Sequence record: MZ475898.1
DNA length: 64,000 nt
Reading direction: 5' to 3' (one strand)
Shown here: positions 1 to 64,000 of the stretch, in pieces
How positions within the stretch are numbered: position 1 is the first letter of the stretch
Layout: every line of letters begins with the position of its first letter
The notes under the pieces: model-generated
What the model was told of the DNA's origin: nothing
Databases searched by the model: none
Seen by the model: only the letters and a program-made list of their open reading frames with translations
Translations under genes and position numbers: made by a program

Positions 1-202
1 TCTCATCAACAGTGATAGTTGCCTTGAGGGATAGTGCATACACAGAACCCGTTGGGGTAATGTCCATCTGAGATGTGTTATTGCTAAACGTACCACCAGC
101 AACACGAAACGTCAGGACGTCGGTATGACCAGAAATCGTTACGCTATCTGACCACGTAACTGGACCGCTGGCCTGCTCGACTACAGGAATCAATTCAGCC
201 AT
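1..202 (-). CDS. 5' part of a probable virion protein, truncated by the window edge (MAELIPVVEQASGPVTWSDSVTISG...)
   Basis: ATG at 202, GAGGA RBS at 209-213, open to position 1; follows a terminator. Confidence 0.75.
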   Translation of the reverse strand, partial: MAELIPVVEQASGPVTWSDSVTISGHTDVLTFRVAGGTFSNNTSQMDITPTGSVYALSLKATITVDE

Positions 203-227
203 TGCTTTTCCTCACGATGTAGAAACT

Positions 228-250
228 AAAAAGGGCGGCCGAAGCCACCC
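228..250 (-). terminator. Rho-independent terminator
   Basis: GGGTGGC-TTCG-GCCGCCC-TTTTT on the minus strand. Confidence 0.9.
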
Positions 251-264
251 TGTGAGGAATAGGC

Positions 265-1437
265 TTAGGCGCCTGAAGTTGGAGCTGGGTCTGCCGCTTT
301 GTAGCCACGCAGGAAGAAGACACGCATACCGGTGTTGTTCGGACTGTTAGCAGTCAGAGCTTTATAGGTACGCTTCTTCGGCGTAGTGCCATCGCTTTCC
401 ATCTCGTTGTACACCTGCACGTCGAGGTCGGTACCGTTCGATACAACGTCAGCAGACGCGTAACCAACAATGTCCATCTCGTACGGGTAGCTGTAGCGCT
501 GCGTGTTGAAGCCAGCAGGCAGACGGAAGTCGAAGTGGTTATCCTCAGAGAATGGAACCATCTGATATGGGTTGATAACCGCAGAGCAGTCAGCGCTGTG
601 CAGATGCGCAGGAGCTGGAGCAGTCGGCGCATTCACATCAGATTCACGCACGGTAAAGCGCATGAGCTGGTACGAACCTGGGCTGTACGTGATAGGACGC
701 ACTTCGGTGTTGTTATCCGCAGCGCCACCACCGTTAACGGTGAACATACAGAACAGAGGAGCTTTACCATCAACAACCACAGTACCATCGCTGTTGATAG
801 CACGCTGAACAACGAACCACGCTGCACGGCAACCATCAGAGTCATGGCCTTCTGCCTGAATGTGAACAGCGAAGCCGTGCTCAGTCAGAGAGATGTGGTA
901 AGTGAACGGCGTAGCTTCTGGGTCAGCGAAGATCAGACTGTCTGGGTTAGTCTGAGTTGGCGTGGTAACGTTCTGTGGGAACGCCATAGTGCCGCTGTAG
1001 TACACGCTGTTTTGGTTAGCACCAGCAATACCACGATGCCAGAAGCATACTTCGGTATCACCAGTTGCACCCTGAGTACCAGTGAAGCGAGCACCAATCT
1101 GACCTGAATACTCAGGCATAGAGTTGGAGGTGGTACCAGTAGTGCCTGTCTTAGACACAGTGCCCGTGTCAGAGATCTGCGTAGGCGAAGCAACATAAAG
1201 CTGCGTGCGCTTATCAGTTCCCTTCATGGCCACACGCCATTTCTGCGTAGCAGCCAGCGGATCAATGGTATCAGTCGCTTCGATTACGAAGGACGACAGG
1301 TCGGTAGAAGGCACAGTGGTTGCTGCCGTACCGTTGAAGCTGATCAGCTTAAAGCCATTAGCCAACAAATCATTCAGAATGTCTTTCCACATCTTCAGGT
1401 TGTTGGTGTAGCCTGATTTAACAATCAGTTTGTTCAT
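265..1437 (-). CDS. Putative virion (tail/fibre-associated) protein, paralog of 1456-2442
   Basis: 390-aa ORF sharing blocks with the next ORF (WFVVQR, PLF, INP..Q, NTQRY.Y, GY.SADV); in the fibre/sheath module. Confidence 0.7.
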   Translation of the reverse strand: MNKLIVKSGYTNNLKMWKDILNDLLANGFKLISFNGTAATTVPSTDLSSFVIEATDTIDPLAATQKWRVAMKGTDKRTQLYVASPTQISDTGTVSKTGTTGTTSNSMPEYSGQIGARFTGTQGATGDTEVCFWHRGIAGANQNSVYYSGTMAFPQNVTTPTQTNPDSLIFADPEATPFTYHISLTEHGFAVHIQAEGHDSDGCRAAWFVVQRAINSDGTVVVDGKAPLFCMFTVNGGGAADNNTEVRPITYSPGSYQLMRFTVRESDVNAPTAPAPAHLHSADCSAVINPYQMVPFSEDNHFDFRLPAGFNTQRYSYPYEMDIVGYASADVVSNGTDLDVQVYNEMESDGTTPKKRTYKALTANSPNNTGMRVFFLRGYKAADPAPTSGA

Positions 1438-1455
1438 GTTTCAAATCCCCTAAGA

Positions 1456-2442
1456 TTAAGCTGAATCGCCGGCAGCAACAGGAAGCATCAGACGCATACC
1501 ACGGTTGTCTTTACCGTTAGCGTTCATACCCTGATACACGGTCTTATCAGCAGCTTTCAGCGGGTTCAGTTGCACCTGAGAGCCAGAAGACAGCACGTCG
1601 GCAGAGGTGTATCCCAGCATGTCCAGTGTAGCGAAGTACACGTAACGCTGAGTGTTGATCATCTGCGGGAACAGCACGATAGCGCGGTTACCTTCGGCAA
1701 TCATAACCTGTTGCATTGGGTTGATGATTGGACCGCAGTCAGCGCTCGCCTGCACAGCAGACACAGGAACGGTAGCAGCATAGATGCCGTTCTCGATAAC
1801 AACGTAGCGCTGAATCGATTCAGGCTTCAATGTATCGGGGTCGCCTGCCAGACCGCCGCCACATGAGAACACAGCGAACAACGGACTCTGGTCACCAGGC
1901 TTAGTGTCGCCTTCCTGAACGCCACGCTGAACAACGAACCACGAGAACGCAGTACCGGTGTTGTCGAAGCCTTCCGCATTCACATGCAGTGCTACGCCGT
2001 GGTCAGTAACAACCAGATCGTAAGTCAGTGGGTAAGCGGTAATATCAGCAGCCACATCCATCTTCCAGTCAGCAATCTGATCGATGAAGAAGCTGGTCAG
2101 CAGGCCAGACTTAGCCATACGACCAACCTGAACTGTAGCAGAACGCATAGCAGCAGTGTAGTCTTCGGCATCAACCTGAAGATCAGGCAGGACGTTGACC
2201 GACATCTGTTTGTTTGCGTTATCAGCGGTCAGGATGATGCCCCACTTCTGAGATGTATACAGCGGGTCTACTGAGGCGCTAGCCAGCAGATAGAACGACT
2301 TGCCGGTAGGGGTGACAGTAGTGCCAGCCTTACCATCGACAGCGACCAGGGCAAAGCCTGACGTGATCAATTTAGCAACCAAGTCACGGGTCAGTGCTTC
2401 CAGACCGATGAGCTTAGTCACGTTAGTGTGTTGAATTGCCAT
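1456..2442 (-). CDS. Putative virion (tail/fibre-associated) protein, paralog of 265-1437
   Basis: 328-aa ORF with the same conserved blocks. Confidence 0.7.
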   Translation of the reverse strand: MAIQHTNVTKLIGLEALTRDLVAKLITSGFALVAVDGKAGTTVTPTGKSFYLLASASVDPLYTSQKWGIILTADNANKQMSVNVLPDLQVDAEDYTAAMRSATVQVGRMAKSGLLTSFFIDQIADWKMDVAADITAYPLTYDLVVTDHGVALHVNAEGFDNTGTAFSWFVVQRGVQEGDTKPGDQSPLFAVFSCGGGLAGDPDTLKPESIQRYVVIENGIYAATVPVSAVQASADCGPIINPMQQVMIAEGNRAIVLFPQMINTQRYVYFATLDMLGYTSADVLSSGSQVQLNPLKAADKTVYQGMNANGKDNRGMRLMLPVAAGDSA

Positions 2443-2449
2443 ATGTCAA

Positions 2450-3235
2450 TCACTCCAATACAAGATAGGTGACAGTGAGTTTAGGTTTTGCAGGGGACGT
2501 GCCGATATTCTTCATCCGCCACGAAACAACGTTGGTGTTATCTCGGTTAGCCAAGAAGCTATAACGACGCAGCTTTTTCAAGACAGGGTTACCGTCAGCA
2601 TCCTCGTCGTAGAATACGCCATCATCTACCAAGAAATTAGCAGTAGAGCGGAATAAATACGGGTTTCTGTCAGAACGATCAGAGGATTCGAACGCAGACA
2701 ACTCAATGTCGAAAGCATTTGTCTCCACGCGTATGAGCATACACGATTTGTTCATCGTCAGGTCGAAGTCAAGTTGTTGGCCAGGCGTGAGATACGCACC
2801 AGCTTCGAACTCAACAGTTTTACGCACGCCCTGGTTTTCGTTGCCGCTCATATCAACCCACATCATCGTACCGTTAGCGCCAGAGGTGAGGGTCATACCC
2901 GCATACTCAGGTTCAGGCACTTGCTTATTGGGATCGATACCAACAACAGTTAAACCAGTTTCATCTACAGCGGTTACGAACGGAGCATCAAAACGATAGT
3001 TCGATCCTCCGAATTTCGCTTCCTCCCATGTTACGTTGTCTGTACCAAGTTGATACATCTTCTTGGTCTCTGTGACGTAACACAACATCCCAGGCTTTTT
3101 ATTACCTACAGACATTGCGTTACGATCAGCAAGAGTTGGCAGACAGCGCATACCCCCTCGAAGATATTTGTCCTCGAGGAGATATGGGAGAGCTGTAGAT
3201 GCAGGCACCAAGAACGAAGTCATGTTGACCGGCAT
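2450..3235 (-). CDS. Putative fibre-associated structural protein
   Basis: N-terminal GG...T.ADRNA....KKPGM.CYV pattern recalled from phage fibre-associated proteins; directly downstream of the large fibre gene. Confidence 0.6.
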   Translation of the reverse strand: MPVNMTSFLVPASTALPYLLEDKYLRGGMRCLPTLADRNAMSVGNKKPGMLCYVTETKKMYQLGTDNVTWEEAKFGGSNYRFDAPFVTAVDETGLTVVGIDPNKQVPEPEYAGMTLTSGANGTMMWVDMSGNENQGVRKTVEFEAGAYLTPGQQLDFDLTMNKSCMLIRVETNAFDIELSAFESSDRSDRNPYLFRSTANFLVDDGVFYDEDADGNPVLKKLRRYSFLANRDNTNVVSWRMKNIGTSPAKPKLTVTYLVLE

Positions 3236-3247
3236 CTACTTTCTCCT

Positions 3248-6200
3248 TTACGCAGTACCTGAGCCTGGGGTAGAAGAACCATAGGTCAGTTTGAACGTAT
3301 ACGCCAGATTATCAAACGGGAAGTCGTTGCGGTAAACAACATAGTCCACGCCGTTAATCTGAACTTCCGCAGGACCTGCAAAGTTGAAGTCGTCAAACTC
3401 CAACGCGCCATCCCATGAACCAGCAAAGCCCTGTGCAGACTCCACGAAGTAACCGTAACCCAGAGACTTAGGCCACGCAACGTAGAAGAACACGTTGTTG
3501 CTACTTGTACTGGTGTTAGCAGGGCACGTCAGCGTCTGTTGACCGCTAAGCGTCAGCGCATTTTGCAGACCAGAAACGAACTGTGCATCGTAGTTCGTAA
3601 CAGAGGTCACCTTAGTGCGATAGCCGAAGCGAGCACCCAGGTCAGCAACCTGCTCTTTCTTCAACGTCACGTCTTTGGTTGCAGTCTTGCTCACACCGTT
3701 TTTGGTGTAAACCAAAGTGATTGTGACAACAGCATCAGCAGTCACTTTGTCAGACTTGAGCAAGCCGCCTACAACGCTAAGGCCAGTAGCAGTACCAGAC
3801 TTAACAGCAACAGACCACACGCTACCGCTATCCGCAGTTACGTCAGGCGTGGTGCCATCAGACATAGTAGCTGTACCAGTATACTGAGTGTTCACGCCGC
3901 CGATGATTGAATCACTACCAGTGATAGTAACTGAATCAGGTGTTGCAGGAGCAGGCGTGTTCGTTACAGTCAGGTTCGCAGTTTGCGCTTGGCTGTTATA
4001 CGAAGCAGTACCAACGATGATCGTCTGTTGCGCGGACGTCACAGTGTTACCAACGATCTTGTCCGTGCCGTTAAACGTAAACGCAGTAGAGCTACCGCTT
4101 GAACGACTAACAACAGGAGTCAGGTCAACCGTGCTACCGCCAGAAAGAGTCAGACGCAGAACATAAGTGCCGGTCTCACCTTTGTTGACAGCAGTTGGAC
4201 CCACCAGCTCGCGCTTAGTGATAGTCTCAGCTTGGTTGATAATCTGAATCGTTTTCTCTGGCGTGTATGCCGTACCATCAACAGTGACGTTAGCAGCACG
4301 CAACGTTGCGGTTTGGTTCTGGCTGATCGTGTTCGCAGGAACATTAACTTTCGTGCGACTTGCGGTCGTACCAGACTGCAACTGAGCATACGCAGCACCC
4401 TGAGGCAGTGTCCACGTTGGGTTAGTCGCGGTGTATTCTACCACTGTGCCAGACAGACGCGTCACACGCACATAGTATTCACCAGCAGTACCGCCCTCAG
4501 TGATTGAGTCAGGACCTACAATGTCTACAGTGCTTACGGTGTCAGTCGGACCAGTTACGGTGAAGCTAACAGTACCAGTCTTCGTCACGCCGCCAACAGT
4601 TGCAGTAACGTTGACAGTGAACGTCAGACTTCCGTAGAACCCGTTAAGAGCTTTCGTGGTACGAATGCGCCAGCCAGTTGTTCCACCAGCAACGATCTCG
4701 AAATACTGAGCAGTCGCAGCAGGCAAGGTGTAGCTGAGTTCCGCACTTGTGCCTTCACGCGTAGAGTTATCGCTGAACGTCAGAGTGCTATGCAGGTCTT
4801 TCGCAGTCTGTGCAGCATCGTTAAATGCATACGCAGGCGTAGGAGCAGCAGGCTGAACGGACAGCAGACTGATAACAACCACGTTCTTGATCAACACGGA
4901 TTTCTGTGCAGTCAAGCCACCAGCAGTCGCACGAATCAATGCGGTGCTATCCTGAGTTACTTCGCCAGCAGTCAACACACCCGTTTGAGCGATTGATGCG
5001 AACGCGCTACCCTGAATAACAGACCACATAGGTGATGCAACCTGAACTTCACTTCCATCACTGTAGATTGACCAGGCAGTGTATGGGCTGGTGGAGTTCT
5101 CGTTCATCTGATCTGCACCGCGCACTTCCAGACTAACAACAGTCGGTGGGTTACCAACAATCGATACAGGCAGTGTTGCAGTCTTCGTGATACCGTTTTC
5201 AGTATACGATGCGTAGATAGTCACGCTGGACGTAGCGACAGGAACAGCACCAACAGTCAACGTTGAGTTATCAAATGTAGCGTACTGGTTAGTCGCTTGC
5301 AGACGGAACTCATTCGGGCTAACTGTTTCGGTATGACCATCAGAGTAAGTAGCGAGCACGGTGTAACCCGTCTGCGTCTTCTCTTGCACTGACGATGGCC
5401 CGATAATCTGAATCTTCGTCAGGTCAACAACAGGCACCACATTGACGACAGTCAGATTGAGCGTAGCGTTGACTGTGTGTGTACCTTCTTTGTAAGAAGC
5501 GGACAGCACGACAGGAACGTCAGCAGTCACAGTACCAGCAGTAACGGTCTTGTTGACGATGGTCACAATATCCAGACGGTCAGCAGTAAACGTCAGAGGG
5601 TCAACGGTACGCGTGTGGCCATCAGAGTAAGTAGCGAGGAACGTGTAGTTCGCGCTCTCACCGCTGCGAATCGTGTTCGCACCCTGAATCGCCAGAGCAG
5701 TAACGAAGATCTCTTCTGCTTCATGGATGATTGTGATAGGCTTGGTGCCTGTAATCGTCTGCGAGCCTGACGTGTAACTTGCATTCAGAGTAACAGCGCG
5801 ATCTTGTGCTGTCTCTTTGCGTGCAGTAACCACATTGGCATCGATAGCGGTGTAGGTAGCAGGAGACGCTGTGAATGAATTGGCGGTTACCATTTCAGTG
5901 TCACCGTTCGACCAAGTTACCTTGAACGTGTACGAGGCAGAAGCCTGTGACGCGATGGTATCTTGTCCGAGAATCTCCAGCTTAGTCATCACCTGCGCCT
6001 TGACTGTTACGTCTTTGGTCGCTGTGAAGTCTACGCCGTTATAGGTGTACGTTGCAGTCAGAGTAGAAACGGTATCAGTCGCAACCTTCTGCGCAGTACC
6101 CACCAGACCAACAAGCGACAGCACATCCGTTTTAGATGAGGTGAAGTTGTTAGGCTGAACAGTTGCAACAGCGCCTGACTTGTAACGAGCAGTCACGCTG

Positions 6201-7261
6201 TAGGTTTCTTTCTGCTTATACAACAGGCTGCTAGAACCAATGATGGAGATAGAGACCAGCTCATCATTTGGGATGAATGCGTTCTTGATCAGCAGGTCAT
6301 AAGTAGCTGTCACCGTATTGCCATACACTGGGTCAATCTTGGTGGCAGTCACTTTGAGAACTACGTCAGCAGACAAATCAGGAGCGGTAACAGTACCGTC
6401 TTCTGAGATAGTCACGCCGATAACGTTCTCTTGAATCGTCCACACAACGCCAGTAGGATTGTGCTCGATACGGTCAGACCATTCAGCGTCGATAGCCAGC
6501 TTAACGCTAGAGTTATCTGACATGTACGAAGCTGAACCAGGCAGACTGATACGCAGATTCATCAAGTGAGGAGATTCCCACTCAACGTTATCTGATACAG
6601 GCTTAATCCACTTGCCAATGTATTTGTTTGCATTGGCTGGGTCCTGATCAACGATTGCCAGAACATAGCCAGGCTGCGGCTGATTAGAAGAAGCTACCTC
6701 AACGAAAGCTGAGGAGTTCAGACGAATCATCGTGCGCGGATAGTCTGGGTGATCGTGATTGGTCGGATAGCGTGGGTCTGACATACGCGGGTCAGAGCCA
6801 GATACCGCAATCGGATCTTCTGCATCAGCAGGGTCTGTCTTTGTCTGCACACTACCGATACGATTCGTAGTAGCGTGAGGGATTTCGAGATCCCCTTCTT
6901 CGATACCCAGGTCACCAGCATTCTCCACAACGCGGCGGAAGAACTGCTTAGAGTTAAACAGCGAAGCGTAGTCAGGAACGGACACCCAAGAACCACGGTG
7001 ATTGCCGTCAGACACATGGCTGGTGCGGCGCAGCACATACTGATACTGGGGGCTGCCTGAGTTAGCATCAATCCAAATCAGATTGTATGGCTTCTCAGAG
7101 AATGACGGCTCTGTCAGCGACACTACAACTTGATACACATCGGTCTGATCGTTCGCATTGGGACGAAACAGGAACGTGATTGGGTTGCGTGGAGTCAGGC
7201 CGCGAGTACGGGCCAAAGCGATGTACTGCTTGGCGAATCCGTCAATGGTGGTCACACTCAT
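3248..7261 (-). CDS. Large fibre/adhesin protein with about 10 bacterial Ig-like repeats
   Basis: 1337 aa, T/S/V-rich; recurring ~95-aa unit L.I.G...I......YT..ATYSDG....V.P; C-terminal FFYVAWPK...GSWDGA.EFDDFNF domain. Confidence 0.85.
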   Translation of the reverse strand: MSVTTIDGFAKQYIALARTRGLTPRNPITFLFRPNANDQTDVYQVVVSLTEPSFSEKPYNLIWIDANSGSPQYQYVLRRTSHVSDGNHRGSWVSVPDYASLFNSKQFFRRVVENAGDLGIEEGDLEIPHATTNRIGSVQTKTDPADAEDPIAVSGSDPRMSDPRYPTNHDHPDYPRTMIRLNSSAFVEVASSNQPQPGYVLAIVDQDPANANKYIGKWIKPVSDNVEWESPHLMNLRISLPGSASYMSDNSSVKLAIDAEWSDRIEHNPTGVVWTIQENVIGVTISEDGTVTAPDLSADVVLKVTATKIDPVYGNTVTATYDLLIKNAFIPNDELVSISIIGSSSLLYKQKETYSVTARYKSGAVATVQPNNFTSSKTDVLSLVGLVGTAQKVATDTVSTLTATYTYNGVDFTATKDVTVKAQVMTKLEILGQDTIASQASASYTFKVTWSNGDTEMVTANSFTASPATYTAIDANVVTARKETAQDRAVTLNASYTSGSQTITGTKPITIIHEAEEIFVTALAIQGANTIRSGESANYTFLATYSDGHTRTVDPLTFTADRLDIVTIVNKTVTAGTVTADVPVVLSASYKEGTHTVNATLNLTVVNVVPVVDLTKIQIIGPSSVQEKTQTGYTVLATYSDGHTETVSPNEFRLQATNQYATFDNSTLTVGAVPVATSSVTIYASYTENGITKTATLPVSIVGNPPTVVSLEVRGADQMNENSTSPYTAWSIYSDGSEVQVASPMWSVIQGSAFASIAQTGVLTAGEVTQDSTALIRATAGGLTAQKSVLIKNVVVISLLSVQPAAPTPAYAFNDAAQTAKDLHSTLTFSDNSTREGTSAELSYTLPAATAQYFEIVAGGTTGWRIRTTKALNGFYGSLTFTVNVTATVGGVTKTGTVSFTVTGPTDTVSTVDIVGPDSITEGGTAGEYYVRVTRLSGTVVEYTATNPTWTLPQGAAYAQLQSGTTASRTKVNVPANTISQNQTATLRAANVTVDGTAYTPEKTIQIINQAETITKRELVGPTAVNKGETGTYVLRLTLSGGSTVDLTPVVSRSSGSSTAFTFNGTDKIVGNTVTSAQQTIIVGTASYNSQAQTANLTVTNTPAPATPDSVTITGSDSIIGGVNTQYTGTATMSDGTTPDVTADSGSVWSVAVKSGTATGLSVVGGLLKSDKVTADAVVTITLVYTKNGVSKTATKDVTLKKEQVADLGARFGYRTKVTSVTNYDAQFVSGLQNALTLSGQQTLTCPANTSTSSNNVFFYVAWPKSLGYGYFVESAQGFAGSWDGALEFDDFNFAGPAEVQINGVDYVVYRNDFPFDNLAYTFKLTYGSSTPGSGTA

Positions 7262-7890
7262 GCTTTTTTCTCCAGAATATCGGTCGCAAGCAATTGACCA
7301 TATGAAGCCTTAACTGTCGAATCAGCAACAAACGTAGAACCATTCTGACCGACGGTAGCATCCATGTTGACTTTATCCTGCACGGTCTTCACTTCGACCA
7401 GAGGCTTCTCTGGGTGCATCTCATCGTGAGGCAGAGGTGTACGCTTGTCAGTATTGCGTGGGTCAGAGACAGCAACAAACGTTGGACGACCAACAGAAGC
7501 AGGCTCAGTTGTGAGACGAGCAATACCATACTCATCCACAGCAGCATTAGGAATATCTGCGCCGCCTTCAAGGTCAGCCGGATCGTAATACTGCGGTGCC
7601 CAGAACGAGTTGAAGTTCTTCACTTCTTCCCAAGTGTTCTGATAGCCACCAGACGGTTGCTTGTTCTTACGCGCAATGAACTTGCGGTAGAAGGTGCTGT
7701 TAACATCCATGCACAGCCAGACGACATTCATCGGCAATACAACGCCAACAGGCTCTTGCGAGGCAACAATGTGCGTGCAGCTAATGTTGAGTGTCGGGTT
7801 AATCTGGCGCACGATTTGGTCTTTCGTCGTATCGTCAGCGAAACCGGTAACGGCCAACAGAGCAGCGGCCAGATCATTCAGTGTAGTCAT
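7258..7890 (-). CDS. Fibre-base paralog (start corrected to MTTLNDLAAALL)
   Basis: GGAG RBS before ATG 7890; resembles the N-terminal ~200 aa of the 1337-aa fibre (W...D, IP.A....G, SDPR..D.R.P..H..HPE.P). Confidence 0.75.
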   Translation of the reverse strand: MTTLNDLAAALLAVTGFADDTTKDQIVRQINPTLNISCTHIVASQEPVGVVLPMNVVWLCMDVNSTFYRKFIARKNKQPSGGYQNTWEEVKNFNSFWAPQYYDPADLEGGADIPNAAVDEYGIARLTTEPASVGRPTFVAVSDPRNTDKRTPLPHDEMHPEKPLVEVKTVQDKVNMDATVGQNGSTFVADSTVKASYGQLLATDILEKKA

Positions 7891-7900
7891 AACCGCTCCA

Positions 7901-8539
7901 TTAGTTGGAAGGTGAGGCGAGTTCGGACTCACGTACTTTACGCCATTGAAGCGTGTTGTCTTCAAGCACCATAATCTGGTTAACTTGAGGTACGTTCTGG
8001 TCCTTAATCGGAACAAACTCTTCGCCGTAGCTACCGTTGATACTGATCATGGTGGCAGGCTTCTCGGGGTGCGTGTGATCTTTCGGGTCACGGTTATTCG
8101 TCAGTGTTTCATCACCTTCGAGGATAACACGAGATTCAGCTTCTGGATAAGACAGATAGCCGACACCACGAGTAAGAGAAGTGGCCAGAGGAGGCAGCGA
8201 CTGATTAATGACTTTGAGATCATCTGGGTCATATTGCTGGTCAGTCATCGCATCTTCATAGAAGTACAGCTGGGTCCATACGTCTTTGTACGGATCGATT
8301 GGGTCTTTCACTGTACGCTTGAAAGCAGTACGGAAAGTGGAAGACTCTGGGTCCAAGTCAATCCAGATACCATTGACAGGCAGGACCACATAACGCGGAA
8401 TCGCATACGAGCAGTAGAACAACAGACCTAACTGCGAACCGTCTTTGGGCAGACGAAACATGATTGGGTTTTTGTTCTGCTGGTGGATATTCGTAAGCAA
8501 CTCAACGTTACTGATGAACTGTTCAAGTTTCAGTTCCAT
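7901..8539 (-). CDS. Fibre-base paralog
   Basis: 212 aa; NPI.F, IWID, D..L.N.R.P..H.HPEKP shared with the fibre N-terminus and 7258-7890. Confidence 0.75.
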   Translation of the reverse strand: MELKLEQFISNVELLTNIHQQNKNPIMFRLPKDGSQLGLLFYCSYAIPRYVVLPVNGIWIDLDPESSTFRTAFKRTVKDPIDPYKDVWTQLYFYEDAMTDQQYDPDDLKVINQSLPPLATSLTRGVGYLSYPEAESRVILEGDETLTNNRDPKDHTHPEKPATMISINGSYGEEFVPIKDQNVPQVNQIMVLEDNTLQWRKVRESELASPSN

Positions 8540-8571
8540 TGTGTTCTCCGTGTAACCATAAGCGGTGATTA

Positions 8572-8577
8572 AAATTA
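8572..8577 (-). promoter_or_regulatory. TAATTT promoter-like motif
   Basis: gtaTAATTTT ~33 nt upstream of 8539; overlaps the upstream stop codon. Confidence 0.5.
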
Positions 8578-9261
8578 TACAGGGTCGCCGGACTTGTTGC
8601 TGGTACTGCCGTATTTAATACGGAATACATAATCGAGGCTGTCGAATGGGAAGTCGTTACGATAAACGACATAATCATAACCGCCTAAAGATACTTCGGC
8701 TGCACCTTCAAAGTTGAAGTCGTCAAACTCCATTGCACCATCCCACGAGCCTGTAAAGCCTTGCGCTGTCTCTTGGAAGAATCCATACATGAGACGCTTA
8801 GGCCAAGCAACATAGAAGAAGCGTTTGTTGTCAGACGTAGATTCATCCGGAGGGCACGTAATGAGCTGGTCGCCTGTCTCTGTAAGAGTAGCGAGCGTAA
8901 GCGATCGGAAGAATGCGTCATCGTAATCGGTAAGCGACATAACTTTGTCATGAATACCAAAGCGAGGTCCGTACTCACCGCTGAACGGAACGGAGACATG
9001 CACCGTGTTTGAGACACGCAGCGGCGTATCTGTATTGCCATACACCTTAGCAGTCAATCGATGTTCGCCCGTATCAAGAGTCAGGTCAGGCGCATCCAGA
9101 CGAACAGTTCCTGTGCGTGAATACAGGACCTTACCGTTCTGATCTTCGATTGTTGTTTTGGTGACGCCCGTAGTGTTGTCATTAGAAATGGTGGACTGCA
9201 TAGAGTACGCACGAGGAAGCGCAATATAATCCATGCTGTTACCAACGGCCAAAATGAACAT
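8575..9261 (-). CDS. Structural protein carrying the same C-terminal domain as the 1337-aa fibre
   Basis: RFG...V.S.T.YD..F...FFYVAWPK...QGF.GSWDGA.EFDDFNF.G.AEV...G.DYVVYRNDFPFD shared. Confidence 0.8.
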   Translation of the reverse strand: MFILAVGNSMDYIALPRAYSMQSTISNDNTTGVTKTTIEDQNGKVLYSRTGTVRLDAPDLTLDTGEHRLTAKVYGNTDTPLRVSNTVHVSVPFSGEYGPRFGIHDKVMSLTDYDDAFFRSLTLATLTETGDQLITCPPDESTSDNKRFFYVAWPKRLMYGFFQETAQGFTGSWDGAMEFDDFNFEGAAEVSLGGYDYVVYRNDFPFDSLDYVFRIKYGSTSNKSGDPV

Positions 9262-9277
9262 ATGACCTCACAATACG

Positions 9278-9300
9278 AAAAAGGAGGACCGAAGCCCTCC
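9278..9300 (-). terminator. Rho-independent terminator
   Basis: GGAGGGC-TTCG-GTCCTCC-TTTTT after the sheath gene. Confidence 0.9.
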
Positions 9301-9307
9301 CTTATGA

Positions 9308-10984
9308 TTACAGACTCAGACTGGTGGAGGTGCTGCCTGATGGGTTGATGTTGAAACGATAGATCAGACGCTTAGTGGTACGCGTCGGGTCAAGAACAAT
9401 ATCCAGAATCAGGTCGCCGTTAGCGATTGTCTGATTGGTGTTGTTCGTTTCGTCACACACAACTTGATAGCCACGAGAACCAGAGCTACCACCACGCAAG
9501 CCACGAGCCAGTTTGATCTCTTCGAGGAACTTCTCGACCATCGCTTTAAGCTGCTCACGCAACACGTTATCGTTGGGATCAAACAGGCCAGTACGCGCTG
9601 AACGAGAACACACTTCAAGCACATAGCCAACCATACGCTGAATCTGAATCTGCTGGAATGCAGAACTCTGATTGTACAGCGTACTTGCTTCCCACACGGC
9701 AAAGCCCCCGCCACTAATGTCAGGCAGCTTGCGGATGTAGTTGACCTGCTCACGGGTCAGCGCATCACGGTCGTCCTGATCGTACTTCTGAGTAAGAGCA
9801 AGAATGTTCAGTGGACTAGATGCAGTGATACCCGCAGGTGCGAACCAGCTACCGCGATTGTTATCCGTGTACGCGAACACAGCACAGATCTGACCAACAC
9901 AAGCCACCAGCAAGTAGCGACCAGTGTCTTCGTCAAAGATCTTAATGTCAGGCGTATACAGTGCCATGTTGGTATCGTTCAGGTTCAGCGTCTGTCGGCG
10001 ATAACGAATCGCTTTAGATACTGACTGCTCCGAAGTAGGAACACCACAGATAACAAAGCAGTTGATGTGGGCAGCAGCGGCAGCTTTCATGCCACGGTGC
10101 ACGATGTAGTCCTGAATAGGGCTAAGCAGCAACGTAACACGAATCTCTTCAGGGTCACCGAAGTAATCCTGATAAGCAGCAGCCAGTTGGTCGGAGGTAA
10201 CAGTATCACCGTCAGCACCACCTTTGAAGAAGATGAAGTCTGAGCCGAAGAAACTGATATCCGTAGTGAAGTACGGGTTACGGATGAAACGATAGTTGGA
10301 GCTTTCGTTTTCCATAACTGTATCAAGGCGGTACTGACGATCAAACTCATCTGAGTAATCGTACAGGCTTGCCTGATAGCTGTTTACAGGGTTAGACCCG
10401 TTGATGTAGTTCTCGTACTCGTCGATGTAGAACAGTTTGCTGTTATACTTCGTACGGTCGTCAAACGCAGACAGGCCTTTAGGCACGGCAGAACGAATCT
10501 GGAGCGCCATGTTGTTGTTCCAGTCACCTGGGTTTTCCAGACAGATGTAGCCGATGATGTTATCATTCAGCGGGTCAGTCGGCAGGAAGCCCAATTGAGC
10601 TGGGTCGTCAACGCCAACAACGTTACCGTCTGCGTCAGTGTATGGAGTTACACGAACAACAGGCTGCAATGCAGTTGGGTCGTCAACAGTCAGCACACCA
10701 ACAGCATACTTGGCGTTCTTAGTGATACGCACATAGGTAAGCTGGTTGGTTTGCTCTGAAACAGGAAGAGCCAGATACAGGCCTAGACCGTATTTTGGAT
10801 CTTTGGAACCGAAAGTGTTTTTCAACACGTCTTTACTGCGAACAGAAACACGCTGGTTAACAGGGCCACGAGAAGCCTGTCCAACGATGCCTACTACTGC
10901 TGTAGATAAAGACGTTGCACCAACGGAGAGATCCTTGACACCAGTGTAGACACCAGCAGAGGGATGCGTTGAGTTAACGGGCAT
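9308..10984 (-). CDS. Contractile tail sheath protein
   Basis: 558 aa; N-terminal HPSAGVY...D.S, G.A.RGP.N, WFAPAG, D.L....VNYI and C-terminal LF.PND..L...I...P pattern typical of sheath proteins. Confidence 0.92.
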   Translation of the reverse strand: MPVNSTHPSAGVYTGVKDLSVGATSLSTAVVGIVGQASRGPVNQRVSVRSKDVLKNTFGSKDPKYGLGLYLALPVSEQTNQLTYVRITKNAKYAVGVLTVDDPTALQPVVRVTPYTDADGNVVGVDDPAQLGFLPTDPLNDNIIGYICLENPGDWNNNMALQIRSAVPKGLSAFDDRTKYNSKLFYIDEYENYINGSNPVNSYQASLYDYSDEFDRQYRLDTVMENESSNYRFIRNPYFTTDISFFGSDFIFFKGGADGDTVTSDQLAAAYQDYFGDPEEIRVTLLLSPIQDYIVHRGMKAAAAAHINCFVICGVPTSEQSVSKAIRYRRQTLNLNDTNMALYTPDIKIFDEDTGRYLLVACVGQICAVFAYTDNNRGSWFAPAGITASSPLNILALTQKYDQDDRDALTREQVNYIRKLPDISGGGFAVWEASTLYNQSSAFQQIQIQRMVGYVLEVCSRSARTGLFDPNDNVLREQLKAMVEKFLEEIKLARGLRGGSSGSRGYQVVCDETNNTNQTIANGDLILDIVLDPTRTTKRLIYRFNINPSGSTSTSLSL

Positions 10985-11010
10985 GATTTATCTCCTTTTA
11001 AGACTGGTAG

Positions 11011-11016
11011 AAATTA
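11011..11016 (-). promoter_or_regulatory. TAATTT promoter-like motif
   Basis: cgaTAATTTC between a terminator and the sheath RBS. Confidence 0.6.
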
Positions 11017-11038
11017 TCGTCAATTAGGAGATAAATGC

Positions 11039-11064
11039 AAAAAGGGCAGCCGAAGCCACCCTTT
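11039..11064 (-). terminator. Rho-independent terminator
   Basis: AAAGGGTGGC-TTCG-GCTGCCCTTTTT. Confidence 0.9.
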
Positions 11065-11067
11065 AGG

Positions 11068-12147
11068 TTAACATGCACAGCTTGCTTGTTCGTGATCGAA
11101 TTTAACACTCAGATCAATATTCGGATAAGCAGCCACAAACTCTTCCAGACTTACATTAAAGCCTGCGGCATTCGCATGACCATCACCACCATGCAGACGC
11201 GCTGTGTGTTTCGCAGAACCTGACTCAGCACCTGTTTTGAAATAGCCACTACGCACTGAGATATACACACGGTCTTTGTTCTCACCGCCGAGACGCGGCA
11301 TGATAACTGTGTGGAAGCGATTGTGGTTTTCGTAAACGTAGGCAGCGAGTTGAGAACCGATACCACGACCAGCAGGAACAACAACGTGAGGTCCGTGACA
11401 GATTTCGTTAGCTTCTGAGAAGAACGCGTGTTCATTCAAATGCTCTTGGAACTTCTGCTCACGGTTTTCAGCGCGTTGCTGGCCACGAGTAATGATCTGC
11501 TCAATGTCACCGTGAACCAGAACATCGATAGCACGTTCAACAGTGCTTGGCGTGCTCACATACAACACACCGTGCGGTTCCACCTTCTTAAACGTTTCCG
11601 GCGCGTGACCGTCGTAGAAGAAGAACGCACGTTTGTTCTGGCGCTGCCACGTATCGTAATCAGACACCAACTGAGCCATGCGAATGACATTGTTAGCGCT
11701 ACGACCAGACAGCGACTGGAAGCGAGAGATATGATGGAAGTAGGCAAGCAGTGCACCACTACCACCAGCAGTGAAAGTAAGCTGTAGAGGCTGTGCACCA
11801 ATGCGGCGACACTCTTCGGCATACAGTTCATGCGAACGGCAGTTGTGGTGGTCAAGCACAACAAAGTTGGCTTGATAGCGCTGCGTCAACACAGCCATCT
11901 GGCGTTCGGTCAATGAGAAGTCAACGATGATGATCTCTTTGTACAGAGCGTCAACGTCTTTGTCTGATTGTCGAACTCCTACCATGTCTTCGATAGCAGT
12001 ACCATCAGCAAGAGCAATAGGTGCATTGTCTTTTGCGTAATGGGCAGGCAGGTAATGGATGTCGTCAGTCGAACGCGCTAGTGCGGTGATGGCTGCTGCG
12101 AAAGAACCATCCGCACATCCTTGATGATAAATCACAAGTGTAGTCAT
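11068..12147 (-). CDS. DHH/DHHA1-family phosphoesterase
   Basis: YH..C.DG, IIIVDFS, VLDHH and C-terminal GGDGHANAAG motifs. Confidence 0.88.
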   Translation of the reverse strand: MTTLVIYHQGCADGSFAAAITALARSTDDIHYLPAHYAKDNAPIALADGTAIEDMVGVRQSDKDVDALYKEIIIVDFSLTERQMAVLTQRYQANFVVLDHHNCRSHELYAEECRRIGAQPLQLTFTAGGSGALLAYFHHISRFQSLSGRSANNVIRMAQLVSDYDTWQRQNKRAFFFYDGHAPETFKKVEPHGVLYVSTPSTVERAIDVLVHGDIEQIITRGQQRAENREQKFQEHLNEHAFFSEANEICHGPHVVVPAGRGIGSQLAAYVYENHNRFHTVIMPRLGGENKDRVYISVRSGYFKTGAESGSAKHTARLHGGDGHANAAGFNVSLEEFVAAYPNIDLSVKFDHEQASCAC

Positions 12148-12150
12148 TGC

Positions 12151-12996
12151 TTATGCCCAATGAGTAAAGGAAGATTGTTCAGGCGGGTTGGTGATTTTGT
12201 TCACCATTTCCTGAAGGCCCGCAATTGTTGCGTCTAAGCCCATCTGGTACTGCTTATGTGCAGTATCAAGACCGTAACGTAATGCCACACAATACAACTG
12301 CCATTCGTCAGAGGACTGGAGCATGGCAATCTTTTTGCGGTAAGCATCACGCTTCTGGCGAGCACGCAACAGACGCTGCATCAAATTAAGATTTGAGACA
12401 ATTCCAGTCAGCTTCTCTAACAACTGCTCCAGACCTTCGAGGTCATCTACCATCAACTTGAGTTTGGCTTCAAGGAAGATAGCCTGACGCTCATGCTTCT
12501 GGTCTATGGAAAGATTACGGCACTTATCTGGATGCGTCAGCTTAGCGATCTTGCGATAGACCTGCTTGCATTTGATTTGCAGTAAGGTCGCTTCGACTTC
12601 ACCCGCATTCATACCATCTCTGGTAGCTTCGTCGTCCTCTTCTACGACAAAGTTTTCTTCCATCTCTTTGCGCAGTTCTTCCGCAGCCAGCTTGTCTTCC
12701 AGATCATCTGATTCATCCAGATTGATTTGGTGCGCTTCGAGGATAGCAGTCAGACGGTTTACTTCCGCGATACGATCACGGTTAAACTCGTTCAGCTTGT
12801 TGATGCAGTTCGTGCAGCGGTCGCGGTCGGCAGTGAAGCGAAGTTCAAGAGCATCGGCTTCGGCCTTGACGTCTTCGAGAGTTTCGTCAGCTTCTGCCTG
12901 TTCGAATGCATGTTGATCTTCGTACTCTGCCAGCTCAGTAGAACCGTGAACAATCAGGCCGTGTTCAGCCACAACAACCAGTTCAGTTCCTGTCAT
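12151..12996 (-). CDS. J-domain (DnaJ-like) coiled-coil protein (start corrected)
   Basis: KQVYRKIAKLTHPDK contains the HPD motif; ATGA overlap with the 64-aa ORF and GGAG RBS support ATG 12996. Confidence 0.8.
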   Translation of the reverse strand: MTGTELVVVAEHGLIVHGSTELAEYEDQHAFEQAEADETLEDVKAEADALELRFTADRDRCTNCINKLNEFNRDRIAEVNRLTAILEAHQINLDESDDLEDKLAAEELRKEMEENFVVEEDDEATRDGMNAGEVEATLLQIKCKQVYRKIAKLTHPDKCRNLSIDQKHERQAIFLEAKLKLMVDDLEGLEQLLEKLTGIVSNLNLMQRLLRARQKRDAYRKKIAMLQSSDEWQLYCVALRYGLDTAHKQYQMGLDATIAGLQEMVNKITNPPEQSSFTHWA

Positions 12997-13187
12997 GGGC
13001 GAGTAAGCTCCGAGATAGGTTTGGCTAAGAGTTCTGTAATGCGTGCCGGGCACTCAGGGTTGCGCTTTAAGTTCTTGTGCAACCACTGCAAGTTACCGCC
13101 TGACGCAGATACTTCGCTACGGAACGCAGGAAGTTTCAGTACAGCGCCGTGCTTGTTCAGCAACGCATTCAGTTCTTTCAGTAACAT
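12993..13187 (-). CDS. Hypothetical protein (64 aa)
   Basis: Fills the gap, has an RBS and is translationally coupled to the J-domain gene. Confidence 0.7.
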   Translation of the reverse strand: MLLKELNALLNKHGAVLKLPAFRSEVSASGGNLQWLHKNLKRNPECPARITELLAKPISELTRP

Positions 13188-13196
13188 CGTTTATCC

Positions 13197-13829
13197 TTAA
13201 AGAGATGAGGTCATTAAATCGAGAAGGTTTGAGACTACATGAGCAGGTCCGATTGAGATACCCGCTTGCACAGGCAGATGAACACGACGAGTAAACAACT
13301 CCATCGGGTCAGGACCACCGCCAGTCACTACGATACGAGGTATCTTTGGAAACATCTCAAGGATATCACGCAGTCTTTCAATCTTATAGCTGGTGCTGTC
13401 TATCGTCACGTTCGATATGATCAGCATTGACGGTCGCTTGCTTTTGAGTTGTTCATAGTCGAAGCGATCACCATACAGCGTAACCCAACGCGGCTTCAAG
13501 GCTGTTGTCTCTGAATCTTCAACAGCCGCATGGAAGATAGATAACGCTGCCATCTTCGCACGGTAGTCTGACGGGAAGCTACTGATAACCGTGATGCGTG
13601 GGTCAAGGCCAAACGGACTTTCAATCATCTTTGCAAGATGCGTCATCTGCTTGGTCTTTGAAAAAATCTTGCCTTTAAAGTAAGGCGACATTGGCTTAAA
13701 GTCTTGCGAGGCTTCGACCACATCGAATGTCTCACGTTTGCCGAAAAGAAGCTGAGGGTCAACTCCCAGCGTCTGCATCTGCTTTGCTACTGCGGGTTCA
13801 AAGTCAAAAGTTAACACAATACCCTCCAT
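13197..13829 (-). CDS. Hypothetical protein, possibly a degenerate P-loop/helicase-loader-like fold
   Basis: Start moved to MEGIVL (downstream of the CTGTAAATA motif); alpha/beta pattern with SMLIISNV strand; fold call is weak. Confidence 0.55.
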   Translation of the reverse strand: MEGIVLTFDFEPAVAKQMQTLGVDPQLLFGKRETFDVVEASQDFKPMSPYFKGKIFSKTKQMTHLAKMIESPFGLDPRITVISSFPSDYRAKMAALSIFHAAVEDSETTALKPRWVTLYGDRFDYEQLKSKRPSMLIISNVTIDSTSYKIERLRDILEMFPKIPRIVVTGGGPDPMELFTRRVHLPVQAGISIGPAHVVSNLLDLMTSSL

Positions 13830-13842
13830 TGTTCTTATCGGG

Positions 13843-13851
13843 TATTTACAG
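13843..13851 (-). promoter_or_regulatory. CTGTAAATA promoter-like motif
   Basis: Exact motif 14 nt upstream of ATG 13829. Confidence 0.6.
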
Positions 13852-14202
13852 TTTCTGCGGCACACGCTGCCACACGGCGAACTTGACGTTCAAGGCGCAT
13901 TCTTCGAGTTCGGCCTCACGTCTAGGCTCATACTTAGGTGCATACTGTTGAAGGTGCTCAGGACGCTCTACGGCTGCAAGACTGAATACACGTATTGGGT
14001 TCGTCACCTGAGAGTACGAATAGTCTTCAATGATAACAAGATTTTCGATTCGGAGAACACCAGGAACTTCAAACACTTCAGGCAAGGTGCAGGGTTCGAT
14101 TACTGTCCCCATAACCTTTTCTTGGTAGTCAACAAGTGCCTTAATTAAAGCGCGACCAACACTAGTAGACAGTGTAAGATTATACTCTGTACGGAATTCC
14201 AT
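13846..14202 (-). CDS. Hypothetical protein (118 aa)
   Basis: ORF with GAGGAG RBS, fits the operon. Confidence 0.75.
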   Translation of the reverse strand: MEFRTEYNLTLSTSVGRALIKALVDYQEKVMGTVIEPCTLPEVFEVPGVLRIENLVIIEDYSYSQVTNPIRVFSLAAVERPEHLQQYAPKYEPRREAELEECALNVKFAVWQRVPQKL

Positions 14203-14218
14203 GGTGTTCTCCTCAGTA

Positions 14219-14599
14219 TTACATCAGCGCCAGAGTCGGGTCGACGTAGGTGTATTGAAACACTACGTTCCAGCCCGATGGCGTGTTTCTGTTTGGGTGA
14301 TAGCGATAGCCATACACCATGATAATGCCCTTCACTTTGTCTGGGTCTTCGAGAGTAGGATTGTACTCAACGTAAGACGGTTCCAGTTTGAGTGCGTCAG
14401 CGATATTGATTGCCCAGTCGTCTAAGTCGTAAGGACTATCAGGCACTGGCCATGAATACGAATACTTAGGCCAGTGCTCAGCCTGCATATCAGTATCTTT
14501 TGAAATCCAATCCAGATGGCGGTAACCCATACGAAGGGCGACAGCATGAATCAGGCCTCGGTTGTTCATGTAGCTTTGAAGCTGCTTGACAGTAAGCAT
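14219..14599 (-). CDS. Hypothetical protein (126 aa)
   Basis: ORF with GGAG RBS, fits the operon. Confidence 0.75.
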   Translation of the reverse strand: MLTVKQLQSYMNNRGLIHAVALRMGYRHLDWISKDTDMQAEHWPKYSYSWPVPDSPYDLDDWAINIADALKLEPSYVEYNPTLEDPDKVKGIIMVYGYRYHPNRNTPSGWNVVFQYTYVDPTLALM

Positions 14600-14617
14600 G
14601 GAAGTTCTCCATCAGGT

Positions 14618-14645
14618 AAAAGACAACAGGCACCGAAGTGCCTGT
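14618..14645 (-). terminator. Rho-independent terminator
   Basis: ACAGGCAC-TTCG-GTGCCTGT-TGTCTTTT. Confidence 0.8.
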
Positions 14646-14670
14646 CAGAATCTCAGCGAGATGGCTTAAA

Positions 14671-15141
14671 TTACTTACTAAGTCCGCGCAGCAGGATAGT
14701 TGCTGTTTTAACGAATTGCTTGCGCTTATCGTCAGGCAGTTTGGCATATTCACGCAGCAGGTCCTGCACTTCTTTTTCGTTCCCGACGTAACTATCAACA
14801 CCACGATCACCTTCGATACCGTCAATGCCTTTCAGCACATTGGTCTTGGTGACACGCATCTTGAAGGTAGCGCGAACGACTTCACAGGCACGCGTTCTAT
14901 CATTGACGGTGCTGATAGTGGAAATGTCGTAGATCGCCTGAACAGAAAAGCCTTCAGGGTAAGCAGCGAACACTTCTGCCAGATCGATATGCGCCATGTT
15001 ATCAGGAGCTGGTATTTTAGCTTCCATACTAACAGTAAACGTCTCACCGTCTTCGGTACTGTTGTTACCATCAAAGGCGATTTTACCATTCTGTCGCATC
15101 GTGTATGCAATCAGTTGATACAGTGGATCAACTAAACTCAT
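14671..15141 (-). CDS. Hypothetical protein (156 aa)
   Basis: ORF coupled to the helicase stop. Confidence 0.75.
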   Translation of the reverse strand: MSLVDPLYQLIAYTMRQNGKIAFDGNNSTEDGETFTVSMEAKIPAPDNMAHIDLAEVFAAYPEGFSVQAIYDISTISTVNDRTRACEVVRATFKMRVTKTNVLKGIDGIEGDRGVDSYVGNEKEVQDLLREYAKLPDDKRKQFVKTATILLRGLSK

Positions 15142-16742
15142 CAGAATCTCCTCATGCCCAAGTTGGACGGCTGTCCTTTAACAGGGGCTTCTGGTTCAAA
15201 GAAGTCAGGCAGTTCAGCATCGAGCGCTTCTCCTCTCGATATGACTCCCATCCAGTTACGCAGTTTCTTTGGTGTGCGCTTGGCTTTCGCATAACCAAAC
15301 TTCCAACAGAACTTCAACACACCTCGCGCGAAGCCCATCGACTTCTCCATCTTAGGATCGATGAAGACACGAATCACAGGCGTGCGCTTGTTATCCATCG
15401 GCGTAAGAATACGACACGACTCCTGCTTCCAGTTCGGTTCGTTGTTCATCGGCATGATGTAATACAACGTATCCCAACGAGGAACGTTCAGACCACGCTG
15501 CATCAGCTTACGCATACCTACCACACAACGAATCTTACCAGCACGCGCATCATCGATAATCGGCTTACGGCGTTTCGCTTCTTTAGCTCCGCCTAAGAAC
15601 ACAGCCGCCACTTCTTCCATGTAGTGTTCGTTGATACGCTGCACAAGCCGTCGTGCCTGATCGGTAAAGTTGATTGGGATTGCAAGCGAGCGACCCGCAT
15701 CAAGATCTCGAATAATCCACTCAAAGATCTTATCGTTACGATCAGGGTGGTTGGCAAGGAACTTACAGAAGTTCGTCCAACCTGCTTTGCCTGTGAACTT
15801 GTTGTTGCTCTGCACCTTCTTCGACGTTTTATGAATCGTCACTTTAGGTACAAGCTCCTCAACAAACGCTTCTGCAATCACAGGACCGAAGATTGATTCA
15901 ATCAGATAGTGACGACCGTCTTTACGCTTCGGCGTTGCTGTCAAACCAAATCGATACTTCATTTTAAGAGACGCCAGCACACGGCTGTAACAGCTTGCGT
16001 TACCAGCATGGCACTCATCGACAAACAACGTACCGTAGTTCTCGTTCAACAACTTGAGTCGCTTCTTCGAGTTCTTACTGTCGCTAATCAATGACTGATA
16101 GGTCACCAGAATGATCTGGAAGTTCTTATAGTCATCGAGTGTCTTTGGAAAGCCATACAACTTCTTGCCGTACTTTTCTTCAAGCTCAGGCAAGTTCGTC
16201 ATCTGCTGGATAGTCTCTAAGAAACCATCAAGGAAGTCTTTCTGGTCAGCCATGATAACTGTACGGAAACCCGAATGACATGCACCCGCAGTACCGATAA
16301 CAGTCTTACCAGAACGTGGAGGTGCTTTGAACACACCACACAGTTCATCGAACATATCCGCGAACGGTTGCTCTTGGTACTCACGCAGCTTACCTGTGAA
16401 CTTCACTTTATAATCGTACGGCACACGACTCGTACCGTTAACGAACTTCACCTCGCTCAGACTAAGACCAGCAGTCTTTTCGAAGCGATGCATCTCACCG
16501 TACGGGATCGAAACGTAGCGCTTACCCTTAATCTCAGAGTATTTGGCAAGGACGGTAATATCAATCAAGCCACCACGAGAACACGAACGGCATTCTTCTG
16601 ATGGTCTGATTGAACGAAACTCACAGCCCTTACACGCAGCATTATCGAACTCGTAGTGAGTCATCTTCTTTATGATGTTATCGGCATCAACAGCCTTAAC
16701 AGGAATGTGCAGACGACTATCGACCAGTACTTTTGCGGTCAC
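15141..16742 (-). CDS. SF2 DNA helicase (UvsW/RAD25-like) with N-terminal Cys4 zinc ribbon
   Basis: LREYQ, APPRSGKT, FVDECH, GLTAT, GLNVP motifs; CKGC...CRSC near the N-terminus. Confidence 0.9.
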   Translation of the reverse strand: MTAKVLVDSRLHIPVKAVDADNIIKKMTHYEFDNAACKGCEFRSIRPSEECRSCSRGGLIDITVLAKYSEIKGKRYVSIPYGEMHRFEKTAGLSLSEVKFVNGTSRVPYDYKVKFTGKLREYQEQPFADMFDELCGVFKAPPRSGKTVIGTAGACHSGFRTVIMADQKDFLDGFLETIQQMTNLPELEEKYGKKLYGFPKTLDDYKNFQIILVTYQSLISDSKNSKKRLKLLNENYGTLFVDECHAGNASCYSRVLASLKMKYRFGLTATPKRKDGRHYLIESIFGPVIAEAFVEELVPKVTIHKTSKKVQSNNKFTGKAGWTNFCKFLANHPDRNDKIFEWIIRDLDAGRSLAIPINFTDQARRLVQRINEHYMEEVAAVFLGGAKEAKRRKPIIDDARAGKIRCVVGMRKLMQRGLNVPRWDTLYYIMPMNNEPNWKQESCRILTPMDNKRTPVIRVFIDPKMEKSMGFARGVLKFCWKFGYAKAKRTPKKLRNWMGVISRGEALDAELPDFFEPEAPVKGQPSNLGMRRF

Positions 16743-16744
16743 AT

Positions 16745-17293
16745 CTATTTCCTTGAGTTCGGTAGACCGTACTCACGCTGATTGATGATGTTCAGAGTAT
16801 CGACAAGCGCACGATAAGCAAACCCACACTTGTCAATGTCCTTGATATAGAGGTCAAGCTCTGCGACCACCGTTTCGAGATTATCAGCGTAGCGGTAATA
16901 TTCCACCATTACGTTTCTGACACAGCGCTCGCGTTCTTTCGCAGCACCTACGGCTTTCAAGTCTTTGGCATACGTAACCGAAGCATAATCTTGAAAACGT
17001 TCCAGCATATCATTTAACAGTTTTGAGGCTGAATGAATGGTGGTCAGTATCTCGGTCATGCGGCTACGATAAGCCTGGTCTTGAATTATCGACTCAGCCA
17101 CCTTGCTTAGCGCGTTAGTATCAGAGATATTTAACGTTCTGATCTTACGCATCTTAAACAGTTTGCGAGCTTCTTCTTGGTACTCAGCCAGAGGTAACTG
17201 GAACAAGTCGTTGGTTTTGAAAATGTCGCGGACTTTTTTGTAGCGCTTATCGTCCTTAATCTTTAGGCGAATGCGTTTTAGATCGTCCATCAA
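16745..17293 (-). CDS. Helical hypothetical protein (position and size reminiscent of a UvsY-like mediator; unverified)
   Basis: 182-aa all-helical ORF adjacent to the helicase. Confidence 0.6.
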   Translation of the reverse strand: MMDDLKRIRLKIKDDKRYKKVRDIFKTNDLFQLPLAEYQEEARKLFKMRKIRTLNISDTNALSKVAESIIQDQAYRSRMTEILTTIHSASKLLNDMLERFQDYASVTYAKDLKAVGAAKERERCVRNVMVEYYRYADNLETVVAELDLYIKDIDKCGFAYRALVDTLNIINQREYGLPNSRK

Positions 17294-17724
17294 TCACCTT
17301 TATCAGTAACGAGCAGCGGACTTTCAGGCGTCTTGTGCGGCATAGCAAAGAAGCTGCCGTGATCATCACGATACACAAGCAAGCCACCAGACGGACCCTC
17401 AGTTGGGCATGTGAAGTTAAACAAACGTTCGAGCGGAGGCATGTAGCCTACAGACACAGCATTGAACGTACACCACTTGGCAGATACTTCAATCAGTGAA
17501 CCGACAACTGTTTCAGCGAGACGCAGATACGATTGACGGAAGTGATAGCTGTGCTCTATTGGGGACGCGCTATCAATCACTAACTCATTGCCGTACACTG
17601 CTTTATAAATCAGGCAGAAGCGACGGCGACCACGAGGTGCATTCGGTATTTCATACAGCACATCATGTATGATGGAAGAAACGTCCCCAACGAGAACGTT
17701 TCTTTTGACAGCAAGGCTGATCAT
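17290..17724 (-). CDS. Hypothetical protein (144 aa)
   Basis: ORF with 4-nt overlaps on both sides. Confidence 0.7.
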   Translation of the reverse strand: MISLAVKRNVLVGDVSSIIHDVLYEIPNAPRGRRRFCLIYKAVYGNELVIDSASPIEHSYHFRQSYLRLAETVVGSLIEVSAKWCTFNAVSVGYMPPLERLFNFTCPTEGPSGGLLVYRDDHGSFFAMPHKTPESPLLVTDKGD

Positions 17725-18899
17725 TGAGGCAGATAACCGAAGTACAACAGGCTGTGCGTGTCGAACTTGTAGTTAAGGCTGAACGCCGTTAACTTGTTGA
17801 TGTTCGCACCGTGGAAACCCATCGAGTGTTTTTCTTCACGTCCGATAGACTTCAACAGCTCGCGCATGATACGCAGATCGAGGTGTGCACTCAGTTCGCG
17901 TTCAACAGGCTTGGCCAGTGACATACTGTCCTGCACGTTACCTGCGTCAGTACCAAACTTGAACTTGATCTCTTTCTTCTTCAAGATGATCTTTGCACTG
18001 GTGTTACCCTTCTTCTCAATCAACGTCGAGATGTTGGTGAACGGTGCAGACAGATCGCCTTTGACAACAACGCCAATCAACGGTTTGCCGAGTTGCGCCA
18101 GCATGTTATCCATGTAACGGTAATCTTCATCGCTCGCCTGAATCGGAGGCAGTGTCAAAACGAATGAATCAGACTCAGCAGCAAACGAACTACTGTCAAC
18201 GTGGAACGTTACCTTCTCTTCACCGCAGAAGCGATAAACGAGGTCGAACATCGCACCTGTCAGACTGAAACGGAACGGCTCTGCTTTCTTTTTCAGATCA
18301 CAGACATAACGAGAAGACGTCCAGTGACCAGGACTTTGAATCTTCATCGATTTACCATCACACACAACACGACAGATAACGGTCTGGTTAGTGATCGTAT
18401 CTTTCATGCTAGTCAGACGCACACCCTGAGTCATTGCGTCTATTACTTCACGCGACATAGGATGACCGCCGGAGATGTGGTGCTTGAGACCCTGCTCAAC
18501 CATCGGGATCTGTTCGTCAGACAGTGGACGGATTTTGAAATCAGCTTTGTACTTACCGTTCTGCTCTGCGATAGCAACTTGCTTACCATCAAACGTCAAG
18601 GTCAATTCTTTACGCTTGGTGATCAGACCGTTCAGACTGTTCGGGTCGATGTTAAACACCGTATCAGTGTCAGCAGTTGCGCCAGGTACCTGATAAGCAA
18701 CGAACGTATCAGGCGTACGGCCCAGAACGAAAACATCCGACTTGTAGGTTACGATCAGATGGATGTGCGTCAGCTTATCATCTGATTCAGAGAAACGAGT
18801 AACGCTATCAACACGCTTTAAAATGTCAGACAACAACGTGCCTGTAAGCGTAATGTTGCAGGACTTTGATGGTTTTTTAGGAAGTCGGCAGGTCTTCAT
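17721..18899 (-). CDS. dnaN: Putative DNA sliding clamp (beta-subunit-like)
   Basis: 392 aa; three ~120-aa repeats of helix/strand pattern; next to the DNA polymerase; DnaX-like loader present in the window. Confidence 0.62.
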   Translation of the reverse strand: MKTCRLPKKPSKSCNITLTGTLLSDILKRVDSVTRFSESDDKLTHIHLIVTYKSDVFVLGRTPDTFVAYQVPGATADTDTVFNIDPNSLNGLITKRKELTLTFDGKQVAIAEQNGKYKADFKIRPLSDEQIPMVEQGLKHHISGGHPMSREVIDAMTQGVRLTSMKDTITNQTVICRVVCDGKSMKIQSPGHWTSSRYVCDLKKKAEPFRFSLTGAMFDLVYRFCGEEKVTFHVDSSSFAAESDSFVLTLPPIQASDEDYRYMDNMLAQLGKPLIGVVVKGDLSAPFTNISTLIEKKGNTSAKIILKKKEIKFKFGTDAGNVQDSMSLAKPVERELSAHLDLRIMRELLKSIGREEKHSMGFHGANINKLTAFSLNYKFDTHSLLYFGYLPQ

Positions 18900-19161
18900 T
18901 TTTGTCCTCTAAAACAAATTGGAGAATACCCTCAATGTTTACAGCTTTCAGTTGCTGTCCTGTCTGCATCAACAGGCCATTGAGCACGCCGAGTAAATCA
19001 GCGCTGTGGCAATTGGGTGCAATCTGATGAACGAAAATATCGTCAGGGATATCACCAGGATTAAGCTGCCAAGCAGTACGCAAGGCAGCTCCCATGAATG
19101 ACGGTCGTTCTACCAGTTGCTTGTTCAGGAACGAACAAACATCTTCGGCGCTCAACATCAT
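18877..19161 (-). CDS. Hypothetical protein (94 aa)
   Basis: Coupled to the polymerase stop; fills the gap. Confidence 0.6.
   Translation of the reverse strand: MMLSAEDVCSFLNKQLVERPSFMGAALRTAWQLNPGDIPDDIFVHQIAPNCHSADLLGVLNGLLMQTGQQLKAVNIEGILQFVLEDKNEDLPTS
18936..18944 (-). promoter_or_regulatory. CTGTAAACA promoter-like motif
   Basis: ~37 nt upstream of the clamp gene, inside the preceding ORF. Confidence 0.45.
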
Positions 19162-22100
19162 TTCTTCGTAATCCTCTTGACTGCGTTCTTGAGGAGACTG
19201 CGGCTGATTTTGATTTTCTTCTTCGCATCACCAGCAGCTGCGGCAGCTTTCTTAGCCTTCTCTTCGGCTTCGTATGCTTCCCACTGCTTGATGTTCTTCG
19301 GAAGTTCTTTCTTCCACAGATCGATGTTCTTCTGATCTTTCTTGGTCAGAGGATTCACTTTGCCCATAGAACGAATCTTTATACCATTGGCCCACAGTTG
19401 CTTCTGCATCCACGTGGACATGAGATGGTACTGGTCTTCCATGATGCTATCAAGTTTCTTATCGACGTCGAGATCAGCTTCGCCCAACTCATCACGCTTC
19501 TGCTCAAGGCCAGCACGAATATGCTTCCTGAGTTGTTCGTAAGAGAAGTCCCAGCCTTCAACGTCTTTCTCTGATGCACCGATCTCAAAGTCGATCTCAG
19601 GCACAGACGTGAACTCAAACCCTGGATGACGTTTCTGCACAAGTTCGACCACTGCACTTGTCATGGCACGCTCAATCATATCAAGCGCGAGGAAAATCCA
19701 ATCATAGTGACAGTCAACGGTCAAGGAGTCATGTACCGATACGTTCATATCAAAGTCAGGATAGACACCGTTTGCTTTCCAGTACTCAAACTTCATGCGG
19801 TCCAGAATACGAATCGCACTCATCATCAAGTCAGAACCAAAGCCCTGAACTGGACTGTTTACCGCACGACGGTTACATGCTGCATGAACCATGTTCGCGT
19901 CTTTATGCGACTCAGGTAACATGAAGCCCCACAGGTAACGACGACGACCAACAGGCGATTCAACGAAGAAGTTCTGATGAGCAAAACTCTGAATCTTATC
20001 AAACCACTTCAAGCCAACAGGGAAACGTTTAAGGAACTTGCCTTTGATCTCTTCGATCTCACCAACTTCACGACCAGTTGACTTCGCAAGACCTTTGTTA
20101 CCCTGCTGGTAGATCAGTCCAAAGATTACTGTCTTAACCGCGTTACGTACGGACTTTGTTACGTCCATTACGTTTGGAATACCGAAGAAGTATGCGGCGT
20201 TAATCTTATGCACGTCACCTTCTGCTTCTACGCGGTGTTTAATCCACGGGTCAGGCACGGTACGATAACGATGACGCAATTCACGACCTTGTTCGAATAC
20301 GTCTGCTACGCCTTGGTCACCCGAGATGATTGACCAACCTCTAACTTCGTGCGCTGAGTAGTCGACCTTGATTAACAGGCGATTCTTACGCGCAATCAGA
20401 ATACGTTTGATCAACTTACCCATCTCGCTACGACTCGGGACCTGTTGCAAGTTCGGGTCAGATGCAGATGTACGACCTGTCACAACTTTTAGATAGCTGT
20501 ACGTCGGTCGAATCGAACGGTCATGCTTGAAGTCCTCACTCTCACCCCACAGCTTCAACAGGCTGTTAACGTAGGCGTTCTTGAGTTTGTACGCTTTACC
20601 TAACTTGGTATACAGCGAAACAAGAGGAAGTTCTTTGTACGCCTCTTGGAAGTCTTTATCGAGCTTCGCAGACTTCTTACCGTTATCACGGAGTTGCTCG
20701 CCTTCCTTTAGAGGCTTTAAGCGCATCACATCGATGAACAGGATTTGCTTATGCTCCTGCTTCGACATATCGAACTTCGTGACCTCGACTTTGCCCATAA
20801 GACCCATCTTAGGAACATTGTCGTCTCTGCATATCACGGCGTTCGCTGCTTTGACCTCAGGACTCGACATAAACTCGCGTTCAACGTTTCGAATCTCTTC
20901 ATTGATTGGACTGTTTGGCAGGTTGAGCTTAAACAGGTAATCAATGTCGGCACCAGCGCCTGTTGTTTCCAAGACACTGAACGCATGAATCTGGTCAGAG
21001 ATTTGCTCACCCACCAGCGACTCATACTTCGTGTACTTGCTATCGACGCCACGCTTAATCTGAGACAGATAGATACGGAACGGAACGATAACGTCAAGGC
21101 CCGCATACTCCTGCACAGCTTCGTCAAGGTCAGAGTCGGCGATTGTCGCACGCATCTCCTTACCAAACGATACTTCGTGATAAACAGTCGTACCGTACTG
21201 CATTGCGAGGTTGGCTAAGTTGTAATAACCTTGGCCAGTAACGGTCAACAGCGACTTCGCGTTTTCATCGTTACCAAACTCACCCGCTTGAATATCCCAG
21301 ACGTCAGCGCAATAACTACGAATGCCAAAGTTGGAGCGCATTACGTTCAGGTCAAACTTCGCATTCGTATAGATCTGAACCTTGTTGTCGTTGTCTTCGA
21401 AGTAGTCACGGAACATATCACTAATTCGACGCAACTCTTTACCGCTGAACGGACTGTCCCTGTGATAGATTGGAATCACATAGGCTGTCTCACCGTCGCA
21501 CGACAACTGCACGGTCTGAATCTTGTTTTTGATTCGATTCAGGTTCTCGGTTTCTGTATCGACTGCGACCAGCTTAGCACGCTTCATCTTTTTCAAGATT
21601 TTCTCAAGCTGCTTAACTTTGGTCACATACACCAGCTTCCAGTTACGGTTCTTACCGCAAGTCACTGGCTTAATCGCATAGCGCATACCCTTGTTGAGCC
21701 ACGGCAACATCCAACGTGCCATGTAACCCAGAGTATACGACGATGCGTTTATCACAGCAGGGTTCAGGACTGTGTGATAACTAACGTTCGGCAGATGGAT
21801 GAAGCTGTGCTTCTTGCCATCGTGCTTGAGCTTGGTGGGTATCTCAACTCCGTACCAGTGCTCATAGTGTTCTTTTGAATACTGAATCCTTTCATTGTTG
21901 AGCGCCTTGAACGGAGCTTTACCAAAAGTCAGAACGTAGTCTGGCTTGTAGTCAACAATCAGATCACGAATACGATCAGCGAATGCTTGGTCAGCATCTT
22001 CCTTGTACTGCTCAGACTTGTCATACGTCTTGAACATGTTGTAGCTAACAACGAGGAAGTTCCAATCGTCTAACGTGGTCTTTGTCGGGAACACGTCTTC

Positions 22101-22322
22101 GAGATACTGAATCTGATTCAGGAACAATTCACCTTCTGTGCTGCTAAAGATTTTACCATTACGCAGGTCATCAGTTGGCATGTGGTCAAGGACAAGTAGT
22201 GCTTTACCGCCTTTGGCGCTTTTACTAACGCCTTTTAAAATACGAACCCCGTCATAAGTCTGCACGTCGGCAAACTGTTCAGGTGGATCGAAGTCAAGAG
22301 CAACGTGCTTGATTTTCACCAT
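19158..22322 (-). CDS. polA: Family A DNA polymerase with N-terminal UDG-like domain and 3'-5' exonuclease
   Basis: Exo I VAVDTETENL, Exo II NAKFDL, TGRTSASDPNLQQVP, motif A DYSAHEVR, motif B KTVIFGLIY, NSPVQG, motif C VHDSL; N-terminal KPDYVLTFGKAPF...H.P resembles the UDG fold. Confidence 0.95.
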   Translation of the reverse strand: MVKIKHVALDFDPPEQFADVQTYDGVRILKGVSKSAKGGKALLVLDHMPTDDLRNGKIFSSTEGELFLNQIQYLEDVFPTKTTLDDWNFLVVSYNMFKTYDKSEQYKEDADQAFADRIRDLIVDYKPDYVLTFGKAPFKALNNERIQYSKEHYEHWYGVEIPTKLKHDGKKHSFIHLPNVSYHTVLNPAVINASSYTLGYMARWMLPWLNKGMRYAIKPVTCGKNRNWKLVYVTKVKQLEKILKKMKRAKLVAVDTETENLNRIKNKIQTVQLSCDGETAYVIPIYHRDSPFSGKELRRISDMFRDYFEDNDNKVQIYTNAKFDLNVMRSNFGIRSYCADVWDIQAGEFGNDENAKSLLTVTGQGYYNLANLAMQYGTTVYHEVSFGKEMRATIADSDLDEAVQEYAGLDVIVPFRIYLSQIKRGVDSKYTKYESLVGEQISDQIHAFSVLETTGAGADIDYLFKLNLPNSPINEEIRNVEREFMSSPEVKAANAVICRDDNVPKMGLMGKVEVTKFDMSKQEHKQILFIDVMRLKPLKEGEQLRDNGKKSAKLDKDFQEAYKELPLVSLYTKLGKAYKLKNAYVNSLLKLWGESEDFKHDRSIRPTYSYLKVVTGRTSASDPNLQQVPSRSEMGKLIKRILIARKNRLLIKVDYSAHEVRGWSIISGDQGVADVFEQGRELRHRYRTVPDPWIKHRVEAEGDVHKINAAYFFGIPNVMDVTKSVRNAVKTVIFGLIYQQGNKGLAKSTGREVGEIEEIKGKFLKRFPVGLKWFDKIQSFAHQNFFVESPVGRRRYLWGFMLPESHKDANMVHAACNRRAVNSPVQGFGSDLMMSAIRILDRMKFEYWKANGVYPDFDMNVSVHDSLTVDCHYDWIFLALDMIERAMTSAVVELVQKRHPGFEFTSVPEIDFEIGASEKDVEGWDFSYEQLRKHIRAGLEQKRDELGEADLDVDKKLDSIMEDQYHLMSTWMQKQLWANGIKIRSMGKVNPLTKKDQKNIDLWKKELPKNIKQWEAYEAEEKAKKAAAAAGDAKKKIKISRSLLKNAVKRITKK

Positions 22323-22361
22323 CTAGTCCTATCAGAGTGTGTAACACAATATGATGGCTGT

Positions 22362-22370
22362 TATTTACAG
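22362..22370 (-). promoter_or_regulatory. CTGTAAATA promoter-like motif
   Basis: Intergenic, between a terminator and the polA start. Confidence 0.65.
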
Positions 22371-22383
22371 ATTTAGAAACGAG

Positions 22384-22407
22384 AAAGGGCAGCCGAAGCC
22401 ACCCTTT
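22384..22407 (-). terminator. Rho-independent terminator, identical 24-mer to 11041-11064
   Basis: AAAGGGTGGCTTCGGCTGCCCTTT. Confidence 0.85.
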
Positions 22408-22423
22408 GTGATTTAACAGAGAC

Positions 22424-23590
22424 TTATTTTGCAGTGCCCTTGACAGCGGCAACGAACGCAGCGAACGCCTTATCGAAGTCGTTGAACGTACCCAACTGCT
22501 TAGCTTTGCGATTGTCTGGATGACCGTGAACTACTTCTTCAATGTGCTCACCGAACTTCACGCTTGCCACAGTGAATTTACCTTTGCCCATGAAATCCTT
22601 GTAGGAGAATTTCATGTCAGCGCTTTCACCGAAAACGATAGCAGTGTTCGGGCCGTCCGGAGACGAGGTATAGAAGTAGAAGGAATCGCCTGAGCCATTC
22701 TCGCCAATGCCGCCGATAGCGCGTGCAGGAACCTTTTTAATTCCAGAGAACTTAGCGATGCGCTTACCTGCCAGCACATCATCGCCGTCATCTTCATCAA
22801 ACAGGTTACCGAACTCAACCATGCTGTGAACATTTACGTTAGTCGCAGAAGACACAGGCGTCTTACCGTGGTTCTTGTTGATTGCAGCCTTGATGCCTTC
22901 AAAGTCATTGAACGCGAATGACTTATCATCAGCACCAGTGTTCAGGCTAAGAATCCATTTGCCTTTGCTTGTGCCGTTGTAGGGGTCATCAAAGGTCAGG
23001 TGAACGCTGAGCTGGCCGACATGACCGTCCATTTCCCACTCTTCGCCTGGCTTAGACTTGAACGACTCACCACGGTTATCGATACCGTAAGTCAGTTGTT
23101 CGAGACCGAGAATGTGAACCAGTTTGTTAGTGAAAGCAACGCGCTGTGCGTGCGTCATCTTACGCAGGCCCGCAACAGTAACATCACCGATAGCAGACTG
23201 ATCAACAGCAGACAACTGCTTGGCAGCACCGCGCTTAGTTGTAGCAGCAACAGCGTTACCTGCAGCTGGTTTGATTTTGATTGCACGCAGTGCATTAATG
23301 GTAGCCACCAACGTCTTCGCTTTGTACAGGTTACGCACAGCGGTGACGAGGGTTTTACCAGCAGCTTTCTTGGCGAGGCTCTGAGTAGCATCTTCGTCTT
23401 TCAGCAGCTCAAGCAGCGTAGACAACTTAGACGTGTCTAGCTCTTTGATCTTAACCAGCTCTTCCAGACGTTTGATAATCACAGCAGCGTTCTTACCAAA
23501 CAGGATGGTGGCGTTAGCCAGTTGCGGCTTAGTCGCAGATTCAGACTTAACCGTCTGCTCTTTATCCAGATTCAATTTAATCAGTGACAT
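22424..23590 (-). CDS. Putative internal head protein (MSLIKLNL...SESA family)
   Basis: N-terminus matches those of 42029-43108 and 43119-44120. Confidence 0.65.
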   Translation of the reverse strand: MSLIKLNLDKEQTVKSESATKPQLANATILFGKNAAVIIKRLEELVKIKELDTSKLSTLLELLKDEDATQSLAKKAAGKTLVTAVRNLYKAKTLVATINALRAIKIKPAAGNAVAATTKRGAAKQLSAVDQSAIGDVTVAGLRKMTHAQRVAFTNKLVHILGLEQLTYGIDNRGESFKSKPGEEWEMDGHVGQLSVHLTFDDPYNGTSKGKWILSLNTGADDKSFAFNDFEGIKAAINKNHGKTPVSSATNVNVHSMVEFGNLFDEDDGDDVLAGKRIAKFSGIKKVPARAIGGIGENGSGDSFYFYTSSPDGPNTAIVFGESADMKFSYKDFMGKGKFTVASVKFGEHIEEVVHGHPDNRKAKQLGTFNDFDKAFAAFVAAVKGTAK

Positions 23591-23599
23591 GTTAAGTCC

Positions 23600-24151
23600 T
23601 TACTTGCGGTTTTTAGTCCAGTTAGAATTTTGAGGTTTCTTTTCGCTTTGTGGCGAAGTGTTTTCCTCGTTAATCTCCTCCTCGTCCTCATCTTCGTCCT
23701 CGACGACAGGCTCAGCAGCAGGCGCGGCTTCGATCTTAGTCACTTCGAGAATTTGAGAGGGCAGTGGATTCTGATTTACAGATGAAGCGACAGCAGCAGG
23801 TTCGCTTACTGGAGGCTCTACAGCAGCAGTCGCACCCACAACATGCTCGTGGACGATCTGCTTAGTCAGCAACGCACCTTTCTCAGCGAGAATCTGATCA
23901 GCACGTTCTTGGTCCCACTTAACCCACAGGATATCGAGACCCTTATGTGCGTACATGAAACCCTGAGGCAGCTTGCCACGACCGTTGAACGGCAGACCGT
24001 TAGAAGGAACGCCTGGTTCGAACTCGTCCATCAGTTCCCACTTGCGCTTAGCCGTGATACACTTCGGTCCCCACACACCGTCACATGCACCGTCGTACAG
24101 ATCGAGCATGGTCATGATGACTTGGAGCTTCTGATAGAATTTATTCAGCAT
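23600..24151 (-). CDS. Protein with N-terminal peptidoglycan-binding-like domain and acidic tail
   Basis: LQ...L...G..DGVWGP.C..A pattern of PG_binding_1. Confidence 0.6.
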   Translation of the reverse strand: MLNKFYQKLQVIMTMLDLYDGACDGVWGPKCITAKRKWELMDEFEPGVPSNGLPFNGRGKLPQGFMYAHKGLDILWVKWDQERADQILAEKGALLTKQIVHEHVVGATAAVEPPVSEPAAVASSVNQNPLPSQILEVTKIEAAPAAEPVVEDEDEDEEEINEENTSPQSEKKPQNSNWTKNRK

Positions 24152-24413
24152 CTTTCTTTTTCTCCGGACGAGGGACGTCTTTGCCGATGATACGTTTGAA
24201 CAAACGCAGAGCCATAACAGCTTCGGTCTGAGCCATACGAGATTGCTGCTGGAACTGCATCGGATTTTCTTTCATCCAATCAACTACACGCTGCAACTCA
24301 CGCGCAGTAATCAGCTTCTGCGCCAGCTTACCTTGAAGATACACACGAACACCAGTAGTCGAAATCTTCGCTGCACTGGTGCTCTCTGCCAAATTGATCA
24401 CAATCTTAGTCAT
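24141..24413 (-). CDS. Small protein with MTKIVINLAESTSA N-terminus
   Basis: 90-aa ORF with RBS; N-terminal tag similar to the MSLIKINL...SESA family. Confidence 0.7.
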   Translation of the reverse strand: MTKIVINLAESTSAAKISTTGVRVYLQGKLAQKLITARELQRVVDWMKENPMQFQQQSRMAQTEAVMALRLFKRIIGKDVPRPEKKKDAE

Positions 24414-24425
24414 TGTCTTTTCCTT

Positions 24426-24449
24426 AAAAGAAAGGGGCCGAAGCCCCTT
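24426..24449 (-). terminator. Rho-independent terminator
   Basis: AAGGGGC-TTCG-GCCCCTT-TCTTTT. Confidence 0.88.
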
Positions 24450-24452
24450 GTC

Positions 24453-27400
24453 TTACACTGACTTGTCTTTCGACGCAGTGAGTTTCAGTTTGGTCAACGC
24501 AGCCAGACACTGTTTCATGTTCGGGATGCTGTAGCCAGCTTTCTGAATACGGTTGATACGCGCTTTCGCACCAGCAACGTTCTTCACGAAGCTAATCCAC
24601 ATACCAGACGACAGGCTGAACGTACCGAACTTACGAGTGTTCGGGATTTTCGTTCCCACGAAGCGTTTCACTTTCGGGTTAGTCGCTAGGTCGAACATGA
24701 TGCGCAGACGATCTTCCATAACCATCGGATATGCTTTGATGTGCTTAACATCTTTCGCAGAGGTGTGACGAATCTGGAAGAACTGTTTCAACTGCGACTG
24801 TGCCTTAACAGCCAGCTGGTAGTTGAAGCTCAGCTTAGGCGTAGACTCATCGAAGAAGTCCTGAACGAACTCCAGACGGCGAGAGGATGGACCGTCAAAG
24901 TCCAGCTTCTTAGCCTCGATGAAGTCCAAGAACTTCTCAAAGTCAGAGTAGTACGCGCAATCGATATACACGTAATCCCCGAACTCGGTGAACTCGAAGT
25001 CCTTGAGCGCTTTCGCATCTGGGTCGGTCGCATCTGCGTACAGAGCAACGAAGCCGTTGTACACGGTAGGCGTCAGTTCCAGAGACATATCGGTACCGTC
25101 GTCCAGTGTAACAGCAGCACCACGAACAGCCTTGCGCACTTTGTTGTCCAGCGGAGGAAGCTCAGCAGCCTTACGACGACGAACACGGGCAGCTGCCTGC
25201 TCTACGCCTTCGTTGATTGGCTTACCTTCTTCTTTGTTCGCTTTACGTTGAGTAACGCGGGCGTTCTTACGCTCTTGAGCCTCAACTTTCTTCTCGGTTG
25301 CTTTCGAGTCGGCAGTTTGAGTCTCATCGGTCACGGTGTCTTCGACTTCAACGCGCTTGGCTTCTGCTTCAACACGCTTACGGTCTTTAGCTGTCGCCCA
25401 CGGCTTACGCACTTCAAAGAAGCGTTTCAGATCAGCAGGAGATACCTTACCAGCGTAATGCACTTTGTTCGCAGGCACAGTAACGATTTCCTCGCCACCA
25501 GCAAGACGAACACGCACGGTACTGATAGGGCTGTCAGCACGCAGCTTACCGTCAGCAGTACGAACCGTAACGCTCACGATGATACCGTTACCGAACTCAG
25601 TCACAACAGGTGCACGGTTCAGCGCGTCCTTCACGTTCTCGCCACTTGAGAAGTTCTGGTTGCGTGCCCAATCAAGCAGACGCTCCAGTCCCCAGTTATG
25701 ACGGTCTGGGATCTTCTGGTTAGCAACGATAGGTACCTGCTCCATGATACGGAAGTCACGCAGAGCCGGAGTAGCAGGCAGCGGCTGCATTGCTGCAATC
25801 GTTGTCTTACGCATCTCTTGGAACTCTTGCGCTTCAATATCGTTCAGGTCACGCTTGGCCAGGAAGTACGGTTTAAAGTCTTCCATCGTGTTGTTATCGA
25901 TCAACAGACTTGCATTCATCTTGATTGGAGCAAGCTGATACTGGTCGAGTTTTTCGTAGCGCTGGTTACCTTTCTCGTCGAAACGAGTTTTCTCCAGCGT
26001 CTTCCACATCAGACGTGCAACCTTACCTACTTCAAGAGTCTTGTTCGTCATCACCCAATCGATGAACACGGCTTCGCGTTTCATATCGCCGGGCTTACCG
26101 TTCTCATCAAGCACGGCAGCAGCAACGTCAGGACGGAAGATACGCGCAGTAGACTGATCGTATGTACCTGGAGACCACGGGGTGTCGCAGCGAATGATAC
26201 GACTACCCATCTGCATGTTGTGGCCTTCACTGATTGCCTGTTCGTTAGCAATCAGAATCTGCACACGGTCATCGGTCTTGAACGCGTCAAGGTTGGCCTC
26301 TTTGTTCTGGCCTAACTTACCGACTTCACCGTGATACACAACAGCGACCTTCTTATAGTTCTCAGGCAGAGAGTTATAGATTGCGTTTGCAGCACGCGTG
26401 TAGCGAGTGAACACAATCAGCTTGCCCTGAACCTCTGGCTTCCAGTAGTCCGGGTCTTCCGGAGGTGGAACCATTGAAGGAGGCAGTGTTTGGCGTTGGA
26501 ACTCTTCGGACTGTTTACGCGCCAGATACTTCTGACCCTGATAGACAGCCATGTCCAGTTCACGAGGAGTAACGCCCTGCGTCCAGTTAAAGATTTGCTG
26601 CTCTTTGACCATCGGGTCTCGTTCAGGCTGCACTTCAAAGTGCTTGCGAATACGCTCGATGATGGTCAGGACTTTCGCAGAAACGAACTTGGTGACGCCC
26701 GCGTTCTCAAACGTCAGACGAGCAACGTCATCACCCATCGGGTCGGTCAGCATCATCTCCATGCGCTGGAAGTACATGTTGAGGTCAGCGTTACCTGCGA
26801 GCAATGCGCCCAGGTCATCACCTTCTTCAATATCATCTTCATCAATGTCGTCAGAAGCAGTAGATTCTGCACCGTCCTCTTCGTCATCCTCACCCGCAGA
26901 TGCAGCACGGCGTTTGGCGTTGTTAGCAGCTTCCTGCAACTTCTCCAACACCTGAGCATACATCGCGTTATACACCTCTTGGTGCAGCGATGAGTTAGGC
27001 ACAGTCGGGTCATCAATCTCAACCTGAATGAAGGTATCGATTGGGTTCGGCAACATGAACGCCCAGTTCTTACGCTTGAACGAGATGAACGCCGTGTGGT
27101 TAGACATACGCGAGTGAGCACGACGAATCATTTCAATGTCGTCTTTCGCGCCGTCGTATGCAACGTCGAGAGAGTCACCGAACATCGCAGGCGTCATCAG
27201 TGCAGCCTGACCAACAATGTCACGCACGCGGTCAGTTACCAGAGTACCAGTAGCGATACGCGCATAGCGAACAGACGGTGCGGTGAATACTGCTTTGGTG
27301 TTGAAGTGCACCTGAGAGCCAGACTGGCCACCAGAGAAGTTCTTAACCTTGTGCGACTCATCCAACATAACGTAGCTGAAATTGAAGCGGTTAACGAACT

Positions 27401-30287
27401 CAACAGCACCACGTACGCGAACACGCACGCCACCAATGTCAACGTTGAACGTACCTGTCTGCAAGAAGCTCAAGCCAACGATGAAGAGGGTGTTCTGAGG
27501 AGCCTGCTTAATCACGTCGTACATACGGTCTTCACCCCAGGAGTTCACGGTATCAGACGTAATAGGTACGGCGTTCCAACCATCAGCAATCTTGTGCAAG
27601 TCATCACACCAGTTCGATACGAGGTTGGTAGGGCAGATGATCAGAGGACGAATGTTCTCTTCACCCAGATCACTCAGCTCCTGAATGGTAGCAGCAATAT
27701 CGGACAGACCGATGATTGTCTTACCACCGCCCGGCGCGATAAAGACTGTAGCGTAGCGCGGACGACGGCGAAGTGTTTTGTGCGCTTCTACCTGATGTGG
27801 TAAGAGTGCAGCACCAGCTTTGAGTCCAGGAATACGAATGTCTTCAATCGTGATACCCTGATCAGGTTTGAGACGTTCAATCTCAGTTTCCGCAGATTCG
27901 AAGATCTCCAGAGACTTAGGAATGACTGCGCTATACATCTTGGAGAACGGCAGAATGATTTGCTGCAAACGTTCTGCGCCTGGCGCTTCGTCGCTTTCAA
28001 CCAGAGAGCTAAACAGCTTCTTACGATCAGCATTGCCGATAGCAGCAGCCAGCTCACGATACAGCGCACCACCGAAGTAGTTGTTCAGTCGCGCCATGTC
28101 GCTGATTTTAGCAGTCTGACCCATCACAAAGTAATGCGTGTGATTAGGCAGAGACTCCATAGCACCAGCAATATCACCGCTCATCTCAGTAACGGTAGTC
28201 GCTACCATGTTCGAGCCGCGTAGGCCAGATGCATCGTTGAGCACGCGCAGCATGATACGCATAGCAATCAGACCAGAATCACCCTGAGCCAGAGTAAAGT
28301 CATTCTCAATCAGACCCGCGTACAGGTTGTTGTCGAGAGAGCTTTCGGTCAGTGACGCGTTCTCTGCATCCATACCGATTGCAGCACGCGCTTGCTTGAT
28401 CAGCGTAGGCAGATCAGGCACCAGCTTGTGGTTGAATGCGAAAGAATACGCAGCCACAGTCTGTGCGATGATGCTAACAAGGCCATCAACTTCCGAGTCT
28501 TCGGTGGTCGTGAACACGATGGTCTTGTCGTTGACGCTATCGATCAGTTTGCCTTTCGCAGCTTCCAGTTTAGCCGCCTGCAACAGCAGGTCATTAGCAA
28601 CACGATACGAGGTCATGTTACCGCTAGACTGATTGCTCATGATGTTGCGAATAACGTTCGACGCTGAGCGGAAGTTAGGCGTTTCGCCAGGCTCTGCAAA
28701 GTCGTAACCCAGCATATCAGCAACGTCTAACGAGTTAGGCGCTTTCATACCGACAGTACGGGTTTCGTTAACCGACAGGCCACCACCGTTCGAGGTGTTA
28801 ACCACCAGCGCGAAGTCTGGGTCGACGCCGATACACACGTTGCTGAATCGCGTTAACGATTTGGCTTCTGCCTGCATCGAGTTATCGAAGTCGAGGTTGC
28901 CGTTCTGAATAGCGAAGATGTTGGTGCGCAGCGTCTGGTGTTCAGTAGACAGCGGTACGCCTTTCGCAAACAGATGCTCCAGCACGCGGTTCAGTTCGGT
29001 TTCGTAGTTGCGCACCATCTCAACGTCAATGTCTTCACGGCGAGGCAACACAGACAGCGTACCGTTAGGCATGATGGTCAGATCGTTTTCATCTGCCACA
29101 ACATCGTGGACAGCGTAGCCGAACTTCTCACGCAGTTGTTTGAGCGCAGGCAGGCCAGTAGCAGAGGTAACGTAGCGTGGAATACGCGCAGCGCGCGTGA
29201 TACCAGTACGAGTAGAACCACTGATACGGAAGTAATAGCTCGTCCAGCCCTGGAACCAACGATACAGACACATGGTCTGAGTGTCAGCACCCTGAGAGAT
29301 GTACTCAACCATCTCTTTGCTCAGGTTAACAATCAGGCCGCCTTCTGCACGAATGTCGATAGCAATTGCTACTTCGTTGAACTCCAGCGGATAGTCGTGG
29401 CTGATCTTCATCGCTTCGAGTTTGCGATCAATCATCTGCTTGCCTGGGATAGAGCGCAGGCCCAGAGTCATGAAGTCGCCGAGCGCATCAACAACGTCTT
29501 TGTCCAGATTACGGAACAGGTTGATATCCAGATTGTGCATCTTCGGGTGCACACCACGAAGCGCCGCATTGTAGATAGACCAGTCTTTGCCGAGAGGGAT
29601 ACGAACAACTTTGGTCTGGAACACGTTGGCGTTGGTACGCGCTTCACCGAAGATATCCTTGTACAGGGTCTTCGCGGCGTTGATAGCTGCCTGAGCAATG
29701 TCAGAGCTATACACCTGAATGTTCATCTGCTCAAAGTTAGAGTCGTTATCGACACGAGGACGATCACTACCCTGACTGTTCGTAACGTTGAAGTTACCCG
29801 CACCAGCAGCTGGAGACTGCGGGCATGGCGTGCCTGACATGATAATGTCTTTGCCGCCTGGGTACACGGTACTGTTTTCGATGATAGCGCCTGAGGTGTT
29901 GCTCAAGTTTTCCGCTAACGCCGTTTTGATTTCACGAGACAGCTTACCGCTATTCAGCAGCACCTGAATCTTGTTCGTGGACATGTCCACATATTGCTGC
30001 ACACGCTTGGTGAACTCTTCTGGCGCTACTTCCAGAATGTCTTCGAACTCAGCACCATTACGGATGATGTAGTTGAGCAAGTCGAATGCTGCATAGATAC
30101 GGGCGACAGTTGACGCAGAGAACACGGCCAGTGTTTCATAGTGACGGCGTGCTTTGCCTGTCACGTACATCTTGGCCATGAGCTGCTCGGAGCCGAACGG
30201 TACAGGTTTTACCGCCAGCGCCTGATTAAAGCTATCAGCAATTTGCTGGGTCGCTGTGGCGGAGGTACTGATAATCTGATTCATCAT
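24453..30287 (-). CDS. Giant SNF2/SF2-type helicase-domain protein, probably virion-associated
   Basis: 1944 aa; LLPHQ, APGGGKT, LIICP..LVSNW, MLDESH.VKN, ATGT, LIVFTRY, EGHNMQ, WSPG..DQ..ARIFR. Confidence 0.88.
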   Translation of the reverse strand: MMNQIISTSATATQQIADSFNQALAVKPVPFGSEQLMAKMYVTGKARRHYETLAVFSASTVARIYAAFDLLNYIIRNGAEFEDILEVAPEEFTKRVQQYVDMSTNKIQVLLNSGKLSREIKTALAENLSNTSGAIIENSTVYPGGKDIIMSGTPCPQSPAAGAGNFNVTNSQGSDRPRVDNDSNFEQMNIQVYSSDIAQAAINAAKTLYKDIFGEARTNANVFQTKVVRIPLGKDWSIYNAALRGVHPKMHNLDINLFRNLDKDVVDALGDFMTLGLRSIPGKQMIDRKLEAMKISHDYPLEFNEVAIAIDIRAEGGLIVNLSKEMVEYISQGADTQTMCLYRWFQGWTSYYFRISGSTRTGITRAARIPRYVTSATGLPALKQLREKFGYAVHDVVADENDLTIMPNGTLSVLPRREDIDVEMVRNYETELNRVLEHLFAKGVPLSTEHQTLRTNIFAIQNGNLDFDNSMQAEAKSLTRFSNVCIGVDPDFALVVNTSNGGGLSVNETRTVGMKAPNSLDVADMLGYDFAEPGETPNFRSASNVIRNIMSNQSSGNMTSYRVANDLLLQAAKLEAAKGKLIDSVNDKTIVFTTTEDSEVDGLVSIIAQTVAAYSFAFNHKLVPDLPTLIKQARAAIGMDAENASLTESSLDNNLYAGLIENDFTLAQGDSGLIAMRIMLRVLNDASGLRGSNMVATTVTEMSGDIAGAMESLPNHTHYFVMGQTAKISDMARLNNYFGGALYRELAAAIGNADRKKLFSSLVESDEAPGAERLQQIILPFSKMYSAVIPKSLEIFESAETEIERLKPDQGITIEDIRIPGLKAGAALLPHQVEAHKTLRRRPRYATVFIAPGGGKTIIGLSDIAATIQELSDLGEENIRPLIICPTNLVSNWCDDLHKIADGWNAVPITSDTVNSWGEDRMYDVIKQAPQNTLFIVGLSFLQTGTFNVDIGGVRVRVRGAVEFVNRFNFSYVMLDESHKVKNFSGGQSGSQVHFNTKAVFTAPSVRYARIATGTLVTDRVRDIVGQAALMTPAMFGDSLDVAYDGAKDDIEMIRRAHSRMSNHTAFISFKRKNWAFMLPNPIDTFIQVEIDDPTVPNSSLHQEVYNAMYAQVLEKLQEAANNAKRRAASAGEDDEEDGAESTASDDIDEDDIEEGDDLGALLAGNADLNMYFQRMEMMLTDPMGDDVARLTFENAGVTKFVSAKVLTIIERIRKHFEVQPERDPMVKEQQIFNWTQGVTPRELDMAVYQGQKYLARKQSEEFQRQTLPPSMVPPPEDPDYWKPEVQGKLIVFTRYTRAANAIYNSLPENYKKVAVVYHGEVGKLGQNKEANLDAFKTDDRVQILIANEQAISEGHNMQMGSRIIRCDTPWSPGTYDQSTARIFRPDVAAAVLDENGKPGDMKREAVFIDWVMTNKTLEVGKVARLMWKTLEKTRFDEKGNQRYEKLDQYQLAPIKMNASLLIDNNTMEDFKPYFLAKRDLNDIEAQEFQEMRKTTIAAMQPLPATPALRDFRIMEQVPIVANQKIPDRHNWGLERLLDWARNQNFSSGENVKDALNRAPVVTEFGNGIIVSVTVRTADGKLRADSPISTVRVRLAGGEEIVTVPANKVHYAGKVSPADLKRFFEVRKPWATAKDRKRVEAEAKRVEVEDTVTDETQTADSKATEKKVEAQERKNARVTQRKANKEEGKPINEGVEQAAARVRRRKAAELPPLDNKVRKAVRGAAVTLDDGTDMSLELTPTVYNGFVALYADATDPDAKALKDFEFTEFGDYVYIDCAYYSDFEKFLDFIEAKKLDFDGPSSRRLEFVQDFFDESTPKLSFNYQLAVKAQSQLKQFFQIRHTSAKDVKHIKAYPMVMEDRLRIMFDLATNPKVKRFVGTKIPNTRKFGTFSLSSGMWISFVKNVAGAKARINRIQKAGYSIPNMKQCLAALTKLKLTASKDKSV

Positions 30288-30781
30288 TCACCCAGTTTAG
30301 TGTAGTTGTCAATCACTGACTGCCACAAAGCAGGCACCTGAAGGCGACGATCAGCAGCAATGTCCGAGAGAGTCATTGCCAATGCGTATGCACGCAGAGG
30401 TTTGAGTCCTTCAAACTTATCACGAGTGAACACCGAGCCTAATTGCTCGTTGGTCAGTTCGTTATACTGCTCGCGGTATTCTGCACGATACTTAACGTAG
30501 TTACCGTCATCAACAGGGGTGGTGTCAGGCGCGGACTGTGCGAATTGAATCGTCTTAGCCATAGCATCCATCAACAGCAGAAGGTCTGCTTGATCGTATG
30601 GCGAAATGTCAGGTACGCCAGCTTTACCCAAAAGGTCCACAACTGATTGCGGCAATTGGATAGGCTCACGCGAATCTGACACGGACTGCATAATCCCTTG
30701 AGCTGCACCAGCGTAGCGTTTATCACTACCAGCCAGTTCAGCCAAGAGAGAAACGAGTCGTGCGTTAATCTCTAAACTCAC
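30284..30781 (-). CDS. Hypothetical protein (165 aa)
   Basis: ORF with AGGAG RBS, coupled to the helicase gene. Confidence 0.7.
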   Translation of the reverse strand: MSLEINARLVSLLAELAGSDKRYAGAAQGIMQSVSDSREPIQLPQSVVDLLGKAGVPDISPYDQADLLLLMDAMAKTIQFAQSAPDTTPVDDGNYVKYRAEYREQYNELTNEQLGSVFTRDKFEGLKPLRAYALAMTLSDIAADRRLQVPALWQSVIDNYTKLGE

Positions 30782-30791
30782 GGTGATTCTC

Positions 30792-31574
30792 CTAAGTAAA
30801 AATGCTCTTGACCAAACTGTTGAGTTTCTTCTCTACGGCAGTGCGCTTGTGAGAAGTCAAAAAACAGCACAGTCTGCGAGACTGTAAGTGCAACGCAAAA
30901 GCATTACCCTTAACGCGCATACAGCTAATCCCCAGGTCCAGATTCCATGGATGCCACTGACGTGGTAAGAGCATGGCTTGCTGAATCGCCGGATAAGTGT
31001 CCGTAACAACAGGCGAAGGGGACTTTGCAAGTTTCTGAGTCAAATTATCAGTCTTGAACAAAGCCTTAGGCTGTTTGTTAGAAAACCAGTAAGGAACCTG
31101 TCTGTGGAGTATCTCACCCACTTTCGGGATTCCTGTGCGATTAGTCTGCGGCACGTATACCAAGTATATATCAACTGTCGTGTTAATGCAATTGGCTACG
31201 CGATTAAAATCGCTGGTGGTTCGTGAGTGCACCTCAGCAAGACGAAACTTGCTGTTGAACTCAATACGTTGCAGCCAGCGTTTCAGATCTGTCTGTTGCA
31301 GTTTAAGCAGCGCACGCGCACTATCGATTGAATGACGAGTGACACGCGGCACAGGACGAATCAAATACTTTGTGCTGGTGCGAGACAGAGAAGACAGGAA
31401 GCCATCAACAACACGTTCCATGCCAAGAGGCTGTGGCAGCGAGTTGAACAAATCTACCGCTGTTTGTGTTGAGATGTACGATCCCCAAGCATCAAGATAC
31501 TCAGGGTCTACGCAATCTGGGAAGTTCCGCAGATCGAGACCGACAGCAGAACCATAGGCTTTCAAACGACTCAC
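30792..31574 (-). CDS. Hypothetical protein (260 aa)
   Basis: ORF overlapping the HNH stop by 4 nt. Confidence 0.7.
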   Translation of the reverse strand: MSRLKAYGSAVGLDLRNFPDCVDPEYLDAWGSYISTQTAVDLFNSLPQPLGMERVVDGFLSSLSRTSTKYLIRPVPRVTRHSIDSARALLKLQQTDLKRWLQRIEFNSKFRLAEVHSRTTSDFNRVANCINTTVDIYLVYVPQTNRTGIPKVGEILHRQVPYWFSNKQPKALFKTDNLTQKLAKSPSPVVTDTYPAIQQAMLLPRQWHPWNLDLGISCMRVKGNAFALHLQSRRLCCFLTSHKRTAVEKKLNSLVKSIFT

Positions 31575-31936
31575 CGTCTACCTCCATGAAGCAACTTCGA
31601 ACCTCTTCGGTTCGCTGAGCCTATCTGGTTATTATCACAATCATGGCATAGCAGCTCCAGATTGTGTTTGAGATTGCTTCCACCACGTGAGTGGGGAACT
31701 TTGTGGTTAAGAATCAGTTGTGGTGTGCGCTTACCGCAACGTTCACACGCTTGACCACGCTCATCGATGATCTGCATTTTGAATGCGTGCCACTCTGAAC
31801 GGTCCATACGAACATGCGTACCAGCACGCGCACGCTCCATACCTGAAACACCAGCAAGGCGTTGAGTAGTAGACAGGCTACGACCACGACCGCCATTCTG
31901 TCTTGCAGCGATACCGCCACGCGCTCTATATACCAT
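31571..31936 (-). CDS. HNH endonuclease
   Basis: CERC...NHKVPHSRGGSN...NLELLCHDC. Confidence 0.88.
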   Translation of the reverse strand: MVYRARGGIAARQNGGRGRSLSTTQRLAGVSGMERARAGTHVRMDRSEWHAFKMQIIDERGQACERCGKRTPQLILNHKVPHSRGGSNLKHNLELLCHDCDNNQIGSANRRGSKLLHGGRR

Positions 31937-31953
31937 GAGAACCTCCTACAGTT

Positions 31954-31963
31954 TATTTTACAG
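31954..31963 (-). promoter_or_regulatory. CTGTAAAATA variant promoter-like motif
   Basis: Intergenic, upstream of the HNH gene; one extra A. Confidence 0.4.
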
Positions 31964-31969
31964 TTGTTT

Positions 31970-32791
31970 TTATGCTGAGGAGCTGAATATCTCAACTGTT
32001 TTATTCAAGCCCGCCTGATACGCCATCTCAATGTCTTTGGCAGCGTTACGGATAATCTGCGTAACGGCGGCATCGGCTTTGGCGATCTCTTCAATAGCGA
32101 GGTTCTTTTTGTTCCACGCTTTGATCAGATGGTTAACGCCAACAAGAATCGTACCAGCAGACTCTGCAAATGGTCCCATAACTTCGGCATTAAGGATTTC
32201 AGCAAGTTGGGAAACGTCACGCAACGCACGAAGGTCAGCAATGATTTCACGCATCTGATTGTATAGCTGCATCAGCGCATAAATGTCACGGCTTTGTTTC
32301 TTGTCGCGGTAGTTCTCCTCACAGATACGAGCCATAGACTGACACTGACCAAACATTGTCATGTACTCGGCGATCTGTTCATTCTCTTGCTTGATAACGT
32401 CAGGTACTTCTGACAGCACTTCCATCAGTTCGCCTTCTAAGGCAACGAGGTCTGTACCACCCATAGACTTGACTTTCTTTTTCTTCTTCGCCTCTTTGAT
32501 TGTCTCAACGGCGTTAGTCTTCTTTTTCTTTTTCTTCGCTTTCTTTTCTTCTTTCACGGCCAATGCTTTCTGTGTGGCCGCAATATCCGCATACATCTCA
32601 TCAGCATCAATGCGCGTAGGCATAATGTCTTTCGAGCTATCGGATTTCTTTTTCTTTTTAACCTTCACGCCTTTGCTAACTGTCTTAGCTTTCTTGACGG
32701 AAGTCTTTGCCTTCACCGTCGCCTTCTTTTTCTTCTTGACAGGAAGAGGCTGAGCGTGTGAGCCAATGTCGTCCAAGCTTATGGCTGGCAT
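31970..32791 (-). CDS. Hypothetical protein with Lys-rich N-terminus and helical C-terminus
   Basis: 273 aa with several poly-K tracts. Confidence 0.75.
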   Translation of the reverse strand: MPAISLDDIGSHAQPLPVKKKKKATVKAKTSVKKAKTVSKGVKVKKKKKSDSSKDIMPTRIDADEMYADIAATQKALAVKEEKKAKKKKKKTNAVETIKEAKKKKKVKSMGGTDLVALEGELMEVLSEVPDVIKQENEQIAEYMTMFGQCQSMARICEENYRDKKQSRDIYALMQLYNQMREIIADLRALRDVSQLAEILNAEVMGPFAESAGTILVGVNHLIKAWNKKNLAIEEIAKADAAVTQIIRNAAKDIEMAYQAGLNKTVEIFSSSA

Positions 32792-32813
32792 AGTGAAATC
32801 CTCTGAGGAAATG

Positions 32814-32841
32814 AAAAAGGGAACCCTGTTAGGCTCCCTTT
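32814..32841 (-). terminator. Rho-independent terminator
   Basis: AAAGGGAGCC-TAACA-GGGTTCCCTTTTT. Confidence 0.8.
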
Positions 32842-32849
32842 AGGGTTTG

Positions 32850-33650
32850 TTAGAAGCTGTGTGCGCGAATACGATCAGCCAGAAGCGAGAAGTATTCAGG
32901 GCTGTAGCGATACACCTTAGCATAGTAGTCGAGCAGCTTAGGCACATCAACACCAGCAGCGGCAGACACGCTATCCAGCGCAGGGAACTGGCGCTCGTCA
33001 AGCTCATCGCTCGGCAGCACAGCCACCATTGAAGCTGAGGTGATTTGCTCGTTGTTACCTTCGAAGTCAACAACAAGGAAGCTGTTGTCGTCAGTAACAC
33101 GCGCAGCAACGAAGCCAACGGTCAACGCACCAGACGCAGACACGAAGCTAATCATGTCACCACCCTGAGCACCAGCACGGTCAGCAGCATTAGCAGACAG
33201 AGCCTGGGCAACTTCTGGCAGACGTGCGTTCAGGTTGAAAGCAGCAGCGCCAGACACAGAACGAATCATATCGATCAGGTCGGCGTTATCGTTTGCTTCT
33301 GACTGGCGCACCAGAACATCTTCACCGCTTTCAGATTTGCGAACAGCCCACATGCGCTCTTGTTTGTCCATATACATGTTCTTGGACAGAGCCTGGAACT
33401 CATCGCCCATCTGAGCAACAGGAACGATATCCTGCATGCGGGTCAGAATGGTACGAACGAAGCTGGAGGTTTTACCCTGCTCAATCATCGAGGTCGCACC
33501 CTGAACAGGCATGAACTCGCGATCACAGGAAGCGCTCACGATAGCACCGAAGTTATCGGTAATATCTTCGTTTGGGGTATGTGTAACTTGCACGATGGCC
33601 ACACTCTGAGTGTCGTTGAGCTGGTCAATCTGCTTGATGAAAGCGTCCAT
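32850..33650 (-). CDS. Putative head/core protein with several S-x-S-A sites (start corrected to MDAFIKQ)
   Basis: GGAG RBS 7 nt before ATG 33650; internal IVSASC, RSVSGA, FVSASGA, DSVSAA. Confidence 0.6.
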   Translation of the reverse strand: MDAFIKQIDQLNDTQSVAIVQVTHTPNEDITDNFGAIVSASCDREFMPVQGATSMIEQGKTSSFVRTILTRMQDIVPVAQMGDEFQALSKNMYMDKQERMWAVRKSESGEDVLVRQSEANDNADLIDMIRSVSGAAAFNLNARLPEVAQALSANAADRAGAQGGDMISFVSASGALTVGFVAARVTDDNSFLVVDFEGNNEQITSASMVAVLPSDELDERQFPALDSVSAAAGVDVPKLLDYYAKVYRYSPEYFSLLADRIRAHSF

Positions 33651-33681
33651 TGTCATCTCCTGGGATATGTTTGACAATATG

Positions 33682-33687
33682 AAATTA
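33682..33687 (-). promoter_or_regulatory. TAATTT promoter-like motif
   Basis: tacTAATTTC, intergenic. Confidence 0.6.
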
Positions 33688-33699
33688 GTATTTCGAGGG

Positions 33700-34863
33700 T
33701 TACCTGGTCACGCTGTAACGCGCATTTACCCAGATACTTCGGTTACCAACAGTTGCCCACTTGGTAGTAGGAGCGTTTGTGATGCCGAGCTTGCCGAGAG
33801 AACGCGCGCCATCGATAGCACCAGAACCCTGAGAACCATCACCATCGTTGATACCAGCTTTCGACAGTTTGTTCTTCAAGTTGGTGACAGGACCTTGTAT
33901 CTGTGTTTCGATTCTGCCCAAAGCAGCTTCGATAGCAGGGGTGCGGTCCATATTGAGGTTGACTACTTGCCCAGTGAAGTCAAAGGCCATACTGCCCTCT
34001 GCTTGCAACTGAGCGGCGAGCGCATAGTAACACGCACACGTTAGCCAACCATCAAGTATTGTACCTTGCATGTTCGTACCACTAAAGCCCGTAACACGAG
34101 GGCCTACCATGTTGAACAGCGCAAGGCCACGATAGAGATAACCAATCAGATCAGCCTGAGTGTATTCCAACTCAGGTATCACGTTAAATGCACGCGCTTT
34201 GTTTATATGGTCTTCGACAAAGGAAGCAGCGAGCAACACTTGAGGAGTGATTACCCACAGCTTATACGTGTACATCTTGGTTGTCTTACGTGTCGCAGAA
34301 GTGTGTGAGGCGATAAGCGAGATAGGTTCGAGGCGACGAGTCGCTACCCATACAGGCACTTTGAACACGCAGGTATCGGCGCGGTTCACAATCATCTTAA
34401 CACCTGCATCGCTGGAACTAATGTCCGTCGCAATGATTTGGTTGTTGAGAGATAACTGGAAGCGCAGCTTATCGCCACGAGTATCAAAATGAAAAGGCAA
34501 CGTTAGCTCAAACGTTTCTTCATCGCCAAACAAACACACAATGTCTGTTACACGGTTTTCAGTCAGAGGCTCAACGGTCAGTTCTTGGCGCGACTGCACG
34601 AGTCCCTCTTCGGACTCATATCGCCATGAGACAGTCAGACGTTTAGCGTCCGTAAGCCCCATGTTAGGAACTGCAAGGTCTGCGGTCCAATAGCCAGGCA
34701 CTTCACCTGTCGTGGCAACCACTTGAGCAAGCACAGAACGATCTGAGGGATCGATGAGCGTTACCACAGGCCCCATGTCGTCTGACTGAGGATAAATCGG
34801 TTCGTCTAGGTCGTTGAAGAAACCTTCCTCAATGACCAATACGTTACCTTCAACAGTGCGCAT
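33700..34863 (-). CDS. Putative head-tail adaptor/neck protein
   Basis: C-terminal ALFN..GP...L..CA.YYAL.A....E...F...G..V pattern recalled from large-phage neck proteins; start placed just after the upstream stop. Confidence 0.5.
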   Translation of the reverse strand: MRTVEGNVLVIEEGFFNDLDEPIYPQSDDMGPVVTLIDPSDRSVLAQVVATTGEVPGYWTADLAVPNMGLTDAKRLTVSWRYESEEGLVQSRQELTVEPLTENRVTDIVCLFGDEETFELTLPFHFDTRGDKLRFQLSLNNQIIATDISSSDAGVKMIVNRADTCVFKVPVWVATRRLEPISLIASHTSATRKTTKMYTYKLWVITPQVLLAASFVEDHINKARAFNVIPELEYTQADLIGYLYRGLALFNMVGPRVTGFSGTNMQGTILDGWLTCACYYALAAQLQAEGSMAFDFTGQVVNLNMDRTPAIEAALGRIETQIQGPVTNLKNKLSKAGINDGDGSQGSGAIDGARSLGKLGITNAPTTKWATVGNRSIWVNARYSVTR

Positions 34864-34864
34864 A

Positions 34865-35971
34865 TCAACCTGCCTTAGTGAGTCCCAGGTACTCAATTAA
34901 ATTGCGTAGCTGGTCATTGAACCCACCGGATATAAGCGCTCTCGCCATATTCAAGTGATTCGAAGAAACTGCACGCACAACCTTAGCCTGATACTCTGGA
35001 ACGTTTTGCATGTTCTGAGTCAGGTTGTAGAAATAGCTGCGCACAAAGTTAGTTCGCTCCACATTGCTCGCTTCCATATCAGACGTATCTTGCGTCGGAG
35101 TAAGAAGCATATACAGGGCAGCAAGCAGTTCAGGAGTCGGGTCAACAATCTGCGATGCGATAGCGGCACTAAGTTTCATCATGCCTTTCGCAACGAAGTC
35201 CGCGACAGTTTTGTCGATATACTCGGTGCCAGACTTGCCTACGTTCGGAAGGTACAGTTTCGGCAGAATGTACATGCAGAAGTAAAGAGGGAAGTCTTTA
35301 CGCATAACGTCCGAGATAAGCATCTCTGAATAGTCTTTCCAGATGTTCACGTTGTAGTGCCATTCATCGTACGGCACAGTGCGCATCAGGTTAGACACAC
35401 TCAGGTCGAGCACCTGATTGGCTGTCGTAGCCAAGTCGATGTAGTTTGCAGCAGGCGAAAGGGACGCACTCGAAACCAATTGAACGTAGTTACGAGTCAC
35501 AGCACCAACAGTGTTATAAATAACATTGAGGAACTCAAGTCCGTTGCCGTTAAGCGCAAACAACACAGAGCGAGGTAGACCGACAGTCAGGTATTCGTTA
35601 TTGTCAGCTACACCCCATAAACGCCAATAGCGCCCACGACCAAGCTGCGTCAGAGGTTGAGGCAGCACGCGGTTGGGGCGCGGCTTGAGGCAAAACGTGA
35701 AGCAGATACCGCTGTCAATCATGATCACTGAATCATCGGGACGATTCGAGTAACCCATCGACATTTGATTGTCGGTACTGAATACGTTAACCAGAGTGAA
35801 GTTCAGAGCTTTGGTGAAAGGCATCTGAGCTTCAATTATCTGGGAGATGACTTGACGCAAGATAGTGTCAAGCACATAAGGAGAAGCACTTCGCATTTGT
35901 TGCGGTCGATACTGACCACCGAAAGTGCTTTCCTTGAATGTGCGATCTACCTTGTAGTGGGTCATTGCCAT
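34865..35971 (-). CDS. Hypothetical (probable virion) protein, 368 aa
   Basis: ORF coupled to the upstream gene in a TAATTT-led operon. Confidence 0.7.
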   Translation of the reverse strand: MAMTHYKVDRTFKESTFGGQYRPQQMRSASPYVLDTILRQVISQIIEAQMPFTKALNFTLVNVFSTDNQMSMGYSNRPDDSVIMIDSGICFTFCLKPRPNRVLPQPLTQLGRGRYWRLWGVADNNEYLTVGLPRSVLFALNGNGLEFLNVIYNTVGAVTRNYVQLVSSASLSPAANYIDLATTANQVLDLSVSNLMRTVPYDEWHYNVNIWKDYSEMLISDVMRKDFPLYFCMYILPKLYLPNVGKSGTEYIDKTVADFVAKGMMKLSAAIASQIVDPTPELLAALYMLLTPTQDTSDMEASNVERTNFVRSYFYNLTQNMQNVPEYQAKVVRAVSSNHLNMARALISGGFNDQLRNLIEYLGLTKAG

Positions 35972-37260
35972 TACTTGACCGACTGTTTAAGCAGACGCTT
36001 CTGTTGAGGACTCAGACCCATAACGTCGGAGATTTGATCAATCTTCGCCAGAGTCAGAACGCCTTTAGCAGTGCCGCTAGAACCAGTCAGGCTGATCTTA
36101 ACGAACTCACGTCCTTCACGACCTGTGACCAGCTGGTGGATAAGAGTGTTCTTACCGCTACGTCCCGCACGCAATGCGCTGCTTGCCATGCCCAAAATCT
36201 CGGTAACAGCTTCGCGCTTCTCAGAAGGAGACAGGCCAGGAACGAGACGCACATAAAGGCTATCGTTCTGCACACGCACGGAGTCGAAGATTTCTTTCTT
36301 GCGACCACGAACTGTATGCTGGCGTTGACCCAACTGAGTCATGTTACGCAGGTCATCAGTCGAACGATTGATAGGCTTACGTTCGCTGTAGTTCAGGAAT
36401 CCATCCAGAGCCATCAGCTGGTTGATAGCACGCTTCATTTCAGGAGCGGTTTCAATCAGACGGCCCAGCGGGAATGAGTTAGGAACTTTCTCATCCACCA
36501 GCGAGGTGATGTAGTTTTCACTCAGACCAGTAGCCACTGCAATCTTGGTAGAGACTACGATAGCATATGTCGGATAGTGCAGGCCATCAGAGTTCACGAA
36601 GTTATCGATGAACACATAGGTCTGGAAGATGATTGGGTCAGTACCCTGCGCGATGAAAGTACGTGTACGAATCTTAGAGTAATCTTCTTTACTCAGAATC
36701 TTCGACAGGTAGTTAGCGATGGTAGCAGCCAACTTGGTGTGTTCTTTCGGTGCGCCGTTCTTAACGTCAATGCTCATCAAACGCACCAGCTGGGTTTGCT
36801 GGTCTTTGGCCTGATTGATAACACTAAGCAGTGACTTGGAAGCGCCTGTCTGATCTTTGAAGGCGCTGAACGTTTTGCTATTCAGAATCTGATAAGCAAC
36901 GGACAACTCGCCGATAGCCTGAGACAACTGACTGACCTGAGCGTTATATTTAGCTTTGTTCTGGACGTCAGAAATATCAATCTTCGACAAGTCGATCACT
37001 TGGTTCAGATCGATTGACTTGGCCTGTTTACCTTTGATTGAGCCTTCCAGATCAGAAAGTTCAATCGCTTTAGGGCTGGCGCTAACAGACAGCAGCTTCT
37101 TAGGAATGGTTACAGAAGTAGCAAGAGAGATAACGTTTTCAAGTACCTTCTTGAACTCTTTAGCAGTACGTGCATTACGCAACGCCACCATGTTCCCAGA
37201 GCCGTAATCAACGGATGCGCTGATGCTGCTAACTTCATTGTTTTTGGCAGTCTTAGCCAT
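35971..37260 (-). CDS. Hypothetical (probable virion) protein with SISAS/SVSAS sites (start corrected to MAKTAK)
   Basis: GAGGA RBS before ATG 37260; TAATTT motif upstream. Confidence 0.7.
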   Translation of the reverse strand: MAKTAKNNEVSSISASVDYGSGNMVALRNARTAKEFKKVLENVISLATSVTIPKKLLSVSASPKAIELSDLEGSIKGKQAKSIDLNQVIDLSKIDISDVQNKAKYNAQVSQLSQAIGELSVAYQILNSKTFSAFKDQTGASKSLLSVINQAKDQQTQLVRLMSIDVKNGAPKEHTKLAATIANYLSKILSKEDYSKIRTRTFIAQGTDPIIFQTYVFIDNFVNSDGLHYPTYAIVVSTKIAVATGLSENYITSLVDEKVPNSFPLGRLIETAPEMKRAINQLMALDGFLNYSERKPINRSTDDLRNMTQLGQRQHTVRGRKKEIFDSVRVQNDSLYVRLVPGLSPSEKREAVTEILGMASSALRAGRSGKNTLIHQLVTGREGREFVKISLTGSSGTAKGVLTLAKIDQISDVMGLSPQQKRLLKQSVK

Positions 37261-37298
37261 GATTATCCTCGGCTGGGGCAATTGTTCGAATCGAGTAA

Positions 37299-37304
37299 AA
37301 ATTA
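37299..37304 (-). promoter_or_regulatory. TAATTT promoter-like motif
   Basis: cgcTAATTTT, intergenic. Confidence 0.6.
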
Positions 37305-37373
37305 GCGACAAGGAGCTGTTTATTTCTGATCTTAGCGCAGGAAGACTTTACAAATTTTTTGACTGAGAATGAC

Positions 37374-37402
37374 AAAAGGGCCACCCGAAGGCAGCCCTTT
37401 TG
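37374..37402 (-). terminator. Rho-independent terminator (possibly bidirectional)
   Basis: AAAAGGGCTGCC-TTCG-GGTGGCCCTTTT. Confidence 0.88.
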
Positions 37403-37433
37403 TTTTCGCATCTGTGTAGCTGACCGAAGTCAA

Positions 37434-38093
37434 TTAAACAGTTACTTTACCTTTTGCTTTGGTCTTGGCAGCTTTCTTAGCGCCAGTCTTCTGAGCAGCG
37501 GTACCTTTGTGGTGAACAGCTTTAGCAGTAGTCTGCTTGCCACCTTTCAGACGCGGTAACGGCTTAAGGGTAGGCTTCTTCAGGGTAACTGCCTTCGGCG
37601 CCACTTTCGGAGTCACGATCTTACCGGCCTTGATGGTCGGCTTGTTCGCTTTACGCGCGGCCAGACGAGCTTTCTGTTTCGCGATCAGGTTGCTGTAACC
37701 AGCTTTCTGTTTCGCGGCCAGGTTGCTACGTGCAACTTTCTGACGGGCCAGCAGCAGTTTACGCACACGGCTCTGAGAAGCTTGGGTAGCTTTCAGACCT
37801 TTGGCATATTTAGCCTGGCGCTCTTTCAGGCGCTGCTCAATGCTTTTGCCTTTGGCGCGAGCTTTGGTTTTGCGCAGGTGGGTAGCACGCTCACCGTCGA
37901 ATTTTTTCTCAGCAGCGGTTTTCTTCGCAGCAGGTTTTTTCGCGGTCGCTTTTTTAGCAGTAGCTTTAGGAGCTTTTGCTTTTTTAGCGGCAGGAGCTTT
38001 CTTCGCAGCAGGTTTTTTAGCAGCGGTTTTCTTGGCTTTAGATCCACCTTTAACCGGGTCGGTAGGTGAAGTCAGTTTGCGTTTTACGGCCAT
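37434..38093 (-). CDS. Histone H1-like Lys/Ala-rich DNA-binding protein
   Basis: KKPAAKKAPAAKK.../KKTAA repeats; extremely basic. Confidence 0.8.
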   Translation of the reverse strand: MAVKRKLTSPTDPVKGGSKAKKTAAKKPAAKKAPAAKKAKAPKATAKKATAKKPAAKKTAAEKKFDGERATHLRKTKARAKGKSIEQRLKERQAKYAKGLKATQASQSRVRKLLLARQKVARSNLAAKQKAGYSNLIAKQKARLAARKANKPTIKAGKIVTPKVAPKAVTLKKPTLKPLPRLKGGKQTTAKAVHHKGTAAQKTGAKKAAKTKAKGKVTV

Positions 38094-38159
38094 GATTATA
38101 TCCTCAAGTTACAATGAAACTTCGTCCTATGGACATTAAGTTTTGAAATCAGCAAGTAA

Positions 38160-38165
38160 AAATTA
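38160..38165 (-). promoter_or_regulatory. TAATTT promoter-like motif
   Basis: tacTAATTTT, intergenic. Confidence 0.6.
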
Positions 38166-38208
38166 GTATAATCCCCGTAGGAATAAACAGGAAATTTCCT
38201 AAACATTT

Positions 38209-39288
38209 TTACTGTACTGTATATCCGATTTCAGACAACACCGCGTCCAATTCTTTCCGTGCTCGCACACGCAAAGACTTTTTAATTCCCGATGCCTTAA
38301 GGTAATCCTTTAGGCCATCACGTGGGTCGATATCCGCAAGCGCCAACTCACTAACATCAACTGTATCTATATTATCGAGATCGACACGTTTATTCGTGGA
38401 ATTTATTTGGGAAATGTTAGGCACGCGTGTGCGTATATCTGCTGGGATAGAGACTTCTTCTTTCACTATAACTCGATAACGAATAGCAGAGTTGGCTTCG
38501 AGACGCGACCAATCCTTTTGAGTTTCAATCAATACTGTTTCCAGTCTAAAGCCAGGCTTGCTGTCAACAAACTTCTGCTTGACCACCAGCTCTTTGTTCT
38601 TGTACTGCGCCTTGAAGTGAATGAAACCTTTAGGCAGAGACTCGCCGAATGTCTTTTGATACGGTGCACCACAGTACGTGAAACGTTTCTTCTCCAGCAC
38701 TTGATGCAAATGGATGTGACCACTGATCGTGTAATCGCGTGGGTCAACCTTAATGTCGTGCTTCGCTTTGAGAGGACGACCGTTATCGCCCAGAGCACCA
38801 ACAGCTTCAACGTGACAGAAGTTAAGACACGGCTTCTTGTGCTTGATGCTTTCCTTTGCAGGGTGCGGTAGGAAGTTAACAACGATGCCGTCAATCTCAA
38901 CCTGTTCTGGTCTGAGATAGATGTGCAGCGACTTGAGGAACGACCACTCACAGAATGTTTTAATCAGGTCCATGCTGGTGGTTGTCATGTCCGCCCAGTC
39001 ATGATTGCCGCCACAGTAATGACTTTCAATGATACCGTCATACTTAAGGAAGTGCTGCATCAGTCTGCGCTTAGTCTCATCGTCCATGCGGAACTTATCA
39101 GTAATGTCGCCTGGGATAAAGATGTGCTTGATGCCGTGCTCAAGGGCATACTGGTAGATGCGATCAATTGTTTCGAGTTGACGGTCAACGTGATCTTGTG
39201 GGAAGTGATTCGATAAACCTTCCAAGTGCCAGTCAGCGGTTGCAAGTGCTTCAAGGAACGCAGTGGCGATCTTACTCTTTTTCATCAT
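38209..39288 (-). CDS. sbcD: SbcD/Mre11-like metallophosphoesterase nuclease
   Basis: ADWHL, GDITD, GNHD, FCH, SGHIH motifs. Confidence 0.9.
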   Translation of the reverse strand: MMKKSKIATAFLEALATADWHLEGLSNHFPQDHVDRQLETIDRIYQYALEHGIKHIFIPGDITDKFRMDDETKRRLMQHFLKYDGIIESHYCGGNHDWADMTTTSMDLIKTFCEWSFLKSLHIYLRPEQVEIDGIVVNFLPHPAKESIKHKKPCLNFCHVEAVGALGDNGRPLKAKHDIKVDPRDYTISGHIHLHQVLEKKRFTYCGAPYQKTFGESLPKGFIHFKAQYKNKELVVKQKFVDSKPGFRLETVLIETQKDWSRLEANSAIRYRVIVKEEVSIPADIRTRVPNISQINSTNKRVDLDNIDTVDVSELALADIDPRDGLKDYLKASGIKKSLRVRARKELDAVLSEIGYTVQ

Positions 39289-39314
39289 TCTGTTCCATAC
39301 GTTTTAGTGTAAGC

Positions 39315-39323
39315 TATTTACAG
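39315..39323 (-). promoter_or_regulatory. CTGTAAATA promoter-like motif
   Basis: Between a terminator and the sbcD start. Confidence 0.65.
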
Positions 39324-39347
39324 AATAAAGGGCAGCCGAAGCCGCCC
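39324..39347 (-). terminator. Rho-independent terminator
   Basis: GGGCGGC-TTCG-GCTGCCC-TTTATT. Confidence 0.8.
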
Positions 39348-39366
39348 AATGCTGGTCAGATGATAA

Positions 39367-39372
39367 AAATTA
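39367..39372 (-). promoter_or_regulatory. TAATTT promoter-like motif with no downstream gene
   Basis: caaTAATTTT between two terminators. Confidence 0.45.
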
Positions 39373-39382
39373 TTGTACAAAT

Positions 39383-39410
39383 AGAAAACGCCCCGTTAGG
39401 AGCGTTTTCT
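39383..39410 (-). terminator. Terminator-like inverted repeat
   Basis: AGAAAACGC...GCGTTTTCT at the stop of 39409-40179. Confidence 0.75.
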
Positions 39411-40179
39411 ATAGATCAGTATAGGAGCGAGTGAAATACGACTGTACCATAGGCCGAGTACCTGCAATCAAGTTTTGACCGAAGAATATATCGTCAGCAC
39501 TGAATCGAAACAGTCGATTGTTAAACACGCATTCATACTTGAAGGGATTTCGTGGCGTATCGTTTTCTGTCGTGTCCAAATACAGAATCATGTCGGAATC
39601 ATCATAGCTGGTGTAGCTGTATGATGAGGCATTGATAGTCATAGACTCACAGCGAATGTAGCGGAAGGTGGGCGGGTTATCCACGAAGTTATAGGTGTCT
39701 AGTTCGACCTTACCTACTCGCGCAACACGAAAACTATTATTGGCATCCGTTACCATCAATGCGCTAATAGTCAGAGAAGGCGACTGGGCTCCTGTACGAA
39801 CATGCGTGCGCCCGTAAAACATCCGACTGCGTAACGTTGTATCGTTAGAAAAGAAAATTGTATTGCACGGAGTCCATGCAAGCGCAGTCACCTCTTGACC
39901 TAGAGAACAACCTCCAGCCAGAGTAGTGCCAGTGTGAATGTTGCTTGCGTTAGGCATAGCAGTGTATGCCCACTTCAGGTTTGATGCATAGCGCTTGGCA
40001 GCAGCCACGCCACTAACAGTATTAGCCTGACCATTTATGCCAAGCGTGAACAACGATTTGTTTACGACGTCTAACGGCGAAGCCACGTTGTCAAGCAGTG
40101 AGGTCTGATCGTCAAACGCAAACACTTGAGGACACAGCTTGTCGAATACTCCGTAATTGGTTAGATGGTATTGCATCAT
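39409..40179 (-). CDS. Hypothetical protein (256 aa), possibly a distant paralog of 40692-41516
   Basis: Similar size and beta-rich, T/S/N/G-rich composition. Confidence 0.7.
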   Translation of the reverse strand: MMQYHLTNYGVFDKLCPQVFAFDDQTSLLDNVASPLDVVNKSLFTLGINGQANTVSGVAAAKRYASNLKWAYTAMPNASNIHTGTTLAGGCSLGQEVTALAWTPCNTIFFSNDTTLRSRMFYGRTHVRTGAQSPSLTISALMVTDANNSFRVARVGKVELDTYNFVDNPPTFRYIRCESMTINASSYSYTSYDDSDMILYLDTTENDTPRNPFKYECVFNNRLFRFSADDIFFGQNLIAGTRPMVQSYFTRSYTDL

Positions 40180-40682
40180 GACCTCTCTTTAAATCTCAGC
40201 CAGTCATTCCACCAGTAATCAACAGGAATGGATTTGCGTAGCGCATAGTCAATGCAGTTCTGAGTTCCTGAAGGAGCACCACAGCACAATGATGCAAGTC
40301 TGTCTGTGTTATCTACCATGAAGTGATTACGCTTGTTCAACGCGAACCCTACATTGCCGTCCATGTGAAGCACGTCTTCTTTCGAACTGACTATGTGGAC
40401 TTCGTGGCTTTTGTTCAGCAGCACATCGAGATCCCAAACGCTCTCAGTAGGCCAGCGTTCGTTGAAGCCCAAATAAGGAATGCAAGACACGATGCGGTGA
40501 CCTTGAGCAAGTCCGGCAGCAGCGACAGCTTGGTCGAAGCCTAACGCACAGCCTACCCAGAGTTCTACATCTGTGTCTATCTTTAACAGCTGACGGCGGG
40601 CGAACTTATAGAGGCGTTGTTTTGCCTCAGAACCGTACCCACCTAAATACTGTGGACGGTGACCAGTGAATGAAAGTTTCAT
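40176..40682 (-). CDS. SLOG-superfamily protein (YspA/DUF1273-like)
   Basis: SFTGHRP, G.ALGFDQ..A, RNHFMVD, G..SGT.NC..YA motifs. Confidence 0.85.
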   Translation of the reverse strand: MKLSFTGHRPQYLGGYGSEAKQRLYKFARRQLLKIDTDVELWVGCALGFDQAVAAAGLAQGHRIVSCIPYLGFNERWPTESVWDLDVLLNKSHEVHIVSSKEDVLHMDGNVGFALNKRNHFMVDNTDRLASLCCGAPSGTQNCIDYALRKSIPVDYWWNDWLRFKERS

Positions 40683-40688
40683 GATCAC

Positions 40689-40697
40689 TATTTACAG
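40689..40697 (-). promoter_or_regulatory. CTGTAAATA promoter-like motif
   Basis: 6 nt upstream of ATG 40682; overlaps the upstream stop codon. Confidence 0.55.
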
Positions 40698-41516
40698 TTG
40701 TATTGTGGCTCTACTGCGTATCGAAAGTGAAGGCTTTGTGCCCGGTGCTACAGGCAAATTGATCTGATCGCTTACTACCAGTTCGTCTTTGAGTTTGACG
40801 ATCACCTTTAGTGCTGGAGAGTACATGATGCCCAAGTCCAGTATAGGCTTTTCGTCCTCAGGCACGAAATTGCCTGTCAGCCAAGAGATGCAGTTAGAGT
40901 TTATCAGAGCGGCACGTCCACCGTAGCCAGGACGTTCGTGGCCGTAAGAGGCTTGACCTCGCATGATAAGCAGCTCAGGCAGAACTGGACCAAATGAATA
41001 TTTGGGATTGTCGTAGCGATAGGTTTCGTAAGAGGCAGTGTTGCCTAGCGTGTATATGTCAGGGCCTGTGATAGTATTCATTCGAGCAACGAATGTGTAG
41101 GAGTAACCGCCACCATATGCGCCATAGCAACCGAACATAGGCATAGACATTGCAACTGTTGAGTCACGCGCAACCTCAGGAAAAACAGTAGCCAAAGAGT
41201 TTGTGTTTTGGTGAGCTACACCCATAACAGTATCTGCACCAACGTTATACGAACCTATCACAGGGTTCGTTATCATGTCACTGAATTTTGTTCGGCGGGT
41301 ATTGAACATGAAATTGGTCATATAGTAGTTGTTGCCTAGTTGGCCTACAACGCCATTGACGAATGTTCTGCCTGCAATGCCTCGTGCTTTGGGCGTCAGT
41401 GCAACTATCTGATCAGGTGACTCTATCTCATCGATGTTGATTGCATCGCGTGAGTCGAACATTACCAGCTCACCAAATTGTTCGAATGTAGTATTTGCTT
41501 GCGCTAGATATAACAT
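40692..41516 (-). CDS. Hypothetical protein (274 aa)
   Basis: ORF with AAGGA RBS. Confidence 0.72.
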   Translation of the reverse strand: MLYLAQANTTFEQFGELVMFDSRDAINIDEIESPDQIVALTPKARGIAGRTFVNGVVGQLGNNYYMTNFMFNTRRTKFSDMITNPVIGSYNVGADTVMGVAHQNTNSLATVFPEVARDSTVAMSMPMFGCYGAYGGGYSYTFVARMNTITGPDIYTLGNTASYETYRYDNPKYSFGPVLPELLIMRGQASYGHERPGYGGRAALINSNCISWLTGNFVPEDEKPILDLGIMYSPALKVIVKLKDELVVSDQINLPVAPGTKPSLSIRSRATIQL

Positions 41517-41616
41517 ACAAAATTCCTTAGAGGCAGGTCAGGGCAAACGTGGAACGCTTACTTGCTGAACTTTGGAGGGAGTTAGGCACAGAGCACTTCC
41601 ATGTGCTCACCTACTG

Positions 41617-41982
41617 TTACGCGATGACTGTGATTTCGTGGTCTTTAGACGACCACACTTTCTCACGGATGTTACGAGGCATAACGATGCAACCGTTAGA
41701 CGCTGTGCCTGGTGCTTTGATGCTATCGCCATGCATCTGGAAAGACGCACGACCAAACATCTCATTGTCCTTGTGCGGCACTAAGTCCATGATGTACGGA
41801 CCAGTCTTCTGACTAGTGCGCGGAGCACTGCATGTATAGACACCCTGAGGCAGTGGGCCTTCGTTCTTGACTGACTGCGACTGAGGGTCATTCTTGTGAG
41901 CACCCAGACCAGCATAGCCACGAGCCACCAACTGGTGGTTGGCATCAAACAGTTCACCTGTACTTTGTTTATAAGTCCACAT
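41617..41982 (-). CDS. Tlde1/DUF2778-type L,D-transpeptidase-like cell-wall enzyme (start corrected to MWTYKQSTG)
   Basis: GY.G....KN.P......GP.P.G.Y, FQMHGD....PGTASNGCI catalytic H...C motif. Confidence 0.82.
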   Translation of the reverse strand: MWTYKQSTGELFDANHQLVARGYAGLGAHKNDPQSQSVKNEGPLPQGVYTCSAPRTSQKTGPYIMDLVPHKDNEMFGRASFQMHGDSIKAPGTASNGCIVMPRNIREKVWSSKDHEITVIA

Positions 41983-42003
41983 AGGATTCTCCTGAGAAAT
42001 GAG

Positions 42004-42024
42004 AAAGCCCCAATTAAGGGGCTT
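42004..42024 (-). terminator. Terminator-like hairpin
   Basis: AAGCCCC-TTAATT-GGGGCTT-TC; weak U-tract. Confidence 0.6.
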
Positions 42025-42028
42025 AGGT

Positions 42029-43108
42029 TTATTTACGAGTTTTCTTCGCTGCACCGTACTCTGGGTTCTTGTTGGAGATATTGTACTGACGACCACCAGC
42101 TTCCTGGATCATGTCAGGCAGTTCATCCAATCCAGTTTTCTCGGCGTGCGCACCTGTGAACTGGTAAGTCTTACCATCTTTGGCCATGATCTCAATTGAA
42201 CCATTCTTACCGATAGAATAATTCATGTGCTTGAGGTCAGACTTACGGAAGCCAGGGATTTCCTTCTTGGCGTTGGCCAGCATAGTTTTTTCTTCCGCCG
42301 CCCACTGCTTACGCATTTGTGCCAAACGCTTCGCACCGCCTGGTTTCATTTTCTTCATTGCACCAGGACGAACTTGTTTCTGTGCAGGCTTGCCCAGAAG
42401 TTTTTCTGCACGGTCCGCTTTGATTGCACGCTTCTTCTCTGGGGTATAAGCACCGCCACCCACCAGACCTTTACGCTTCTTCCTTAACATCGGTGCAGTG
42501 GCTGCATCTACTTCATCCATGGAAAGAACGCGGCCTTTAGCTGGCGCTTTCTTAGCTGCTTTGGTGATGGTCTTGCTGCCCAGAGCATCGAACTTCGCAG
42601 AAGCCAGGAACTTAGGCTTGAACTGACCACGCTTGCCGGTAACGCCGAACTCGTTCAGCTTGGCAGTGCGCAGCGCAGCTAACACCTTAGGTGCTTTCTC
42701 TGTGATACCCTGAAGAGAAGTTGAGGTCAGACCCATCTTCAAGCCAGACAGTCCGTGCTTACGTGCATAAGACGCAGACTCTTTCAGATGCAACTTGGCT
42801 TCTTTCAGTGCAGCGCTGCCCTTAGCTTTATAGTCAGCGGCTTTGGCACTAGCGCGAGACTTTGCATCACCCGTCAGCGTTTTGACTTTAGCGCGGGCCT
42901 TGCTCCACGCATCGATGTTACGCGCAGCGCTAACGCCAGCAGTCTTAGCTTTCTTCAAATGACCAAGGATGGTCGTCAGTTCTGATTTCTTCTCTGAGTT
43001 AATAACCAGAGTAGCAACGCCATTCACCTTGGCGATTTTGTAGCTAGGCTTTTTAGCAGCAGACTCTGACACAACGTGGTCTGCGAGATTGATTTTAATG
43101 AGTGACAT
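42029..43108 (-). CDS. Lys/Ala-rich putative internal head protein (MSLIKINL...SESA family)
   Basis: Tandem paralog of 43119-44120 over the first ~120 aa. Confidence 0.72.
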   Translation of the reverse strand: MSLIKINLADHVVSESAAKKPSYKIAKVNGVATLVINSEKKSELTTILGHLKKAKTAGVSAARNIDAWSKARAKVKTLTGDAKSRASAKAADYKAKGSAALKEAKLHLKESASYARKHGLSGLKMGLTSTSLQGITEKAPKVLAALRTAKLNEFGVTGKRGQFKPKFLASAKFDALGSKTITKAAKKAPAKGRVLSMDEVDAATAPMLRKKRKGLVGGGAYTPEKKRAIKADRAEKLLGKPAQKQVRPGAMKKMKPGGAKRLAQMRKQWAAEEKTMLANAKKEIPGFRKSDLKHMNYSIGKNGSIEIMAKDGKTYQFTGAHAEKTGLDELPDMIQEAGGRQYNISNKNPEYGAAKKTRK

Positions 43109-43118
43109 AGAGGTGACC

Positions 43119-44120
43119 TTATGCGTTGTATTGAGTCAATGGCCGCGGCTTACGCTTAGGCAAACGTTTTGTTTTTATACCAGCAGCTTTATCTGAGGCG
43201 CGCTTATCTTCGCGTGCAGAGATGCCTACTGTTTGTGACAGGTAGCTGGTCAATGAAGCCTTAGACAGGGTTTCTTTGCGCTTGCCTGAGTCAACAACAT
43301 AGGAATTGCCGGAAGCGTGTGTGATCTTGAGCTTGAGCTTACCATTGTCATAATGGATGTTGCCGTCAGCATCACCGTACAGTTTGGCAGACGCAGCTTT
43401 TTCCTGATACTTCTCCAGCTTGTCGATAACGCTACGCAGAGCGCTACTGCTTTTGTAGATATTGTTCAGGTGCTTCTTGCCTTCGTCCACTTTAGGCGCG
43501 GCAGCTTTCTTCGTCACAGGCTTTGTAACTAAACGCTTGGTAGTTTTCACAGCAGGTGCTTTACCCGAAGCTGCGATCTTCTCACCAATCTTATCGAACT
43601 TATCACCAGTAGCATATCGAGGCTTCAAAGGTACTGTGCGATGTGCACCGTCTTTTGCACGGAAGCTATCAGGCTTCGCTTTACTGATCTTGCCTAACGT
43701 ATAGGTCGGGTCAGTTTGTGTGATATAGGACGCTTTGATGGACAGGTCGAGCGCACTCAAGCCAGCTTTCTTCAAAAGGTCAGCAGCAGCTTTAGCAAGT
43801 GCTTTGGCCTCTGTTACACCGTGCTTGATAGAGGCTTTGTTATCGCTAATCTTTTCACGAATAGGCGCTTTCTTTGCAGGGGTCTGCGCCTGACTCAGCT
43901 TGAGTTTCAATTTCTCAGTAGCAACACCAAGCTTTGCCGCAGACACACCGAGAGTTTTGGCCTTCTTGAGATTAGCAACGGCCTTCGTAACAGCAGACTT
44001 GTGTTTGCTGTCAATTACGAGGGCCTGTGCACCGCCGATAGGAACGAGATGATAAGCTGGCTTAGCTTTGGCCGATTCAGATACTGCAAACTCCGCCAAA
44101 TTGATTTTGATAAGTGACAT
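43119..44120 (-). CDS. Lys/Ala-rich putative internal head protein (MSLIKINL...SESA family)
   Basis: MSLIKINLA...SESA...P.Y......LVI.S..KS...LKKAKT.GVSAA shared. Confidence 0.72.
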   Translation of the reverse strand: MSLIKINLAEFAVSESAKAKPAYHLVPIGGAQALVIDSKHKSAVTKAVANLKKAKTLGVSAAKLGVATEKLKLKLSQAQTPAKKAPIREKISDNKASIKHGVTEAKALAKAAADLLKKAGLSALDLSIKASYITQTDPTYTLGKISKAKPDSFRAKDGAHRTVPLKPRYATGDKFDKIGEKIAASGKAPAVKTTKRLVTKPVTKKAAAPKVDEGKKHLNNIYKSSSALRSVIDKLEKYQEKAASAKLYGDADGNIHYDNGKLKLKITHASGNSYVVDSGKRKETLSKASLTSYLSQTVGISAREDKRASDKAAGIKTKRLPKRKPRPLTQYNA

Positions 44121-44129
44121 AGCTGTTCC

Positions 44130-44726
44130 TTAGACTCTGCCGGTCATAGTAAATTCTTTGCCCGCAGAGTAATCTCCTAAGGCCGCATAAAGAGAATCAC
44201 GCAACATCTTCTGAATGATATCCGAGTTATACGCGGACGCATCGCGGAAAGCGACTTCAACAGTTTCAGTGCGTGGGTTAATCACAGCATAACGCAGAGG
44301 TGCAATCTCCTGAGCGTCACACCACAGATCGACAACGTGCTGTAGTCCAGGCGTCATCTGAATTTTGAAATCAGACAGCAGGAACACAGCACTTTGAATC
44401 GGAGGCGGAGCAGACTGAGAGACAACAGCATTGTCCCCAAGTTTCTCCATAGCCATAGATGCATTGTACACTGAGGAGAATTTCGTTTTCAGTGCAGAGG
44501 TCTGTACTACCTTATAGCTATTCGATGAAATGCCCTGACGACGCAGCTTGGCGATACGCACAACGTAGTCACCAGAATCGTCTGAGGCAAATGCAACGTA
44601 AGCGTAGCTCACGAAGCCAGGCTCCTCACTAAGCAGCTTGTGGTCGAGGGCACGAACACCCAAGACAGCACTAAGTGCCTGTAAGCCCATCTGAACTTCG
44701 CGGGACAGAGACACGTACATTTCCAT
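44130..44726 (-). CDS. Hypothetical protein with MEMYVSLS N-terminal tag
   Basis: 198-aa ORF. Confidence 0.7.
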   Translation of the reverse strand: MEMYVSLSREVQMGLQALSAVLGVRALDHKLLSEEPGFVSYAYVAFASDDSGDYVVRIAKLRRQGISSNSYKVVQTSALKTKFSSVYNASMAMEKLGDNAVVSQSAPPPIQSAVFLLSDFKIQMTPGLQHVVDLWCDAQEIAPLRYAVINPRTETVEVAFRDASAYNSDIIQKMLRDSLYAALGDYSAGKEFTMTGRV

Positions 44727-44733
44727 TAGCGAA

Positions 44734-45303
44734 TTATTTAACCCCTACGTGTTTGGCAAGATTGATAACGCGAGTAACCCAACCATACACGTTCTCTTCT
44801 TGGTCTTCTGACTTCTTCGCCAGATTAAGCAAGAATGCTTTACGCATGGAGTTGAAGCTATCTGTAAGTACAGAAATGTCACGCACCTTAGCGTACAGAC
44901 CTAAGGTTGATAACGTTTTAGGTCCGATGTTTGGTGCAGGCACAAAATCGGGATACAACTTCTGGCGATTGTTGAATACGTTCAGCAGGCCTTGAAGCTC
45001 CAGCGCAGCAGTACCCGCACCTGAGTTGACTGCATAGTCAAACACATAGATGGCAAGTTCTTCGCTGTACTTGGCAATGTCATCGCATTTGCACAAGTCC
45101 CAATAGTTCTTGGCGTAGATCGCTTCTGCGGTCTCACGAGGCAATACTTTCATATCACCCTGATAACCATAAGCGCGAGCGACTGGCTGAGTGATACCCC
45201 AACGAGTGGGGCCGCCACGGTCAGCAGCGCGATTTGTGTAACGTTCGCCACCTTCTCGGTCGATAAGCTCTGAGGTAGCGCGAATAGCTAATTGACTAGG
45301 CAT
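44734..45303 (-). CDS. Endolysin, glycoside hydrolase family 108 with C-terminal PG-binding domain (start corrected to MPSQLA)
   Basis: REGG.Y.N...DRGG.T.WGIT, A..IY...YW, FD.AVNSG motifs. Confidence 0.92.
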   Translation of the reverse strand: MPSQLAIRATSELIDREGGERYTNRAADRGGPTRWGITQPVARAYGYQGDMKVLPRETAEAIYAKNYWDLCKCDDIAKYSEELAIYVFDYAVNSGAGTAALELQGLLNVFNNRQKLYPDFVPAPNIGPKTLSTLGLYAKVRDISVLTDSFNSMRKAFLLNLAKKSEDQEENVYGWVTRVINLAKHVGVK

Positions 45304-45331
45304 GATATTTACCTTTACGAAGTGTACGAGA

Positions 45332-45337
45332 AAATTA
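45332..45337 (-). promoter_or_regulatory. TAATTT promoter-like motif
   Basis: tgaTAATTTT upstream of the endolysin. Confidence 0.6.
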
Positions 45338-45351
45338 TCATAGGGAACGAC

Positions 45352-45371
45352 AAAAGGGGCCGAAGCCCCTT
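45352..45371 (-). terminator. Rho-independent terminator
   Basis: AAGGGGC-TTCG-GCCCCTTTT. Confidence 0.88.
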
Positions 45372-45709
45372 CAGAATAGCCATCTAATTGAATAGCAGAA
45401 CAAGCCTGACCAAAAACCAATATGAGCGCAGTATGCGTGTTGCATGAAACGTGATTGCACATACGGCTTTAGGAAGCAATCATACAGCGCACCATACATA
45501 CCACCGAGTGCTGCGAACACTAGCATCGTACAGGCAAGCTGCATCTGAGGCATATCTACGACAAAGATACCAACAAGGACGATCAGCACTTCAACGATTA
45601 CCAGATGATAGATGTTCAGCGGTTTGGTGAAGCCGCCGCACACAAGAGGTCTAAGGTCAGCAGACGCAACCATCAAAAACAGGATTAGAAATTGATAGTC
45701 GATTGACAT
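45371..45709 (-). CDS. Small multi-pass membrane protein (holin-like candidate)
   Basis: 112 aa with 3-4 hydrophobic segments; adjacent to the endolysin but separated by a terminator. Confidence 0.55.
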   Translation of the reverse strand: MSIDYQFLILFLMVASADLRPLVCGGFTKPLNIYHLVIVEVLIVLVGIFVVDMPQMQLACTMLVFAALGGMYGALYDCFLKPYVQSRFMQHAYCAHIGFWSGLFCYSIRWLF

Positions 45710-46014
45710 GCGTGATCGACCTCATCGGTTGTGATGCGTTGTTGACGTCTGGCCTTGAGGGCGACTTGAGCCATCATACCGTTCTTGACCATTTGCTGCA
45801 ACTCTTCATCAGTCAGTGCGCTCATCGCCTGTTTGATATGACTGAGATTAGCGAGGTCACGAGGGTCGAAGTGGTCAGAATGTTTGTGGACAACAGCACT
45901 GCCAAGACGACCAACATCCATTCCTGCACAACGATGCCAGACTTCATCCGCATCAGGGTCAGTCTGCACAAGCAGCGTGCCGTGACGCTCAACGTCATGA
46001 ATGTTACGACTCAT
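45685..46014 (-). CDS. Hypothetical protein (start corrected to MSRNIHD)
   Basis: GGGAG RBS; follows the upstream stop. Confidence 0.65.
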   Translation of the reverse strand: MSRNIHDVERHGTLLVQTDPDADEVWHRCAGMDVGRLGSAVVHKHSDHFDPRDLANLSHIKQAMSALTDEELQQMVKNGMMAQVALKARRQQRITTDEVDHACQSTINF

Positions 46015-46015
46015 A

Positions 46016-46729
46016 TCAAACTCCCTGATTAGCAACGTAGGTGTCGGTGATGTTCGCAGTCTTCTCAACGTTACCGCGAATGTAACCTATCTCAAACACC
46101 TGCACATTATGTTTGACCACAGCTTCACCGTCAGTCTCACACGCACCGCTATGAATGTCCAAGAAAGCCTGACACAGTCGGTCAGTAACAGGCTTAGCTA
46201 AGATCTTCATCAGCGTATGCTTCTGGACAGCAGTCATCTTGATCGGCAGTGCATCAATCTCACGCTCGATAGACTTGCGCCCGCCACCGTACACCCAACG
46301 ACAAATAGTGTTAGTGATTGGTTTCTGGTGCGTCTTGCTCGGCAGCTTATAGATGAATGTCATCAGGCTGTAGAACAAGCTGCCATCGACTGCGCGTTTC
46401 TTCAAGTCATCAAGATAAGCACCGACAGGTGACAGCTTACCTTTCTGAGGAACTAACTGGTCGAGCTTGAGATCAACATCAAGCCCATAGCGGTTAAGCA
46501 CCTCAGAGTGACCGAACACAAAGACGATGTGCTCAGGCAGATCACGAATCGCAATCGCGTTGCGACTGTAATCACGCGAACCTACAATGAAAATGTATTT
46601 GCGGTATTTCTTCGCTGGATTTAAGAACCCATTGGACGGCACAAAGGTGACGCGCTGTGCTTCACCTTTCTTTTTAAGCCACCCCATCACCTGCTCTGGG
46701 CTCTGTCGCGTTACTGCAATTACTGGCAT
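46016..46729 (-). CDS. Hypothetical protein, possible divergent clamp-loader delta-like subunit
   Basis: 237 aa; alpha/beta N-terminus then helical part; function call is only an inference from clamp and DnaX presence. Confidence 0.55.
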   Translation of the reverse strand: MPVIAVTRQSPEQVMGWLKKKGEAQRVTFVPSNGFLNPAKKYRKYIFIVGSRDYSRNAIAIRDLPEHIVFVFGHSEVLNRYGLDVDLKLDQLVPQKGKLSPVGAYLDDLKKRAVDGSLFYSLMTFIYKLPSKTHQKPITNTICRWVYGGGRKSIEREIDALPIKMTAVQKHTLMKILAKPVTDRLCQAFLDIHSGACETDGEAVVKHNVQVFEIGYIRGNVEKTANITDTYVANQGV

Positions 46730-49050
46730 CAGATCACCTTACGACTAAGAGACGACACACCAGACTTCTTAGTGACCGTCCACTGATTGTTAGAGAAGTG
46801 CTCAACATCGTTTGGAGTTATCCAGTAGATGTTAGGAATGATCTGCTTGAGAATCGGCAGGAAGTTGTTGACGATGTGACTGCTCACAGCAGGACTGCAA
46901 CTGTTGTCCGGCTCATCAAGAACGATGAAGTTGGTGCGGCGGTTAGCTGGGATGAACGGCATGATCGCTACAGCAAACAGCAATCTAAAGCAGTTCGTCT
47001 CTGCACCACTCATGATACCAATGTCCGTAGTCTTCTTAGAGATCATACGAGTCACGGTAGCACCAACACCCTGCTTGGTCGTGAACAAATCAAAGTGCAT
47101 CGGTTCAGGGAACACAAGCGAGGAGTATTCGTTCAGCTTCTTCTCAATCTGTTTCAAACGACCTTCGACGGCTTTCAGTTTCAGCGCGTTGTTCGAGTAT
47201 GCTTTGTATAGCACCTCAAACACTTTGCGCTTATCGATCAGAGGCTGCAAGTCCGCGAGCTTGCCACGAAGTTCCTTGAGAGTCTCCTCGTAGTGCTCAT
47301 GCTCTTGGATGCGCATCTTGATCTTCTGGGCCTTGTGCTCTTTCTTATCAATGTCGTCTGTCAGCTTCTCAACTTCCTGAGTAACCTTCTTGAACTCGGC
47401 ATCAAGCAGATAGAAGTCGTTGGAAGGTTTGCCTACAGCTTTGAGCGCACCAAGCAATTCACGCAACGTCTCAAGGTCTTCGATGCGACCCTCAATGACT
47501 TTACGTTTCTTCTTCGGCTTCTCAATCTTCTTCGGCTTCTTCAATGAATCGAGGCGAGTGTTGAGCTTGTCATACTTCTTGGCAGACTCAAACTGCTCTT
47601 CCATTTTATCCAACAGCTTACCGACCTTCTTCATACGAGCTTGAAGTTCTTCACGGTCGAGCTTCGGCTTCTTGACCTTGTTGTCCTTGAGAGCCTGGAG
47701 TTCAGCAGACAACGCATAGTAGTCCAGAGCTTCGATGCAGTCATCAACAGTAGCCCGTGCACGGGTTGCCGCTTTAGCCATCGACTTCATATCAACATCC
47801 TGAGAACACGTAGGGCACTTTGTACCTTCAACATGTTCGGACAGATGCTCAAATGCTTTTACGATTGCTCGCGCTTCTGCTCGCGCATCACGAGCTTCTT
47901 CCTCAGTTCGTTTAGGACTTTTGAGCTTAGATAGCCGCTTTTCCAATTGTTTGACTGAGGACTGCCATGCTCGGTATTCTTCTTGCTGGCCATCAATCTC
48001 CTCCAGGAGCTGTTCGATTTCTTCCTCTTCGGCCACCAGCTTGCGATGCTTCTTGCTTGCGGCTTTGCTATCAAAGTCCGAGCAATCGCCGAGTTCTTCA
48101 AGTTGCTTGTGCAGCTTTTTCAGATCTGCCTTATACTCTTCCAGCAGTTCCTCATACTCGGCATACATGTCGTGCAGTGCAAGGTCGGAGCGGAGTTTCT
48201 TTAGCTCCTGTTTGGGATCGTCTGACTCAATGCCAAGCGTGTCGAGTTGATGTTTAATCTTCTCATACTTCTTGGCAGTGTTGCGTTCAGTGCTTACTTC
48301 AACCAGACGCTCGGACAAGTTGTTGCGCTTGGCCTTGAGCTTGTCGATCATGCTGATGATACTTTTCAGCGTGTTCTTTTCTTCTGCATGGATGTCCAGC
48401 GCGTTTTGCTTACGCTGCATAACGTCCAGCATATCGGCCAGGCCTTTAGATTCTGTCTCTGCATCTTTTGCCAGATCAAGTTTCTTTTTGAGCGCTGCGC
48501 GGATGTTATCGAACACATCGAGGTTGAACAAGCTGGTCAGGTACTTGAGACGATCAGCAGGAGCAGCACGCTGGAACGGATGAGAGATCTGCGACTGGAT
48601 GTAGCAGTAGCTGTAGAACTCATCCTTAGACAGAGGCCAGTGCTTCTGTACCCAAGAGCGTGCAACGTCCTGACGGCCAACCTTCTGGTCTTCGCCGTTG
48701 TAGAATACCTGATATTTGGTAGACGACTGCACGACACGAACTATGCCACCAAGAGGTGACTTCCATGACAGGTCAATCGAGCTACCCTTGCCGAGCATGT
48801 TACCCTTGTCTTTCTTTTTCATCGCAAGGGGATCAGCTTCATACAGCAAGGTAGGTATTGCAGCGAACAGCATACTCTTACCTACGCCGTTCGTGTTGTC
48901 CTTAACGTCTGGACTATCGAGGTTCTTTCCGCAGATTGTTGCGAAGCCCTCTTTGTCAAGGCCATCAATGTCGAGTTCCTTGTACACGCCAACGTCGCGC
49001 AAGTGAATCTCTTTCAGGCCAATACCGTGTTGCTGTTTTACTTTCGCCAT
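46729..49050 (-). CDS. sbcC: SbcC/Rad50-like SMC ATPase
   Basis: Walker A NGVGKS, coiled coils, CPTC zinc hook, MSGAE signature, IVLDEP Walker B. Confidence 0.93.
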   Translation of the reverse strand: MAKVKQQHGIGLKEIHLRDVGVYKELDIDGLDKEGFATICGKNLDSPDVKDNTNGVGKSMLFAAIPTLLYEADPLAMKKKDKGNMLGKGSSIDLSWKSPLGGIVRVVQSSTKYQVFYNGEDQKVGRQDVARSWVQKHWPLSKDEFYSYCYIQSQISHPFQRAAPADRLKYLTSLFNLDVFDNIRAALKKKLDLAKDAETESKGLADMLDVMQRKQNALDIHAEEKNTLKSIISMIDKLKAKRNNLSERLVEVSTERNTAKKYEKIKHQLDTLGIESDDPKQELKKLRSDLALHDMYAEYEELLEEYKADLKKLHKQLEELGDCSDFDSKAASKKHRKLVAEEEEIEQLLEEIDGQQEEYRAWQSSVKQLEKRLSKLKSPKRTEEEARDARAEARAIVKAFEHLSEHVEGTKCPTCSQDVDMKSMAKAATRARATVDDCIEALDYYALSAELQALKDNKVKKPKLDREELQARMKKVGKLLDKMEEQFESAKKYDKLNTRLDSLKKPKKIEKPKKKRKVIEGRIEDLETLRELLGALKAVGKPSNDFYLLDAEFKKVTQEVEKLTDDIDKKEHKAQKIKMRIQEHEHYEETLKELRGKLADLQPLIDKRKVFEVLYKAYSNNALKLKAVEGRLKQIEKKLNEYSSLVFPEPMHFDLFTTKQGVGATVTRMISKKTTDIGIMSGAETNCFRLLFAVAIMPFIPANRRTNFIVLDEPDNSCSPAVSSHIVNNFLPILKQIIPNIYWITPNDVEHFSNNQWTVTKKSGVSSLSRKVI

Positions 49051-49244
49051 TAGATATACTCGAAGGCTTCTTCCTGAATCAAACCTTTACCGTGAGTCTG
49101 CTCGAAGATTTCGATTTCATCATCGGTGTAAGGCTCAGCAGATTCTGCGATTACGTGATACGCAATGCTTTCATCGCGGTTGGCCAGATGCTCAGGCTTT
49201 ACGATACGCCACACTGGAACTTGAATTGGTTCGCGATCAATCAT
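49050..49244 (-). CDS. Small hypothetical protein (start corrected to MIDREP)
   Basis: ATGA overlap with the upstream ORF. Confidence 0.65.
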   Translation of the reverse strand: MIDREPIQVPVWRIVKPEHLANRDESIAYHVIAESAEPYTDDEIEIFEQTHGKGLIQEEAFEYI

Positions 49245-49453
49245 TGGTACACAGTCTCCGTTACTACCCACATGTCAGGGTCATTATACTTTTGACGCAG
49301 TTCTTGGAGAGCTTCGTCGGAAAGAGGTTGGCTGGTGGTGCAGACGCATTGAGCAACGACCTCCGGCTGAGAAGTAACAGGGTTAATGTCGTGATCGTGA
49401 CGCATCACGTTCCACTGTTGCTTAGGGGTCATTGAAATATAAAGGTGTTCCAT
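49241..49453 (-). CDS. Small hypothetical protein (70 aa)
   Basis: First gene after the CTGTAAATA motif. Confidence 0.65.
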   Translation of the reverse strand: MEHLYISMTPKQQWNVMRHDHDINPVTSQPEVVAQCVCTTSQPLSDEALQELRQKYNDPDMWVVTETVYQ

Positions 49454-49490
49454 AGCGCTTGCCTATGTGTAGTGTATTGTTGATGGACGT

Positions 49491-49499
49491 TATTTACAG
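49491..49499 (-). promoter_or_regulatory. CTGTAAATA promoter-like motif
   Basis: Between a terminator and the sbcC operon. Confidence 0.65.
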
Positions 49500-49517
49500 T
49501 ATTTGAGGCATACAGAC

Positions 49518-49548
49518 AAAAAGAAGGGCCACCATCTAGGCAGCCCTT
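49518..49548 (-). terminator. Rho-independent terminator
   Basis: AAGGGCTGCC-TAGAT-GGTGGCCCTT-CTTTTT. Confidence 0.8.
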
Positions 49549-49555
49549 GCATGTC

Positions 49556-50002
49556 TTAATATCTACGAGGCTTCTTAGGCTTCTTGATCGTAGACTTAGG
49601 ACGCTTGATAGCCCGCAGTGCTTTGCGTGCTTCCACAATTTGTTTGGCTACAGTGGAACGACGAGCTTTGACCTGGTCTGTATCTTGGTCAGTGCCTTTC
49701 AGCTTATCGAGTCTGTTCCATTCTTGCACCAGACGATCAACAACACCAGCACGACCGACGCGTTGCTGGTTGATGCGCACAATGTCCTGATGGGTCTTCA
49801 CGGAGTTTTGTGCGTCTTTCTGTTTAGCACGCGCAGATGCAACGTGGTCAGAGTTACCCTCAGCAGACTTCTCGTTAAGCTGCTTACGTCTAAGTGCCAG
49901 ACGGCGTTGCGCTTGCTTGAGTTCGTCTTTGGAGTTCTCCAGTTGCGTCTGCATGTCTTCAAGAGGACTTGAGCGTGCGCTCAGACTAACGAGAAGTTCC
50001 AT
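49556..50002 (-). CDS. Basic coiled-coil protein with MELLVSLSA tag (start corrected)
   Basis: GAGGAACCT-ATG; R/K-rich coiled coil. Confidence 0.75.
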   Translation of the reverse strand: MELLVSLSARSSPLEDMQTQLENSKDELKQAQRRLALRRKQLNEKSAEGNSDHVASARAKQKDAQNSVKTHQDIVRINQQRVGRAGVVDRLVQEWNRLDKLKGTDQDTDQVKARRSTVAKQIVEARKALRAIKRPKSTIKKPKKPRRY

Positions 50003-50009
50003 AGGTTCC

Positions 50010-50561
50010 TCACACAGGCTGTATGGTAATGATCTGGACGCCTTGTTCATTACGCGACTTGAGAATGCGGAAGCGGAAGTCTATTGGATAAATCCATTCG
50101 AGTTCATCCATAAGACCATCAAGAATCATCTCACGTTCTTCTTCGTCACCACCGAACTCTTTATCAAGATCAGCAGCCATGATCAGATTGTACGTGCGCT
50201 GCCAATAGTTGAAGGCTTTGTTCTTTGGCCCAGGAAGAATCTCCAGCATCGTATCTGTCTTACCTGCCTTTGCAAAACCTTTAGCAGTAGCGAAGTCTTG
50301 ACTGAACGACAGGTACTTGTTGATCATCACGAAAGGATTCTTAGCCTGCTTAAACAGAGCCATGAGTTCTTTTTCGTACAGACCACGATACAGAGGCATC
50401 TCAGGACGTTCGGGATATTTAGCGATCAGATCATCAAGTGCAGGGCTGGAGCGATTAGCGTCAATCACATGCCCTTTATCGTGGAGCATCGTCCACATAA
50501 TGTCTTGCTGTCTGTCGGTGTAGGCAGGTATCTTAGCACTGAGGCTAACCATGAGTTCCAT
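50010..50561 (-). CDS. ADP-ribosyltransferase (R-S-E clade, Alt/Mod/VIP2-like) with MELMVSLSA tag
   Basis: LYRGL, YLSFS, ELEW..P...F.I catalytic motifs in the correct order and spacing. Confidence 0.8.
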   Translation of the reverse strand: MELMVSLSAKIPAYTDRQQDIMWTMLHDKGHVIDANRSSPALDDLIAKYPERPEMPLYRGLYEKELMALFKQAKNPFVMINKYLSFSQDFATAKGFAKAGKTDTMLEILPGPKNKAFNYWQRTYNLIMAADLDKEFGGDEEEREMILDGLMDELEWIYPIDFRFRILKSRNEQGVQIITIQPV

Positions 50562-50572
50562 ACAGGTTCCTT

Positions 50573-50600
50573 AAAAGAAAAGGCGGACCGAAGCCCGCCT
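50573..50600 (-). terminator. Rho-independent terminator
   Basis: AGGCGGGC-TTCG-GTCCGCCT-TTTCTTTT. Confidence 0.88.
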
Positions 50601-50689
50601 CTGAGTAATGTGCGCTATGCACTCGACGGTTAAGTCTCCTGCTATTGTTTTACCTCGTTGCAGTAAACGAGGAGATAAGGATCACCTCC

Positions 50690-51226
50690 TCAGACGGTAC
50701 CTAATACTTCAAGCACATCTTCGTCGTCCACACTTGCAGACCACGAACGCATAACAGAAGCATTGCCGCGATTGCCTGTCAGCATTGATTTAACTGCTGG
50801 TGTGGCTTCGATTTCGGCATAGTGTTCCAAGAGAGCTTTGTCATCTTTGAACCACATAATGGAGTTACCGTCCTTAGGGACGATCAAGAATTGGGTAGGC
50901 TTCTGGGTGACGTTCAACGTCAGGTAGTAATCACCAGCACCTTTAGGAGTCAGCATCGGCATTGGCTTCATCGCATACATGAAGTCCTTAGCGTGCATGA
51001 GTTTCTGATCGCCGAGCAACCAGATTGCGCCTTCTTCGCCTTGACGCACAGCAGACAAATCGCCTTTACGTGTTGCAATCGTTCCGAATACATCTTTATC
51101 GAAACGTGACAGACCGAAGATCAGCGATGCGAGACGCTTCAGGTCTGGGGTCGTGCATGGACTGTTGATTACAGCCATACCCTCAGACCCAAGTGTGAAT
51201 TTAGAGAGTGAAATAAAGAGTTCCAT
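50690..51226 (-). CDS. Hypothetical protein with MELFISLS tag (start corrected)
   Basis: ATG 51226 gives the same tag as the two downstream genes. Confidence 0.7.
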   Translation of the reverse strand: MELFISLSKFTLGSEGMAVINSPCTTPDLKRLASLIFGLSRFDKDVFGTIATRKGDLSAVRQGEEGAIWLLGDQKLMHAKDFMYAMKPMPMLTPKGAGDYYLTLNVTQKPTQFLIVPKDGNSIMWFKDDKALLEHYAEIEATPAVKSMLTGNRGNASVMRSWSASVDDEDVLEVLGTV

Positions 51227-51260
51227 CGTAACGCCCATACCGTCTTATGAATGTATGGTA

Positions 51261-51266
51261 AAATTA
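51261..51266 (-). promoter_or_regulatory. TAATTT promoter-like motif
   Basis: cacTAATTTT upstream of the tagged-gene trio. Confidence 0.6.
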
Positions 51267-51291
51267 GTGTTCCTTAAGACATTTCTGAAAT

Positions 51292-51320
51292 AAAAAAGGG
51301 CGACCCTTAGGCCACCCTTT
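51292..51320 (-). terminator. Rho-independent terminator
   Basis: AAAGGGTGGCC-TAAG-GGTCGCCCTTTTTT. Confidence 0.85.
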
Positions 51321-51336
51321 TGTTAGTTATTTACCA

Positions 51337-52614
51337 CTACTTCTTCTTTTTCTTCTTCTTGGGCTTTTCGTCTTCGTCGTCATCTTCGACTTCGTTACCC
51401 AATTTCACAGACAGCTTGCCTTCATAAATGTCGGCCATCAGACTGAGGATAGTTGATTCCAACATAATGTCAGCAGGCACGGAGGTACTGTTGAATGCTA
51501 CCTCTGCTTCTGCCAGTGCTTTCTGCAAATAGATCAGGCAAACAAGATTGACCTTAATCTTCTCTTGCTTAACCATATTCAGGAACATCTTGAGGCCAGC
51601 AGACTGCCACTTGTTTGTGTCAGAGTAATGACCAAGTGCACCGTGAAGTACCCAGCGTGCTTTCGCTACGATTGCTCGTGGGTTGTTTGCTTCACGCAGG
51701 AACTGAATGACACCGATAAGGTCCATCGCAATGAACGCACCGATAGTCTGAACTGCTTTGCCTTCCATTTCGATTTCTGGATCGGCTGCCGCAAGTTCTG
51801 CCACCAGCTTCTTATCAAACGCTTCACCACCTTTAACTGACGCAAAGATGTTTTGCATCATCGTGATTGCACCGCGCATCTGACCGCCTGAATACTCGGC
51901 AACCTGATGCAACGCTGATTCAGCTTTATCACGCGCTTTATCTTTCTTAGGCATGATGCCCAGAGTATCAGCAATCTCGGACAAACGCTTCGCAATGATG
52001 TCGGTAGGAATCGGCCTGATAGGAAGTTGTGTCATACGACTGATCATCGTATCTTTCATCTTCTCAGGGTTCGTGGTCACAAAGATGAACACAACATGCG
52101 CTGGTGGTTCTTCAATGATCTTGAGGAACTTCGATTCGGCTGCGCTCGACATAAGGTGCGCTTCATCGAGAATGAACACACGGCGCTTGAACGTAGCCGC
52201 CAGTGGTGCTGAGTCAACGATACGCTGCGAGCCTTCAACTTTACCCGAGTCGCTACCCATATCGAACTCTTGCACGTCAGGGTGCTGGCCGTTATTGTAC
52301 ACCATGCGACACGAGGCACACTTACCACACGCGCTAAACGAATCACAGTTGATGTACTTTGCGACGAGACGCGCAAACGTTGTTTTACCACTACCCAGAT
52401 GGCCTGTGATGATCATCGTTGATGGAACCGTTTTCGACTTCTGCCAACCGTTCATGATCTTAACGATGTGGTCTTGACCTACATAGTCTTCGATGCGCTT
52501 CGGTCGAAACCGAGCGGCAAAGTTTACCGTAGTCAGTTCAGTAGAAGATTCGGACTTGGAACTATCTGAACCAAAGTCGCGTTTCTTCTTCTTTTTCTTT
52601 TCTTCTTTCGCCAT
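51337..52614 (-). CDS. dnaX: Clamp loader AAA+ subunit (DnaX gamma/tau-like)
   Basis: RFRP....D.VGQ, GHLGSGKTT, C..C..C..C zinc site, FILDEAH, TI.SR-like MISRM. Confidence 0.93.
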   Translation of the reverse strand: MAKEEKKKKKKRDFGSDSSKSESSTELTTVNFAARFRPKRIEDYVGQDHIVKIMNGWQKSKTVPSTMIITGHLGSGKTTFARLVAKYINCDSFSACGKCASCRMVYNNGQHPDVQEFDMGSDSGKVEGSQRIVDSAPLAATFKRRVFILDEAHLMSSAAESKFLKIIEEPPAHVVFIFVTTNPEKMKDTMISRMTQLPIRPIPTDIIAKRLSEIADTLGIMPKKDKARDKAESALHQVAEYSGGQMRGAITMMQNIFASVKGGEAFDKKLVAELAAADPEIEMEGKAVQTIGAFIAMDLIGVIQFLREANNPRAIVAKARWVLHGALGHYSDTNKWQSAGLKMFLNMVKQEKIKVNLVCLIYLQKALAEAEVAFNSTSVPADIMLESTILSLMADIYEGKLSVKLGNEVEDDDEDEKPKKKKKKK

Positions 52615-52650
52615 GATGCTATTGCCCTTTAGTTTGATGCTTACTGTCGA

Positions 52651-52659
52651 TATTTACAG
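52651..52659 (-). promoter_or_regulatory. CTGTAAATA promoter-like motif
   Basis: Between a terminator and the dnaX start. Confidence 0.65.
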
Positions 52660-52668
52660 ATTTTAGAC

Positions 52669-52704
52669 AAAAAGAAAGGACCACATCCAAAATGGAGGGT
52701 CCTT
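52669..52704 (-). terminator. Rho-independent terminator
   Basis: AAGGACC-CTCCATTTTGGATGT-GGTCCTT-TCTTTTT. Confidence 0.7.
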
Positions 52705-52755
52705 AAAAAGTCTATCTCTGGTATGGGACAGCTATCACTAGTGGCAACAGGTGAT

Positions 52756-52965
52756 TCATGCAAAGCTCATCTCCCAGCGAGGCGTCACGCGGGAAAAGAG
52801 TTTAAATTCTTCAGGTGGGTTAGACTTGATTTCGTTGATGGCTGCTTCAACGTCATCGTAATCGTGAAGTCCAGCTTGTACGGTCTGCGTAACGAACGTA
52901 CCATCTGAATTGATCAAGTCAGCGACGACTCGATAACTTGGGCGACTCTGTTGCATCCTAAACAT
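52756..52965 (-). CDS. Small hypothetical protein (69 aa)
   Basis: AGGAG RBS; CTGTAAACA motif upstream. Confidence 0.7.
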   Translation of the reverse strand: MFRMQQSRPSYRVVADLINSDGTFVTQTVQAGLHDYDDVEAAINEIKSNPPEEFKLFSRVTPRWEMSFA

Positions 52966-53004
52966 AACATCTCCTGAATATTAAACCTCAACGTTCTTGA
53001 ATTA

Positions 53005-53013
53005 TGTTTACAG
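53005..53013 (-). promoter_or_regulatory. CTGTAAACA promoter-like motif
   Basis: Intergenic, upstream of 52965. Confidence 0.55.
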
Positions 53014-53057
53014 ATTGCTTCGGTCCGTCCTTGCGATCTAAAGTCAGAATAGTCTTA

Positions 53058-53411
53058 AACTCCAATAAGCTCTTGTTAGAACGTATTGGAGTCCACCCTG
53101 TCAGATGACGGTCGTTCAGGGCTTTCTCCCCGCACACTTATATAGCGCCGTGCGGCAGGCTGCGCTCGCGAGGTCTTATGTTTTCCGCTGCTGGTGGTCC
53201 AGGAGGTAGCGTCCTCTGAAAAGATACCTGCAGCACAACAGCCTCGCTATCGGCCAATCAGCGATACGCGGTGTTACGCTGAATCGACCTAAGTGACTCT
53301 GGCCGAGTCGTGTACAAAAAAGAGTTCGGTCCCAATCAAAAAAGATGGCGAAAAAGAAAGGGACCGAACAAAAGGCACTCAGCGCAAACTCCTTATGCAC
53401 TGTTTTTGTAC
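53058..53411 (-). ncRNA. Candidate structured non-coding RNA of unknown class (~350 nt)
   Basis: Longest gene-free gap in the window; TAATTT motif 6 nt before the first helix; several perfect inverted repeats (9, 10 and 10 bp) plus shorter stems. Confidence 0.6.
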
Positions 53412-53417
53412 TTGGGA

Positions 53418-53423
53418 AAATTA
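53418..53423 (-). promoter_or_regulatory. TAATTT promoter-like motif driving the candidate ncRNA
   Basis: cacTAATTTT, same 10-mer as at 51261. Confidence 0.55.
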
Positions 53424-53451
53424 GTGACATTCCCTTTTATTCAGAAAATTC

Positions 53452-54027
53452 TTAGTCGATGGTTAATTGCATCTGACGCAGAGTTTTGAGAAAATGTCTG
53501 CGTTGGAAAGATTCGATGCGGTACGGATGATCGATATGTTTGTTCCAGCCCTGATTAAATAGCATAATGTTGTCGGGCAATTTCTCGGCACCATTCCACT
53601 TCGGTTTATCATCTACAAGCAGGTAATTGCCTGCACCATGAACCGAATCAAGGAACGCAATTTTATCAGGGTAAATCAGTGGACTAATCACATGGAAGTG
53701 ATCTATCACGTGGAGGAGTCCGCGCATCGCCAGACGCGAGTAACGTTCTCCGAGTTCGTGATACCCACGATGAGTGCAAACACCAACAGAGTAACCCTGT
53801 TCTACCAGATACTCCAGCGTGCCCTTTGCATACTGACGCATACGCGCATCGAGCATGAACGTCGGACTGTTCAGTATCTCACTGAAATGAATACCGCCAT
53901 TCTCAGGCGTAATGTATTCACCTTCACCGATAGTAACTCCTTTGTCGGCGAGTTTCTTACGCATCACAGGGTGAGTCTCGAAAAACGTATCATCCAAATC
54001 GAAAAAGATTTTCTTTAGCTTTTGCAT
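53452..54027 (-). CDS. HAD-family 5'(3')-deoxyribonucleotidase-like protein
   Basis: FFDLDDTF motif I, CTHRG motif II, K, LLVDDK motif IV, LFNQGWN. Confidence 0.85.
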   Translation of the reverse strand: MQKLKKIFFDLDDTFFETHPVMRKKLADKGVTIGEGEYITPENGGIHFSEILNSPTFMLDARMRQYAKGTLEYLVEQGYSVGVCTHRGYHELGERYSRLAMRGLLHVIDHFHVISPLIYPDKIAFLDSVHGAGNYLLVDDKPKWNGAEKLPDNIMLFNQGWNKHIDHPYRIESFQRRHFLKTLRQMQLTID

Positions 54028-54362
54028 TAATGCCTCGTACTGTTAAAGAGCATGGGAATGTCGTTGATGTGTCCGAGATTGAGAAGTAGGTCTGTGTGTA
54101 GCAGGCGCATCTCATCCGCGTTGCAAATGACAATGACTTCTTGCAGTGGGTCAATTAAGAACCGAGGCACCTCAAGCAATTCGACGGTCATGCCGCCATC
54201 AAGCTCGTCAACAAGGTGCGCACCCTCCATCCATGTTCTACCTTCAGCATCATCTTTCAAATGACCGATAAAGTATTCGTCATCCAGCGCTACCATCATG
54301 AGCGTCCGGTGATCAGTTTCTAGATCATCAAATTCAAAATGAAAGTCATCGTCGTTGCACAT
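54027..54362 (-). CDS. Acidic hypothetical protein (111 aa)
   Basis: Coupled ORF. Confidence 0.7.
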   Translation of the reverse strand: MCNDDDFHFEFDDLETDHRTLMMVALDDEYFIGHLKDDAEGRTWMEGAHLVDELDGGMTVELLEVPRFLIDPLQEVIVICNADEMRLLHTDLLLNLGHINDIPMLFNSTRH

Positions 54363-54364
54363 GG

Positions 54365-54955
54365 CTATGCCCTCAGGTCAACCAATATAGATCCGCTTAG
54401 GTCACGCAGCATCTCTCGACCAAGAGGCGTGTACATGATTTGATGTACGGCAATACGTTCGAGGAACTGCTTGCTGGAATGTACATCGTGTCCTGTACGC
54501 TTTCGAACAAACTCTATGATCGAGGGAGCAGGTTGAATGAGGAACGTCAGTATCTCCGCATCGTGGAGAACACTACCCATGTCAGTGATTGGCTTTAGCT
54601 CAGTCTCCTGATCAAGGATATATCGGATAACGCGTTCCTCGTTACCAGTTTTAGGATTATGCTTAAAGAAGGTGCGAGCAGATTCAACCATAAGTTTGAA
54701 ATCATACTCGTCATCCGCAGTAGGCATTCTGAGAAAGAGAGCAGCAAGCAACAAATTTATTTCCACCTGTGGACCACGTTCAATGTTGAGCATCGCGTGT
54801 GCGGTGAGCACTACATCAAGCGCATAGTCACGGGTATACAGAGGATGAGAGGCTACTGTTCTGTCAAAATAGTCAAGGGCTGTGCGAAGTCCGTGACGAG
54901 ATAACAGGTGCTCTGCCTTAACACGAGCTAGGCGTTGCACCCTAGTCTTCTCCAC
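54365..54955 (-). CDS. HD-domain-like protein with degenerate active site
   Basis: LLLAALFLR where AAL.HD is expected; LHDAEI where CDADL is expected. Confidence 0.5.
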   Translation of the reverse strand: MEKTRVQRLARVKAEHLLSRHGLRTALDYFDRTVASHPLYTRDYALDVVLTAHAMLNIERGPQVEINLLLAALFLRMPTADDEYDFKLMVESARTFFKHNPKTGNEERVIRYILDQETELKPITDMGSVLHDAEILTFLIQPAPSIIEFVRKRTGHDVHSSKQFLERIAVHQIMYTPLGREMLRDLSGSILVDLRA

Positions 54956-55916
54956 CGATCTCTTTGAGGCTGTTCTTGATTGCTTTGCGCAGCGTCTTGC
55001 CTACGTCAATGCCATCAACATGTTTTGCGAACACATGCGCAAACAGCGTCGTCGGATTTTTCATGATTGCTTTATCGAGGTCCGGACGACCCTCAGCGAT
55101 TTGCATTTCACCAGGCCACAGTTCAGCAACGGCGGAGCTATCGTTAGCGGCGATAAGCTCAAGCTCGCGGACTGAGATAGAGTTCTGGCGTGCAATCGTT
55201 CGGAAGATGAGATCAACGAACGGCAGGAGATCTTCTGACACAACGTTCTTGACGTCTTTGGCATCGCCAGCACGTTGGAAGTCTTCCATGAGATCTGTCA
55301 GGACTTTCTTGTCGATCTTATGCACGTTGCGCAGTTTGTTGAACAACACCATCCAGCGAACTTTACGCTTGGAACTAATCAGGTGCGTCCACACACTTTC
55401 GCCGAGAGCAATCAGCAAACGATTATACACGTCAACTGAAACTGACTCGCGGCTAACGAACACGGTCAGCTCATCATGCCACTCGTCTTTCTTAAACTTA
55501 GAACGGAACGAGTGTGTCTTGGAGCCTGACTGCTGGACGAAGTTGATGCGCTTGCAGCGGCGCAGTGCTTCATGCAGCTTGTACTTCTCGATCACTTTCG
55601 GGAGTCGCTTCACTCCCTTACGACACGCTTTGGCGCAATCGGTTTCACGACCGTAGAGCGCGAGAGAAGGAAGGCCAGACATTACAGCGAGACTCGCGTA
55701 AGGTCGGACGGTAACTCCACAAACAGACATGCCGGGTTCCGGGTCTTTGCCCAGTACGGCAAGAACATCGCCTGCTTTAGGACTGAACTTAATTGACTCT
55801 GGGTCAGGAGTACCGAGTGTTGCAGCCAGAAGGCCAACGGTCTTGCCTGTCGCCAGAACCAAATGATTTTTGTTGCCCTGTCTCACGACAAGGTAATCTT
55901 GCTCACTATGTTTCAT
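54942..55916 (-). CDS. Hypothetical protein, possible inactive zincin-like fold
   Basis: LLIALGESVW and NPTTLFAHVF resemble HELGH and N..E.FAE.F without the metal ligands. Confidence 0.6.
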   Translation of the reverse strand: MKHSEQDYLVVRQGNKNHLVLATGKTVGLLAATLGTPDPESIKFSPKAGDVLAVLGKDPEPGMSVCGVTVRPYASLAVMSGLPSLALYGRETDCAKACRKGVKRLPKVIEKYKLHEALRRCKRINFVQQSGSKTHSFRSKFKKDEWHDELTVFVSRESVSVDVYNRLLIALGESVWTHLISSKRKVRWMVLFNKLRNVHKIDKKVLTDLMEDFQRAGDAKDVKNVVSEDLLPFVDLIFRTIARQNSISVRELELIAANDSSAVAELWPGEMQIAEGRPDLDKAIMKNPTTLFAHVFAKHVDGIDVGKTLRKAIKNSLKEIGGED

Positions 55917-55927
55917 AACAACCCTAG

Positions 55928-56440
55928 TTAACGAGGAATGTAATCAGAGACGTTAGCTTCCTTAGCGTCTGCTGTACGAGGGTTCATCAGGCGGCTAGTT
56001 GTATCTGCTGGTGGATAGCAAACAATAGGCTTGACGACCATGACTGTCAGTTGTTGCGGCCACATGTCGTGATCGATCATACGCGAGGCAATAATATGTG
56101 CGGCGCGTTCTGCATCTTCACGCAAATGGTCAAACTCCAACAGCAACACCTGAGGCTTCTGATCAATCTCGTTAACAGCATGATCAAGTTCCATCAGGTT
56201 CGTAGCAACATAGCTTCGGCAAGGCAGCGTTCCAGAGTAATCACGCGGTCCGATATAGACAACGTTCTCTGGGTCAACATCATCGATTGCATTGCAGATG
56301 AAATCAGGGACGAACTTGCCCAAGTCCCCTTCCAGTGCGACAAAAGACATATCAAAAGGATCGTGCCTCATAACGGTCATGACAGCACGTCCATAGCCAG
56401 ACAGATAGTTCATCAGTCTGTATACGAGATCACTATGCAC
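55928..56440 (-). CDS. Hypothetical protein (170 aa)
   Basis: ORF fits the operon. Confidence 0.7.
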   Translation of the reverse strand: MHSDLVYRLMNYLSGYGRAVMTVMRHDPFDMSFVALEGDLGKFVPDFICNAIDDVDPENVVYIGPRDYSGTLPCRSYVATNLMELDHAVNEIDQKPQVLLLEFDHLREDAERAAHIIASRMIDHDMWPQQLTVMVVKPIVCYPPADTTSRLMNPRTADAKEANVSDYIPR

Positions 56441-56451
56441 GTTAACCTCTT

Positions 56452-56607
56452 TTAGAATGCGGGAGTGTAGGTGTATTTGCGCTTCTTCAACTTCGCTGCC
56501 GCGTGTTCACGGTCTAAGTCGTCGAAGATACCTACCCGTCGGTGGTAACGAAATTTCGGATGAACGGAAATATGTTTGACGATAGCACTTACGGGTTCGG
56601 TAGGCAT
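56452..56607 (-). CDS. Small basic protein, 51 aa, not in the ORF track (MPTEPVSAIVKHISVHPKFRYHRRVGIFDDLDREHAAAKLKKRKYTYTPAF)
   Basis: GAGGTG RBS before ATG; exactly fills the gap. Confidence 0.75.
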   Translation of the reverse strand: MPTEPVSAIVKHISVHPKFRYHRRVGIFDDLDREHAAAKLKKRKYTYTPAF

Positions 56608-56615
56608 ATATCACC

Positions 56616-57101
56616 TCAGTCTGGTCTGTTCATTTGACGATGTATGTAGTCCCACATTTCGCCTTGTTCTTCTTCATCCATGTCTTCATCAGGAGGCAGC
56701 AACGGAGCTACTTCTTTCAGAAAACGTTGGCCTACGCCAGAAGTGAATTGAGACATTTCCTTGTGTCCATAGACGCGTGAAGAAATCGCCCAGGACACGT
56801 ACGGAAAAGACAGGCAAAGAGGTGAAGACTTCACAACACCATTACCGATCTCTACAAGTTGCTCTGCAATAACGTTATAGAGATCGTCAAGGGCTTTGGG
56901 ATTTTTATGCTTCGGCCATTCTTCCGTTAGAAGATTATTGACGTAGGCCTTCGGAGACTTCTCAAAGCGAGAATACTCCTCTTGATAGAACTCAGGTAAA
57001 TCAATTTTCTTCAAAGCATTGACTTTGTCCTGCAGGACAATTTCCATTTTAACCGCAGTGCGTAATCTAATCCTCAGGTCGAAAGGTCTGGTCTTAGGCA
57101 T
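56616..57101 (-). CDS. Hypothetical protein (161 aa)
   Basis: TAA-ATG abutting the polymerase-like gene. Confidence 0.7.
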   Translation of the reverse strand: MPKTRPFDLRIRLRTAVKMEIVLQDKVNALKKIDLPEFYQEEYSRFEKSPKAYVNNLLTEEWPKHKNPKALDDLYNVIAEQLVEIGNGVVKSSPLCLSFPYVSWAISSRVYGHKEMSQFTSGVGQRFLKEVAPLLPPDEDMDEEEQGEMWDYIHRQMNRPD

Positions 57102-58712
57102 TTAATCATCACCCATGAAATCAAGTGTGTCAGAGAATTTTTTCACAACGAATTTTGCTTTAGCCGACACAACGCCTTTGTCTCCCGTTTTAAGTAGAGC
57201 ACCATCATGCTCCAACGAATAGACAATCTCAACATCGCCGTTGAGGATAGCGTCGAACAACAAACTCGATTCAATGCCTGATATGCAATGACTCATGGTT
57301 CGTCGTCGGACTTTTCGAGAATGCACACACTGGTTACGTTCGAGAGTGTATTTGGCGCCAGTCTCGCACGTTAGCATCATTCCCTCCGACGTATATCGGA
57401 ACCGTCGCGAGTAGACTTCGCACAGTTGCTGCAACGCAGTGATAAACGTCAGGCAGTTAAGATTCCACGACTCAACAAAGTCATACACCTCACTCAAGTT
57501 TTTAAAGTGAGGACGCAACGCCATAACAGCACTGGACTTGGGACTCTTTGCCAGAGCGTCTGCGCTGAATAACGTGCCATAGAAACAGATCTTGACCAAT
57601 TTCTTGGTCAATTTGTTGTCAGGGTTATCGTGGTGCAACTTAGCTACAATATCATTTACAGAATGTATGTCGTTCAAGAACTCACACGCTATGCCGTTAG
57701 CCTCGAACTCCTTACGAATGATATTAAGCTGGCTGCTCTCCATATCCCAGTTATCACCAACAGTGCTGCACCGCTGTTTAAGAACGGCAGGGAACGACTG
57801 GAAGCCACCACCCTGTTCGAATAGACGACCACCAACCTTAGCAATCGTGTATGCTGGGTAATAGCGAATAACAAGAGGTGACTCTGTGACAATCTGAACA
57901 GGCCCCGATAAGATTGCTTGGAGACAGCTCATCACCTGATGATATTGCTTGAGCGCCTTGCGTGTGCCCCTGAAACTCTTAACCTGCAGGTACTCAAGAA
58001 TTGGGTCGATAGCAATTTCGTTCGGCCCTATCTTTTTCAGCACCGCCGTATAAAGTTTACGGGCTGCACGATCTCGATTAGACTTGAGGCCAAACTTAGC
58101 ATCAGGCCCCGACAGGTCATGCTTACGTGGACCAAACTCCTTGTTAGCACTCGCGCTGATCATTTCGAGTATCGTTTGACCAAATCGCTCTTGAACCGCC
58201 TTGAGAGGACTGTAGAAACGAGTCAACTCCAGCAGCTCACGATTAGACTTCGGTCGATTGGGGTACATACGGTCTAAGCACTTGCTCTTTATGCGGAACT
58301 CTCTGCTTCTCCCAGGGCTAGTAGGAGTTTTCTTCTTGTAGCGCTTGAAGTCCATGACATTAGACACCAGCCACTCAAGAGCACGCGCAAAATGCTTATC
58401 AGTACGGTTCCATTTCGGACCAACAGGCCCCCTGCTTGCATTTTCGCACCCGAATACCATAGGCAGCTCTTTTGACCCGAGCTTACGACTAAATGGTACC
58501 CAGACCGACCCAAACTTCTCAAATTTCTTGCGCTTCGTCGGATAGATAGAGGATTGAAGCACATGCCAGAAAAACAGATTGATTTGTCTGCGGTACTCAG
58601 CCTCATGTTTCTCGGGGCCGTCGTACGGACATTTGTCTACGACATTATCACGAACCCAAATCAAGGGTTCAAGCTCTTGATACGTCGGATTCTTAATCAT
58701 AAAAGAAGGCAT
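57102..58712 (-). CDS. Divergent superfamily-A / T7-RNAP-like nucleic acid polymerase
   Basis: GGRLF...GGFQS, WDMESSQL (motif A), K...K..FYG (motif B), SH.I.GIES, LEHDG (motif C) in canonical order. Confidence 0.68.
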   Translation of the reverse strand: MPSFMIKNPTYQELEPLIWVRDNVVDKCPYDGPEKHEAEYRRQINLFFWHVLQSSIYPTKRKKFEKFGSVWVPFSRKLGSKELPMVFGCENASRGPVGPKWNRTDKHFARALEWLVSNVMDFKRYKKKTPTSPGRSREFRIKSKCLDRMYPNRPKSNRELLELTRFYSPLKAVQERFGQTILEMISASANKEFGPRKHDLSGPDAKFGLKSNRDRAARKLYTAVLKKIGPNEIAIDPILEYLQVKSFRGTRKALKQYHQVMSCLQAILSGPVQIVTESPLVIRYYPAYTIAKVGGRLFEQGGGFQSFPAVLKQRCSTVGDNWDMESSQLNIIRKEFEANGIACEFLNDIHSVNDIVAKLHHDNPDNKLTKKLVKICFYGTLFSADALAKSPKSSAVMALRPHFKNLSEVYDFVESWNLNCLTFITALQQLCEVYSRRFRYTSEGMMLTCETGAKYTLERNQCVHSRKVRRRTMSHCISGIESSLLFDAILNGDVEIVYSLEHDGALLKTGDKGVVSAKAKFVVKKFSDTLDFMGDD

Positions 58713-58754
58713 TCTTTTCTCCGGAAATACTTCTTTCTCGCTCTTTCTTCTTGT

Positions 58755-58763
58755 TGTTTACAG
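58755..58763 (-). promoter_or_regulatory. CTGTAAACA promoter-like motif
   Basis: ~43 nt upstream of the polymerase-like gene. Confidence 0.55.
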
Positions 58764-58922
58764 AATCCACATCAAAGCTGCACGCTCGATAGAGCTAGGG
58801 CTACAGCCATACAACTGGATAGAAGATAGCTATGCAGCGGGCAAGCGAGCGGTGCGCTCAAGCTACGGAACAATGATATAGATACGGGGGCTTTAGGCGC
58901 ACTCCGTTTTCTCACCATCAAA

Positions 58923-58928
58923 AAATTA
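58923..58928 (-). promoter_or_regulatory. TAATTT promoter-like motif in the non-coding region
   Basis: tcTAATTTT with no convincing gene immediately downstream. Confidence 0.35.
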
Positions 58929-59061
58929 GATCCCGTCTTTAGCTAGCTATTACCCACCCGCTACAGCCCTAAACCCATGCTTAAACGCGATCATCGTTTT
59001 GAAAAAGATCTCGCTCAAACCATGTAAATTTTTTCGCGTTTTGACCCAAATTCTGTTCATT

Positions 59062-59081
59062 TTTTAACCAAAGGGTTAAAA
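59062..59081. repeat. Perfect 8-bp inverted repeat in an AT-rich tract
   Basis: TTTTAACC-AAAG-GGTTAAAA. Confidence 0.8.
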
Positions 59082-59126
59082 TCAGAGAAAAACCCGTTTA
59101 AAATCAAGGACTTTTCTCCGTTTAGA

Positions 59127-59786
59127 TTACTTTTTGCGAGAGATCTGCTGGTTCAGCTTCTTTCCGATTTGAGTAAGAACACGTTCTACCGTTTCACCGT
59201 CACGCTCTCCGATGGCCATAGCAAGGCGTTCGCCCTGTTCACGCGATAGCTCAGGCATAATCAGCTTGAGCATCTTTGATCGCGCCTTTGCAGACTTTGA
59301 TTTGCCTTTTGACAGCGATTGCGTTTCCATTTCGGCAGCAACACGGCTCATTGTGCGTTGCACGCGACGATCTGCGAATATATCACCGAAGATATTGCCA
59401 AACAGGTCCTGGAACGAGCGTCCGCCACCAAATATCTCATCCTTAGTGAAGCGCACTTCCTTTCCTAGCGCATTACGCTTAACGCTGTGCGTGCTTTCCA
59501 CTTCGTTTTGGACGCGTGCACCTTCTATGAAGTTCTCATCAGGCCGCGATTTCTTACCTTCAGCACCGGGCTTAGTGACGCCGTTACGCAGCTCAGCACG
59601 CCCCTCAACGGCCGCATCAGGGTCAAACATGTCATCAGTGTTGACGCTCTGATTAGGGTCAAAGGGGATCTTGTCTGTCAGCTTGTTTTCATCTGGCCAC
59701 GAACGAGGGATATCAGACGCCGGTTGAGGGCTATTCGTCATATCACCGTTCTTTTCGCTGTTCAGACTCACATAAATCTTGGTCAT
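59127..59786 (-). CDS. Hypothetical protein with MTKIYVSLNS N-terminus
   Basis: 219-aa ORF with AGGAG RBS. Confidence 0.72.
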   Translation of the reverse strand: MTKIYVSLNSEKNGDMTNSPQPASDIPRSWPDENKLTDKIPFDPNQSVNTDDMFDPDAAVEGRAELRNGVTKPGAEGKKSRPDENFIEGARVQNEVESTHSVKRNALGKEVRFTKDEIFGGGRSFQDLFGNIFGDIFADRRVQRTMSRVAAEMETQSLSKGKSKSAKARSKMLKLIMPELSREQGERLAMAIGERDGETVERVLTQIGKKLNQQISRKK

Positions 59787-59795
59787 TTGTTTCTC

Positions 59796-60902
59796 CTAGA
59801 GAATTTTAAAGCCCTTGAAAATGTTATACGCGTATTCTTTGCGTTGTACGGCACGGGTGGTGCACACCCATTCCCATTGATCGTTCTTTGCTGTGCGCTT
59901 CTTCGGCGCTTCCATCACTTTCAGCACGTAGTTTTTGAAAGGCAGAACCAGCAAATCTTCAGGCTCAAGCGGGCCACAACGCGCAGGCAGAACAACTGTC
60001 AGGTTACCTACAGTCAGCTCCTGATCGTAATCCAGCACGTTTGCTTCTTCGCTGATATTGCCTTTAACGTAAGGCACGCCCAGATCGAATATCATTGTGG
60101 CATGTGTGAAAGCCTCAACGCCACCGATTCTGATCGTTACGTTCTTGCCACGAAACTTATCCAGCGTTTCCGCTTTCAACTCGACCGCTACGCCGTTCAG
60201 CATCAGCATAGGACGGGGGAAAGCAGGAAGCACTTTCTCATTCAATCTGACCGAATAAGTCGCCTGCGTAAAGTATTTTGGAATAAGCTGATCGAACTCA
60301 ACGAAGCCGTCTTTGCGTACCTGACGGAACGTTGAAGGGCTGGTGGACTGATCGTATGTGTAGCCTTCAATGCGTAGCGCATGGTGCTGCATCATAACGT
60401 TGTACACGAAGCCTGTGCTAATGAATCCAGGCACGATGCCTTGACGGAAGCACACAGCACAGTTGGCGTTGTTACCGCCATCCCATTTGACGCTCATCTC
60501 TTCTTCGGTGTCGCCCATGAGATCTGCTGCGCTCAACGTTGCATTCTCGCCTTCGTCGAGGTCATCAAGGCTAACCGTTTGACGTCCACCACCAAACATG
60601 CCTTTCGACACAGTGTTCAGCTTGACGTTACCCTGAGTGCCAAGGCTTGAACGGCCAACGCTTTTCATTCCACCTAAGTTGGAATCAAAGTCGTCGTTGA
60701 CTGTTTTGTTGCAACTGCACGTCAGACCGAATTTTGCTTTCTTGAATATGATAATGTCCGTAGCGTCAACGGCTAATGCCTGTTCGACCTTGGACTTGAC
60801 CACTTCCTGAATGGAGTCGAGGCGCTGCTGCACTCGCTTTGTCTCGTAGGTCTTGTGGCGATCATATTTATTACGGGGTTTGCCACGTTCAATCCAGCTC
60901 AT
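59796..60902 (-). CDS. Putative neck/head-closure protein
   Basis: CSC...C..CF..G...GF cysteine pattern recalled from large-myovirus neck proteins; TAATTT promoter. Confidence 0.5.
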   Translation of the reverse strand: MSWIERGKPRNKYDRHKTYETKRVQQRLDSIQEVVKSKVEQALAVDATDIIIFKKAKFGLTCSCNKTVNDDFDSNLGGMKSVGRSSLGTQGNVKLNTVSKGMFGGGRQTVSLDDLDEGENATLSAADLMGDTEEEMSVKWDGGNNANCAVCFRQGIVPGFISTGFVYNVMMQHHALRIEGYTYDQSTSPSTFRQVRKDGFVEFDQLIPKYFTQATYSVRLNEKVLPAFPRPMLMLNGVAVELKAETLDKFRGKNVTIRIGGVEAFTHATMIFDLGVPYVKGNISEEANVLDYDQELTVGNLTVVLPARCGPLEPEDLLVLPFKNYVLKVMEAPKKRTAKNDQWEWVCTTRAVQRKEYAYNIFKGFKIL

Positions 60903-60924
60903 ATTAATCTCCTTTGTTGCTCTG

Positions 60925-60930
60925 AAATTA
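60925..60930 (-). promoter_or_regulatory. TAATTT promoter-like motif
   Basis: caaTAATTTC at the strand-switch region. Confidence 0.6.
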
Positions 60931-61000
60931 TTGTGCTGTTTCCGTGCCTTTCACATCAAAAATATTTATTTAGTAGCACAATGAAAATACGGAGTTTCAT

Positions 61001-61549
61001 ATGCGCGTTCTTTCAGGCGACCCGGGTAAGGTTAACTTCGCGCTGTCTGTCCAGGAGTTCAAGGACAAACGCATTACTGTTATAGGCACGCGGATGTTCC
61101 GCAGTCCTATTCAGAACCTGCATTACGATATGCGTCAGCCCACAAAAGAGTTTCTTGCCGAGCTTGAGCTAATATGGAAACTCTACGGACCGTTCGATGC
61201 CATGTGCTTTGAGCGCTTCCAGTCGCGTGGTCTTGGCGGCAACACCATTGAAGCTATCAGCCTCATGCTCGGTGTCATATCGTTCTTTGCGTTGAAGAAG
61301 AAATGCCCTCTTGATTTAATCACTGCTAGTCAGTGGAAAAATGCTTTCAACCGCAGCATGGACCTTAAAGGCTATTATGCGGAATACAATCTGACGTCAA
61401 AGAAAAGCCAAAAAGCAATTCATGAATTTGATGCAAGCCTCATTGGCGTCTATACCTTCTATCGTCATTCAGAAATCAAACCGTTTGCAGGCTTCAATCG
61501 TATCATCGATGCGTATGTTCCACGATTCCTGGAAGCACCTGTTCTTTGA
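61001..61549 (+). CDS. ruvC: RuvC-like Holliday junction resolvase
   Basis: LSGDPG..NFA, CFERFQ, W K, FDA..IG acidic catalytic residues. Confidence 0.8.
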   Translation: MRVLSGDPGKVNFALSVQEFKDKRITVIGTRMFRSPIQNLHYDMRQPTKEFLAELELIWKLYGPFDAMCFERFQSRGLGGNTIEAISLMLGVISFFALKKKCPLDLITASQWKNAFNRSMDLKGYYAEYNLTSKKSQKAIHEFDASLIGVYTFYRHSEIKPFAGFNRIIDAYVPRFLEAPVL

Positions 61550-61558
61550 GGAAATGAA

Positions 61559-61897
61559 ATGAACATTGAACTTGAAACCCATGTAATGAACATGCTGGCA
61601 GGCATCAGCCGTCATCTGGTTAAGCTTGGTAGAGGTGATGTAGCTGCTTACCAAGATCGTTTCTTCTTCGAGTATTCGTTCAACACACCTATGGTGGACG
61701 GCAACTACGACGATGTGGTTGCTAAGCTGCGCGAGAAGATTGTGGCAGAACTTGCAGTGCGTGACATTGCACTGACCGAAGATTATCAGCCTGTGCTTAC
61801 CTACAGACCGATGGTGATCGTACCCGCATCTGATGACCGTGAGCTGGTAGTTATCGTGGTTGGTTTCCCACTTGATGCACCAGTGGTCCTGCCATAA
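61559..61897 (+). CDS. Hypothetical protein (112 aa)
   Basis: GAGGA RBS. Confidence 0.75.
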   Translation: MNIELETHVMNMLAGISRHLVKLGRGDVAAYQDRFFFEYSFNTPMVDGNYDDVVAKLREKIVAELAVRDIALTEDYQPVLTYRPMVIVPASDDRELVVIVVGFPLDAPVVLP

Positions 61898-61900
61898 ATT

Positions 61901-61909
61901 CTGTAAATG
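61901..61909 (+). promoter_or_regulatory. CTGTAAATG promoter-like motif
   Basis: Plus-strand copy upstream of a plus-strand gene, so the motif flips with gene orientation. Confidence 0.6.
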
Positions 61910-61941
61910 ATCTTACTTGGTTAACCTGTAGGATATTTGCG

Positions 61942-62601
61942 ATGGCGAAGTCAGTGAAAGAACGAAAAGCGGTTACGAAGATCGCTAAAACAAAGAAGGG
62001 AAAAATTCCTATTCGCATTATCGAGGACACGCGCCCAATAATCATTTGCCCCGAGATGGAAGACAAACCTCGTCCGTTTCGTTTTCGCGGTCAGTGCCCG
62101 ATAACAACCTGCCAGTATTGCACACGCGAAACTGCAACTGGCTGCATGTCGTTAGATCGTAAAGAGTCTTCCGACCGTTCTATCTCTAACCGCGAGATTG
62201 CGTACTATAAGCGTAGCCTCTTTCCTGAACTTAAAGAGATGGATCAGAAACAGTTGGACACGACTGTTCGACGGGCACAGACTCGTACCCGTACTGCTAT
62301 CTGTCTCAATATGTTTATTGCCTCCGTTGATGATTCTGATTCTGATCGTTCATTTCAGTACGTGAAAGGCAGACACCCGTCAGTGGACAATGTGCATAAC
62401 TACATGGTTCAAACCTTTACCGACTACAGACCTTGGATGCTCGCCTATCTTGATGATGAGCAGCGCTTCGAAGAACTGGTCGGTAAGATAGCAAATTCTG
62501 AATTTAATTTAGGTACAGCCTTGCGTCTTACGCCTCGTAAGTATCAGGTGTTCTGCAAAGCTCTAAACGACCTTAAACAATCTGGAGAAACCAATGAGTG
62601 A
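61942..62601 (+). CDS. Hypothetical protein with Cys cluster (CP..C..C...GC), possible zinc-binding regulator
   Basis: 219-aa ORF. Confidence 0.7.
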   Translation: MAKSVKERKAVTKIAKTKKGKIPIRIIEDTRPIIICPEMEDKPRPFRFRGQCPITTCQYCTRETATGCMSLDRKESSDRSISNREIAYYKRSLFPELKEMDQKQLDTTVRRAQTRTRTAICLNMFIASVDDSDSDRSFQYVKGRHPSVDNVHNYMVQTFTDYRPWMLAYLDDEQRFEELVGKIANSEFNLGTALRLTPRKYQVFCKALNDLKQSGETNE

Positions 62602-64000
62602 TAACTTCATTACTCTTGAGCAATATCGCGCGATGATCGAACGCAACATCCTGACCGAACCCGCGATGTTAGTCAAGAACCAGACTCAGCCACTTGGGCG
62701 CATCATCTTCCAAGCGCTGGGCGACAACATGCAGATGAAGGACATCATTGTTCCTGACTCTCGCAACGCGATTGACCTGACGCAGCAAGCGCCGCTGTCT
62801 AACCTGCTGGCCAGCTCGCAACTCAAGTCGCTGATTCAGCTTCGCCGTCTGGTAATCTTGAATCCGGATGATATGCCTGCACCAGAGCAAGGCATTAAGA
62901 AGCCTACTCTGTCGCAAGAGCCCGTTGCTGGCGCTACCTCGATCGATGGTACTACGATTCCAAACGCGACTGTTATCGTTGAGCAAAACGGTAACGTCTG
63001 GACTGGTACTTCGAACGGTAGCGGTGCTTTCACTGTTGACGTGTCTGGCCTTGCAGAAGGTCCATTCAGCGTAACAGTCACAGCCGACAACTATGCGCCT
63101 TCGCGCTTCACTTACACTGCTGGTCCTCAGCCGTTGCAGCCGTACCCTGAACCTACTATTCATGCAGTCTTCAAAGAGACTCAGGTAACAGGTACTACTG
63201 TGGCTGACGCGAACATCGTCGTCGAATTCGGCGGCAAGTCGTTCACAGGTCAGGCTACTAACGCCGGGGACTTTACCGTACCAACTGGCGCGCTGCCGTT
63301 CGATACCATCGTCGTCAAATTTGTCGCCGAAGGTTATCTGGATGCGCAGCGTAGCGTCAACACTTCATCCGTACCAGGCACTGCTACCATCAGCGATCTC
63401 AAGTACCTCGTTACTGAAATTAATGGTACTGCAAGCCCTAGCGCTCAAGTCGAAGTGCTGGTGGATGGTCAGTCTAATCAGATCGTTAACGCGAACACCG
63501 ACGGCCTGTGGACTGCAACCGTGCAGCCTGTCAAAGGCGATGTGAATATCCGCAGTCTGGAAGTTAGCGGTTACGACGAAGCGACTGCAACTGTTAAGCC
63601 GACCACCAACACCATGGGCGCAATCACTATCGATAACGCAGACCAGTTCGGTGAGAACGAAACTGTCGTTACCGGTACTGTTGCAGGTCTGGATGAGAAC
63701 GCGACCGACGTTGCTGTGACTGTCACTGTTCAGGCGGGCGTGTACGAAGGTACAGTCAATCTGTCTAACGGTACCTTCCGCGTTGAAGGCATCGATGCTA
63801 AAGCGGGTGTGGGTTCAAGTGGTGTCGTTGACATTACTTCGGCCTTCTACGAAGAAGCGTCCGAGTCGTTCACGATTCTGGAAGAGTTCTCTGTGCCGAC
63901 TGTTACACAAGCACAGGACGGTGATACTTCAATCAAGGGTCAGACCTCAGGGTCTACCACTGTGAAGATCACTATGGGAAGTGAAACGAAGCAAGCATCT
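62594..64000 (+). CDS. Ig-like repeat virion protein, truncated by the window edge (not in the ORF track)
   Basis: ATG 62594 with GGAG RBS, open to 64000; repeats of the type ITGTT.P.A.V.V....T..A...G.F.V. Confidence 0.85.
   Translation, partial: MSDNFITLEQYRAMIERNILTEPAMLVKNQTQPLGRIIFQALGDNMQMKDIIVPDSRNAIDLTQQAPLSNLLASSQLKSLIQLRRLVILNPDDMPAPEQGIKKPTLSQEPVAGATSIDGTTIPNATVIVEQNGNVWTGTSNGSGAFTVDVSGLAEGPFSVTVTADNYAPSRFTYTAGPQPLQPYPEPTIHAVFKETQVTGTTVADANIVVEFGGKSFTGQATNAGDFTVPTGALPFDTIVVKFVAEGYLDAQRSVNTSSVPGTATISDLKYLVTEINGTASPSAQVEVLVDGQSNQIVNANTDGLWTATVQPVKGDVNIRSLEVSGYDEATATVKPTTNTMGAITIDNADQFGENETVVTGTVAGLDENATDVAVTVTVQAGVYEGTVNLSNGTFRVEGIDAKAGVGSSGVVDITSAFYEEASESFTILEEFSVPTVTQAQDGDTSIKGQTSGSTTVKITMGSETKQAS

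Follow-up and report, generated by a model that had tools for sequence, protein, structure and literature searches.

According to the sequences compared here, a family of giant Erwinia and Dickeya phages puts a common eight-residue tag on the N-termini of at least 13 unrelated proteins, with the consensus M-[EKQ]-[ILV]-h-[VI]-S-L-S; A or K is the usual next residue, and a Pro-containing linker often comes behind it. By analogy with the capsid targeting sequence (CTS) of phage T4, this tag probably serves as an address by which proteins are loaded into the phage head for injection, a reading that is given a rough probability of 0.55. The window, a stretch of 64,000 nucleotides, corresponds to positions 124001-188000 of record MZ475898.1, the Erwinia jumbo phage pEa_SNUABM_25 (pEa25), whose lineage is the PaBG/Lu11/Alexandra "Lupandier" group and whose HK97-fold capsid protein comprises 366 aa. 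The gene set was obtained with a codon-usage-based gene caller, which yielded 340 genes genome-wide, likewise the GenBank count, and the RefSeq-annotated phage pEa_SNUABM_7 is 98.5% identical. Coordinates refer to the window unless they are marked as those of the record.

The tag and the genes that carry it

A preliminary description of this DNA had drawn attention to three consecutive genes with M-E-L-x-[VI]-S-L-S starts, and all three were found as quoted on the minus strand, beginning at 51226 (MELFISLSK), 50561 (MELMVSLSAK) and 50002 (MELLVSLSAR), together with two similar starts on the same strand at 44726 (MEMYVSLSR) and 59786 (MTKIYVSLNS). The features concerned are as follows:

51203..51226, minus strand: tag MELFISLS, codons 1-8 of the 178-aa gene
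50690..51226, minus strand: tagged 178-aa protein, phrog_31786, folded core at residues 10-150
50538..50561, minus strand: tag MELMVSLS, codons 1-8 of the ADP-ribosyltransferase gene
50010..50561, minus strand: tagged 183-aa predicted ADP-ribosyltransferase of the R-S-E type, Alt-like by PHROG (assigned from PHROG, Foldseek and catalytic residues)
49979..50002, minus strand: tag MELLVSLS, codons 1-8 of the 148-aa gene
49556..50002, minus strand: tagged, charged 148-aa protein, phrog_28362, with a Lys/Arg/Pro-rich C-terminus
44130..44726, minus strand: tagged 198-aa protein (MEMYVSLSR), with a second V-S-Q-S-A at residue 102
59127..59786, minus strand: 219-aa protein, phrog_31583, with the variant tag MTKIYVSLNS

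Longer upstream readings exist for two of the tagged open reading frames (51238 and 50050), but the tag starts are better supported; they are used in the RefSeq annotation of pEa_SNUABM_7, 17 homologues of the 178-aa protein start at the tag, and the start at 50002 lies 7 nt past the stop codon of the ADP-ribosyltransferase gene, to which the 148-aa gene is translationally coupled, with a GAGGAA Shine-Dalgarno sequence in front.

When the proteome was scanned for the N-terminal motif, as had been proposed, the first 16 residues yielded nine occurrences of [IV]SL[SN], at residues 5-8, where 0.49 would be expected (p=3e-9), while h-S-x-S-A was encountered at the N-termini of the whole phage ten times against 0.99 expected (p=1e-7), the expected counts being derived from the internal frequency in the 340 genes. 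The control patterns h-T-x-T, h-G-x-G and h-x-E displayed no excess at the N-termini of the whole phage. Each of S6, L7 and S8 is found in 32 of the 35 tags aligned, and Pro falls within residues 10-15 of 18/36 tagged proteins as against 84/328 others. Moreover, Ser6 is encoded by AGY in 16 tags and by TCN in 12, and Ser8 by AGY in 13 and by TCN in 14; since both serines use both kinds of codon, selection acts on the tag peptide and not on the DNA. The regions upstream of the tagged genes have nothing in common except the Shine-Dalgarno sequence. A beta-clamp-binding motif was also considered as the identity of the tag and was dropped, as its key positions do not fit.

The carriers had been described as otherwise unrelated, and this was borne out when tagged proteins from five phages were stripped of their first 10 residues and compared by BLASTP, which left 15 unconnected families. 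Alexandra, AD1, Yoloswag, JA11 and metagenomic relatives all retain the tag, and new tagged genes appear in them at the same loci. By these comparisons, it is conserved across genera and modular over unrelated families.

In the 178-aa family, MELFISLS is invariant or nearly so in 17 homologues, and the protein carries an invariant R-S-W-S followed by a disordered acidic tail; in the AlphaFold model, residues 1-7 have a pLDDT below 50, and a Foldseek search of this model against the PDB gave no significant match (best E=0.028, TM 0.2). The tag of the 148-aa protein is kept in five orthologues, four of which also keep a downstream S-P-L-E, and that of the 198-aa protein in orthologues from four other phages, including a Yoloswag form of 545 aa. 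The orthologues of the 219-aa protein start with MKVKISLNSE, MARIKISLSGE, MKLKINLSES or MTVIKISLNSE and form a bridge, grading between the VSLS form and an IKINL form of the tag. None of the 178-aa, 148-aa, 198-aa and 219-aa proteins has a Pfam, NCBIfam or PDB sequence match.

The product of 50010-50561 matches phrog_832, "RNA polymerase ADP-ribosylase" (E=2.6e-13), and its residues R59 (in Y-R-G), S85/S87 and E153/E155 are invariant in nine sequences. The model, of moderate quality only (pLDDT 62), has ADP-ribosyltransferases as its top 50 of 50 Foldseek PDB matches (E ~2e-5, TM 0.4-0.5), and the protein is therefore predicted to possess the ADP-ribosyltransferase fold with the catalytic Arg, S-x-S and E-x-E motifs. 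Its tag residues M1, S6, L7, S8 and A9 are invariant in eight homologues, down to 66% identity, whereas in JA11 the syntenic locus encodes a different enzyme, an ART-PolyVal protein (PF18760, E=2e-27), behind the same tag. The first ten residues of the ADP-ribosyltransferase show no secondary structure in the AlphaFold model (mean pLDDT 26). The folded domains of the tagged proteins begin by residue ~10-40 and are preceded by no long propeptide, the tag itself occupying 8-9 residues, and the models accordingly place the tag outside the folded domain. The tagged proteins are single-domain proteins of 78-717 aa, without the polyvalent-type fusion of two to fifteen effector domains.

Variant N-termini, promoter-like motifs and virion anchors

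S-x-S-A had also been noticed near further N-termini, which was confirmed for 24453-30287 (MMNQIISTSA), 35971-37260 (SSISA) and a pair of genes of the MSLIKINL...VSESA type:

42029..44120, minus strand: two paralogous basic proteins of 359 and 333 aa, start MSLIKINL, V-S-E-S-A at residues 13-17
24453..30287, minus strand: 1944-aa SNF2-type helicase protein with N-terminal MMNQIISTSA, within the structural gene block
35971..37260, minus strand: 429-aa protein with S-S-I-S-A at residues 11-15 and L-S-V-S-A at residue 57

The MSLIKINL starts are a variant of the VSLS tag, with the pattern M-x-L-I-K-I-N-L, and this variant is modular too, as it occurs on families that are unrelated past residue 20. 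The 1944-aa protein comprises the Pfam domains SNF2-rel_dom and Helicase_C, with no methyltransferase domain by Pfam, and the 429-aa gene is preceded by a GCTAATTT motif. The tag also stands on a NUDIX hydrolase, which has a further match to the NUDIX portion of a portal-protein PHROG, and PF20294 (KMPT-N) stands directly behind M-L-I-F-L-S-E-S-A and M-V-L-S-E-S-A starts.

Replication enzymes had been said to lack the tag, and no case of a canonical tag on such an enzyme was encountered; the motif CTGTAAA[TC]A lies ahead of the clamp loader, an SbcD-like gene and other replication genes, and none of these is canonically tagged. The NAD-dependent DNA ligase (record 115991-117961, start MKVRLSISA) was considered as cargo and is probably none; it stands behind the CTGTAAA motif of the replication genes, and its N-terminal extension is absent in Alexandravirus pEa16.

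The transcription signals around the three adjacent genes are the following:

51294..51321, minus strand: intrinsic-terminator-like hairpin at the end of the clamp-loader unit, insulating the first tagged gene
51261..51268, minus strand: ACTAATTT, motif resembling a late promoter, 42 nt ahead of the start at 51226
50579..50602, minus strand: terminator-like hairpin between the 178-aa and ADP-ribosyltransferase genes
49524..49548, minus strand: terminator-like hairpin past the 148-aa gene

Genome-wide, 13 of 18 copies of the [GA]CTAATTT-type motif lie on the coding strand no more than 100 nt ahead of a gene start, the number of copies not being above expectation and only their placement being biased. 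The genes behind it include the tail sheath gene and the orthologue of the gene for the PaBG virion protein gp191, and the motif also stands ahead of the tagged genes at 51226 and record 206125 and of the NUDIX operon; the ADP-ribosyltransferase unit lacks a promoter motif of its own. The tagged genes would be expressed late in infection.

A link to the virion is provided by phage PaBG, of whose genome ~158 kb was covered. Mass spectrometry placed PaBG gp83, which starts with MLIKINL, among the virion proteins (PMC7412058 Table 1), and the 221-kDa helicase gp202 was identified by the same technique in band 1 of the virion proteome (PMC7412058). The latter is the orthologue of the 1944-aa SNF2 protein; it starts MGSLFTLNSLSAA and bears an N-terminal S-L-S-A. 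No canonical MEL-x-VSLS tag was seen in the ~158 kb of PaBG, and the mass-spectrometric anchor therefore consists of the variant form and one S-L-S-A. The PaBG virion proteins gp191, gp261 and gp263 bear no such tag.

Proposed head loading, possible cleavage and competing explanations

The enrichment of the tag, its scrambled codons, its modularity and predicted disorder, the type of cargo, the PaBG anchors, the promoter-like motif and the presence of head machinery together argue for head loading. Late in infection, the tag would steer unrelated proteins into proheads under assembly, and its alternation of hydrophobic and small polar residues, which resembles an exposed beta-strand, may let it dock as an added strand on a component of the core, the scaffold or the inner shell. 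Subsequently, the head maturation protease may cut the tag off, and the tagged proteins, being located in the head, would leave with the DNA and enter the next host at the following infection. The preliminary description had gone as far as an S-x-S address and cleavage code. Its T4-like address on unrelated proteins agrees with the position, length, conservation and disorder of the tag, the frequent Pro-containing linker, the cargo type, the promoter-like motif and the two PaBG virion proteins, while the cleavage half found weak support.

The phage possesses a predicted head maturation protease (phrog_18299, E=1e-125) at record 111898-112677, outside the window and next to the capsid gene; the PaBG protease is annotated as "prohead core protein protease". 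Compared with T4 gp21 by hhalign, the protease gave a probability of 0.2%, the only local match being G-K-P-T..E-H.N-K-D. A 324-aa peptidase at 54942-55916, which lies near the clamp loader and the tagged genes in all relatives including PaBG, was considered as prohead protease and rejected in view of the former enzyme, and neither of the two has a Pfam, NCBIfam or PDB sequence match. A 696-aa acidic protein beside the major capsid gene, a putative scaffold from its position and composition, is the top S-x-S outlier of the proteome (22 vs 8.3 expected) and contains TLVSLSRS; its PaBG orthologue, the scaffold-like gp82, shows no S-x-S enrichment, and PaBG gp83 contains no S-x-S. In the pEa25 capsid protein, V-H-S-Q-S at residues 65-69 lies at 19% of the length, in agreement with the loss of roughly 20% in mass reported for PaBG, but it was discarded as a cut site, being absent from the capsid proteins of PaBG and RSL1. 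L-A-L-S-x-S-T-G-E (~residue 33) was likewise set aside; it is conserved, but so is the whole stretch in general. No Glu is conserved at the tag end, where the T4-type Glu-P1 site (L/I-x-E) is lacking; a Glu 10-16 residues in is conserved in tagged families 1 and 4 only, and the ADP-ribosyltransferase family has no conserved Glu there. A downstream Glu would be an equally good candidate in several families, though not universally, and whether the scissile bond lies after S-x-S or after such a Glu is a matter of speculation.

A more ambitious reading combines a portable eight-residue loading code with an S-x-S-type head protease and an injected "unbundled polyvalent protein" arsenal of ADP-ribosyltransferases, NUDIX, the giant SNF2 helicase, KMPT-N and ~10 proteins of unknown fold. 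The S-x-S specificity would then represent a kind of head protease not seen before, in place of Glu-P1, and the combination as a whole is put forward as a tentative possibility.

Modularity, disorder and conservation would suit any interaction between a peptide and a partner equally well, and the tag might accordingly be a docking peptide for some other shared partner that has nothing to do with the capsid, such as a phage chaperone or immunity factor holding toxic enzymes inactive, a host protease adaptor recognizing a degron that shortens their lifetime, or a host target that they have in common. Self-toxicity is conceivable for several cargoes (the ADP-ribosyltransferases and NUDIX), and a few tags begin with M-K-h-h-h, which resembles one class of ClpX N-terminal signals; position 2 of most tags, however, is Glu or Gln and not basic. 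This explanation is considered rather unlikely, given that the variant tag occurs on a verified PaBG virion protein, that the gene at 51226 has a promoter-like motif common to structural genes, and that, among the sequences examined, no gene for a candidate partner was seen to co-vary with the tag. Fainter still is the prospect that the tag is a mere pro-peptide, a recognition or cleavage site through which the head protease or the 324-aa peptidase would activate or time the enzymes in a zymogen-like manner, with no targeting involved. S-x-S-(A) does end otherwise differing leaders (MELxVSLS, MSLIKINL..VSES-A, MLIFLSES-A, MVLSES-A and IISTS-A), the peptidase is conserved close to the tagged genes in all relatives, and PaBG virion proteins are proteolytically processed (PMC7412058). 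Against this, the conservation of tag residues 2-5 goes far past the needs of an S-x-S site, a disordered eight-residue peptide is unlikely to inhibit unrelated folds, and PaBG gp83 has the LIKINL start without S-x-S.

The clustering of tagged genes, the adjacency of the three at 51226, 50561 and 50002, and their similar Shine-Dalgarno contexts could also be taken to mean that the tag has no function of its own and is left over from common ancestry or from a duplicated 5' cassette, or else that it is a translated nucleic-acid signal (a translation initiation region or recombination anchor). Such an origin is very improbable, because the synonymous sites are scrambled and AGY/TCN serine switches need at least two substitutions, no similarity extends past residue 10, the peptide persists where overall divergence reaches 55-65% and is also borne by newly acquired genes, and tagged genes are likewise present 80 kb away on the opposite strand.

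Significance and comparison with known systems

The literature searches found no paper mentioning the tag motif and no relevant data on Lu11, Yoloswag or Snuvirus, and the AD1 paper contains no proteomics. To our knowledge, very few phages besides T4 have a defined short transferable capsid-targeting peptide, and we know of none described for the PaBG/Lu11/Alexandra group. Virion processing in that group is mentioned in passing (PMC7412058). If the head-loading reading is true, the proteins that a jumbo phage injects at the very outset of infection would be predictable from the N-terminal sequence alone, the listed proteins would likely be host take-over and anti-defence enzymes, mostly of unknown fold, and effector exchange between phages would be explained as a new gene with the same eight codons. 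Meanwhile, the tag would offer a compact handle for loading a reporter, an enzyme or foreign cargo into large capsids in laboratory systems of phage and bacterium, and it raises the testable question of protease specificity outside the Glu-P1 rule.

The cargo-loading peptides of encapsulins are short and portable, dock enzymes inside an HK97-fold shell and, like the tag, alternate small and hydrophobic residues; in contrast with it, they usually sit at the C-terminus, come from bacterial nanocompartments and undergo neither cleavage nor injection. In phage P1, the N-terminus of DarB reportedly directs packaging. DarB is a head-packaged helicase/methylase (PMC5512222), with which the orthologue of PaBG gp202 shares the character of a giant SNF2-type virion component with a short conserved N-terminal element, whereas Pfam detects no methyltransferase domain in the 1944-aa protein, its N-terminal sequence differs, and a DarA/Hdf-type system is absent.

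The T4 CTS is carried by IPI-III, Alt and gp24 (Mullaney & Black 1996, in the summary given in PMC5694885). In both systems, a single phage has a short, conserved N-terminal peptide on proteins that are otherwise unrelated, the peptide lies outside the folded domain, and an ADP-ribosyltransferase is among the bearers; here, a head maturation protease and a scaffold-like acidic protein are candidate counterparts of the T4 head machinery. Nevertheless, the two sequences are unrelated, the tag has 8-9 residues as compared with 10-20, and no universal Glu ends it, while the T4, phiKZ and SPN3US proteases cut after Glu; the Lupandier phages are also a different lineage. In phiKZ, 201phi2-1 and SPN3US, jumbo phages as well, many ejection proteins are loaded into the head and trimmed by the prohead protease (PMC5694885). 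There, N-termini are conserved between diverged paralogues and the propeptides mostly exceed 100 residues and end in S/A/G-x-E, unlike the eight residues found here, which are common to non-homologous proteins.

T4 Alt is packaged in the head and injected, and the same is predicted for the domains of polyvalent proteins (PMC5512222). The tagged set resembles the polyvalent proteins (Iyer et al. 2017, PMC5512222) in its ART-PolyVal enzyme, Alt-like ADP-ribosyltransferase, SNF2 ATPase, KMPT-N and NUDIX neighbours, and in the predicted delivery with the DNA. In polyvalent proteins such domains are joined in one giant polypeptide, whereas here they form separate small proteins, "unbundled" and each with a tag of its own.

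The shared N-terminus and its carriers

Three consecutive minus-strand genes of the Erwinia jumbo phage pEa25 were confirmed to open with a common N-terminal tag, M-E-L-x-[VI]-S-L-S, and the two further starts named in the preliminary description were both found on the same strand. By megablast, 44000-52700 is 100% identical to the record of this phage (pEa_SNUABM_25, MZ475898.1, 263 kb), on which window position 1 falls at 124001. The tagged genes of the window are named by start position:

51226, minus strand: MELFISLSK, 178-aa protein (50690-51226), AlphaFold core of moderate confidence (pLDDT 68)
50561, minus strand: MELMVSLSAK, R-S-E ADP-ribosyltransferase (50010-50561), assigned by a phrog_832 match, invariant residues and Foldseek
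50002, minus strand: MELLVSLSAR, 148-aa charged protein with a Lys/Arg/Pro-rich end, from its sequence (49556-50002)
44726, minus strand: MEMYVSLSR, tagged gene
59786, minus strand: MTKIYVSLNS, tagged gene

Beyond the window, more tags were located elsewhere in pEa25 (MMLNVSLSAK, MTIVYISLSQ, MEMLVSLSHE and MKIFVSLSAP). Two tagged ORFs can be read from an earlier ATG; the tag starts were preferred, since they are used in the RefSeq annotation of pEa_SNUABM_7 (98.5% identical), each of the 17 homologues that databases offer for the 178-aa protein begins at the tag, and the 50002 start lies 7 nt past the preceding stop codon with GAGGAA in front. A proteome scan, run on 340 genes predicted across the whole of pEa25 by a codon-usage gene caller, returned an N-terminal excess: [IV]SL[SN] starting in residues 1-16 was observed 9 times against 0.49 expected (p=3e-9), and h-S-x-S-A (h, hydrophobic) 10 times against 0.99 (p=1e-7), while control patterns in the same scan gave no excess. 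The tag is real and conserved, and that the shared start is an artefact or a relic is very improbable. A description of it was looked for in the literature, and none was found.

The comparison covered the rest of the pEa25 genome together with syntenic regions from Alexandra, AD1, Yoloswag, JA11 and PaBG. The closest kin of pEa25 are the Snuvirus phages. Alexandra, Y3 and AD1 (~78% DNA identity) are more distant, as are Yoloswag and the JA phages of Dickeya; with PaBG, Lu11 and phiRSL1, kinship shows at the protein level. The name 'Lupandier group' has been used in one paper (PMC7412058). When 36 tagged proteins were trimmed of ten residues and compared all-against-all by BLASTP, 15 families (members of 78 to 717 aa) emerged with no links between them, which bears out the earlier statement that the carriers are unrelated. 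The consensus reads M1, E/K/Q2, I/L/V3, hydrophobic4, V/I5, S6, L7, S8, A/K9, and the tag is retained in orthologues from Alexandra, AD1, Yoloswag, JA11 and a metagenomic contig while the residues after it drift. Gene content varies at one locus: between the 148-aa and 178-aa families, pEa25 has an Alt-like ADP-ribosyltransferase, JA11 has an ART-PolyVal enzyme (PF18760, E=2e-27) bearing the same tag, and the metagenomic relative has an additional tagged 277-aa gene.

A variant start, M-[SA]-L-I-K-[IL]-N-L, was found on families without similarity past residue 20, among them PaBG gp83, gp219 and gp220. Orthologues of the 59786 gene grade from IYVSLNS through KISLNS and IKISLS to LKINLSES, linking the two forms, and judged by sequence the MSLIKINL starts are part of the same system.

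Codons were compared across 28 tags of five phages: AGY encodes Ser6 in 16 and TCN in 12, for Ser8 the split is 13 AGY and 14 TCN, and six Leu codons are in use at Leu7; the ribosome-binding site is the sole common feature of the DNA upstream. The tag is a peptide signal rather than a nucleic-acid signal.

Gene neighbourhood and promoter-like motifs

The tagged genes 51226, 50561 and 50002 form two transcription units, delimited by three terminator-like hairpins and resembling morons in their arrangement. In the 50010-50561 protein R59, S85/S87 and E153/E155 are invariant, and its top 50 Foldseek matches are all ADP-ribosyltransferases. The core of the 178-aa protein gave no match among PDB structures; its C-terminus (50690-50740) carries an invariant R-S-W-S-[AG] and, after it, a disordered, acidic tail of ~15 residues in 18 of 18 homologues, possibly a second element for processing or interaction. 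The tag is unstructured in both AlphaFold models (50010-50561 and 50690-51226 proteins).

Other genes lie nearby or elsewhere in the window:

54942-55916, minus strand: 324-aa 'peptidase' (phrog_17197; annotated Zn-metalloprotease in PaBG), conserved beside tagged genes, near the clamp loader, in all relatives inspected; no match in Pfam, NCBIfam or PDB
39409-40179, minus strand: member of a paralogous family (~250-295 aa, mostly with an M-Q-Y start) interspersed with tagged genes
41617-41982, minus strand: small untagged protein amid tagged genes, orthologous by position and shared N-terminus (M-W-x-Y-K-Q-S-T-G) to genes annotated DUF2778 in AD1, Yoloswag and JA11
265-2442, minus strand: two adjoining genes annotated 'tail sheath' in a RefSeq relative

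The M-Q-Y family occurs in Alexandra (stretch L008) at 5216-6085, 6623-7489, 7905-8756 and 12440-13324; Yoloswag members begin M-Q-F and M-Q-L, copy number differs among phages, and the start may be a second family-specific N-terminus. The 265-2442 genes are a candidate for the duplicated tail sheath pair, described as a group hallmark in the PaBG paper (PMC7412058).

Two promoter-like motifs were recognized:

2634-2641, 33682-33689, 37299-37306, 38160-38167, 51261-51268 and 53418-53425, minus strand: [GA]CTAATTT matches
52659 (upstream of the clamp loader, 51337-52614) and 39323 (upstream of the gene 38209-39288): examples of [AT]CTGTAAA[TC]A

The 18 genomic copies of [GA]CTAATTT are at chance level in number, and their placement alone is unusual, 13 lying on the coding strand no more than 100 nt ahead of a gene. 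Behind it stand, among others, the tail sheath gene, the orthologue of PaBG gp191 (a virion protein), the NUDIX operon and two tagged genes (51226 and record 206125), which marks it as a candidate late promoter and suggests late expression of those genes. The second motif stands 30-50 nt upstream of ~40 genes genome-wide, mostly genes for replication or nucleotide metabolism together with small ones of the plus-strand arms, and is probably an early or middle promoter of the phage group.

Possible destination and processing of the tagged proteins

Loading into the capsid is the best-supported function of the tag, at a probability of roughly 0.55. Among the 14 identified proteins of the PaBG virion (PMC7412058), gp83 begins MLIKINL, and gp202, whose N-terminus contains N-S-L-S-A-A (I-I-S-T-S-A in pEa25), is the orthologue of a large protein of the window:

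24453-30287, minus strand: 1944-aa SNF2-type helicase protein within the structural block

RefSeq names this protein a replication helicase; since the orthologue in PaBG forms the largest band of that phage's virion proteome, the protein looks DarB-like and head-packaged instead. A methyltransferase domain was sought in it and not found. The cargo agrees with precedents: T4 packages and injects Alt, DarB belongs to the head of P1, and 'polyvalent protein' domains are predicted to travel with DNA (PMC5512222). Two families of ADP-ribosyltransferase are among the tagged proteins, as is a NUDIX hydrolase; the domain of the hydrolase also hits the NUDIX portion of a portal-protein PHROG. KMPT-N domains are preceded by related N-terminal L-S-E-S-A leaders.

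The proposal that S-x-S is also a cut site found weak support. PaBG virion proteins are processed, the capsid protein losing ~20% of its mass (PMC7412058). Several distinct leaders terminate in S-x-S-(A). The proteome's strongest S-x-S outlier, with 22 occurrences where 8.3 are expected (p=5e-5), lies beyond the window:

record 108599-110689, minus strand: very acidic 696-aa protein, adjacent to the capsid gene, between a capsid-side structural gene and protease-side genes

T-L-V-S-L-S-R-S and L-V-R-S-L-S-A-A both occur in it, F-D-S-E-S is present four times, and there are repeated D-F-D-S-E-S units. Labelled 'ATPase' in PHROGs, it is likely a scaffold or core protein. Against cleavage at S-x-S, no enrichment was found in its PaBG orthologue, the motif is absent from gp83, and the S-x-S site at 19% of capsid length is not conserved. 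Two families conserve a Glu 10-16 residues in (as S-P-L-E and S-L-N-S-E) that others lack and that would suit a T4-type protease; profile comparison of the head protease (phrog_18299) with T4 gp21 found no tie. That the tag is purely a pro-peptide, as the leaders ending in S-x-S-(A) might imply, is improbable, and docking to something other than the capsid, set against the gp83 start in the PaBG virion, is somewhat less so though still unlikely.

The NAD-dependent DNA ligase (record 115991-117961, minus strand, beyond the window) has a tag-like start, MKVRLSISA, and a replication-type CTGTAAA motif in front; the start is MTEFKSISA in JA29, and the ligase of Alexandravirus pEa16 is without the extension. 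The likeness to the tag may be fortuitous or may point to a packaged ligase.

Relation to known systems

In layout and logic, the capsid targeting sequence of T4 (PMC5694885) is closest to the pEa25 tag, which is known from sequence and differs in its residues, length and phage lineage and in having no Glu-P1 ending. The propeptides of phiKZ and SPN3US are long and unlike it, while polyvalent proteins share domain content with the tagged set, their fused architecture being theirs only.

Follow-up and report, generated by a model that had tools for sequence, protein, structure and literature searches.

A conserved and highly structured RNA element in the replication gene block of Erwinia phage pEa_SNUABM_25 and related jumbo phages

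The largest intergenic region in the stretch of DNA analysed here (64,000 nucleotides, referred to below as the window) holds a conserved, strand-specific and highly structured RNA element of about 355 nt. The window is 100% identical to Erwinia phage pEa_SNUABM_25 (MZ475898.1), a jumbo phage of 263 kb. Compensatory changes above the level of the controls, strand specificity and the lack of a shared open reading frame place the element among conserved structured non-coding RNAs in the generic sense, and the comparative support for it is unusually clean. At the level of RNA families the element is new, as no described family, paper or database entry among those searched matches it. With Rfam 15 (4227 models), no match at the gathering threshold was found in the whole window, the permissive mode (E up to 10) gave chance-level matches only in the gap, and nothing was found at the RNA in 8 homologous loci, in agreement with the view of the sequence-only reading that the RNA is an undescribed one. 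That reading also saw none of the hallmarks of tRNA or tmRNA, and ARAGORN indeed finds neither in the window. The literature on these phages and on phage non-coding RNAs does not mention the element.

Genomic location and distribution

All annotated genes of the window are carried on the minus strand and are tightly packed. The gene-free gap of about 485 nt that had been described from the sequence is present at 52966-53451 (486 nt). It is flanked upstream by a 191-aa gene encoding a HAD/nucleotidase-like protein and downstream by a gene for a 69-aa protein, followed by the DNA polymerase clamp-loader gene, and it is part of the replication gene block, where DNA polymerase and SbcCD are also encoded close by. 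The 5′ end of the RNA was set by the promoter geometry and the first base of helix P1, while the 3′ end was taken as the end of hairpin P10.

53057..53411, minus strand: RNA gene, 355 nt, both ends predicted
52756..52965, minus strand: gene of the 69-aa protein, found after the RNA in lineages 1-4 and 6

The clamp-loader protein (51337-52614 in the window) has lysine-rich runs at its N- and C-terminus. The second-largest gap of the window (58713-59126, 414 nt) contains both promoter-like motifs described below; its folding is not unusual (z 0.0) and its distribution is patchy, a few Alexandraviruses matching at about 70% identity and the 98%-identical sister phages giving no match.

Six lineages keep the RNA-bearing gap, numbered here in the order SNUABM_25 group, Alexandravirus, Sasquatchvirus, Yoloswag/Rivsvirus, Salmondvirus and Yersinia phage. 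The sister phages of the window, Sasquatchvirus Y3 and all Alexandraviruses, Dickeya phage AD1 among them, have a gap of similar length at the equivalent place. More distant relatives were found by a profile search and by a covariance model of the 3′ core of the RNA (R1), which together matched Yoloswag, pEa_SNUABM_5 (Rivsvirus), Dickeya phage JA11 (Salmondvirus), Yersinia phage fHe-Yen9-02 and several metagenomic contigs. Two further loci with weak model matches (L315 and L116) proved on inspection to be unrelated sequence, and a locus search in viral contigs based on the clamp loader added little. In PaBG and Lu11, which belong to the same phage group at a greater distance, the place of the RNA has no gap. 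No similar sequence was found in E. coli genomes and plasmids, and a scan of bacterial genomes for the core pattern gave chance matches among at least 120 listed loci, with no nhmmer match and a best model score of 16 bits. These searches weakly indicate that the RNA is absent from bacteria, among the genomes and matches listed.

The size of the RNA is modular, being about 210, 340-355 or 440-480 nt around one common core. When compared with three relatives, the RNA region has 73-77% identity, the two flanking genes 62-70% and the clamp-loader gene 76-78%. By these identities the conservation of the RNA equals that of the clamp-loader gene and exceeds that of either neighbouring gene, which shows purifying selection on the element as strong as that on the clamp-loader gene.

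Folding, compensatory changes and strand specificity

The sequence-only reading had staked its candidate on a folding energy better than that of dinucleotide-shuffled controls and on compensatory substitutions in related phages, and both were found. The minus strand of 53058-53411 has a minimum free energy of -135.6 kcal/mol, compared to -108.1 ± 5.4 for its dinucleotide shuffles (z -5.07, with 0 of 100 shuffles as good), and the plus strand of the same region gives a z of -2.84. The RNAalifold structure of 16 full-length sequences comprises 104 pairs, at which 93.9% of the cells hold a standard pair and 29 pairs are changed on both sides; when the partners are slid by 1-3 columns as a control, pairing drops to 31-46% and the double changes to 4-11. 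Reading the same helices on the opposite strand lowers pairing to 85.1%, because each G-U becomes C-A, and the RNA is therefore the minus-strand transcript.

For the 3′ core, 22 distinct sequences from all lineages were aligned to R1 and are 93.3% paired, versus 35-43% with slid partners, with 15 of the 28 pairs changed on both sides and none of 500 shuffles reaching any observed measure; this alignment was fitted to R1, which favours R1, and the slid controls and an independent MAFFT-based count agree with it.

Architecture of the RNA

The RNA has ten helices, an H-type pseudoknot included, and several of its loops and joining strands are invariant in sequence. Its parts, in 5′ to 3′ order of the transcript, are as follows.

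53312..53411, minus strand: 5′ domain, in which helix P1 encloses hairpins P2 and P3
53404-53411 with 53312-53319, minus strand: P1, invariant and 100% paired
53396-53402 with 53380-53386, minus strand: P2, invariant GGAGU in the loop, 3 of 7 pairs changed on both sides
53360-53369 with 53324-53333, minus strand: P3, hairpin of 10-14 bp, 6 of 14 pairs changed on both sides
53295..53309, minus strand: P4, GACTC/GAGTC hairpin with a palindromic GGCC in its loop (53300-53304), invariant in lineages 1-3
53244..53289, minus strand: P5, long hairpin, stem 53277-53289 with 53252-53263
53187..53242, minus strand: P6, central hairpin, 9 of the 14 pairs of its two helices changed on both sides
53173-53179, minus strand: conserved joining motif, just before the H-type pseudoknot (part 53130..53179)
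53162-53166 with 53144-53148, minus strand: pseudoknot stem S1, in every lineage, its sequence differing by lineage
53150-53155 with 53130-53135, minus strand: pseudoknot stem S2, in every lineage, its sequence differing by lineage
53122-53129, minus strand: single-stranded GGAG stretch, after the pseudoknot and before P9 (part 53096..53129)
within 53096..53129, minus strand: P9, invariant loop 53104-53113, 7 of 10 pairs changed on both sides in 22 sequences
53058..53093, minus strand: P10, terminal hairpin, outer 7 bp identical in 22 of 22 sequences, inner pairs covarying

All the stems of the sequence-only reading, CCCTG/CAGGG among them, are in place at the coordinates it gave, and what had to be redrawn is the pairing around two of them. 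The CCGCAC/GTGCGG helix exists, not as the plain stem that was drawn but as one of the two stems of the H-type pseudoknot, which lies between the joining motif and the conserved GGAG and was absent from that drawing. The pseudoknot is found in all lineages, the Yersinia phage (L320) included, with constant order and loop sizes and with covariation in both stems. Its stems are of 5-7 and 5-8 bp, the second strand is separated from the third by 0-3 nt, and the third loop is A/U-rich and 6-9 nt long; in each sequence the pseudoknot scores within the top 0-2.3% of that sequence's own shuffles.

The second revision concerns TGGCC at 53252-53256, which had been taken for a loop complementary to that of P4. 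The sequence is there, yet it more likely forms the 3′ strand of P5, whose outer stem shifts in length and sequence in step from one lineage to the next. The hairpin originally drawn corresponds to an alternative pairing of 53244-53248 with that same 3′ strand. In the Y3 lineage all three segments of the P5 area have changed together, so both pairings are possible there, and on the strength of this one lineage they may constitute a switch. As P4 is invariant in lineages 1-3, covariation speaks neither for nor against it. The same holds for the suggested loop-loop pairing, both GGCC elements being invariant, and the probable place of the second in a stem weakens that idea.

The 12-nt loop core of P5 (53264-53276) is invariant in lineages 1-3, and the loop of P6 carries a conserved GCUACC motif that is retained in lineages 4 and 6 as well. 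In pEp_SNUABM_52 (L009) a 10-nt tandem duplication is seen in the P5 loop (columns 206-215 of alignment A1), so this loop, elsewhere invariant in lineages 1-3, tolerates duplication. The C-rich loop motifs of P5 and P9 appear to have swapped hairpins between the Alexandravirus-type RNAs and the Yoloswag-type RNAs (L085, L086), as might be expected if both were equivalent sites at which a single partner binds. Before the 3′ strand of P1 comes a run of U that varies from 6 to 13 in the relatives; it lies in the 53320-53325 region (columns 154-165 of A1) and differs even among near-identical phages.

Transcription of the RNA

Two kinds of promoter-like motif and a short near-palindrome surround the RNA gene.

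53417..53424, minus strand: motif B, CTAATTTT, promoter-like, with a -10-like TAATTT (53423-53418), then 6 nt, then the proposed +1
53005..53013, minus strand: motif A, CTGTAAACA, ahead of the 69-aa gene and belonging to that neighbour, not to the RNA
53441..53454, minus strand: 14-nt near-palindromic element, which overlaps the 191-aa gene at its stop codon and precedes the proposed start by about 30-43 nt
53044..53057, minus strand: second copy of the 14-nt element, directly after P10, so that the RNA gene is flanked on both sides

Taken as a -10-like element, TAATTT would place the start at G 53411, the first base of P1, with the 6-nt spacing that had been claimed. All five window copies of CTAATTTT lie on the coding strand and inside intergenic gaps, versus 1.6 expected by chance, and lineages 1-5 all conserve the motif ahead of the RNA. 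Of the late-type promoter ascribed to the RNA, the promoter-like motif with its strictly intergenic placement stands, whereas the term late is not supported, since the genes behind CTAATTTT have no known function. Motif A, CTGTAAATA, is present in 10 copies in the window, all of them on the coding strand (1.0 expected), and resembles the annotated "putative middle/late promoter" of phage Lu11. It stands ahead of the DNA polymerase, SbcD and clamp-loader genes, so the sequence does not tell when the RNA would be expressed. PaBG, of the same phage group, encodes a sigma-70-type factor (PMC7412058). A scan for sigma-70 promoters and terminators made no calls in the gap, and none at P10.

The 14-nt element at 53441..53454 is invariant across lineages 1-3 in alignment A1, and a related copy at 51275-51288 lies upstream of another CTAATTTT site; a search of the whole window allowing 2 mismatches found no enrichment. 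The element may serve as an operator or form an upstream part of the promoter, and it may be bound by a dimeric regulator.

Salmondvirus (lineage 5) has an RNA of about 210 nt, with the promoter motif and the 3′ core and lacking the 5′ domain. There the RNA is followed by a canonical terminator, a new promoter motif and then the clamp loader, an arrangement which is the best evidence that the RNA would be transcribed as a unit of its own. Lineages 1-4 and 6 lack a canonical terminator between the RNA and the next gene, and P10, being followed by only 3 U, is not a canonical terminator either; the 3′ end of the RNA is thus uncertain in these lineages. Elsewhere in this phage, canonical terminators are GC-rich stems, many of them with a UUCG loop and a U run (for example at 203-264, 9262-9307, 10985-11067 and 22323-22423), and the next promoter motif usually comes immediately after.

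Without a terminator before the next gene, the RNA of lineages 1-4 and 6 could be, or could also be, a long 5′ leader acting in cis, either as a riboswitch-like sensor or as an antiterminating RNA, to control the 69-aa gene and the replication genes. In favour of such a leader, the RNA is always upstream of the clamp-loader block and in the same orientation, the terminators are located further downstream, and the joint change of the three P5-area segments in Y3, with its two exclusive pairings, is switch-like. We nonetheless consider a leader unlikely. Besides the strong terminator and fresh promoter motif of lineage 5, lineages 1-3 and 6 have a promoter motif after the RNA and before the small gene, and in lineage 4 the first downstream gene is a different one. 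Moreover, known leaders of the riboswitch or antitermination type are far smaller than 350 nt with ten helices.

Possible function

Since the tests for repeats, for enrichment of GGA, for antisense targets and for a GC-skew signal gave negative results, we adopt, with moderate confidence, the reading of a stand-alone, trans-acting, non-coding scaffold RNA whose invariant loops bind a partner. Here, a separate gene would give rise to a stable RNA from the CTAATTTT-type promoter, starting at 53411, through the host RNA polymerase, perhaps assisted by a sigma factor of the phage. The covarying helices would then act as a rigid scaffold presenting the invariant loops, namely the GGAGU of P2, the C-rich loops of P5 and P9 and the loop of P6, together with the purine-rich strand that follows the pseudoknot. 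Some partner, a protein being the likeliest, would bind these elements, so that the RNA would serve as a decoy or as the core of a ribonucleoprotein. Contacts with another RNA or with a small ligand would suit the invariant loops no less than a protein; as for antisense targets, a search of the whole window with these loops gave chance-level matches only. The fixed place of the gene between those of the nucleotidase-like protein and the clamp loader suggests a role in that phase of infection in which replication and nucleotide metabolism fall.

The 69-aa gene co-occurs with the full-length RNA and is absent beside the shortened RNA of lineage 5, that is, where the 5′ domain is missing. Its product has a predicted fold of good confidence (pLDDT 86) with no significant PDB match and a weak resemblance to small phage inhibitor proteins. 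We considered this protein as an RNA-binding partner and set it aside, the confident model showing no RNA-binding fold. The Yoloswag homologue is unannotated and lies at about 2527-2733 of locus L085 (170125-170331 of the record), in an apparently empty 479-nt gap.

Perhaps the RNA assembles with itself through its palindromic loops, either as a packaging-motor ring resembling that of phi29 pRNA or as an RNA-only multimer similar to ROOL or GOLLD. The RNA is large, ornate and phage-borne, the GGCC of the P4 loop is invariant in lineages 1-3, and CG-rich palindromic tetramers are seen in other conserved loops, the matching loop being GGCC in JA11 and CAUG in locus L109, both palindromes. Against this, invariant GGCC loops yield no covariation, the second GGCC is in the stem of P5, and palindromes of four letters are common by chance. 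Furthermore, no Rfam model of pRNA, ROOL, GOLLD, OLE or raiA matches. The phi29 analogy of the sequence-only reading has failed wherever a test could be made, and we hold self-assembly to be quite unlikely.

In another rival reading, the RNA would act as a sponge or mimic towards a host factor that recognises GGA or GGAG, for instance by titrating RsmA/CsrA or imitating a Shine-Dalgarno sequence. A-N-GGAG is kept in the P2 loop, with N being A, C, U or G, all lineages retain a second GGAG following the pseudoknot, and Enterobacterales, the hosts here, use the Rsm/Csr system. Still, GGA is not enriched (8 occurrences versus 5.5 ± 2.1 in shuffles) and has only 2-3 conserved sites, no Rfam model of the CsrB or RsmB type matches, and the rest of the architecture would be left unexplained, which makes a sponge very improbable. 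A type III antitoxin RNA (ToxI-like) was rejected too: no tandem repeats were found, and the neighbours are the nucleotidase-like HAD protein, the 69-aa protein and the clamp loader. For the antitoxin-mimic RNA suggested by the sequence-only reading, repeats of the antitoxin-RNA type were likewise looked for and not found.

We see scarcely any likelihood that the region is a replication-origin element at which the transcript primes or opens the DNA. Its location within the replication gene block, beside the clamp loader and near DNA polymerase and SbcCD, would be in line with an origin, but there is no GC-skew inflection near 53 kb, there are no repeats, and a structure that is strand-specific through G-U pairs points to RNA rather than duplex DNA.

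Finally, a protein-coding gene can practically be discounted: an ATG-initiated ORF of 84 codons does exist at 53176-53430, yet its ATG is upstream of the predicted transcript start and its frame is cut short in the relatives, lasting 47 and 57 codons in sister phages of 98% identity, where the varying length of the U run (slippage) breaks it, 16 codons in the Alexandraviruses and 51 in the case of Y3. No ORF is common to the relatives over the RNA region, and the sequence-only reading was right not to take this ORF for a gene. Short ORFs are annotated over the RNA in three published genomes (YOLOSWAG_203, 1743-1907 of L085; MPK73_gp214, 1734-1859 of L086; fHeYen902_106c, 2723-2929 of L320), whereas in the others the gap is left blank. 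These three are probably spurious hypothetical ORFs, and the annotation is corrected here.

To return to the scaffold RNA, we entertain only tentatively, and with rather little expectation, the idea that it founds a new class of large, functional RNAs in phages, be it a ribozyme, a ribonucleoprotein core or a self-assembling particle. If this is true, jumbo phages of Enterobacterales would use an RNA during replication or to disarm a host system. Classes of large structured RNA are rarely found, and GOLLD, ROOL, OLE and pRNA each opened a line of work of their own. With six lineages, a pseudoknotted core, modular additions and invariant loops, the present RNA is directly usable for structure determination and for the search of a partner.

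Comparison with known RNAs

A group I intron does not describe the locus, because the gap lies between complete genes with their own stop and start, the strands of the pseudoknot are only 0-6 nt apart, and no Rfam model matches. The stable RNAs of T4 (species 1 and 2, bands C and D) are likewise stand-alone phage RNAs whose function is not known; they lie in a tRNA cluster and are about 120-140 nt long, while the window here has no tRNA genes. CsrB and RsmB are of similar size (about 350 nt) and share an A-N-GGA motif in a hairpin loop, but they are built of many repeated GGA hairpins, whereas the RNA described here is not repetitive. Like the present RNA, HK022 put and EAR are structured and are transcribed immediately ahead of an operon with terminators in it; they are of 70-120 nt and act in cis only, while the present RNA is 3-5 times larger and, in lineage 5, is followed by a terminator and then a new promoter.

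The likeness to phi29 pRNA is that of a phage-encoded structured RNA with its own promoter, for which complementary loops were suggested; here, the phage is a 263-kb jumbo phage rather than a small phi29-like one, the loops, being invariant, show no covariation, and one of the two suggested loops is probably a stem. GOLLD, ROOL, OLE and raiA resemble the RNA in being hundreds of nucleotides long with many covarying helices and pseudoknots; they are often borne by phages or prophages, comparative genomics led to their discovery, and at that time they had no known function. Compared to these, the RNA of pEa_SNUABM_25 and its relatives is smaller than GOLLD or ROOL and is confined to one lineage of Enterobacterales jumbo phages.

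What the first reader, a model, noticed from the sequence alone, without database searches (positions are those of the whole stretch)
57102..58712. Second, minimal polymerase of the family-A / T7-RNAP superfamily
Seen: besides the 1054-aa PolA, this 536-aa protein has in order GGRLFEQGGGFQS, WDMESSQLNI, KKLVKICFYG, SHCISGIESSLL and LEHDGA. These correspond to T7 RNAP DxRGRxY..FNPQG, motif A Asp, motif B Lys/YG, the pre-C helix and motif C HD. There is no exonuclease or helicase domain; the ~290-aa basic N-terminal region is unassigned. Established: superfamily A includes PolA, T7-like RNAPs and the TV-Pol primase-polymerases. Inference: it is either a stripped-down single-subunit RNA polymerase reading one of the two phage promoter classes, or a dedicated primer-synthesising initiator acting at the adjacent non-coding region. 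No multisubunit RNAP or sigma factor is in this window. I cannot verify whether homologs were already noted in comparative studies; I know of no biochemical characterisation.
Basis: partly seen in the sequence, partly recalled or inferred. Interest (0 to 1): 0.8.

Follow-up and report, generated by a model that had tools for sequence, protein, structure and literature searches.

The report
Second, proofreading-less TV-Pol polymerase
This jumbo phage of the fire-blight bacterium encodes, besides its normal replicative DNA polymerase, a small unannotated polymerase of the little-studied "TV-Pol" family, which most likely makes or starts DNA rather than RNA and is a good candidate for bench study.

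Summary
Window 57102-58712 (minus strand) encodes a 536-aa protein of Erwinia phage pEa_SNUABM_25, annotated "hypothetical".

An AlphaFold model (pLDDT 88) matches only family-A DNA polymerases in the PDB: 114 hits at E<=1e-3, none of the top 50 a T7-type RNA polymerase.

A profile of the family detects the Microcystis phage Ma-LMM01 ORF beside transposases at 6e-40. Iyer et al. (2008) named that phage as a TV-Pol carrier, and bacterial relatives sit next to tyrosine and serine recombinases as that paper describes. It is therefore a TV-Pol: a minimal, exonuclease-free family-A polymerase with a basic N-terminal domain of no recognisable fold.

The RNA-polymerase reading is poorly supported. 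The phage carries its own sigma factor. The gene shares the TCTGTAAA upstream motif with PolA and the clamp loader. Phage relatives lie beside RNase H, FEN, nucleases and primase.

The "only primase" argument fails because a DnaG-type primase exists. No conserved SSB-like partner and no iterons were found.

One distinctive feature: the PolA steric-gate Glu is never present in this family (Gln or His instead).

Verdict: a new member of a known but biochemically unexplored family; moderately interesting.

The parts
57102..58712 (-). Gene for the 536-aa TV-Pol-type family-A polymerase (pEaSNUABM25_00219)
   Evidence: ORF; 100% match to MZ475898.1; AF2 pLDDT 88.1 / pTM 0.84; Foldseek matches PolA DNA polymerases only; member of PHROG 30690, unknown function
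58263..58712 (-). N-terminal basic domain, residues 1-150 (FFWH 47-50, VPF 72-74, SREFRI 135-140), conserved in phage and bacterial members and in the Ma-LMM01 TV-Pol
   Evidence: Independent AF2 model pLDDT 92.6 / pTM 0.87. No significant PDB fold match; best E 1.9, faint winged-helix hits. pI 9.9. Consensus retained in A2/A3. The Ma-LMM01 ORF matches profile positions 6-375
57798..57833 (-). Beta-hairpin motif GGRLFEQGGGFQ (residues 294-305), equivalent to PolA TGRxSSxxPNLQ; R296 corresponds to Klenow R668 and Q305 to Q677
   Evidence: Invariant; aligned to R617/Q627 of the phage PolA
57723..57752 (-). Motif A, NWDMESSQLN (321-330): catalytic D323; Q328 at the steric-gate (Klenow E710) position
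   Evidence: D323 171/172. Position 328 is Q in 154, H in 14, N in 2, and never E. Strand 320-324 followed by helix 327-338 in the model. The equivalence to D705/E710 rests on topology and spacing, because hhalign mis-gapped this motif
57564..57605 (-). O-helix / motif B (370-383): K370, K374, Y378, F382
   Evidence: K374 173/173; helix 370-383; aligned to K730/F734/Y738 of PolA
57258..57305 (-). Pre-C helix (470-485), R470...H475..S478-G479-x-E481, equivalent to PolA RxxxNxPxQG
   Evidence: G479 165/166 and E481 166/166; aligned to R818...Q826-G827
57195..57218 (-). Motif C hairpin SLEHDGAL (499-506): H502, catalytic D503, G504
   Evidence: D503 and G504 164/164; strands 494-500 and 504-509; aligned to H864-D865-S866 of PolA; the same HDGAL occurs in the Ma-LMM01 TV-Pol
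58757..58764 (-). TCTGTAAA promoter-like motif 45 nt upstream of the ATG, shared with PolA, clamp loader and other genes
   Evidence: 8 copies against 2.47 expected; 0 of 100 shuffles reach 8. Six copies lie 29-45 nt before start codons, including PolA (22322) and clamp loader (52614). CTGTAAA is conserved before the gene in four genera
58713..59126 (.). 414-bp non-coding gap: terminator-like hairpin plus T-run of the upstream operon (59080-59123), conserved block AAAAATTTACATGGTTT (around 59017-59033), then a poorly conserved spacer
   Evidence: No iteron array, no Rfam match, no consensus sigma-70 promoter on the gene's strand
56616..57101 (-). 161-aa ORF abutting the 3' end: a hypervariable slot, not a conserved partner
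   Evidence: Only a self-hit in 5.8 billion proteins. No similarity to the proteins in the same position in Alexandra, Y3/Yen9-02 or JA11. No PHROG

Best explanation
The gene encodes a catalytically competent TV-Pol-type minimal family-A polymerase. It has a basic N-terminal domain (residues 1-150) fused to a thumb-palm-fingers core, and no proofreading or 5'-nuclease domain.

Most likely it is a DNA-templated DNA polymerase of low fidelity and low processivity. It would initiate and briefly extend DNA chains (a primase-polymerase) on single-stranded or recombination/replication intermediates of the phage genome, with the N-terminal domain supplying in cis the template grip that the MP protein supplies in trans to CcPol. 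It is expressed with the replication genes and hands over to the clamp-bound replicative PolA. It is not the phage's transcriptase.

Shown: the fold, the conserved active site, family membership, the genomic contexts and the shared upstream motif. Inferred: DNA rather than RNA product (about 0.75), de novo priming (about 0.4), and DNA binding by the N-terminal domain.
For: - Fold: the AF2 model (pLDDT 88.1) gives 114 PDB hits at E<=1e-3, and all of the top 50 are family-A DNA polymerases (apPOL, Taq, Klenow, Bst, Pol theta, Pol nu).
- Virophage and giant-virus 'DNA replication / helicase-primase-polymerase' proteins score ahead of ordinary phage PolA in BFVD.
- Active site: R296, D323, K374, G479, E481, H502, D503 and G504 are invariant in 64 sequences at 15-20% identity and in about 165-173 of 175 members. 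They align in the same order with the phage's PolA motifs.
- TV-Pol membership: the family HMM hits Ma-LMM01 ORF MAP_030, which lies beside transposases, at 6.2e-40. The jumbo-phage-only HMM hits it at 2.9e-7, and it carries the same HDGAL. Bacterial relatives lie next to tyrosine integrases (10 loci) and serine resolvases (7 loci), as PMC2579912 describes.
- Precedent: the TV-Pol CcPol with MP is a dNTP-using primase-polymerase (PMC7581432, PMC10061031). Small integrative elements whose only replication-type gene is this polymerase need an initiator rather than a gap filler (inference).
- Replication link in phages: TCTGTAAA lies 29-45 nt upstream of this gene, PolA and the clamp loader. The neighbourhood holds an HJ resolvase, DnaG primase, clamp loader, SbcC, SSB and UvsX.
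- Relatives in other phages lie beside RNase H/UvrD/ligase, FEN/DHH and PD-(D/E)XK/DnaG genes.
- Conservation: syntenic in four genera, forming a monophyletic clade (SH 0.989) inside a phage-type superclade (SH 0.996).
Against: - The phage already has a DnaG-type primase (PHROG 47, 8e-28), so a second priming activity is not required.
- There is no conserved OB-fold/SSB partner and no adjacent helicase.
- No member of this branch has been assayed. CcPol, the only assayed TV-Pol, keeps the steric-gate Glu whereas this family never does (PMC7581432), so its biochemistry may not transfer.
- Sequence-level similarity to PolA is marginal (hhalign E 0.034; no PDB sequence hits).
- Foldseek TM-scores are modest (0.32-0.38).
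- The protein evolves much faster (16-51% identity) than PolA (76-86%) across the same genera. That fits an accessory role.
- The model's coordinates are not exposed, so the Asp-Asp juxtaposition could not be measured.
Confidence: 0.45

Rival explanations
1. It is a primer-dependent auxiliary DNA polymerase for gap filling, Okazaki-fragment maturation, base-excision repair or lesion bypass. It would act as a free-standing 'Pol I polymerase domain' working with separately encoded nucleases, or as a Pol theta/nu-like error-tolerant enzyme. One possible role is dealing with abasic sites produced by the UDG domain of the replicative PolA.
For: - Phage relatives are adjacent to RNase H, ligase and UvrD, to a 5'-3' exonuclease and a DHH phosphoesterase, and to a PD-(D/E)XK nuclease.
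- Here the gene lies close to an HJ resolvase and, further off, SbcC, SSB and UvsX.
- It has no proofreading domain.
- Q328 and F382 replace the E710-Y766 pair, and E710Q in Klenow is a mutator with weak dNTP binding (PMC3715850).
- Pol theta and Pol nu are among the structural matches.
- The PolA of this phage group is reported to carry a UDG domain (PMC7412058).
- CcPol alone is only a primer-dependent polymerase (PMC7581432).
Against: - The bacterial branch sits on small integrase/resolvase elements that would gain nothing from a gap-filling polymerase, because the host has Pol I.
- The conserved basic N-terminal domain is not explained by this role.
- The neighbours differ between phage lineages, so no specific nuclease partner is conserved.
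Confidence: 0.3
2. It uses ribonucleotides. It would be either a minimal single-subunit RNA polymerase for a class of phage promoters or an A-family primase that makes RNA primers.
For: - The steric-gate Glu that excludes rNTPs in PolA is absent from all about 172 members (Q, H or N instead).
- Motif C lacks the Glu of HDE, as in T7 RNAP.
- His475 is invariant in the phage clade, near the position of T7 RNAP H784.
- Iyer et al. recovered T7-like RNAPs in iterated searches from TV-Pols (PMC2579912).
Against: - No T7-type RNAP is among the top 50 structural matches.
- The protein is 536 aa and lacks the promoter-binding N-terminal domain and specificity loop of T7-type enzymes. This comparison is from general knowledge; only the lack of a fold match was tested.
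- The O-helix position of T7 Y639, whose OH reads the 2'-OH, is Phe or Met here.
- Gln is isosteric with Glu, so steric exclusion may persist.
- HDS also occurs in the phage's replicative PolA.
- The phage has a sigma factor, and the group is described as using host RNAP.
- The gene carries the same upstream motif as PolA and the clamp loader instead of standing apart from it.
Confidence: 0.1
3. It is a relic of a TV-Pol mobile element captured by an ancestor of these phages. It would be kept for the element's own benefit, or for a non-catalytic or conflict-related role, and would not be part of phage replication.
For: - The family is typical of mobile elements, including one inserted in phage Ma-LMM01 (PMC2579912).
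- Its rate of change is high compared with its neighbours: 33-51% identity against 56-86% for the flanking 368-aa gene and the peptidase.
- The gene slot immediately downstream is hypervariable.
Against: - No integrase, resolvase or transposase lies nearby in any of the four phage genera.
- Synteny is strict and the clade is monophyletic.
- All catalytic residues are invariant.
- It shares a promoter-like motif with replication genes.
Confidence: 0.05

Closest known systems
TV-Pol family (Iyer, Abhiman and Aravind 2008, PMC2579912), in particular the subset found with resolvase, integrase or transposase genes, and the copy in Microcystis phage Ma-LMM01
   Same: - Standalone 400-600 aa protein.
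- Minimal thumb, beta-hairpin Arg, two-Asp palm, and fingers with a conserved Lys.
- Never linked to a nuclease domain.
- Found in viruses and integrative elements.
- Ma-LMM01 ORF MAP_030 is detected by the family profile (6e-40) over the N-terminal domain plus core, and shares HDGAL.
- Bacterial members are flanked by tyrosine and serine recombinases.
   Different: - Here it is a vertically inherited, syntenic gene of 250-267-kb jumbo phages that already have a full replisome (PolA, clamp, clamp loader, DnaG primase). It is not part of a mobile element.
- There is no D5-type helicase nearby.
- The Arg of RxxxK is K370 here and is variable across the family (V, K, R or E).
- I could not confirm that the N-terminal domain equals the paper's 'TV-PolN', which was predicted all-helical; the model here is alpha/beta.
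CcPol-MP primase-polymerase of SCCmec and the PolA-SSB pairs of Bacillota (PMC7581432, PMC10061031)
   Same: An exonuclease-free family-A polymerase domain on a mobile element, counted among TV-Pols. It is the only biochemical precedent: a dNTP-dependent primer-extending polymerase that primes de novo once ssDNA binding is supplied.
   Different: - CcPol keeps E710 and F762. This family has Q or H, never E, at the first position and mostly Y at the second.
- There is no conserved small gene downstream and no helicase gene.
- A fused, conserved basic N-terminal domain is present instead.
- A different host range: Pseudomonadota phages and Cyanobacteria, Rhodothermales and others, not Bacillota.
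Bacterial and organellar family-A DNA polymerases (Klenow, Taq, Bst, apicoplast Pol, Pol theta, Pol nu)
   Same: These are the best structural matches (E 1e-5, prob 1.0, 300-390 aligned columns). The order of motifs is the same: TGR..Q, motif A Asp, O-helix Lys, RxxxNxxxQG helix and motif C HD.
   Different: - 10-14% identity, and no sequence-level hit to any PDB chain.
- No 3'-5' or 5'-3' exonuclease.
- A short thumb.
- The E710-Y766 pair, called universally conserved in the family (PMC3715850), is replaced.
- E883 is replaced by Gly.
- Extra invariant residues (N321, E481) have no PolA counterpart.
T7-type single-subunit RNA polymerases
   Same: The same superfamily palm and fingers; HD without the following Glu.
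   Different: Not among the top 50 structural matches. The protein is about 350 aa shorter, has no recognisable promoter-binding domain, and has Phe at the Y639 position and Gln rather than Gly at the G542 position.
piPolB of pipolins (analogy only; cited in PMC10061031)
   Same: A replicative-family polymerase fold on integrative elements that has acquired primer-independent DNA synthesis.
   Different: Family B rather than family A; no homology was tested here.

Membership tests
Family-A (Pol I-like) polymerase superfamily | Right-hand thumb/palm/fingers fold of the Pol I polymerase domain | tested here: met
   Foldseek: 114 PDB hits at E<=1e-3, and the top 50 are all family-A DNA polymerases, prob 1.00, using a model with pLDDT 88.1
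Family-A (Pol I-like) polymerase superfamily | Two catalytic Asp (motif A and motif C) and the O-helix Lys | tested here: met
   D323, D503 and K374 are invariant. D503 and K374 align to PolA D865 and K730. D323 is assigned by topology
Family-A (Pol I-like) polymerase superfamily | The two Asp juxtaposed in the three-dimensional model | not testable with these tools
   Model coordinates are not returned. Only secondary structure is available (strand 320-324; hairpin 494-509), and it is consistent with juxtaposition
Family-A (Pol I-like) polymerase superfamily | Steric-gate Glu (Klenow E710) paired with O-helix Tyr (Y766), as in DNA-polymerase members | tested here: not met
   Position 328 is Q in 154, H in 14, N in 2, never E. 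Position 382 is F in 88, M in 61, Y in 11
TV-Pol (PMC2579912) | A profile of the family recovers a member named in the defining paper | tested here: met
   Ma-LMM01 ORF 22746-24266, beside transposases: A2 HMM 6.2e-40, A3 2.6e-37, A1 2.9e-7. Only the first 50 kb of that genome was searched, and the identity of this ORF with the paper's entry is inferred from its context
TV-Pol (PMC2579912) | Minimal core: thumb, beta-hairpin with an absolutely conserved Arg, two Asp, and fingers with RxxxK | tested here: inconclusive
   Arg (R296), both Asp and the Lys are invariant. The residue four positions before the Lys is K here but V, K, R or E across the family
TV-Pol (PMC2579912) | No fusion or linkage to nuclease domains; occurrence in viruses and in elements with resolvase, integrase or transposase | tested here: met
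   No exonuclease domain. Bacterial loci carry tyrosine recombinase (cluster c1, 10 loci) and serine recombinase (c2, 7 loci) genes
TV-Pol (PMC2579912) | Primase plus polymerase activity | not testable with these tools
   This was predicted, not shown, in the defining paper. It has been shown only for CcPol-MP (PMC7581432)
CcPol-MP / PolA-SSB primases (PMC10061031) | A conserved small OB-fold SSB gene directly downstream of the polymerase gene | tested here: not met
   The downstream ORFs of four genera are unrelated to one another, and the 161-aa ORF has no homolog.
CcPol-MP / PolA-SSB primases (PMC10061031) | A helicase gene in the same operon | tested here: not met
   None in the operon
CcPol-MP / PolA-SSB primases (PMC10061031) | Retention of Pol I residues E710 and F762 | tested here: not met
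   Q328 and Y378
T7-type single-subunit RNA polymerase | Closest structural neighbours are T7/mitochondrial RNAPs, with a promoter-binding N-terminal domain | tested here: not met
   None in the top 50 PDB matches. The N-terminal domain has no significant fold match
T7-type single-subunit RNA polymerase | An O-helix Tyr that hydrogen-bonds the 2'-OH (Y639), with Gly at the steric-gate position | tested here: not met
   F382 and Q328. The equivalences to T7 numbering come from established PolA/T7 alignments and were not recomputed here

The most novel reading that the evidence does not exclude
This large TV-Pol branch (at least 406 clusters at 50% identity) never carries the steric-gate Glu and lacks the E710-Y766 pair. 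It may therefore be a natural family-A enzyme with relaxed or inverted sugar selectivity that starts chains de novo using its fused basic N-terminal domain. In that case it would be an RNA- or mixed-primer-making A-family primase, or the smallest known single-subunit RNA polymerase, in jumbo phages and bacterial integrative elements alike.
Probability: 0.12. Interest if true: 0.85.

Novelty: new member of a known kind. Interest (0 to 1): 0.45.

Why it matters
TV-Pols were predicted in 2008 to be primase-polymerases, yet only one atypical member (CcPol) has been tested.

This work shows that a well-populated, unannotated branch is a conserved gene of a whole group of jumbo phages that already own a complete replisome. 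All its members are 'hypothetical' in GenBank, NCBIfam and PADLOC, and two PHROGs have unknown function. The branch has a fused N-terminal domain of unknown fold and a systematic replacement of the residue pair that enforces sugar choice and fidelity in every studied family-A DNA polymerase.

That gives a tractable model for two questions. The phages are culturable and the protein is soluble-sized at 61 kDa. How can a Pol I fold start chains without a primer? And why does a phage keep a second, fast-evolving, error-prone polymerase?

It also corrects annotation for about 40 phage genomes, some of them used in fire-blight and soft-rot biocontrol.

Tried and rejected
- Sequence searches against PDB chains with the single protein and with two profiles gave nothing. 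The ribosomal L10 hits at E about 0.07 are spurious.
- NCBIfam and PADLOC gave no family.
- hhalign of the orthologue profile against the phage PolA gave nothing. The broad profile against single PolA gave E 0.079, and against a 21-sequence PolA profile E 0.034. That alignment runs in the same order but is statistically marginal, and motif A is mis-gapped.
- I rejected 'it is the missing primase'. Y3 gp227 and its SNUABM_25 orthologue form a DnaG-type primase.
- I rejected a conserved CcPol-MP-like partner. The 161-aa downstream ORF has no homolog and the slot is non-orthologous between genera.
- I rejected an origin or iteron function for the gap 58713-59126. The conserved TTTACATGGTTT block is not enriched elsewhere in the window.
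- I rejected a vestigial exonuclease in the N-terminus.
- The 33-sequence alignment was too divergent for the genome scan, so a closer 8-sequence set was used.
- tblastn from a bacterial member did not reach Ma-LMM01. A local HMM search did.
- The supplement of the TV-Pol paper is not held as text, so I could not compare with its TV-PolN alignment.
- I could not measure the Asp-Asp distance or view Foldseek residue alignments, because the tools do not expose them.
Full report
WHAT IS THERE

The window is part of Erwinia phage pEa_SNUABM_25, a 263-kb jumbo phage (MZ475898.1). Window coordinate equals record coordinate minus 124000.

The ORF 57102-58712 on the minus strand encodes 536 aa and is annotated 'hypothetical protein'. 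It falls in PHROG 30690 (unknown function, E 6e-102) and matches nothing in NCBIfam, PADLOC or PDB sequences.

Forty-one phage records carry a full-length homolog, all 'hypothetical': Erwinia 32, Dickeya 8, Yersinia 1. They are invariant or nearly so in 26 orthologs that go down to 35% identity.

FOLD

An AlphaFold2 model built on that alignment is confident (pLDDT 88.1, pTM 0.84). Foldseek against the PDB gives 114 matches at E<=1e-3. Every one of the top 50 is a family-A DNA polymerase: apicoplast Pol, Taq/KlenTaq, Klenow, Bst, Pol theta and Pol nu. They align over 300-390 columns at 10-14% identity. No T7-type RNA polymerase appears among them.

In the viral library the orthologs come first, including a 16%-identical Yoloswag protein. 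Virophage and giant-virus 'DNA replication' or 'helicase/primase/polymerase' proteins then come ahead of ordinary phage PolA.

The secondary-structure order is that of the Pol I palm and fingers:
- hairpin with R296;
- strand ending in D323;
- helix;
- O-helix 370-383 with K374;
- long helix 466-491;
- hairpin 494-509 with H502-D503 at the turn.

A profile-profile alignment with 21 PolA sequences related to the phage's own PolA is statistically marginal (E 0.034) but runs in the same order over 212 columns. It pairs:
- R296 with TGR R617;
- Q305 with PNLQ Q627;
- K374, Y378 and F382 with K730, F734 and Y738;
- R470...S478-G479 with R818...Q826-G827;
- H502-D503-G504 with H864-D865-S866.

The phage's replicative PolA has HDS, so 'HDG' is not an RNA-polymerase signature.

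THE FAMILY

An exhaustive HMMER search with the orthologue profile finds 406 clusters at 50% identity with E<=1e-3. Most are 450-600 aa.

In 64 diverse members, R296, D323, K374, G479, E481, H502, D503 and G504 are invariant. Over about 175 members the counts are 171/171, 171/172, 173/173, 165/166, 166/166, 153/164, 164/164 and 164/164. None of these proteins has a name in NCBIfam or PADLOC, and both PHROGs that cover them are of unknown function.

Members from bacterial genomes occur in Nostoc and other Cyanobacteria, Melainabacteria, Rhodothermales, Blastocatellia, Labilithrix, SAR324, Bacteroidota and Sumerlaeia. They lie in small islands with a tyrosine recombinase (10 loci) and/or a serine recombinase (7 loci), sometimes with ParA or RadC.

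This is the context that Iyer, Abhiman and Aravind (PMC2579912) gave for one subset of their TV-Pol family. I tested membership directly. That paper names Microcystis phage Ma-LMM01 as a carrier of a TV-Pol element. In that phage, the 506-aa ORF beside two transposases is hit by the broad family HMM at 6.2e-40 and by the jumbo-phage-only HMM at 2.9e-7. The hit covers the N-terminal domain as well as the core, and the ORF has the same HDGAL motif.

I therefore file the protein as a TV-Pol. Two caveats apply. Only the first 50 kb of Ma-LMM01 was searched. The paper's alignments were not available.

A FastTree phylogeny puts the 27 Erwinia/Dickeya/Yersinia representatives in one clade (SH-like 0.989). 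That clade lies inside a 51-tip superclade (0.996) whose three sampled contexts are all phage-like. All 20 bacterial loci and the three integrase-linked elements fall in the other part of the tree.

N-TERMINAL REGION

Residues 1-290 are basic (pI 9.97), while the catalytic part is neutral. Residues 1-150 fold confidently on their own (pLDDT 92.6). They have no significant match in the PDB; the best E is 1.9, with only faint winged-helix resemblances. So the region is not a decayed exonuclease.

Its signature (FxxH ... VPxP ... CRxY) is shared by the bacterial members and by Ma-LMM01. The remaining residues 150-290 are best read as the N-terminal palm plus a short two-helix thumb; this is an inference from the length of the Foldseek alignments.

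CONTEXT IN THE PHAGE

The gene order is conserved in Alexandravirus, Sasquatchvirus (Y3), Salmondvirus (JA11) and Yersinia phage fHe-Yen9-02. It runs:
- HJ resolvase (divergent);
- the 368-aa and 219-aa genes;
- a 390-860-nt gap;
- the polymerase;
- a variable gene;
- a small conserved protein;
- further downstream, a peptidase.

Further upstream lie a DnaG-type primase (PHROG 47, 8e-28), a sigma factor, SSB and UvsX. Downstream lie the clamp loader and SbcC. SNUABM_25 has an 86%-identical sigma-factor orthologue outside the window. The PaBG paper describes the group as having sigma-70-like factors, a PolA and Pol III beta and gamma subunits.

The gap contains a hairpin plus T-run after the upstream operon, one conserved block, a poorly conserved spacer and CTGTAAA 25-50 nt before the ATG in all four genera. 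There are no iterons and no Rfam match.

TCTGTAAA is enriched in the window: 8 observed against 2.5 expected, and 0 of 100 shuffles reach 8. Six copies lie 29-45 nt upstream of start codons, including those of PolA, the clamp loader and this gene. The gene therefore seems to be co-regulated with replication genes rather than to define a promoter class of its own.

The ORF that abuts its 3' end (161 aa) is not a conserved partner. It has no homolog at all, and the corresponding proteins in other genera are unrelated.

In other large phages the family member lies next to:
- RNase H, a UvrD helicase and a ligase (Vibrio phage GR11A);
- a 5'-3' exonuclease and a DHH protein;
- a PD-(D/E)XK nuclease and a DnaG primase.

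WHAT IT PROBABLY DOES

Shown: a family-A polymerase fold, a complete and strongly conserved catalytic set, no nuclease domain, TV-Pol membership, and replication/repair neighbourhoods.

The only tested TV-Pol, CcPol, is a dNTP-preferring polymerase that primes de novo when the SSB-like MP supplies ssDNA binding (PMC7581432, PMC10061031). For the integrase/resolvase elements, an initiator makes biological sense and a gap filler does not.

I therefore favour (0.45) a low-fidelity DNA primase-polymerase whose fused basic N-terminal domain replaces MP. In the phage it would act on replication or recombination intermediates.

The main rival (0.30) is a primer-dependent repair, gap-filling or bypass polymerase. 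The nuclease, RNase H and ligase neighbours in other phages suggest this, and so does the presence of a separate DnaG primase.

The RNA-polymerase or NTP-using reading (0.10) rests mainly on one real peculiarity. The position of Klenow E710 is never Glu in this family (Q 154, H 14, N 2), and Y766 is Phe or Met. According to PMC3715850 that pair is universally conserved in A-family polymerases. E710Q is a mutator that binds the correct dNTP about 280-fold more weakly overall, while Y766F is near wild type. CcPol, by contrast, keeps E710 and F762. This argues for a specialised, error-prone enzyme and leaves sugar selectivity open. Everything else speaks against a transcriptase.

A relic or selfish role (0.05) fits the fast evolution: 16-51% identity against 76-86% for PolA across the same genera. 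It does not fit the invariant active site or the strict synteny.

NOVELTY

The family has been known since 2008, so this is a new member (a new phage clade) of a known kind. I found no mention of it in papers on these phages, in a 2024 survey of phage polymerases, in a 2026 survey of bacterial polymerases or in a 2026 jumbo-phage review. The branch it belongs to has no biochemistry at all.

Noticed in passing
window 22364-22371, 39317-39324, 52653-52660, 53007-53014, 58757-58764 (all -), 61900-61907 (+): TCTGTAAA(T/C)A lies 29-45 nt upstream of the start codons of PolA, a 359-aa gene, the clamp loader, a 69-aa gene, the TV-Pol gene and a 219-aa plus-strand gene. It looks like a phage promoter class for replication-period genes. 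A seventh copy (57655-57662) lies inside the TV-Pol gene.
   Followed up: partly
window 56616-57101 (-): The 161-aa ORF with an acidic C-terminal stretch has no homolog in 5.8 billion proteins. The same slot in Alexandra, Y3/Yen9-02 and JA11 holds unrelated genes of 165, 174 and 362 aa. It is a hypervariable 'cassette' position inside an otherwise syntenic operon.
   Followed up: partly
L031:4483-6147 (Dickeya phage JA11, NC_048077.1): The TV-Pol gene of JA11 is annotated from an internal start (405 aa). The frame is open about 150 codons further upstream and encodes the conserved N-terminal domain, so the annotation is truncated. BFVD entries for JA11 (405 aa) and JA13 (284 aa) look similarly shortened.
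   Followed up: yes
window 19158-22322 (-): The 1054-aa replicative PolA has VHDS rather than HDE at motif C, and this is invariant in 21 relatives. [quoted passage not shown] A 2026 paper links UDG-fused PolAs to phages with hypermodified thymidine. Whether this phage belongs to that subfamily or has modified DNA was not checked.
   Followed up: no
window 59017-59033 and 59080-59123: There is a conserved block AAAAATTTACATGGTTT and a hairpin plus T-run directly after the stop of the 219-aa gene. Both are conserved in four genera while the rest of the gap is not. They are probably a terminator and a regulatory or promoter element.
   Followed up: partly
window 56452-56607 (-): A small 51-aa protein, two genes downstream of the polymerase, is conserved in SNUABM_25, Alexandra, Y3 and Yen9-02 (54-67% identity over about 40 aa) despite the variable genes around it. 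It might be a partner of the polymerase.
   Followed up: no
L029:22746-24266 (Microcystis phage Ma-LMM01): The Ma-LMM01 TV-Pol keeps the N-terminal domain, the GR hairpin, motif A, the O-helix Lys and HDGAL. It has only about 30 residues between motif B and motif C, where the family has about 120, so the QGxE helix is missing. It may be a decayed copy.
   Followed up: partly
L009-L011, L016, L019 (Nostoc and other cyanobacterial loci): In cyanobacterial elements a roughly 250-aa gene lies directly upstream of the TV-Pol gene and gives a weak Rha-family phage-regulator hit (below cut-off). This recalls the Bro-N/KilA-C gene that Iyer et al. describe in the Brucella element. In L002 and L005 an unrelated 440-452-aa gene of unknown function is upstream instead.
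   Followed up: partly
window 59796-60902 and 59127-59786 (-): The two genes upstream (368 aa, PHROG 21298; 219 aa, PHROG 31583) have unknown function. They are much better conserved across genera (57-77% and 36-72%) than the polymerase.
   Followed up: no
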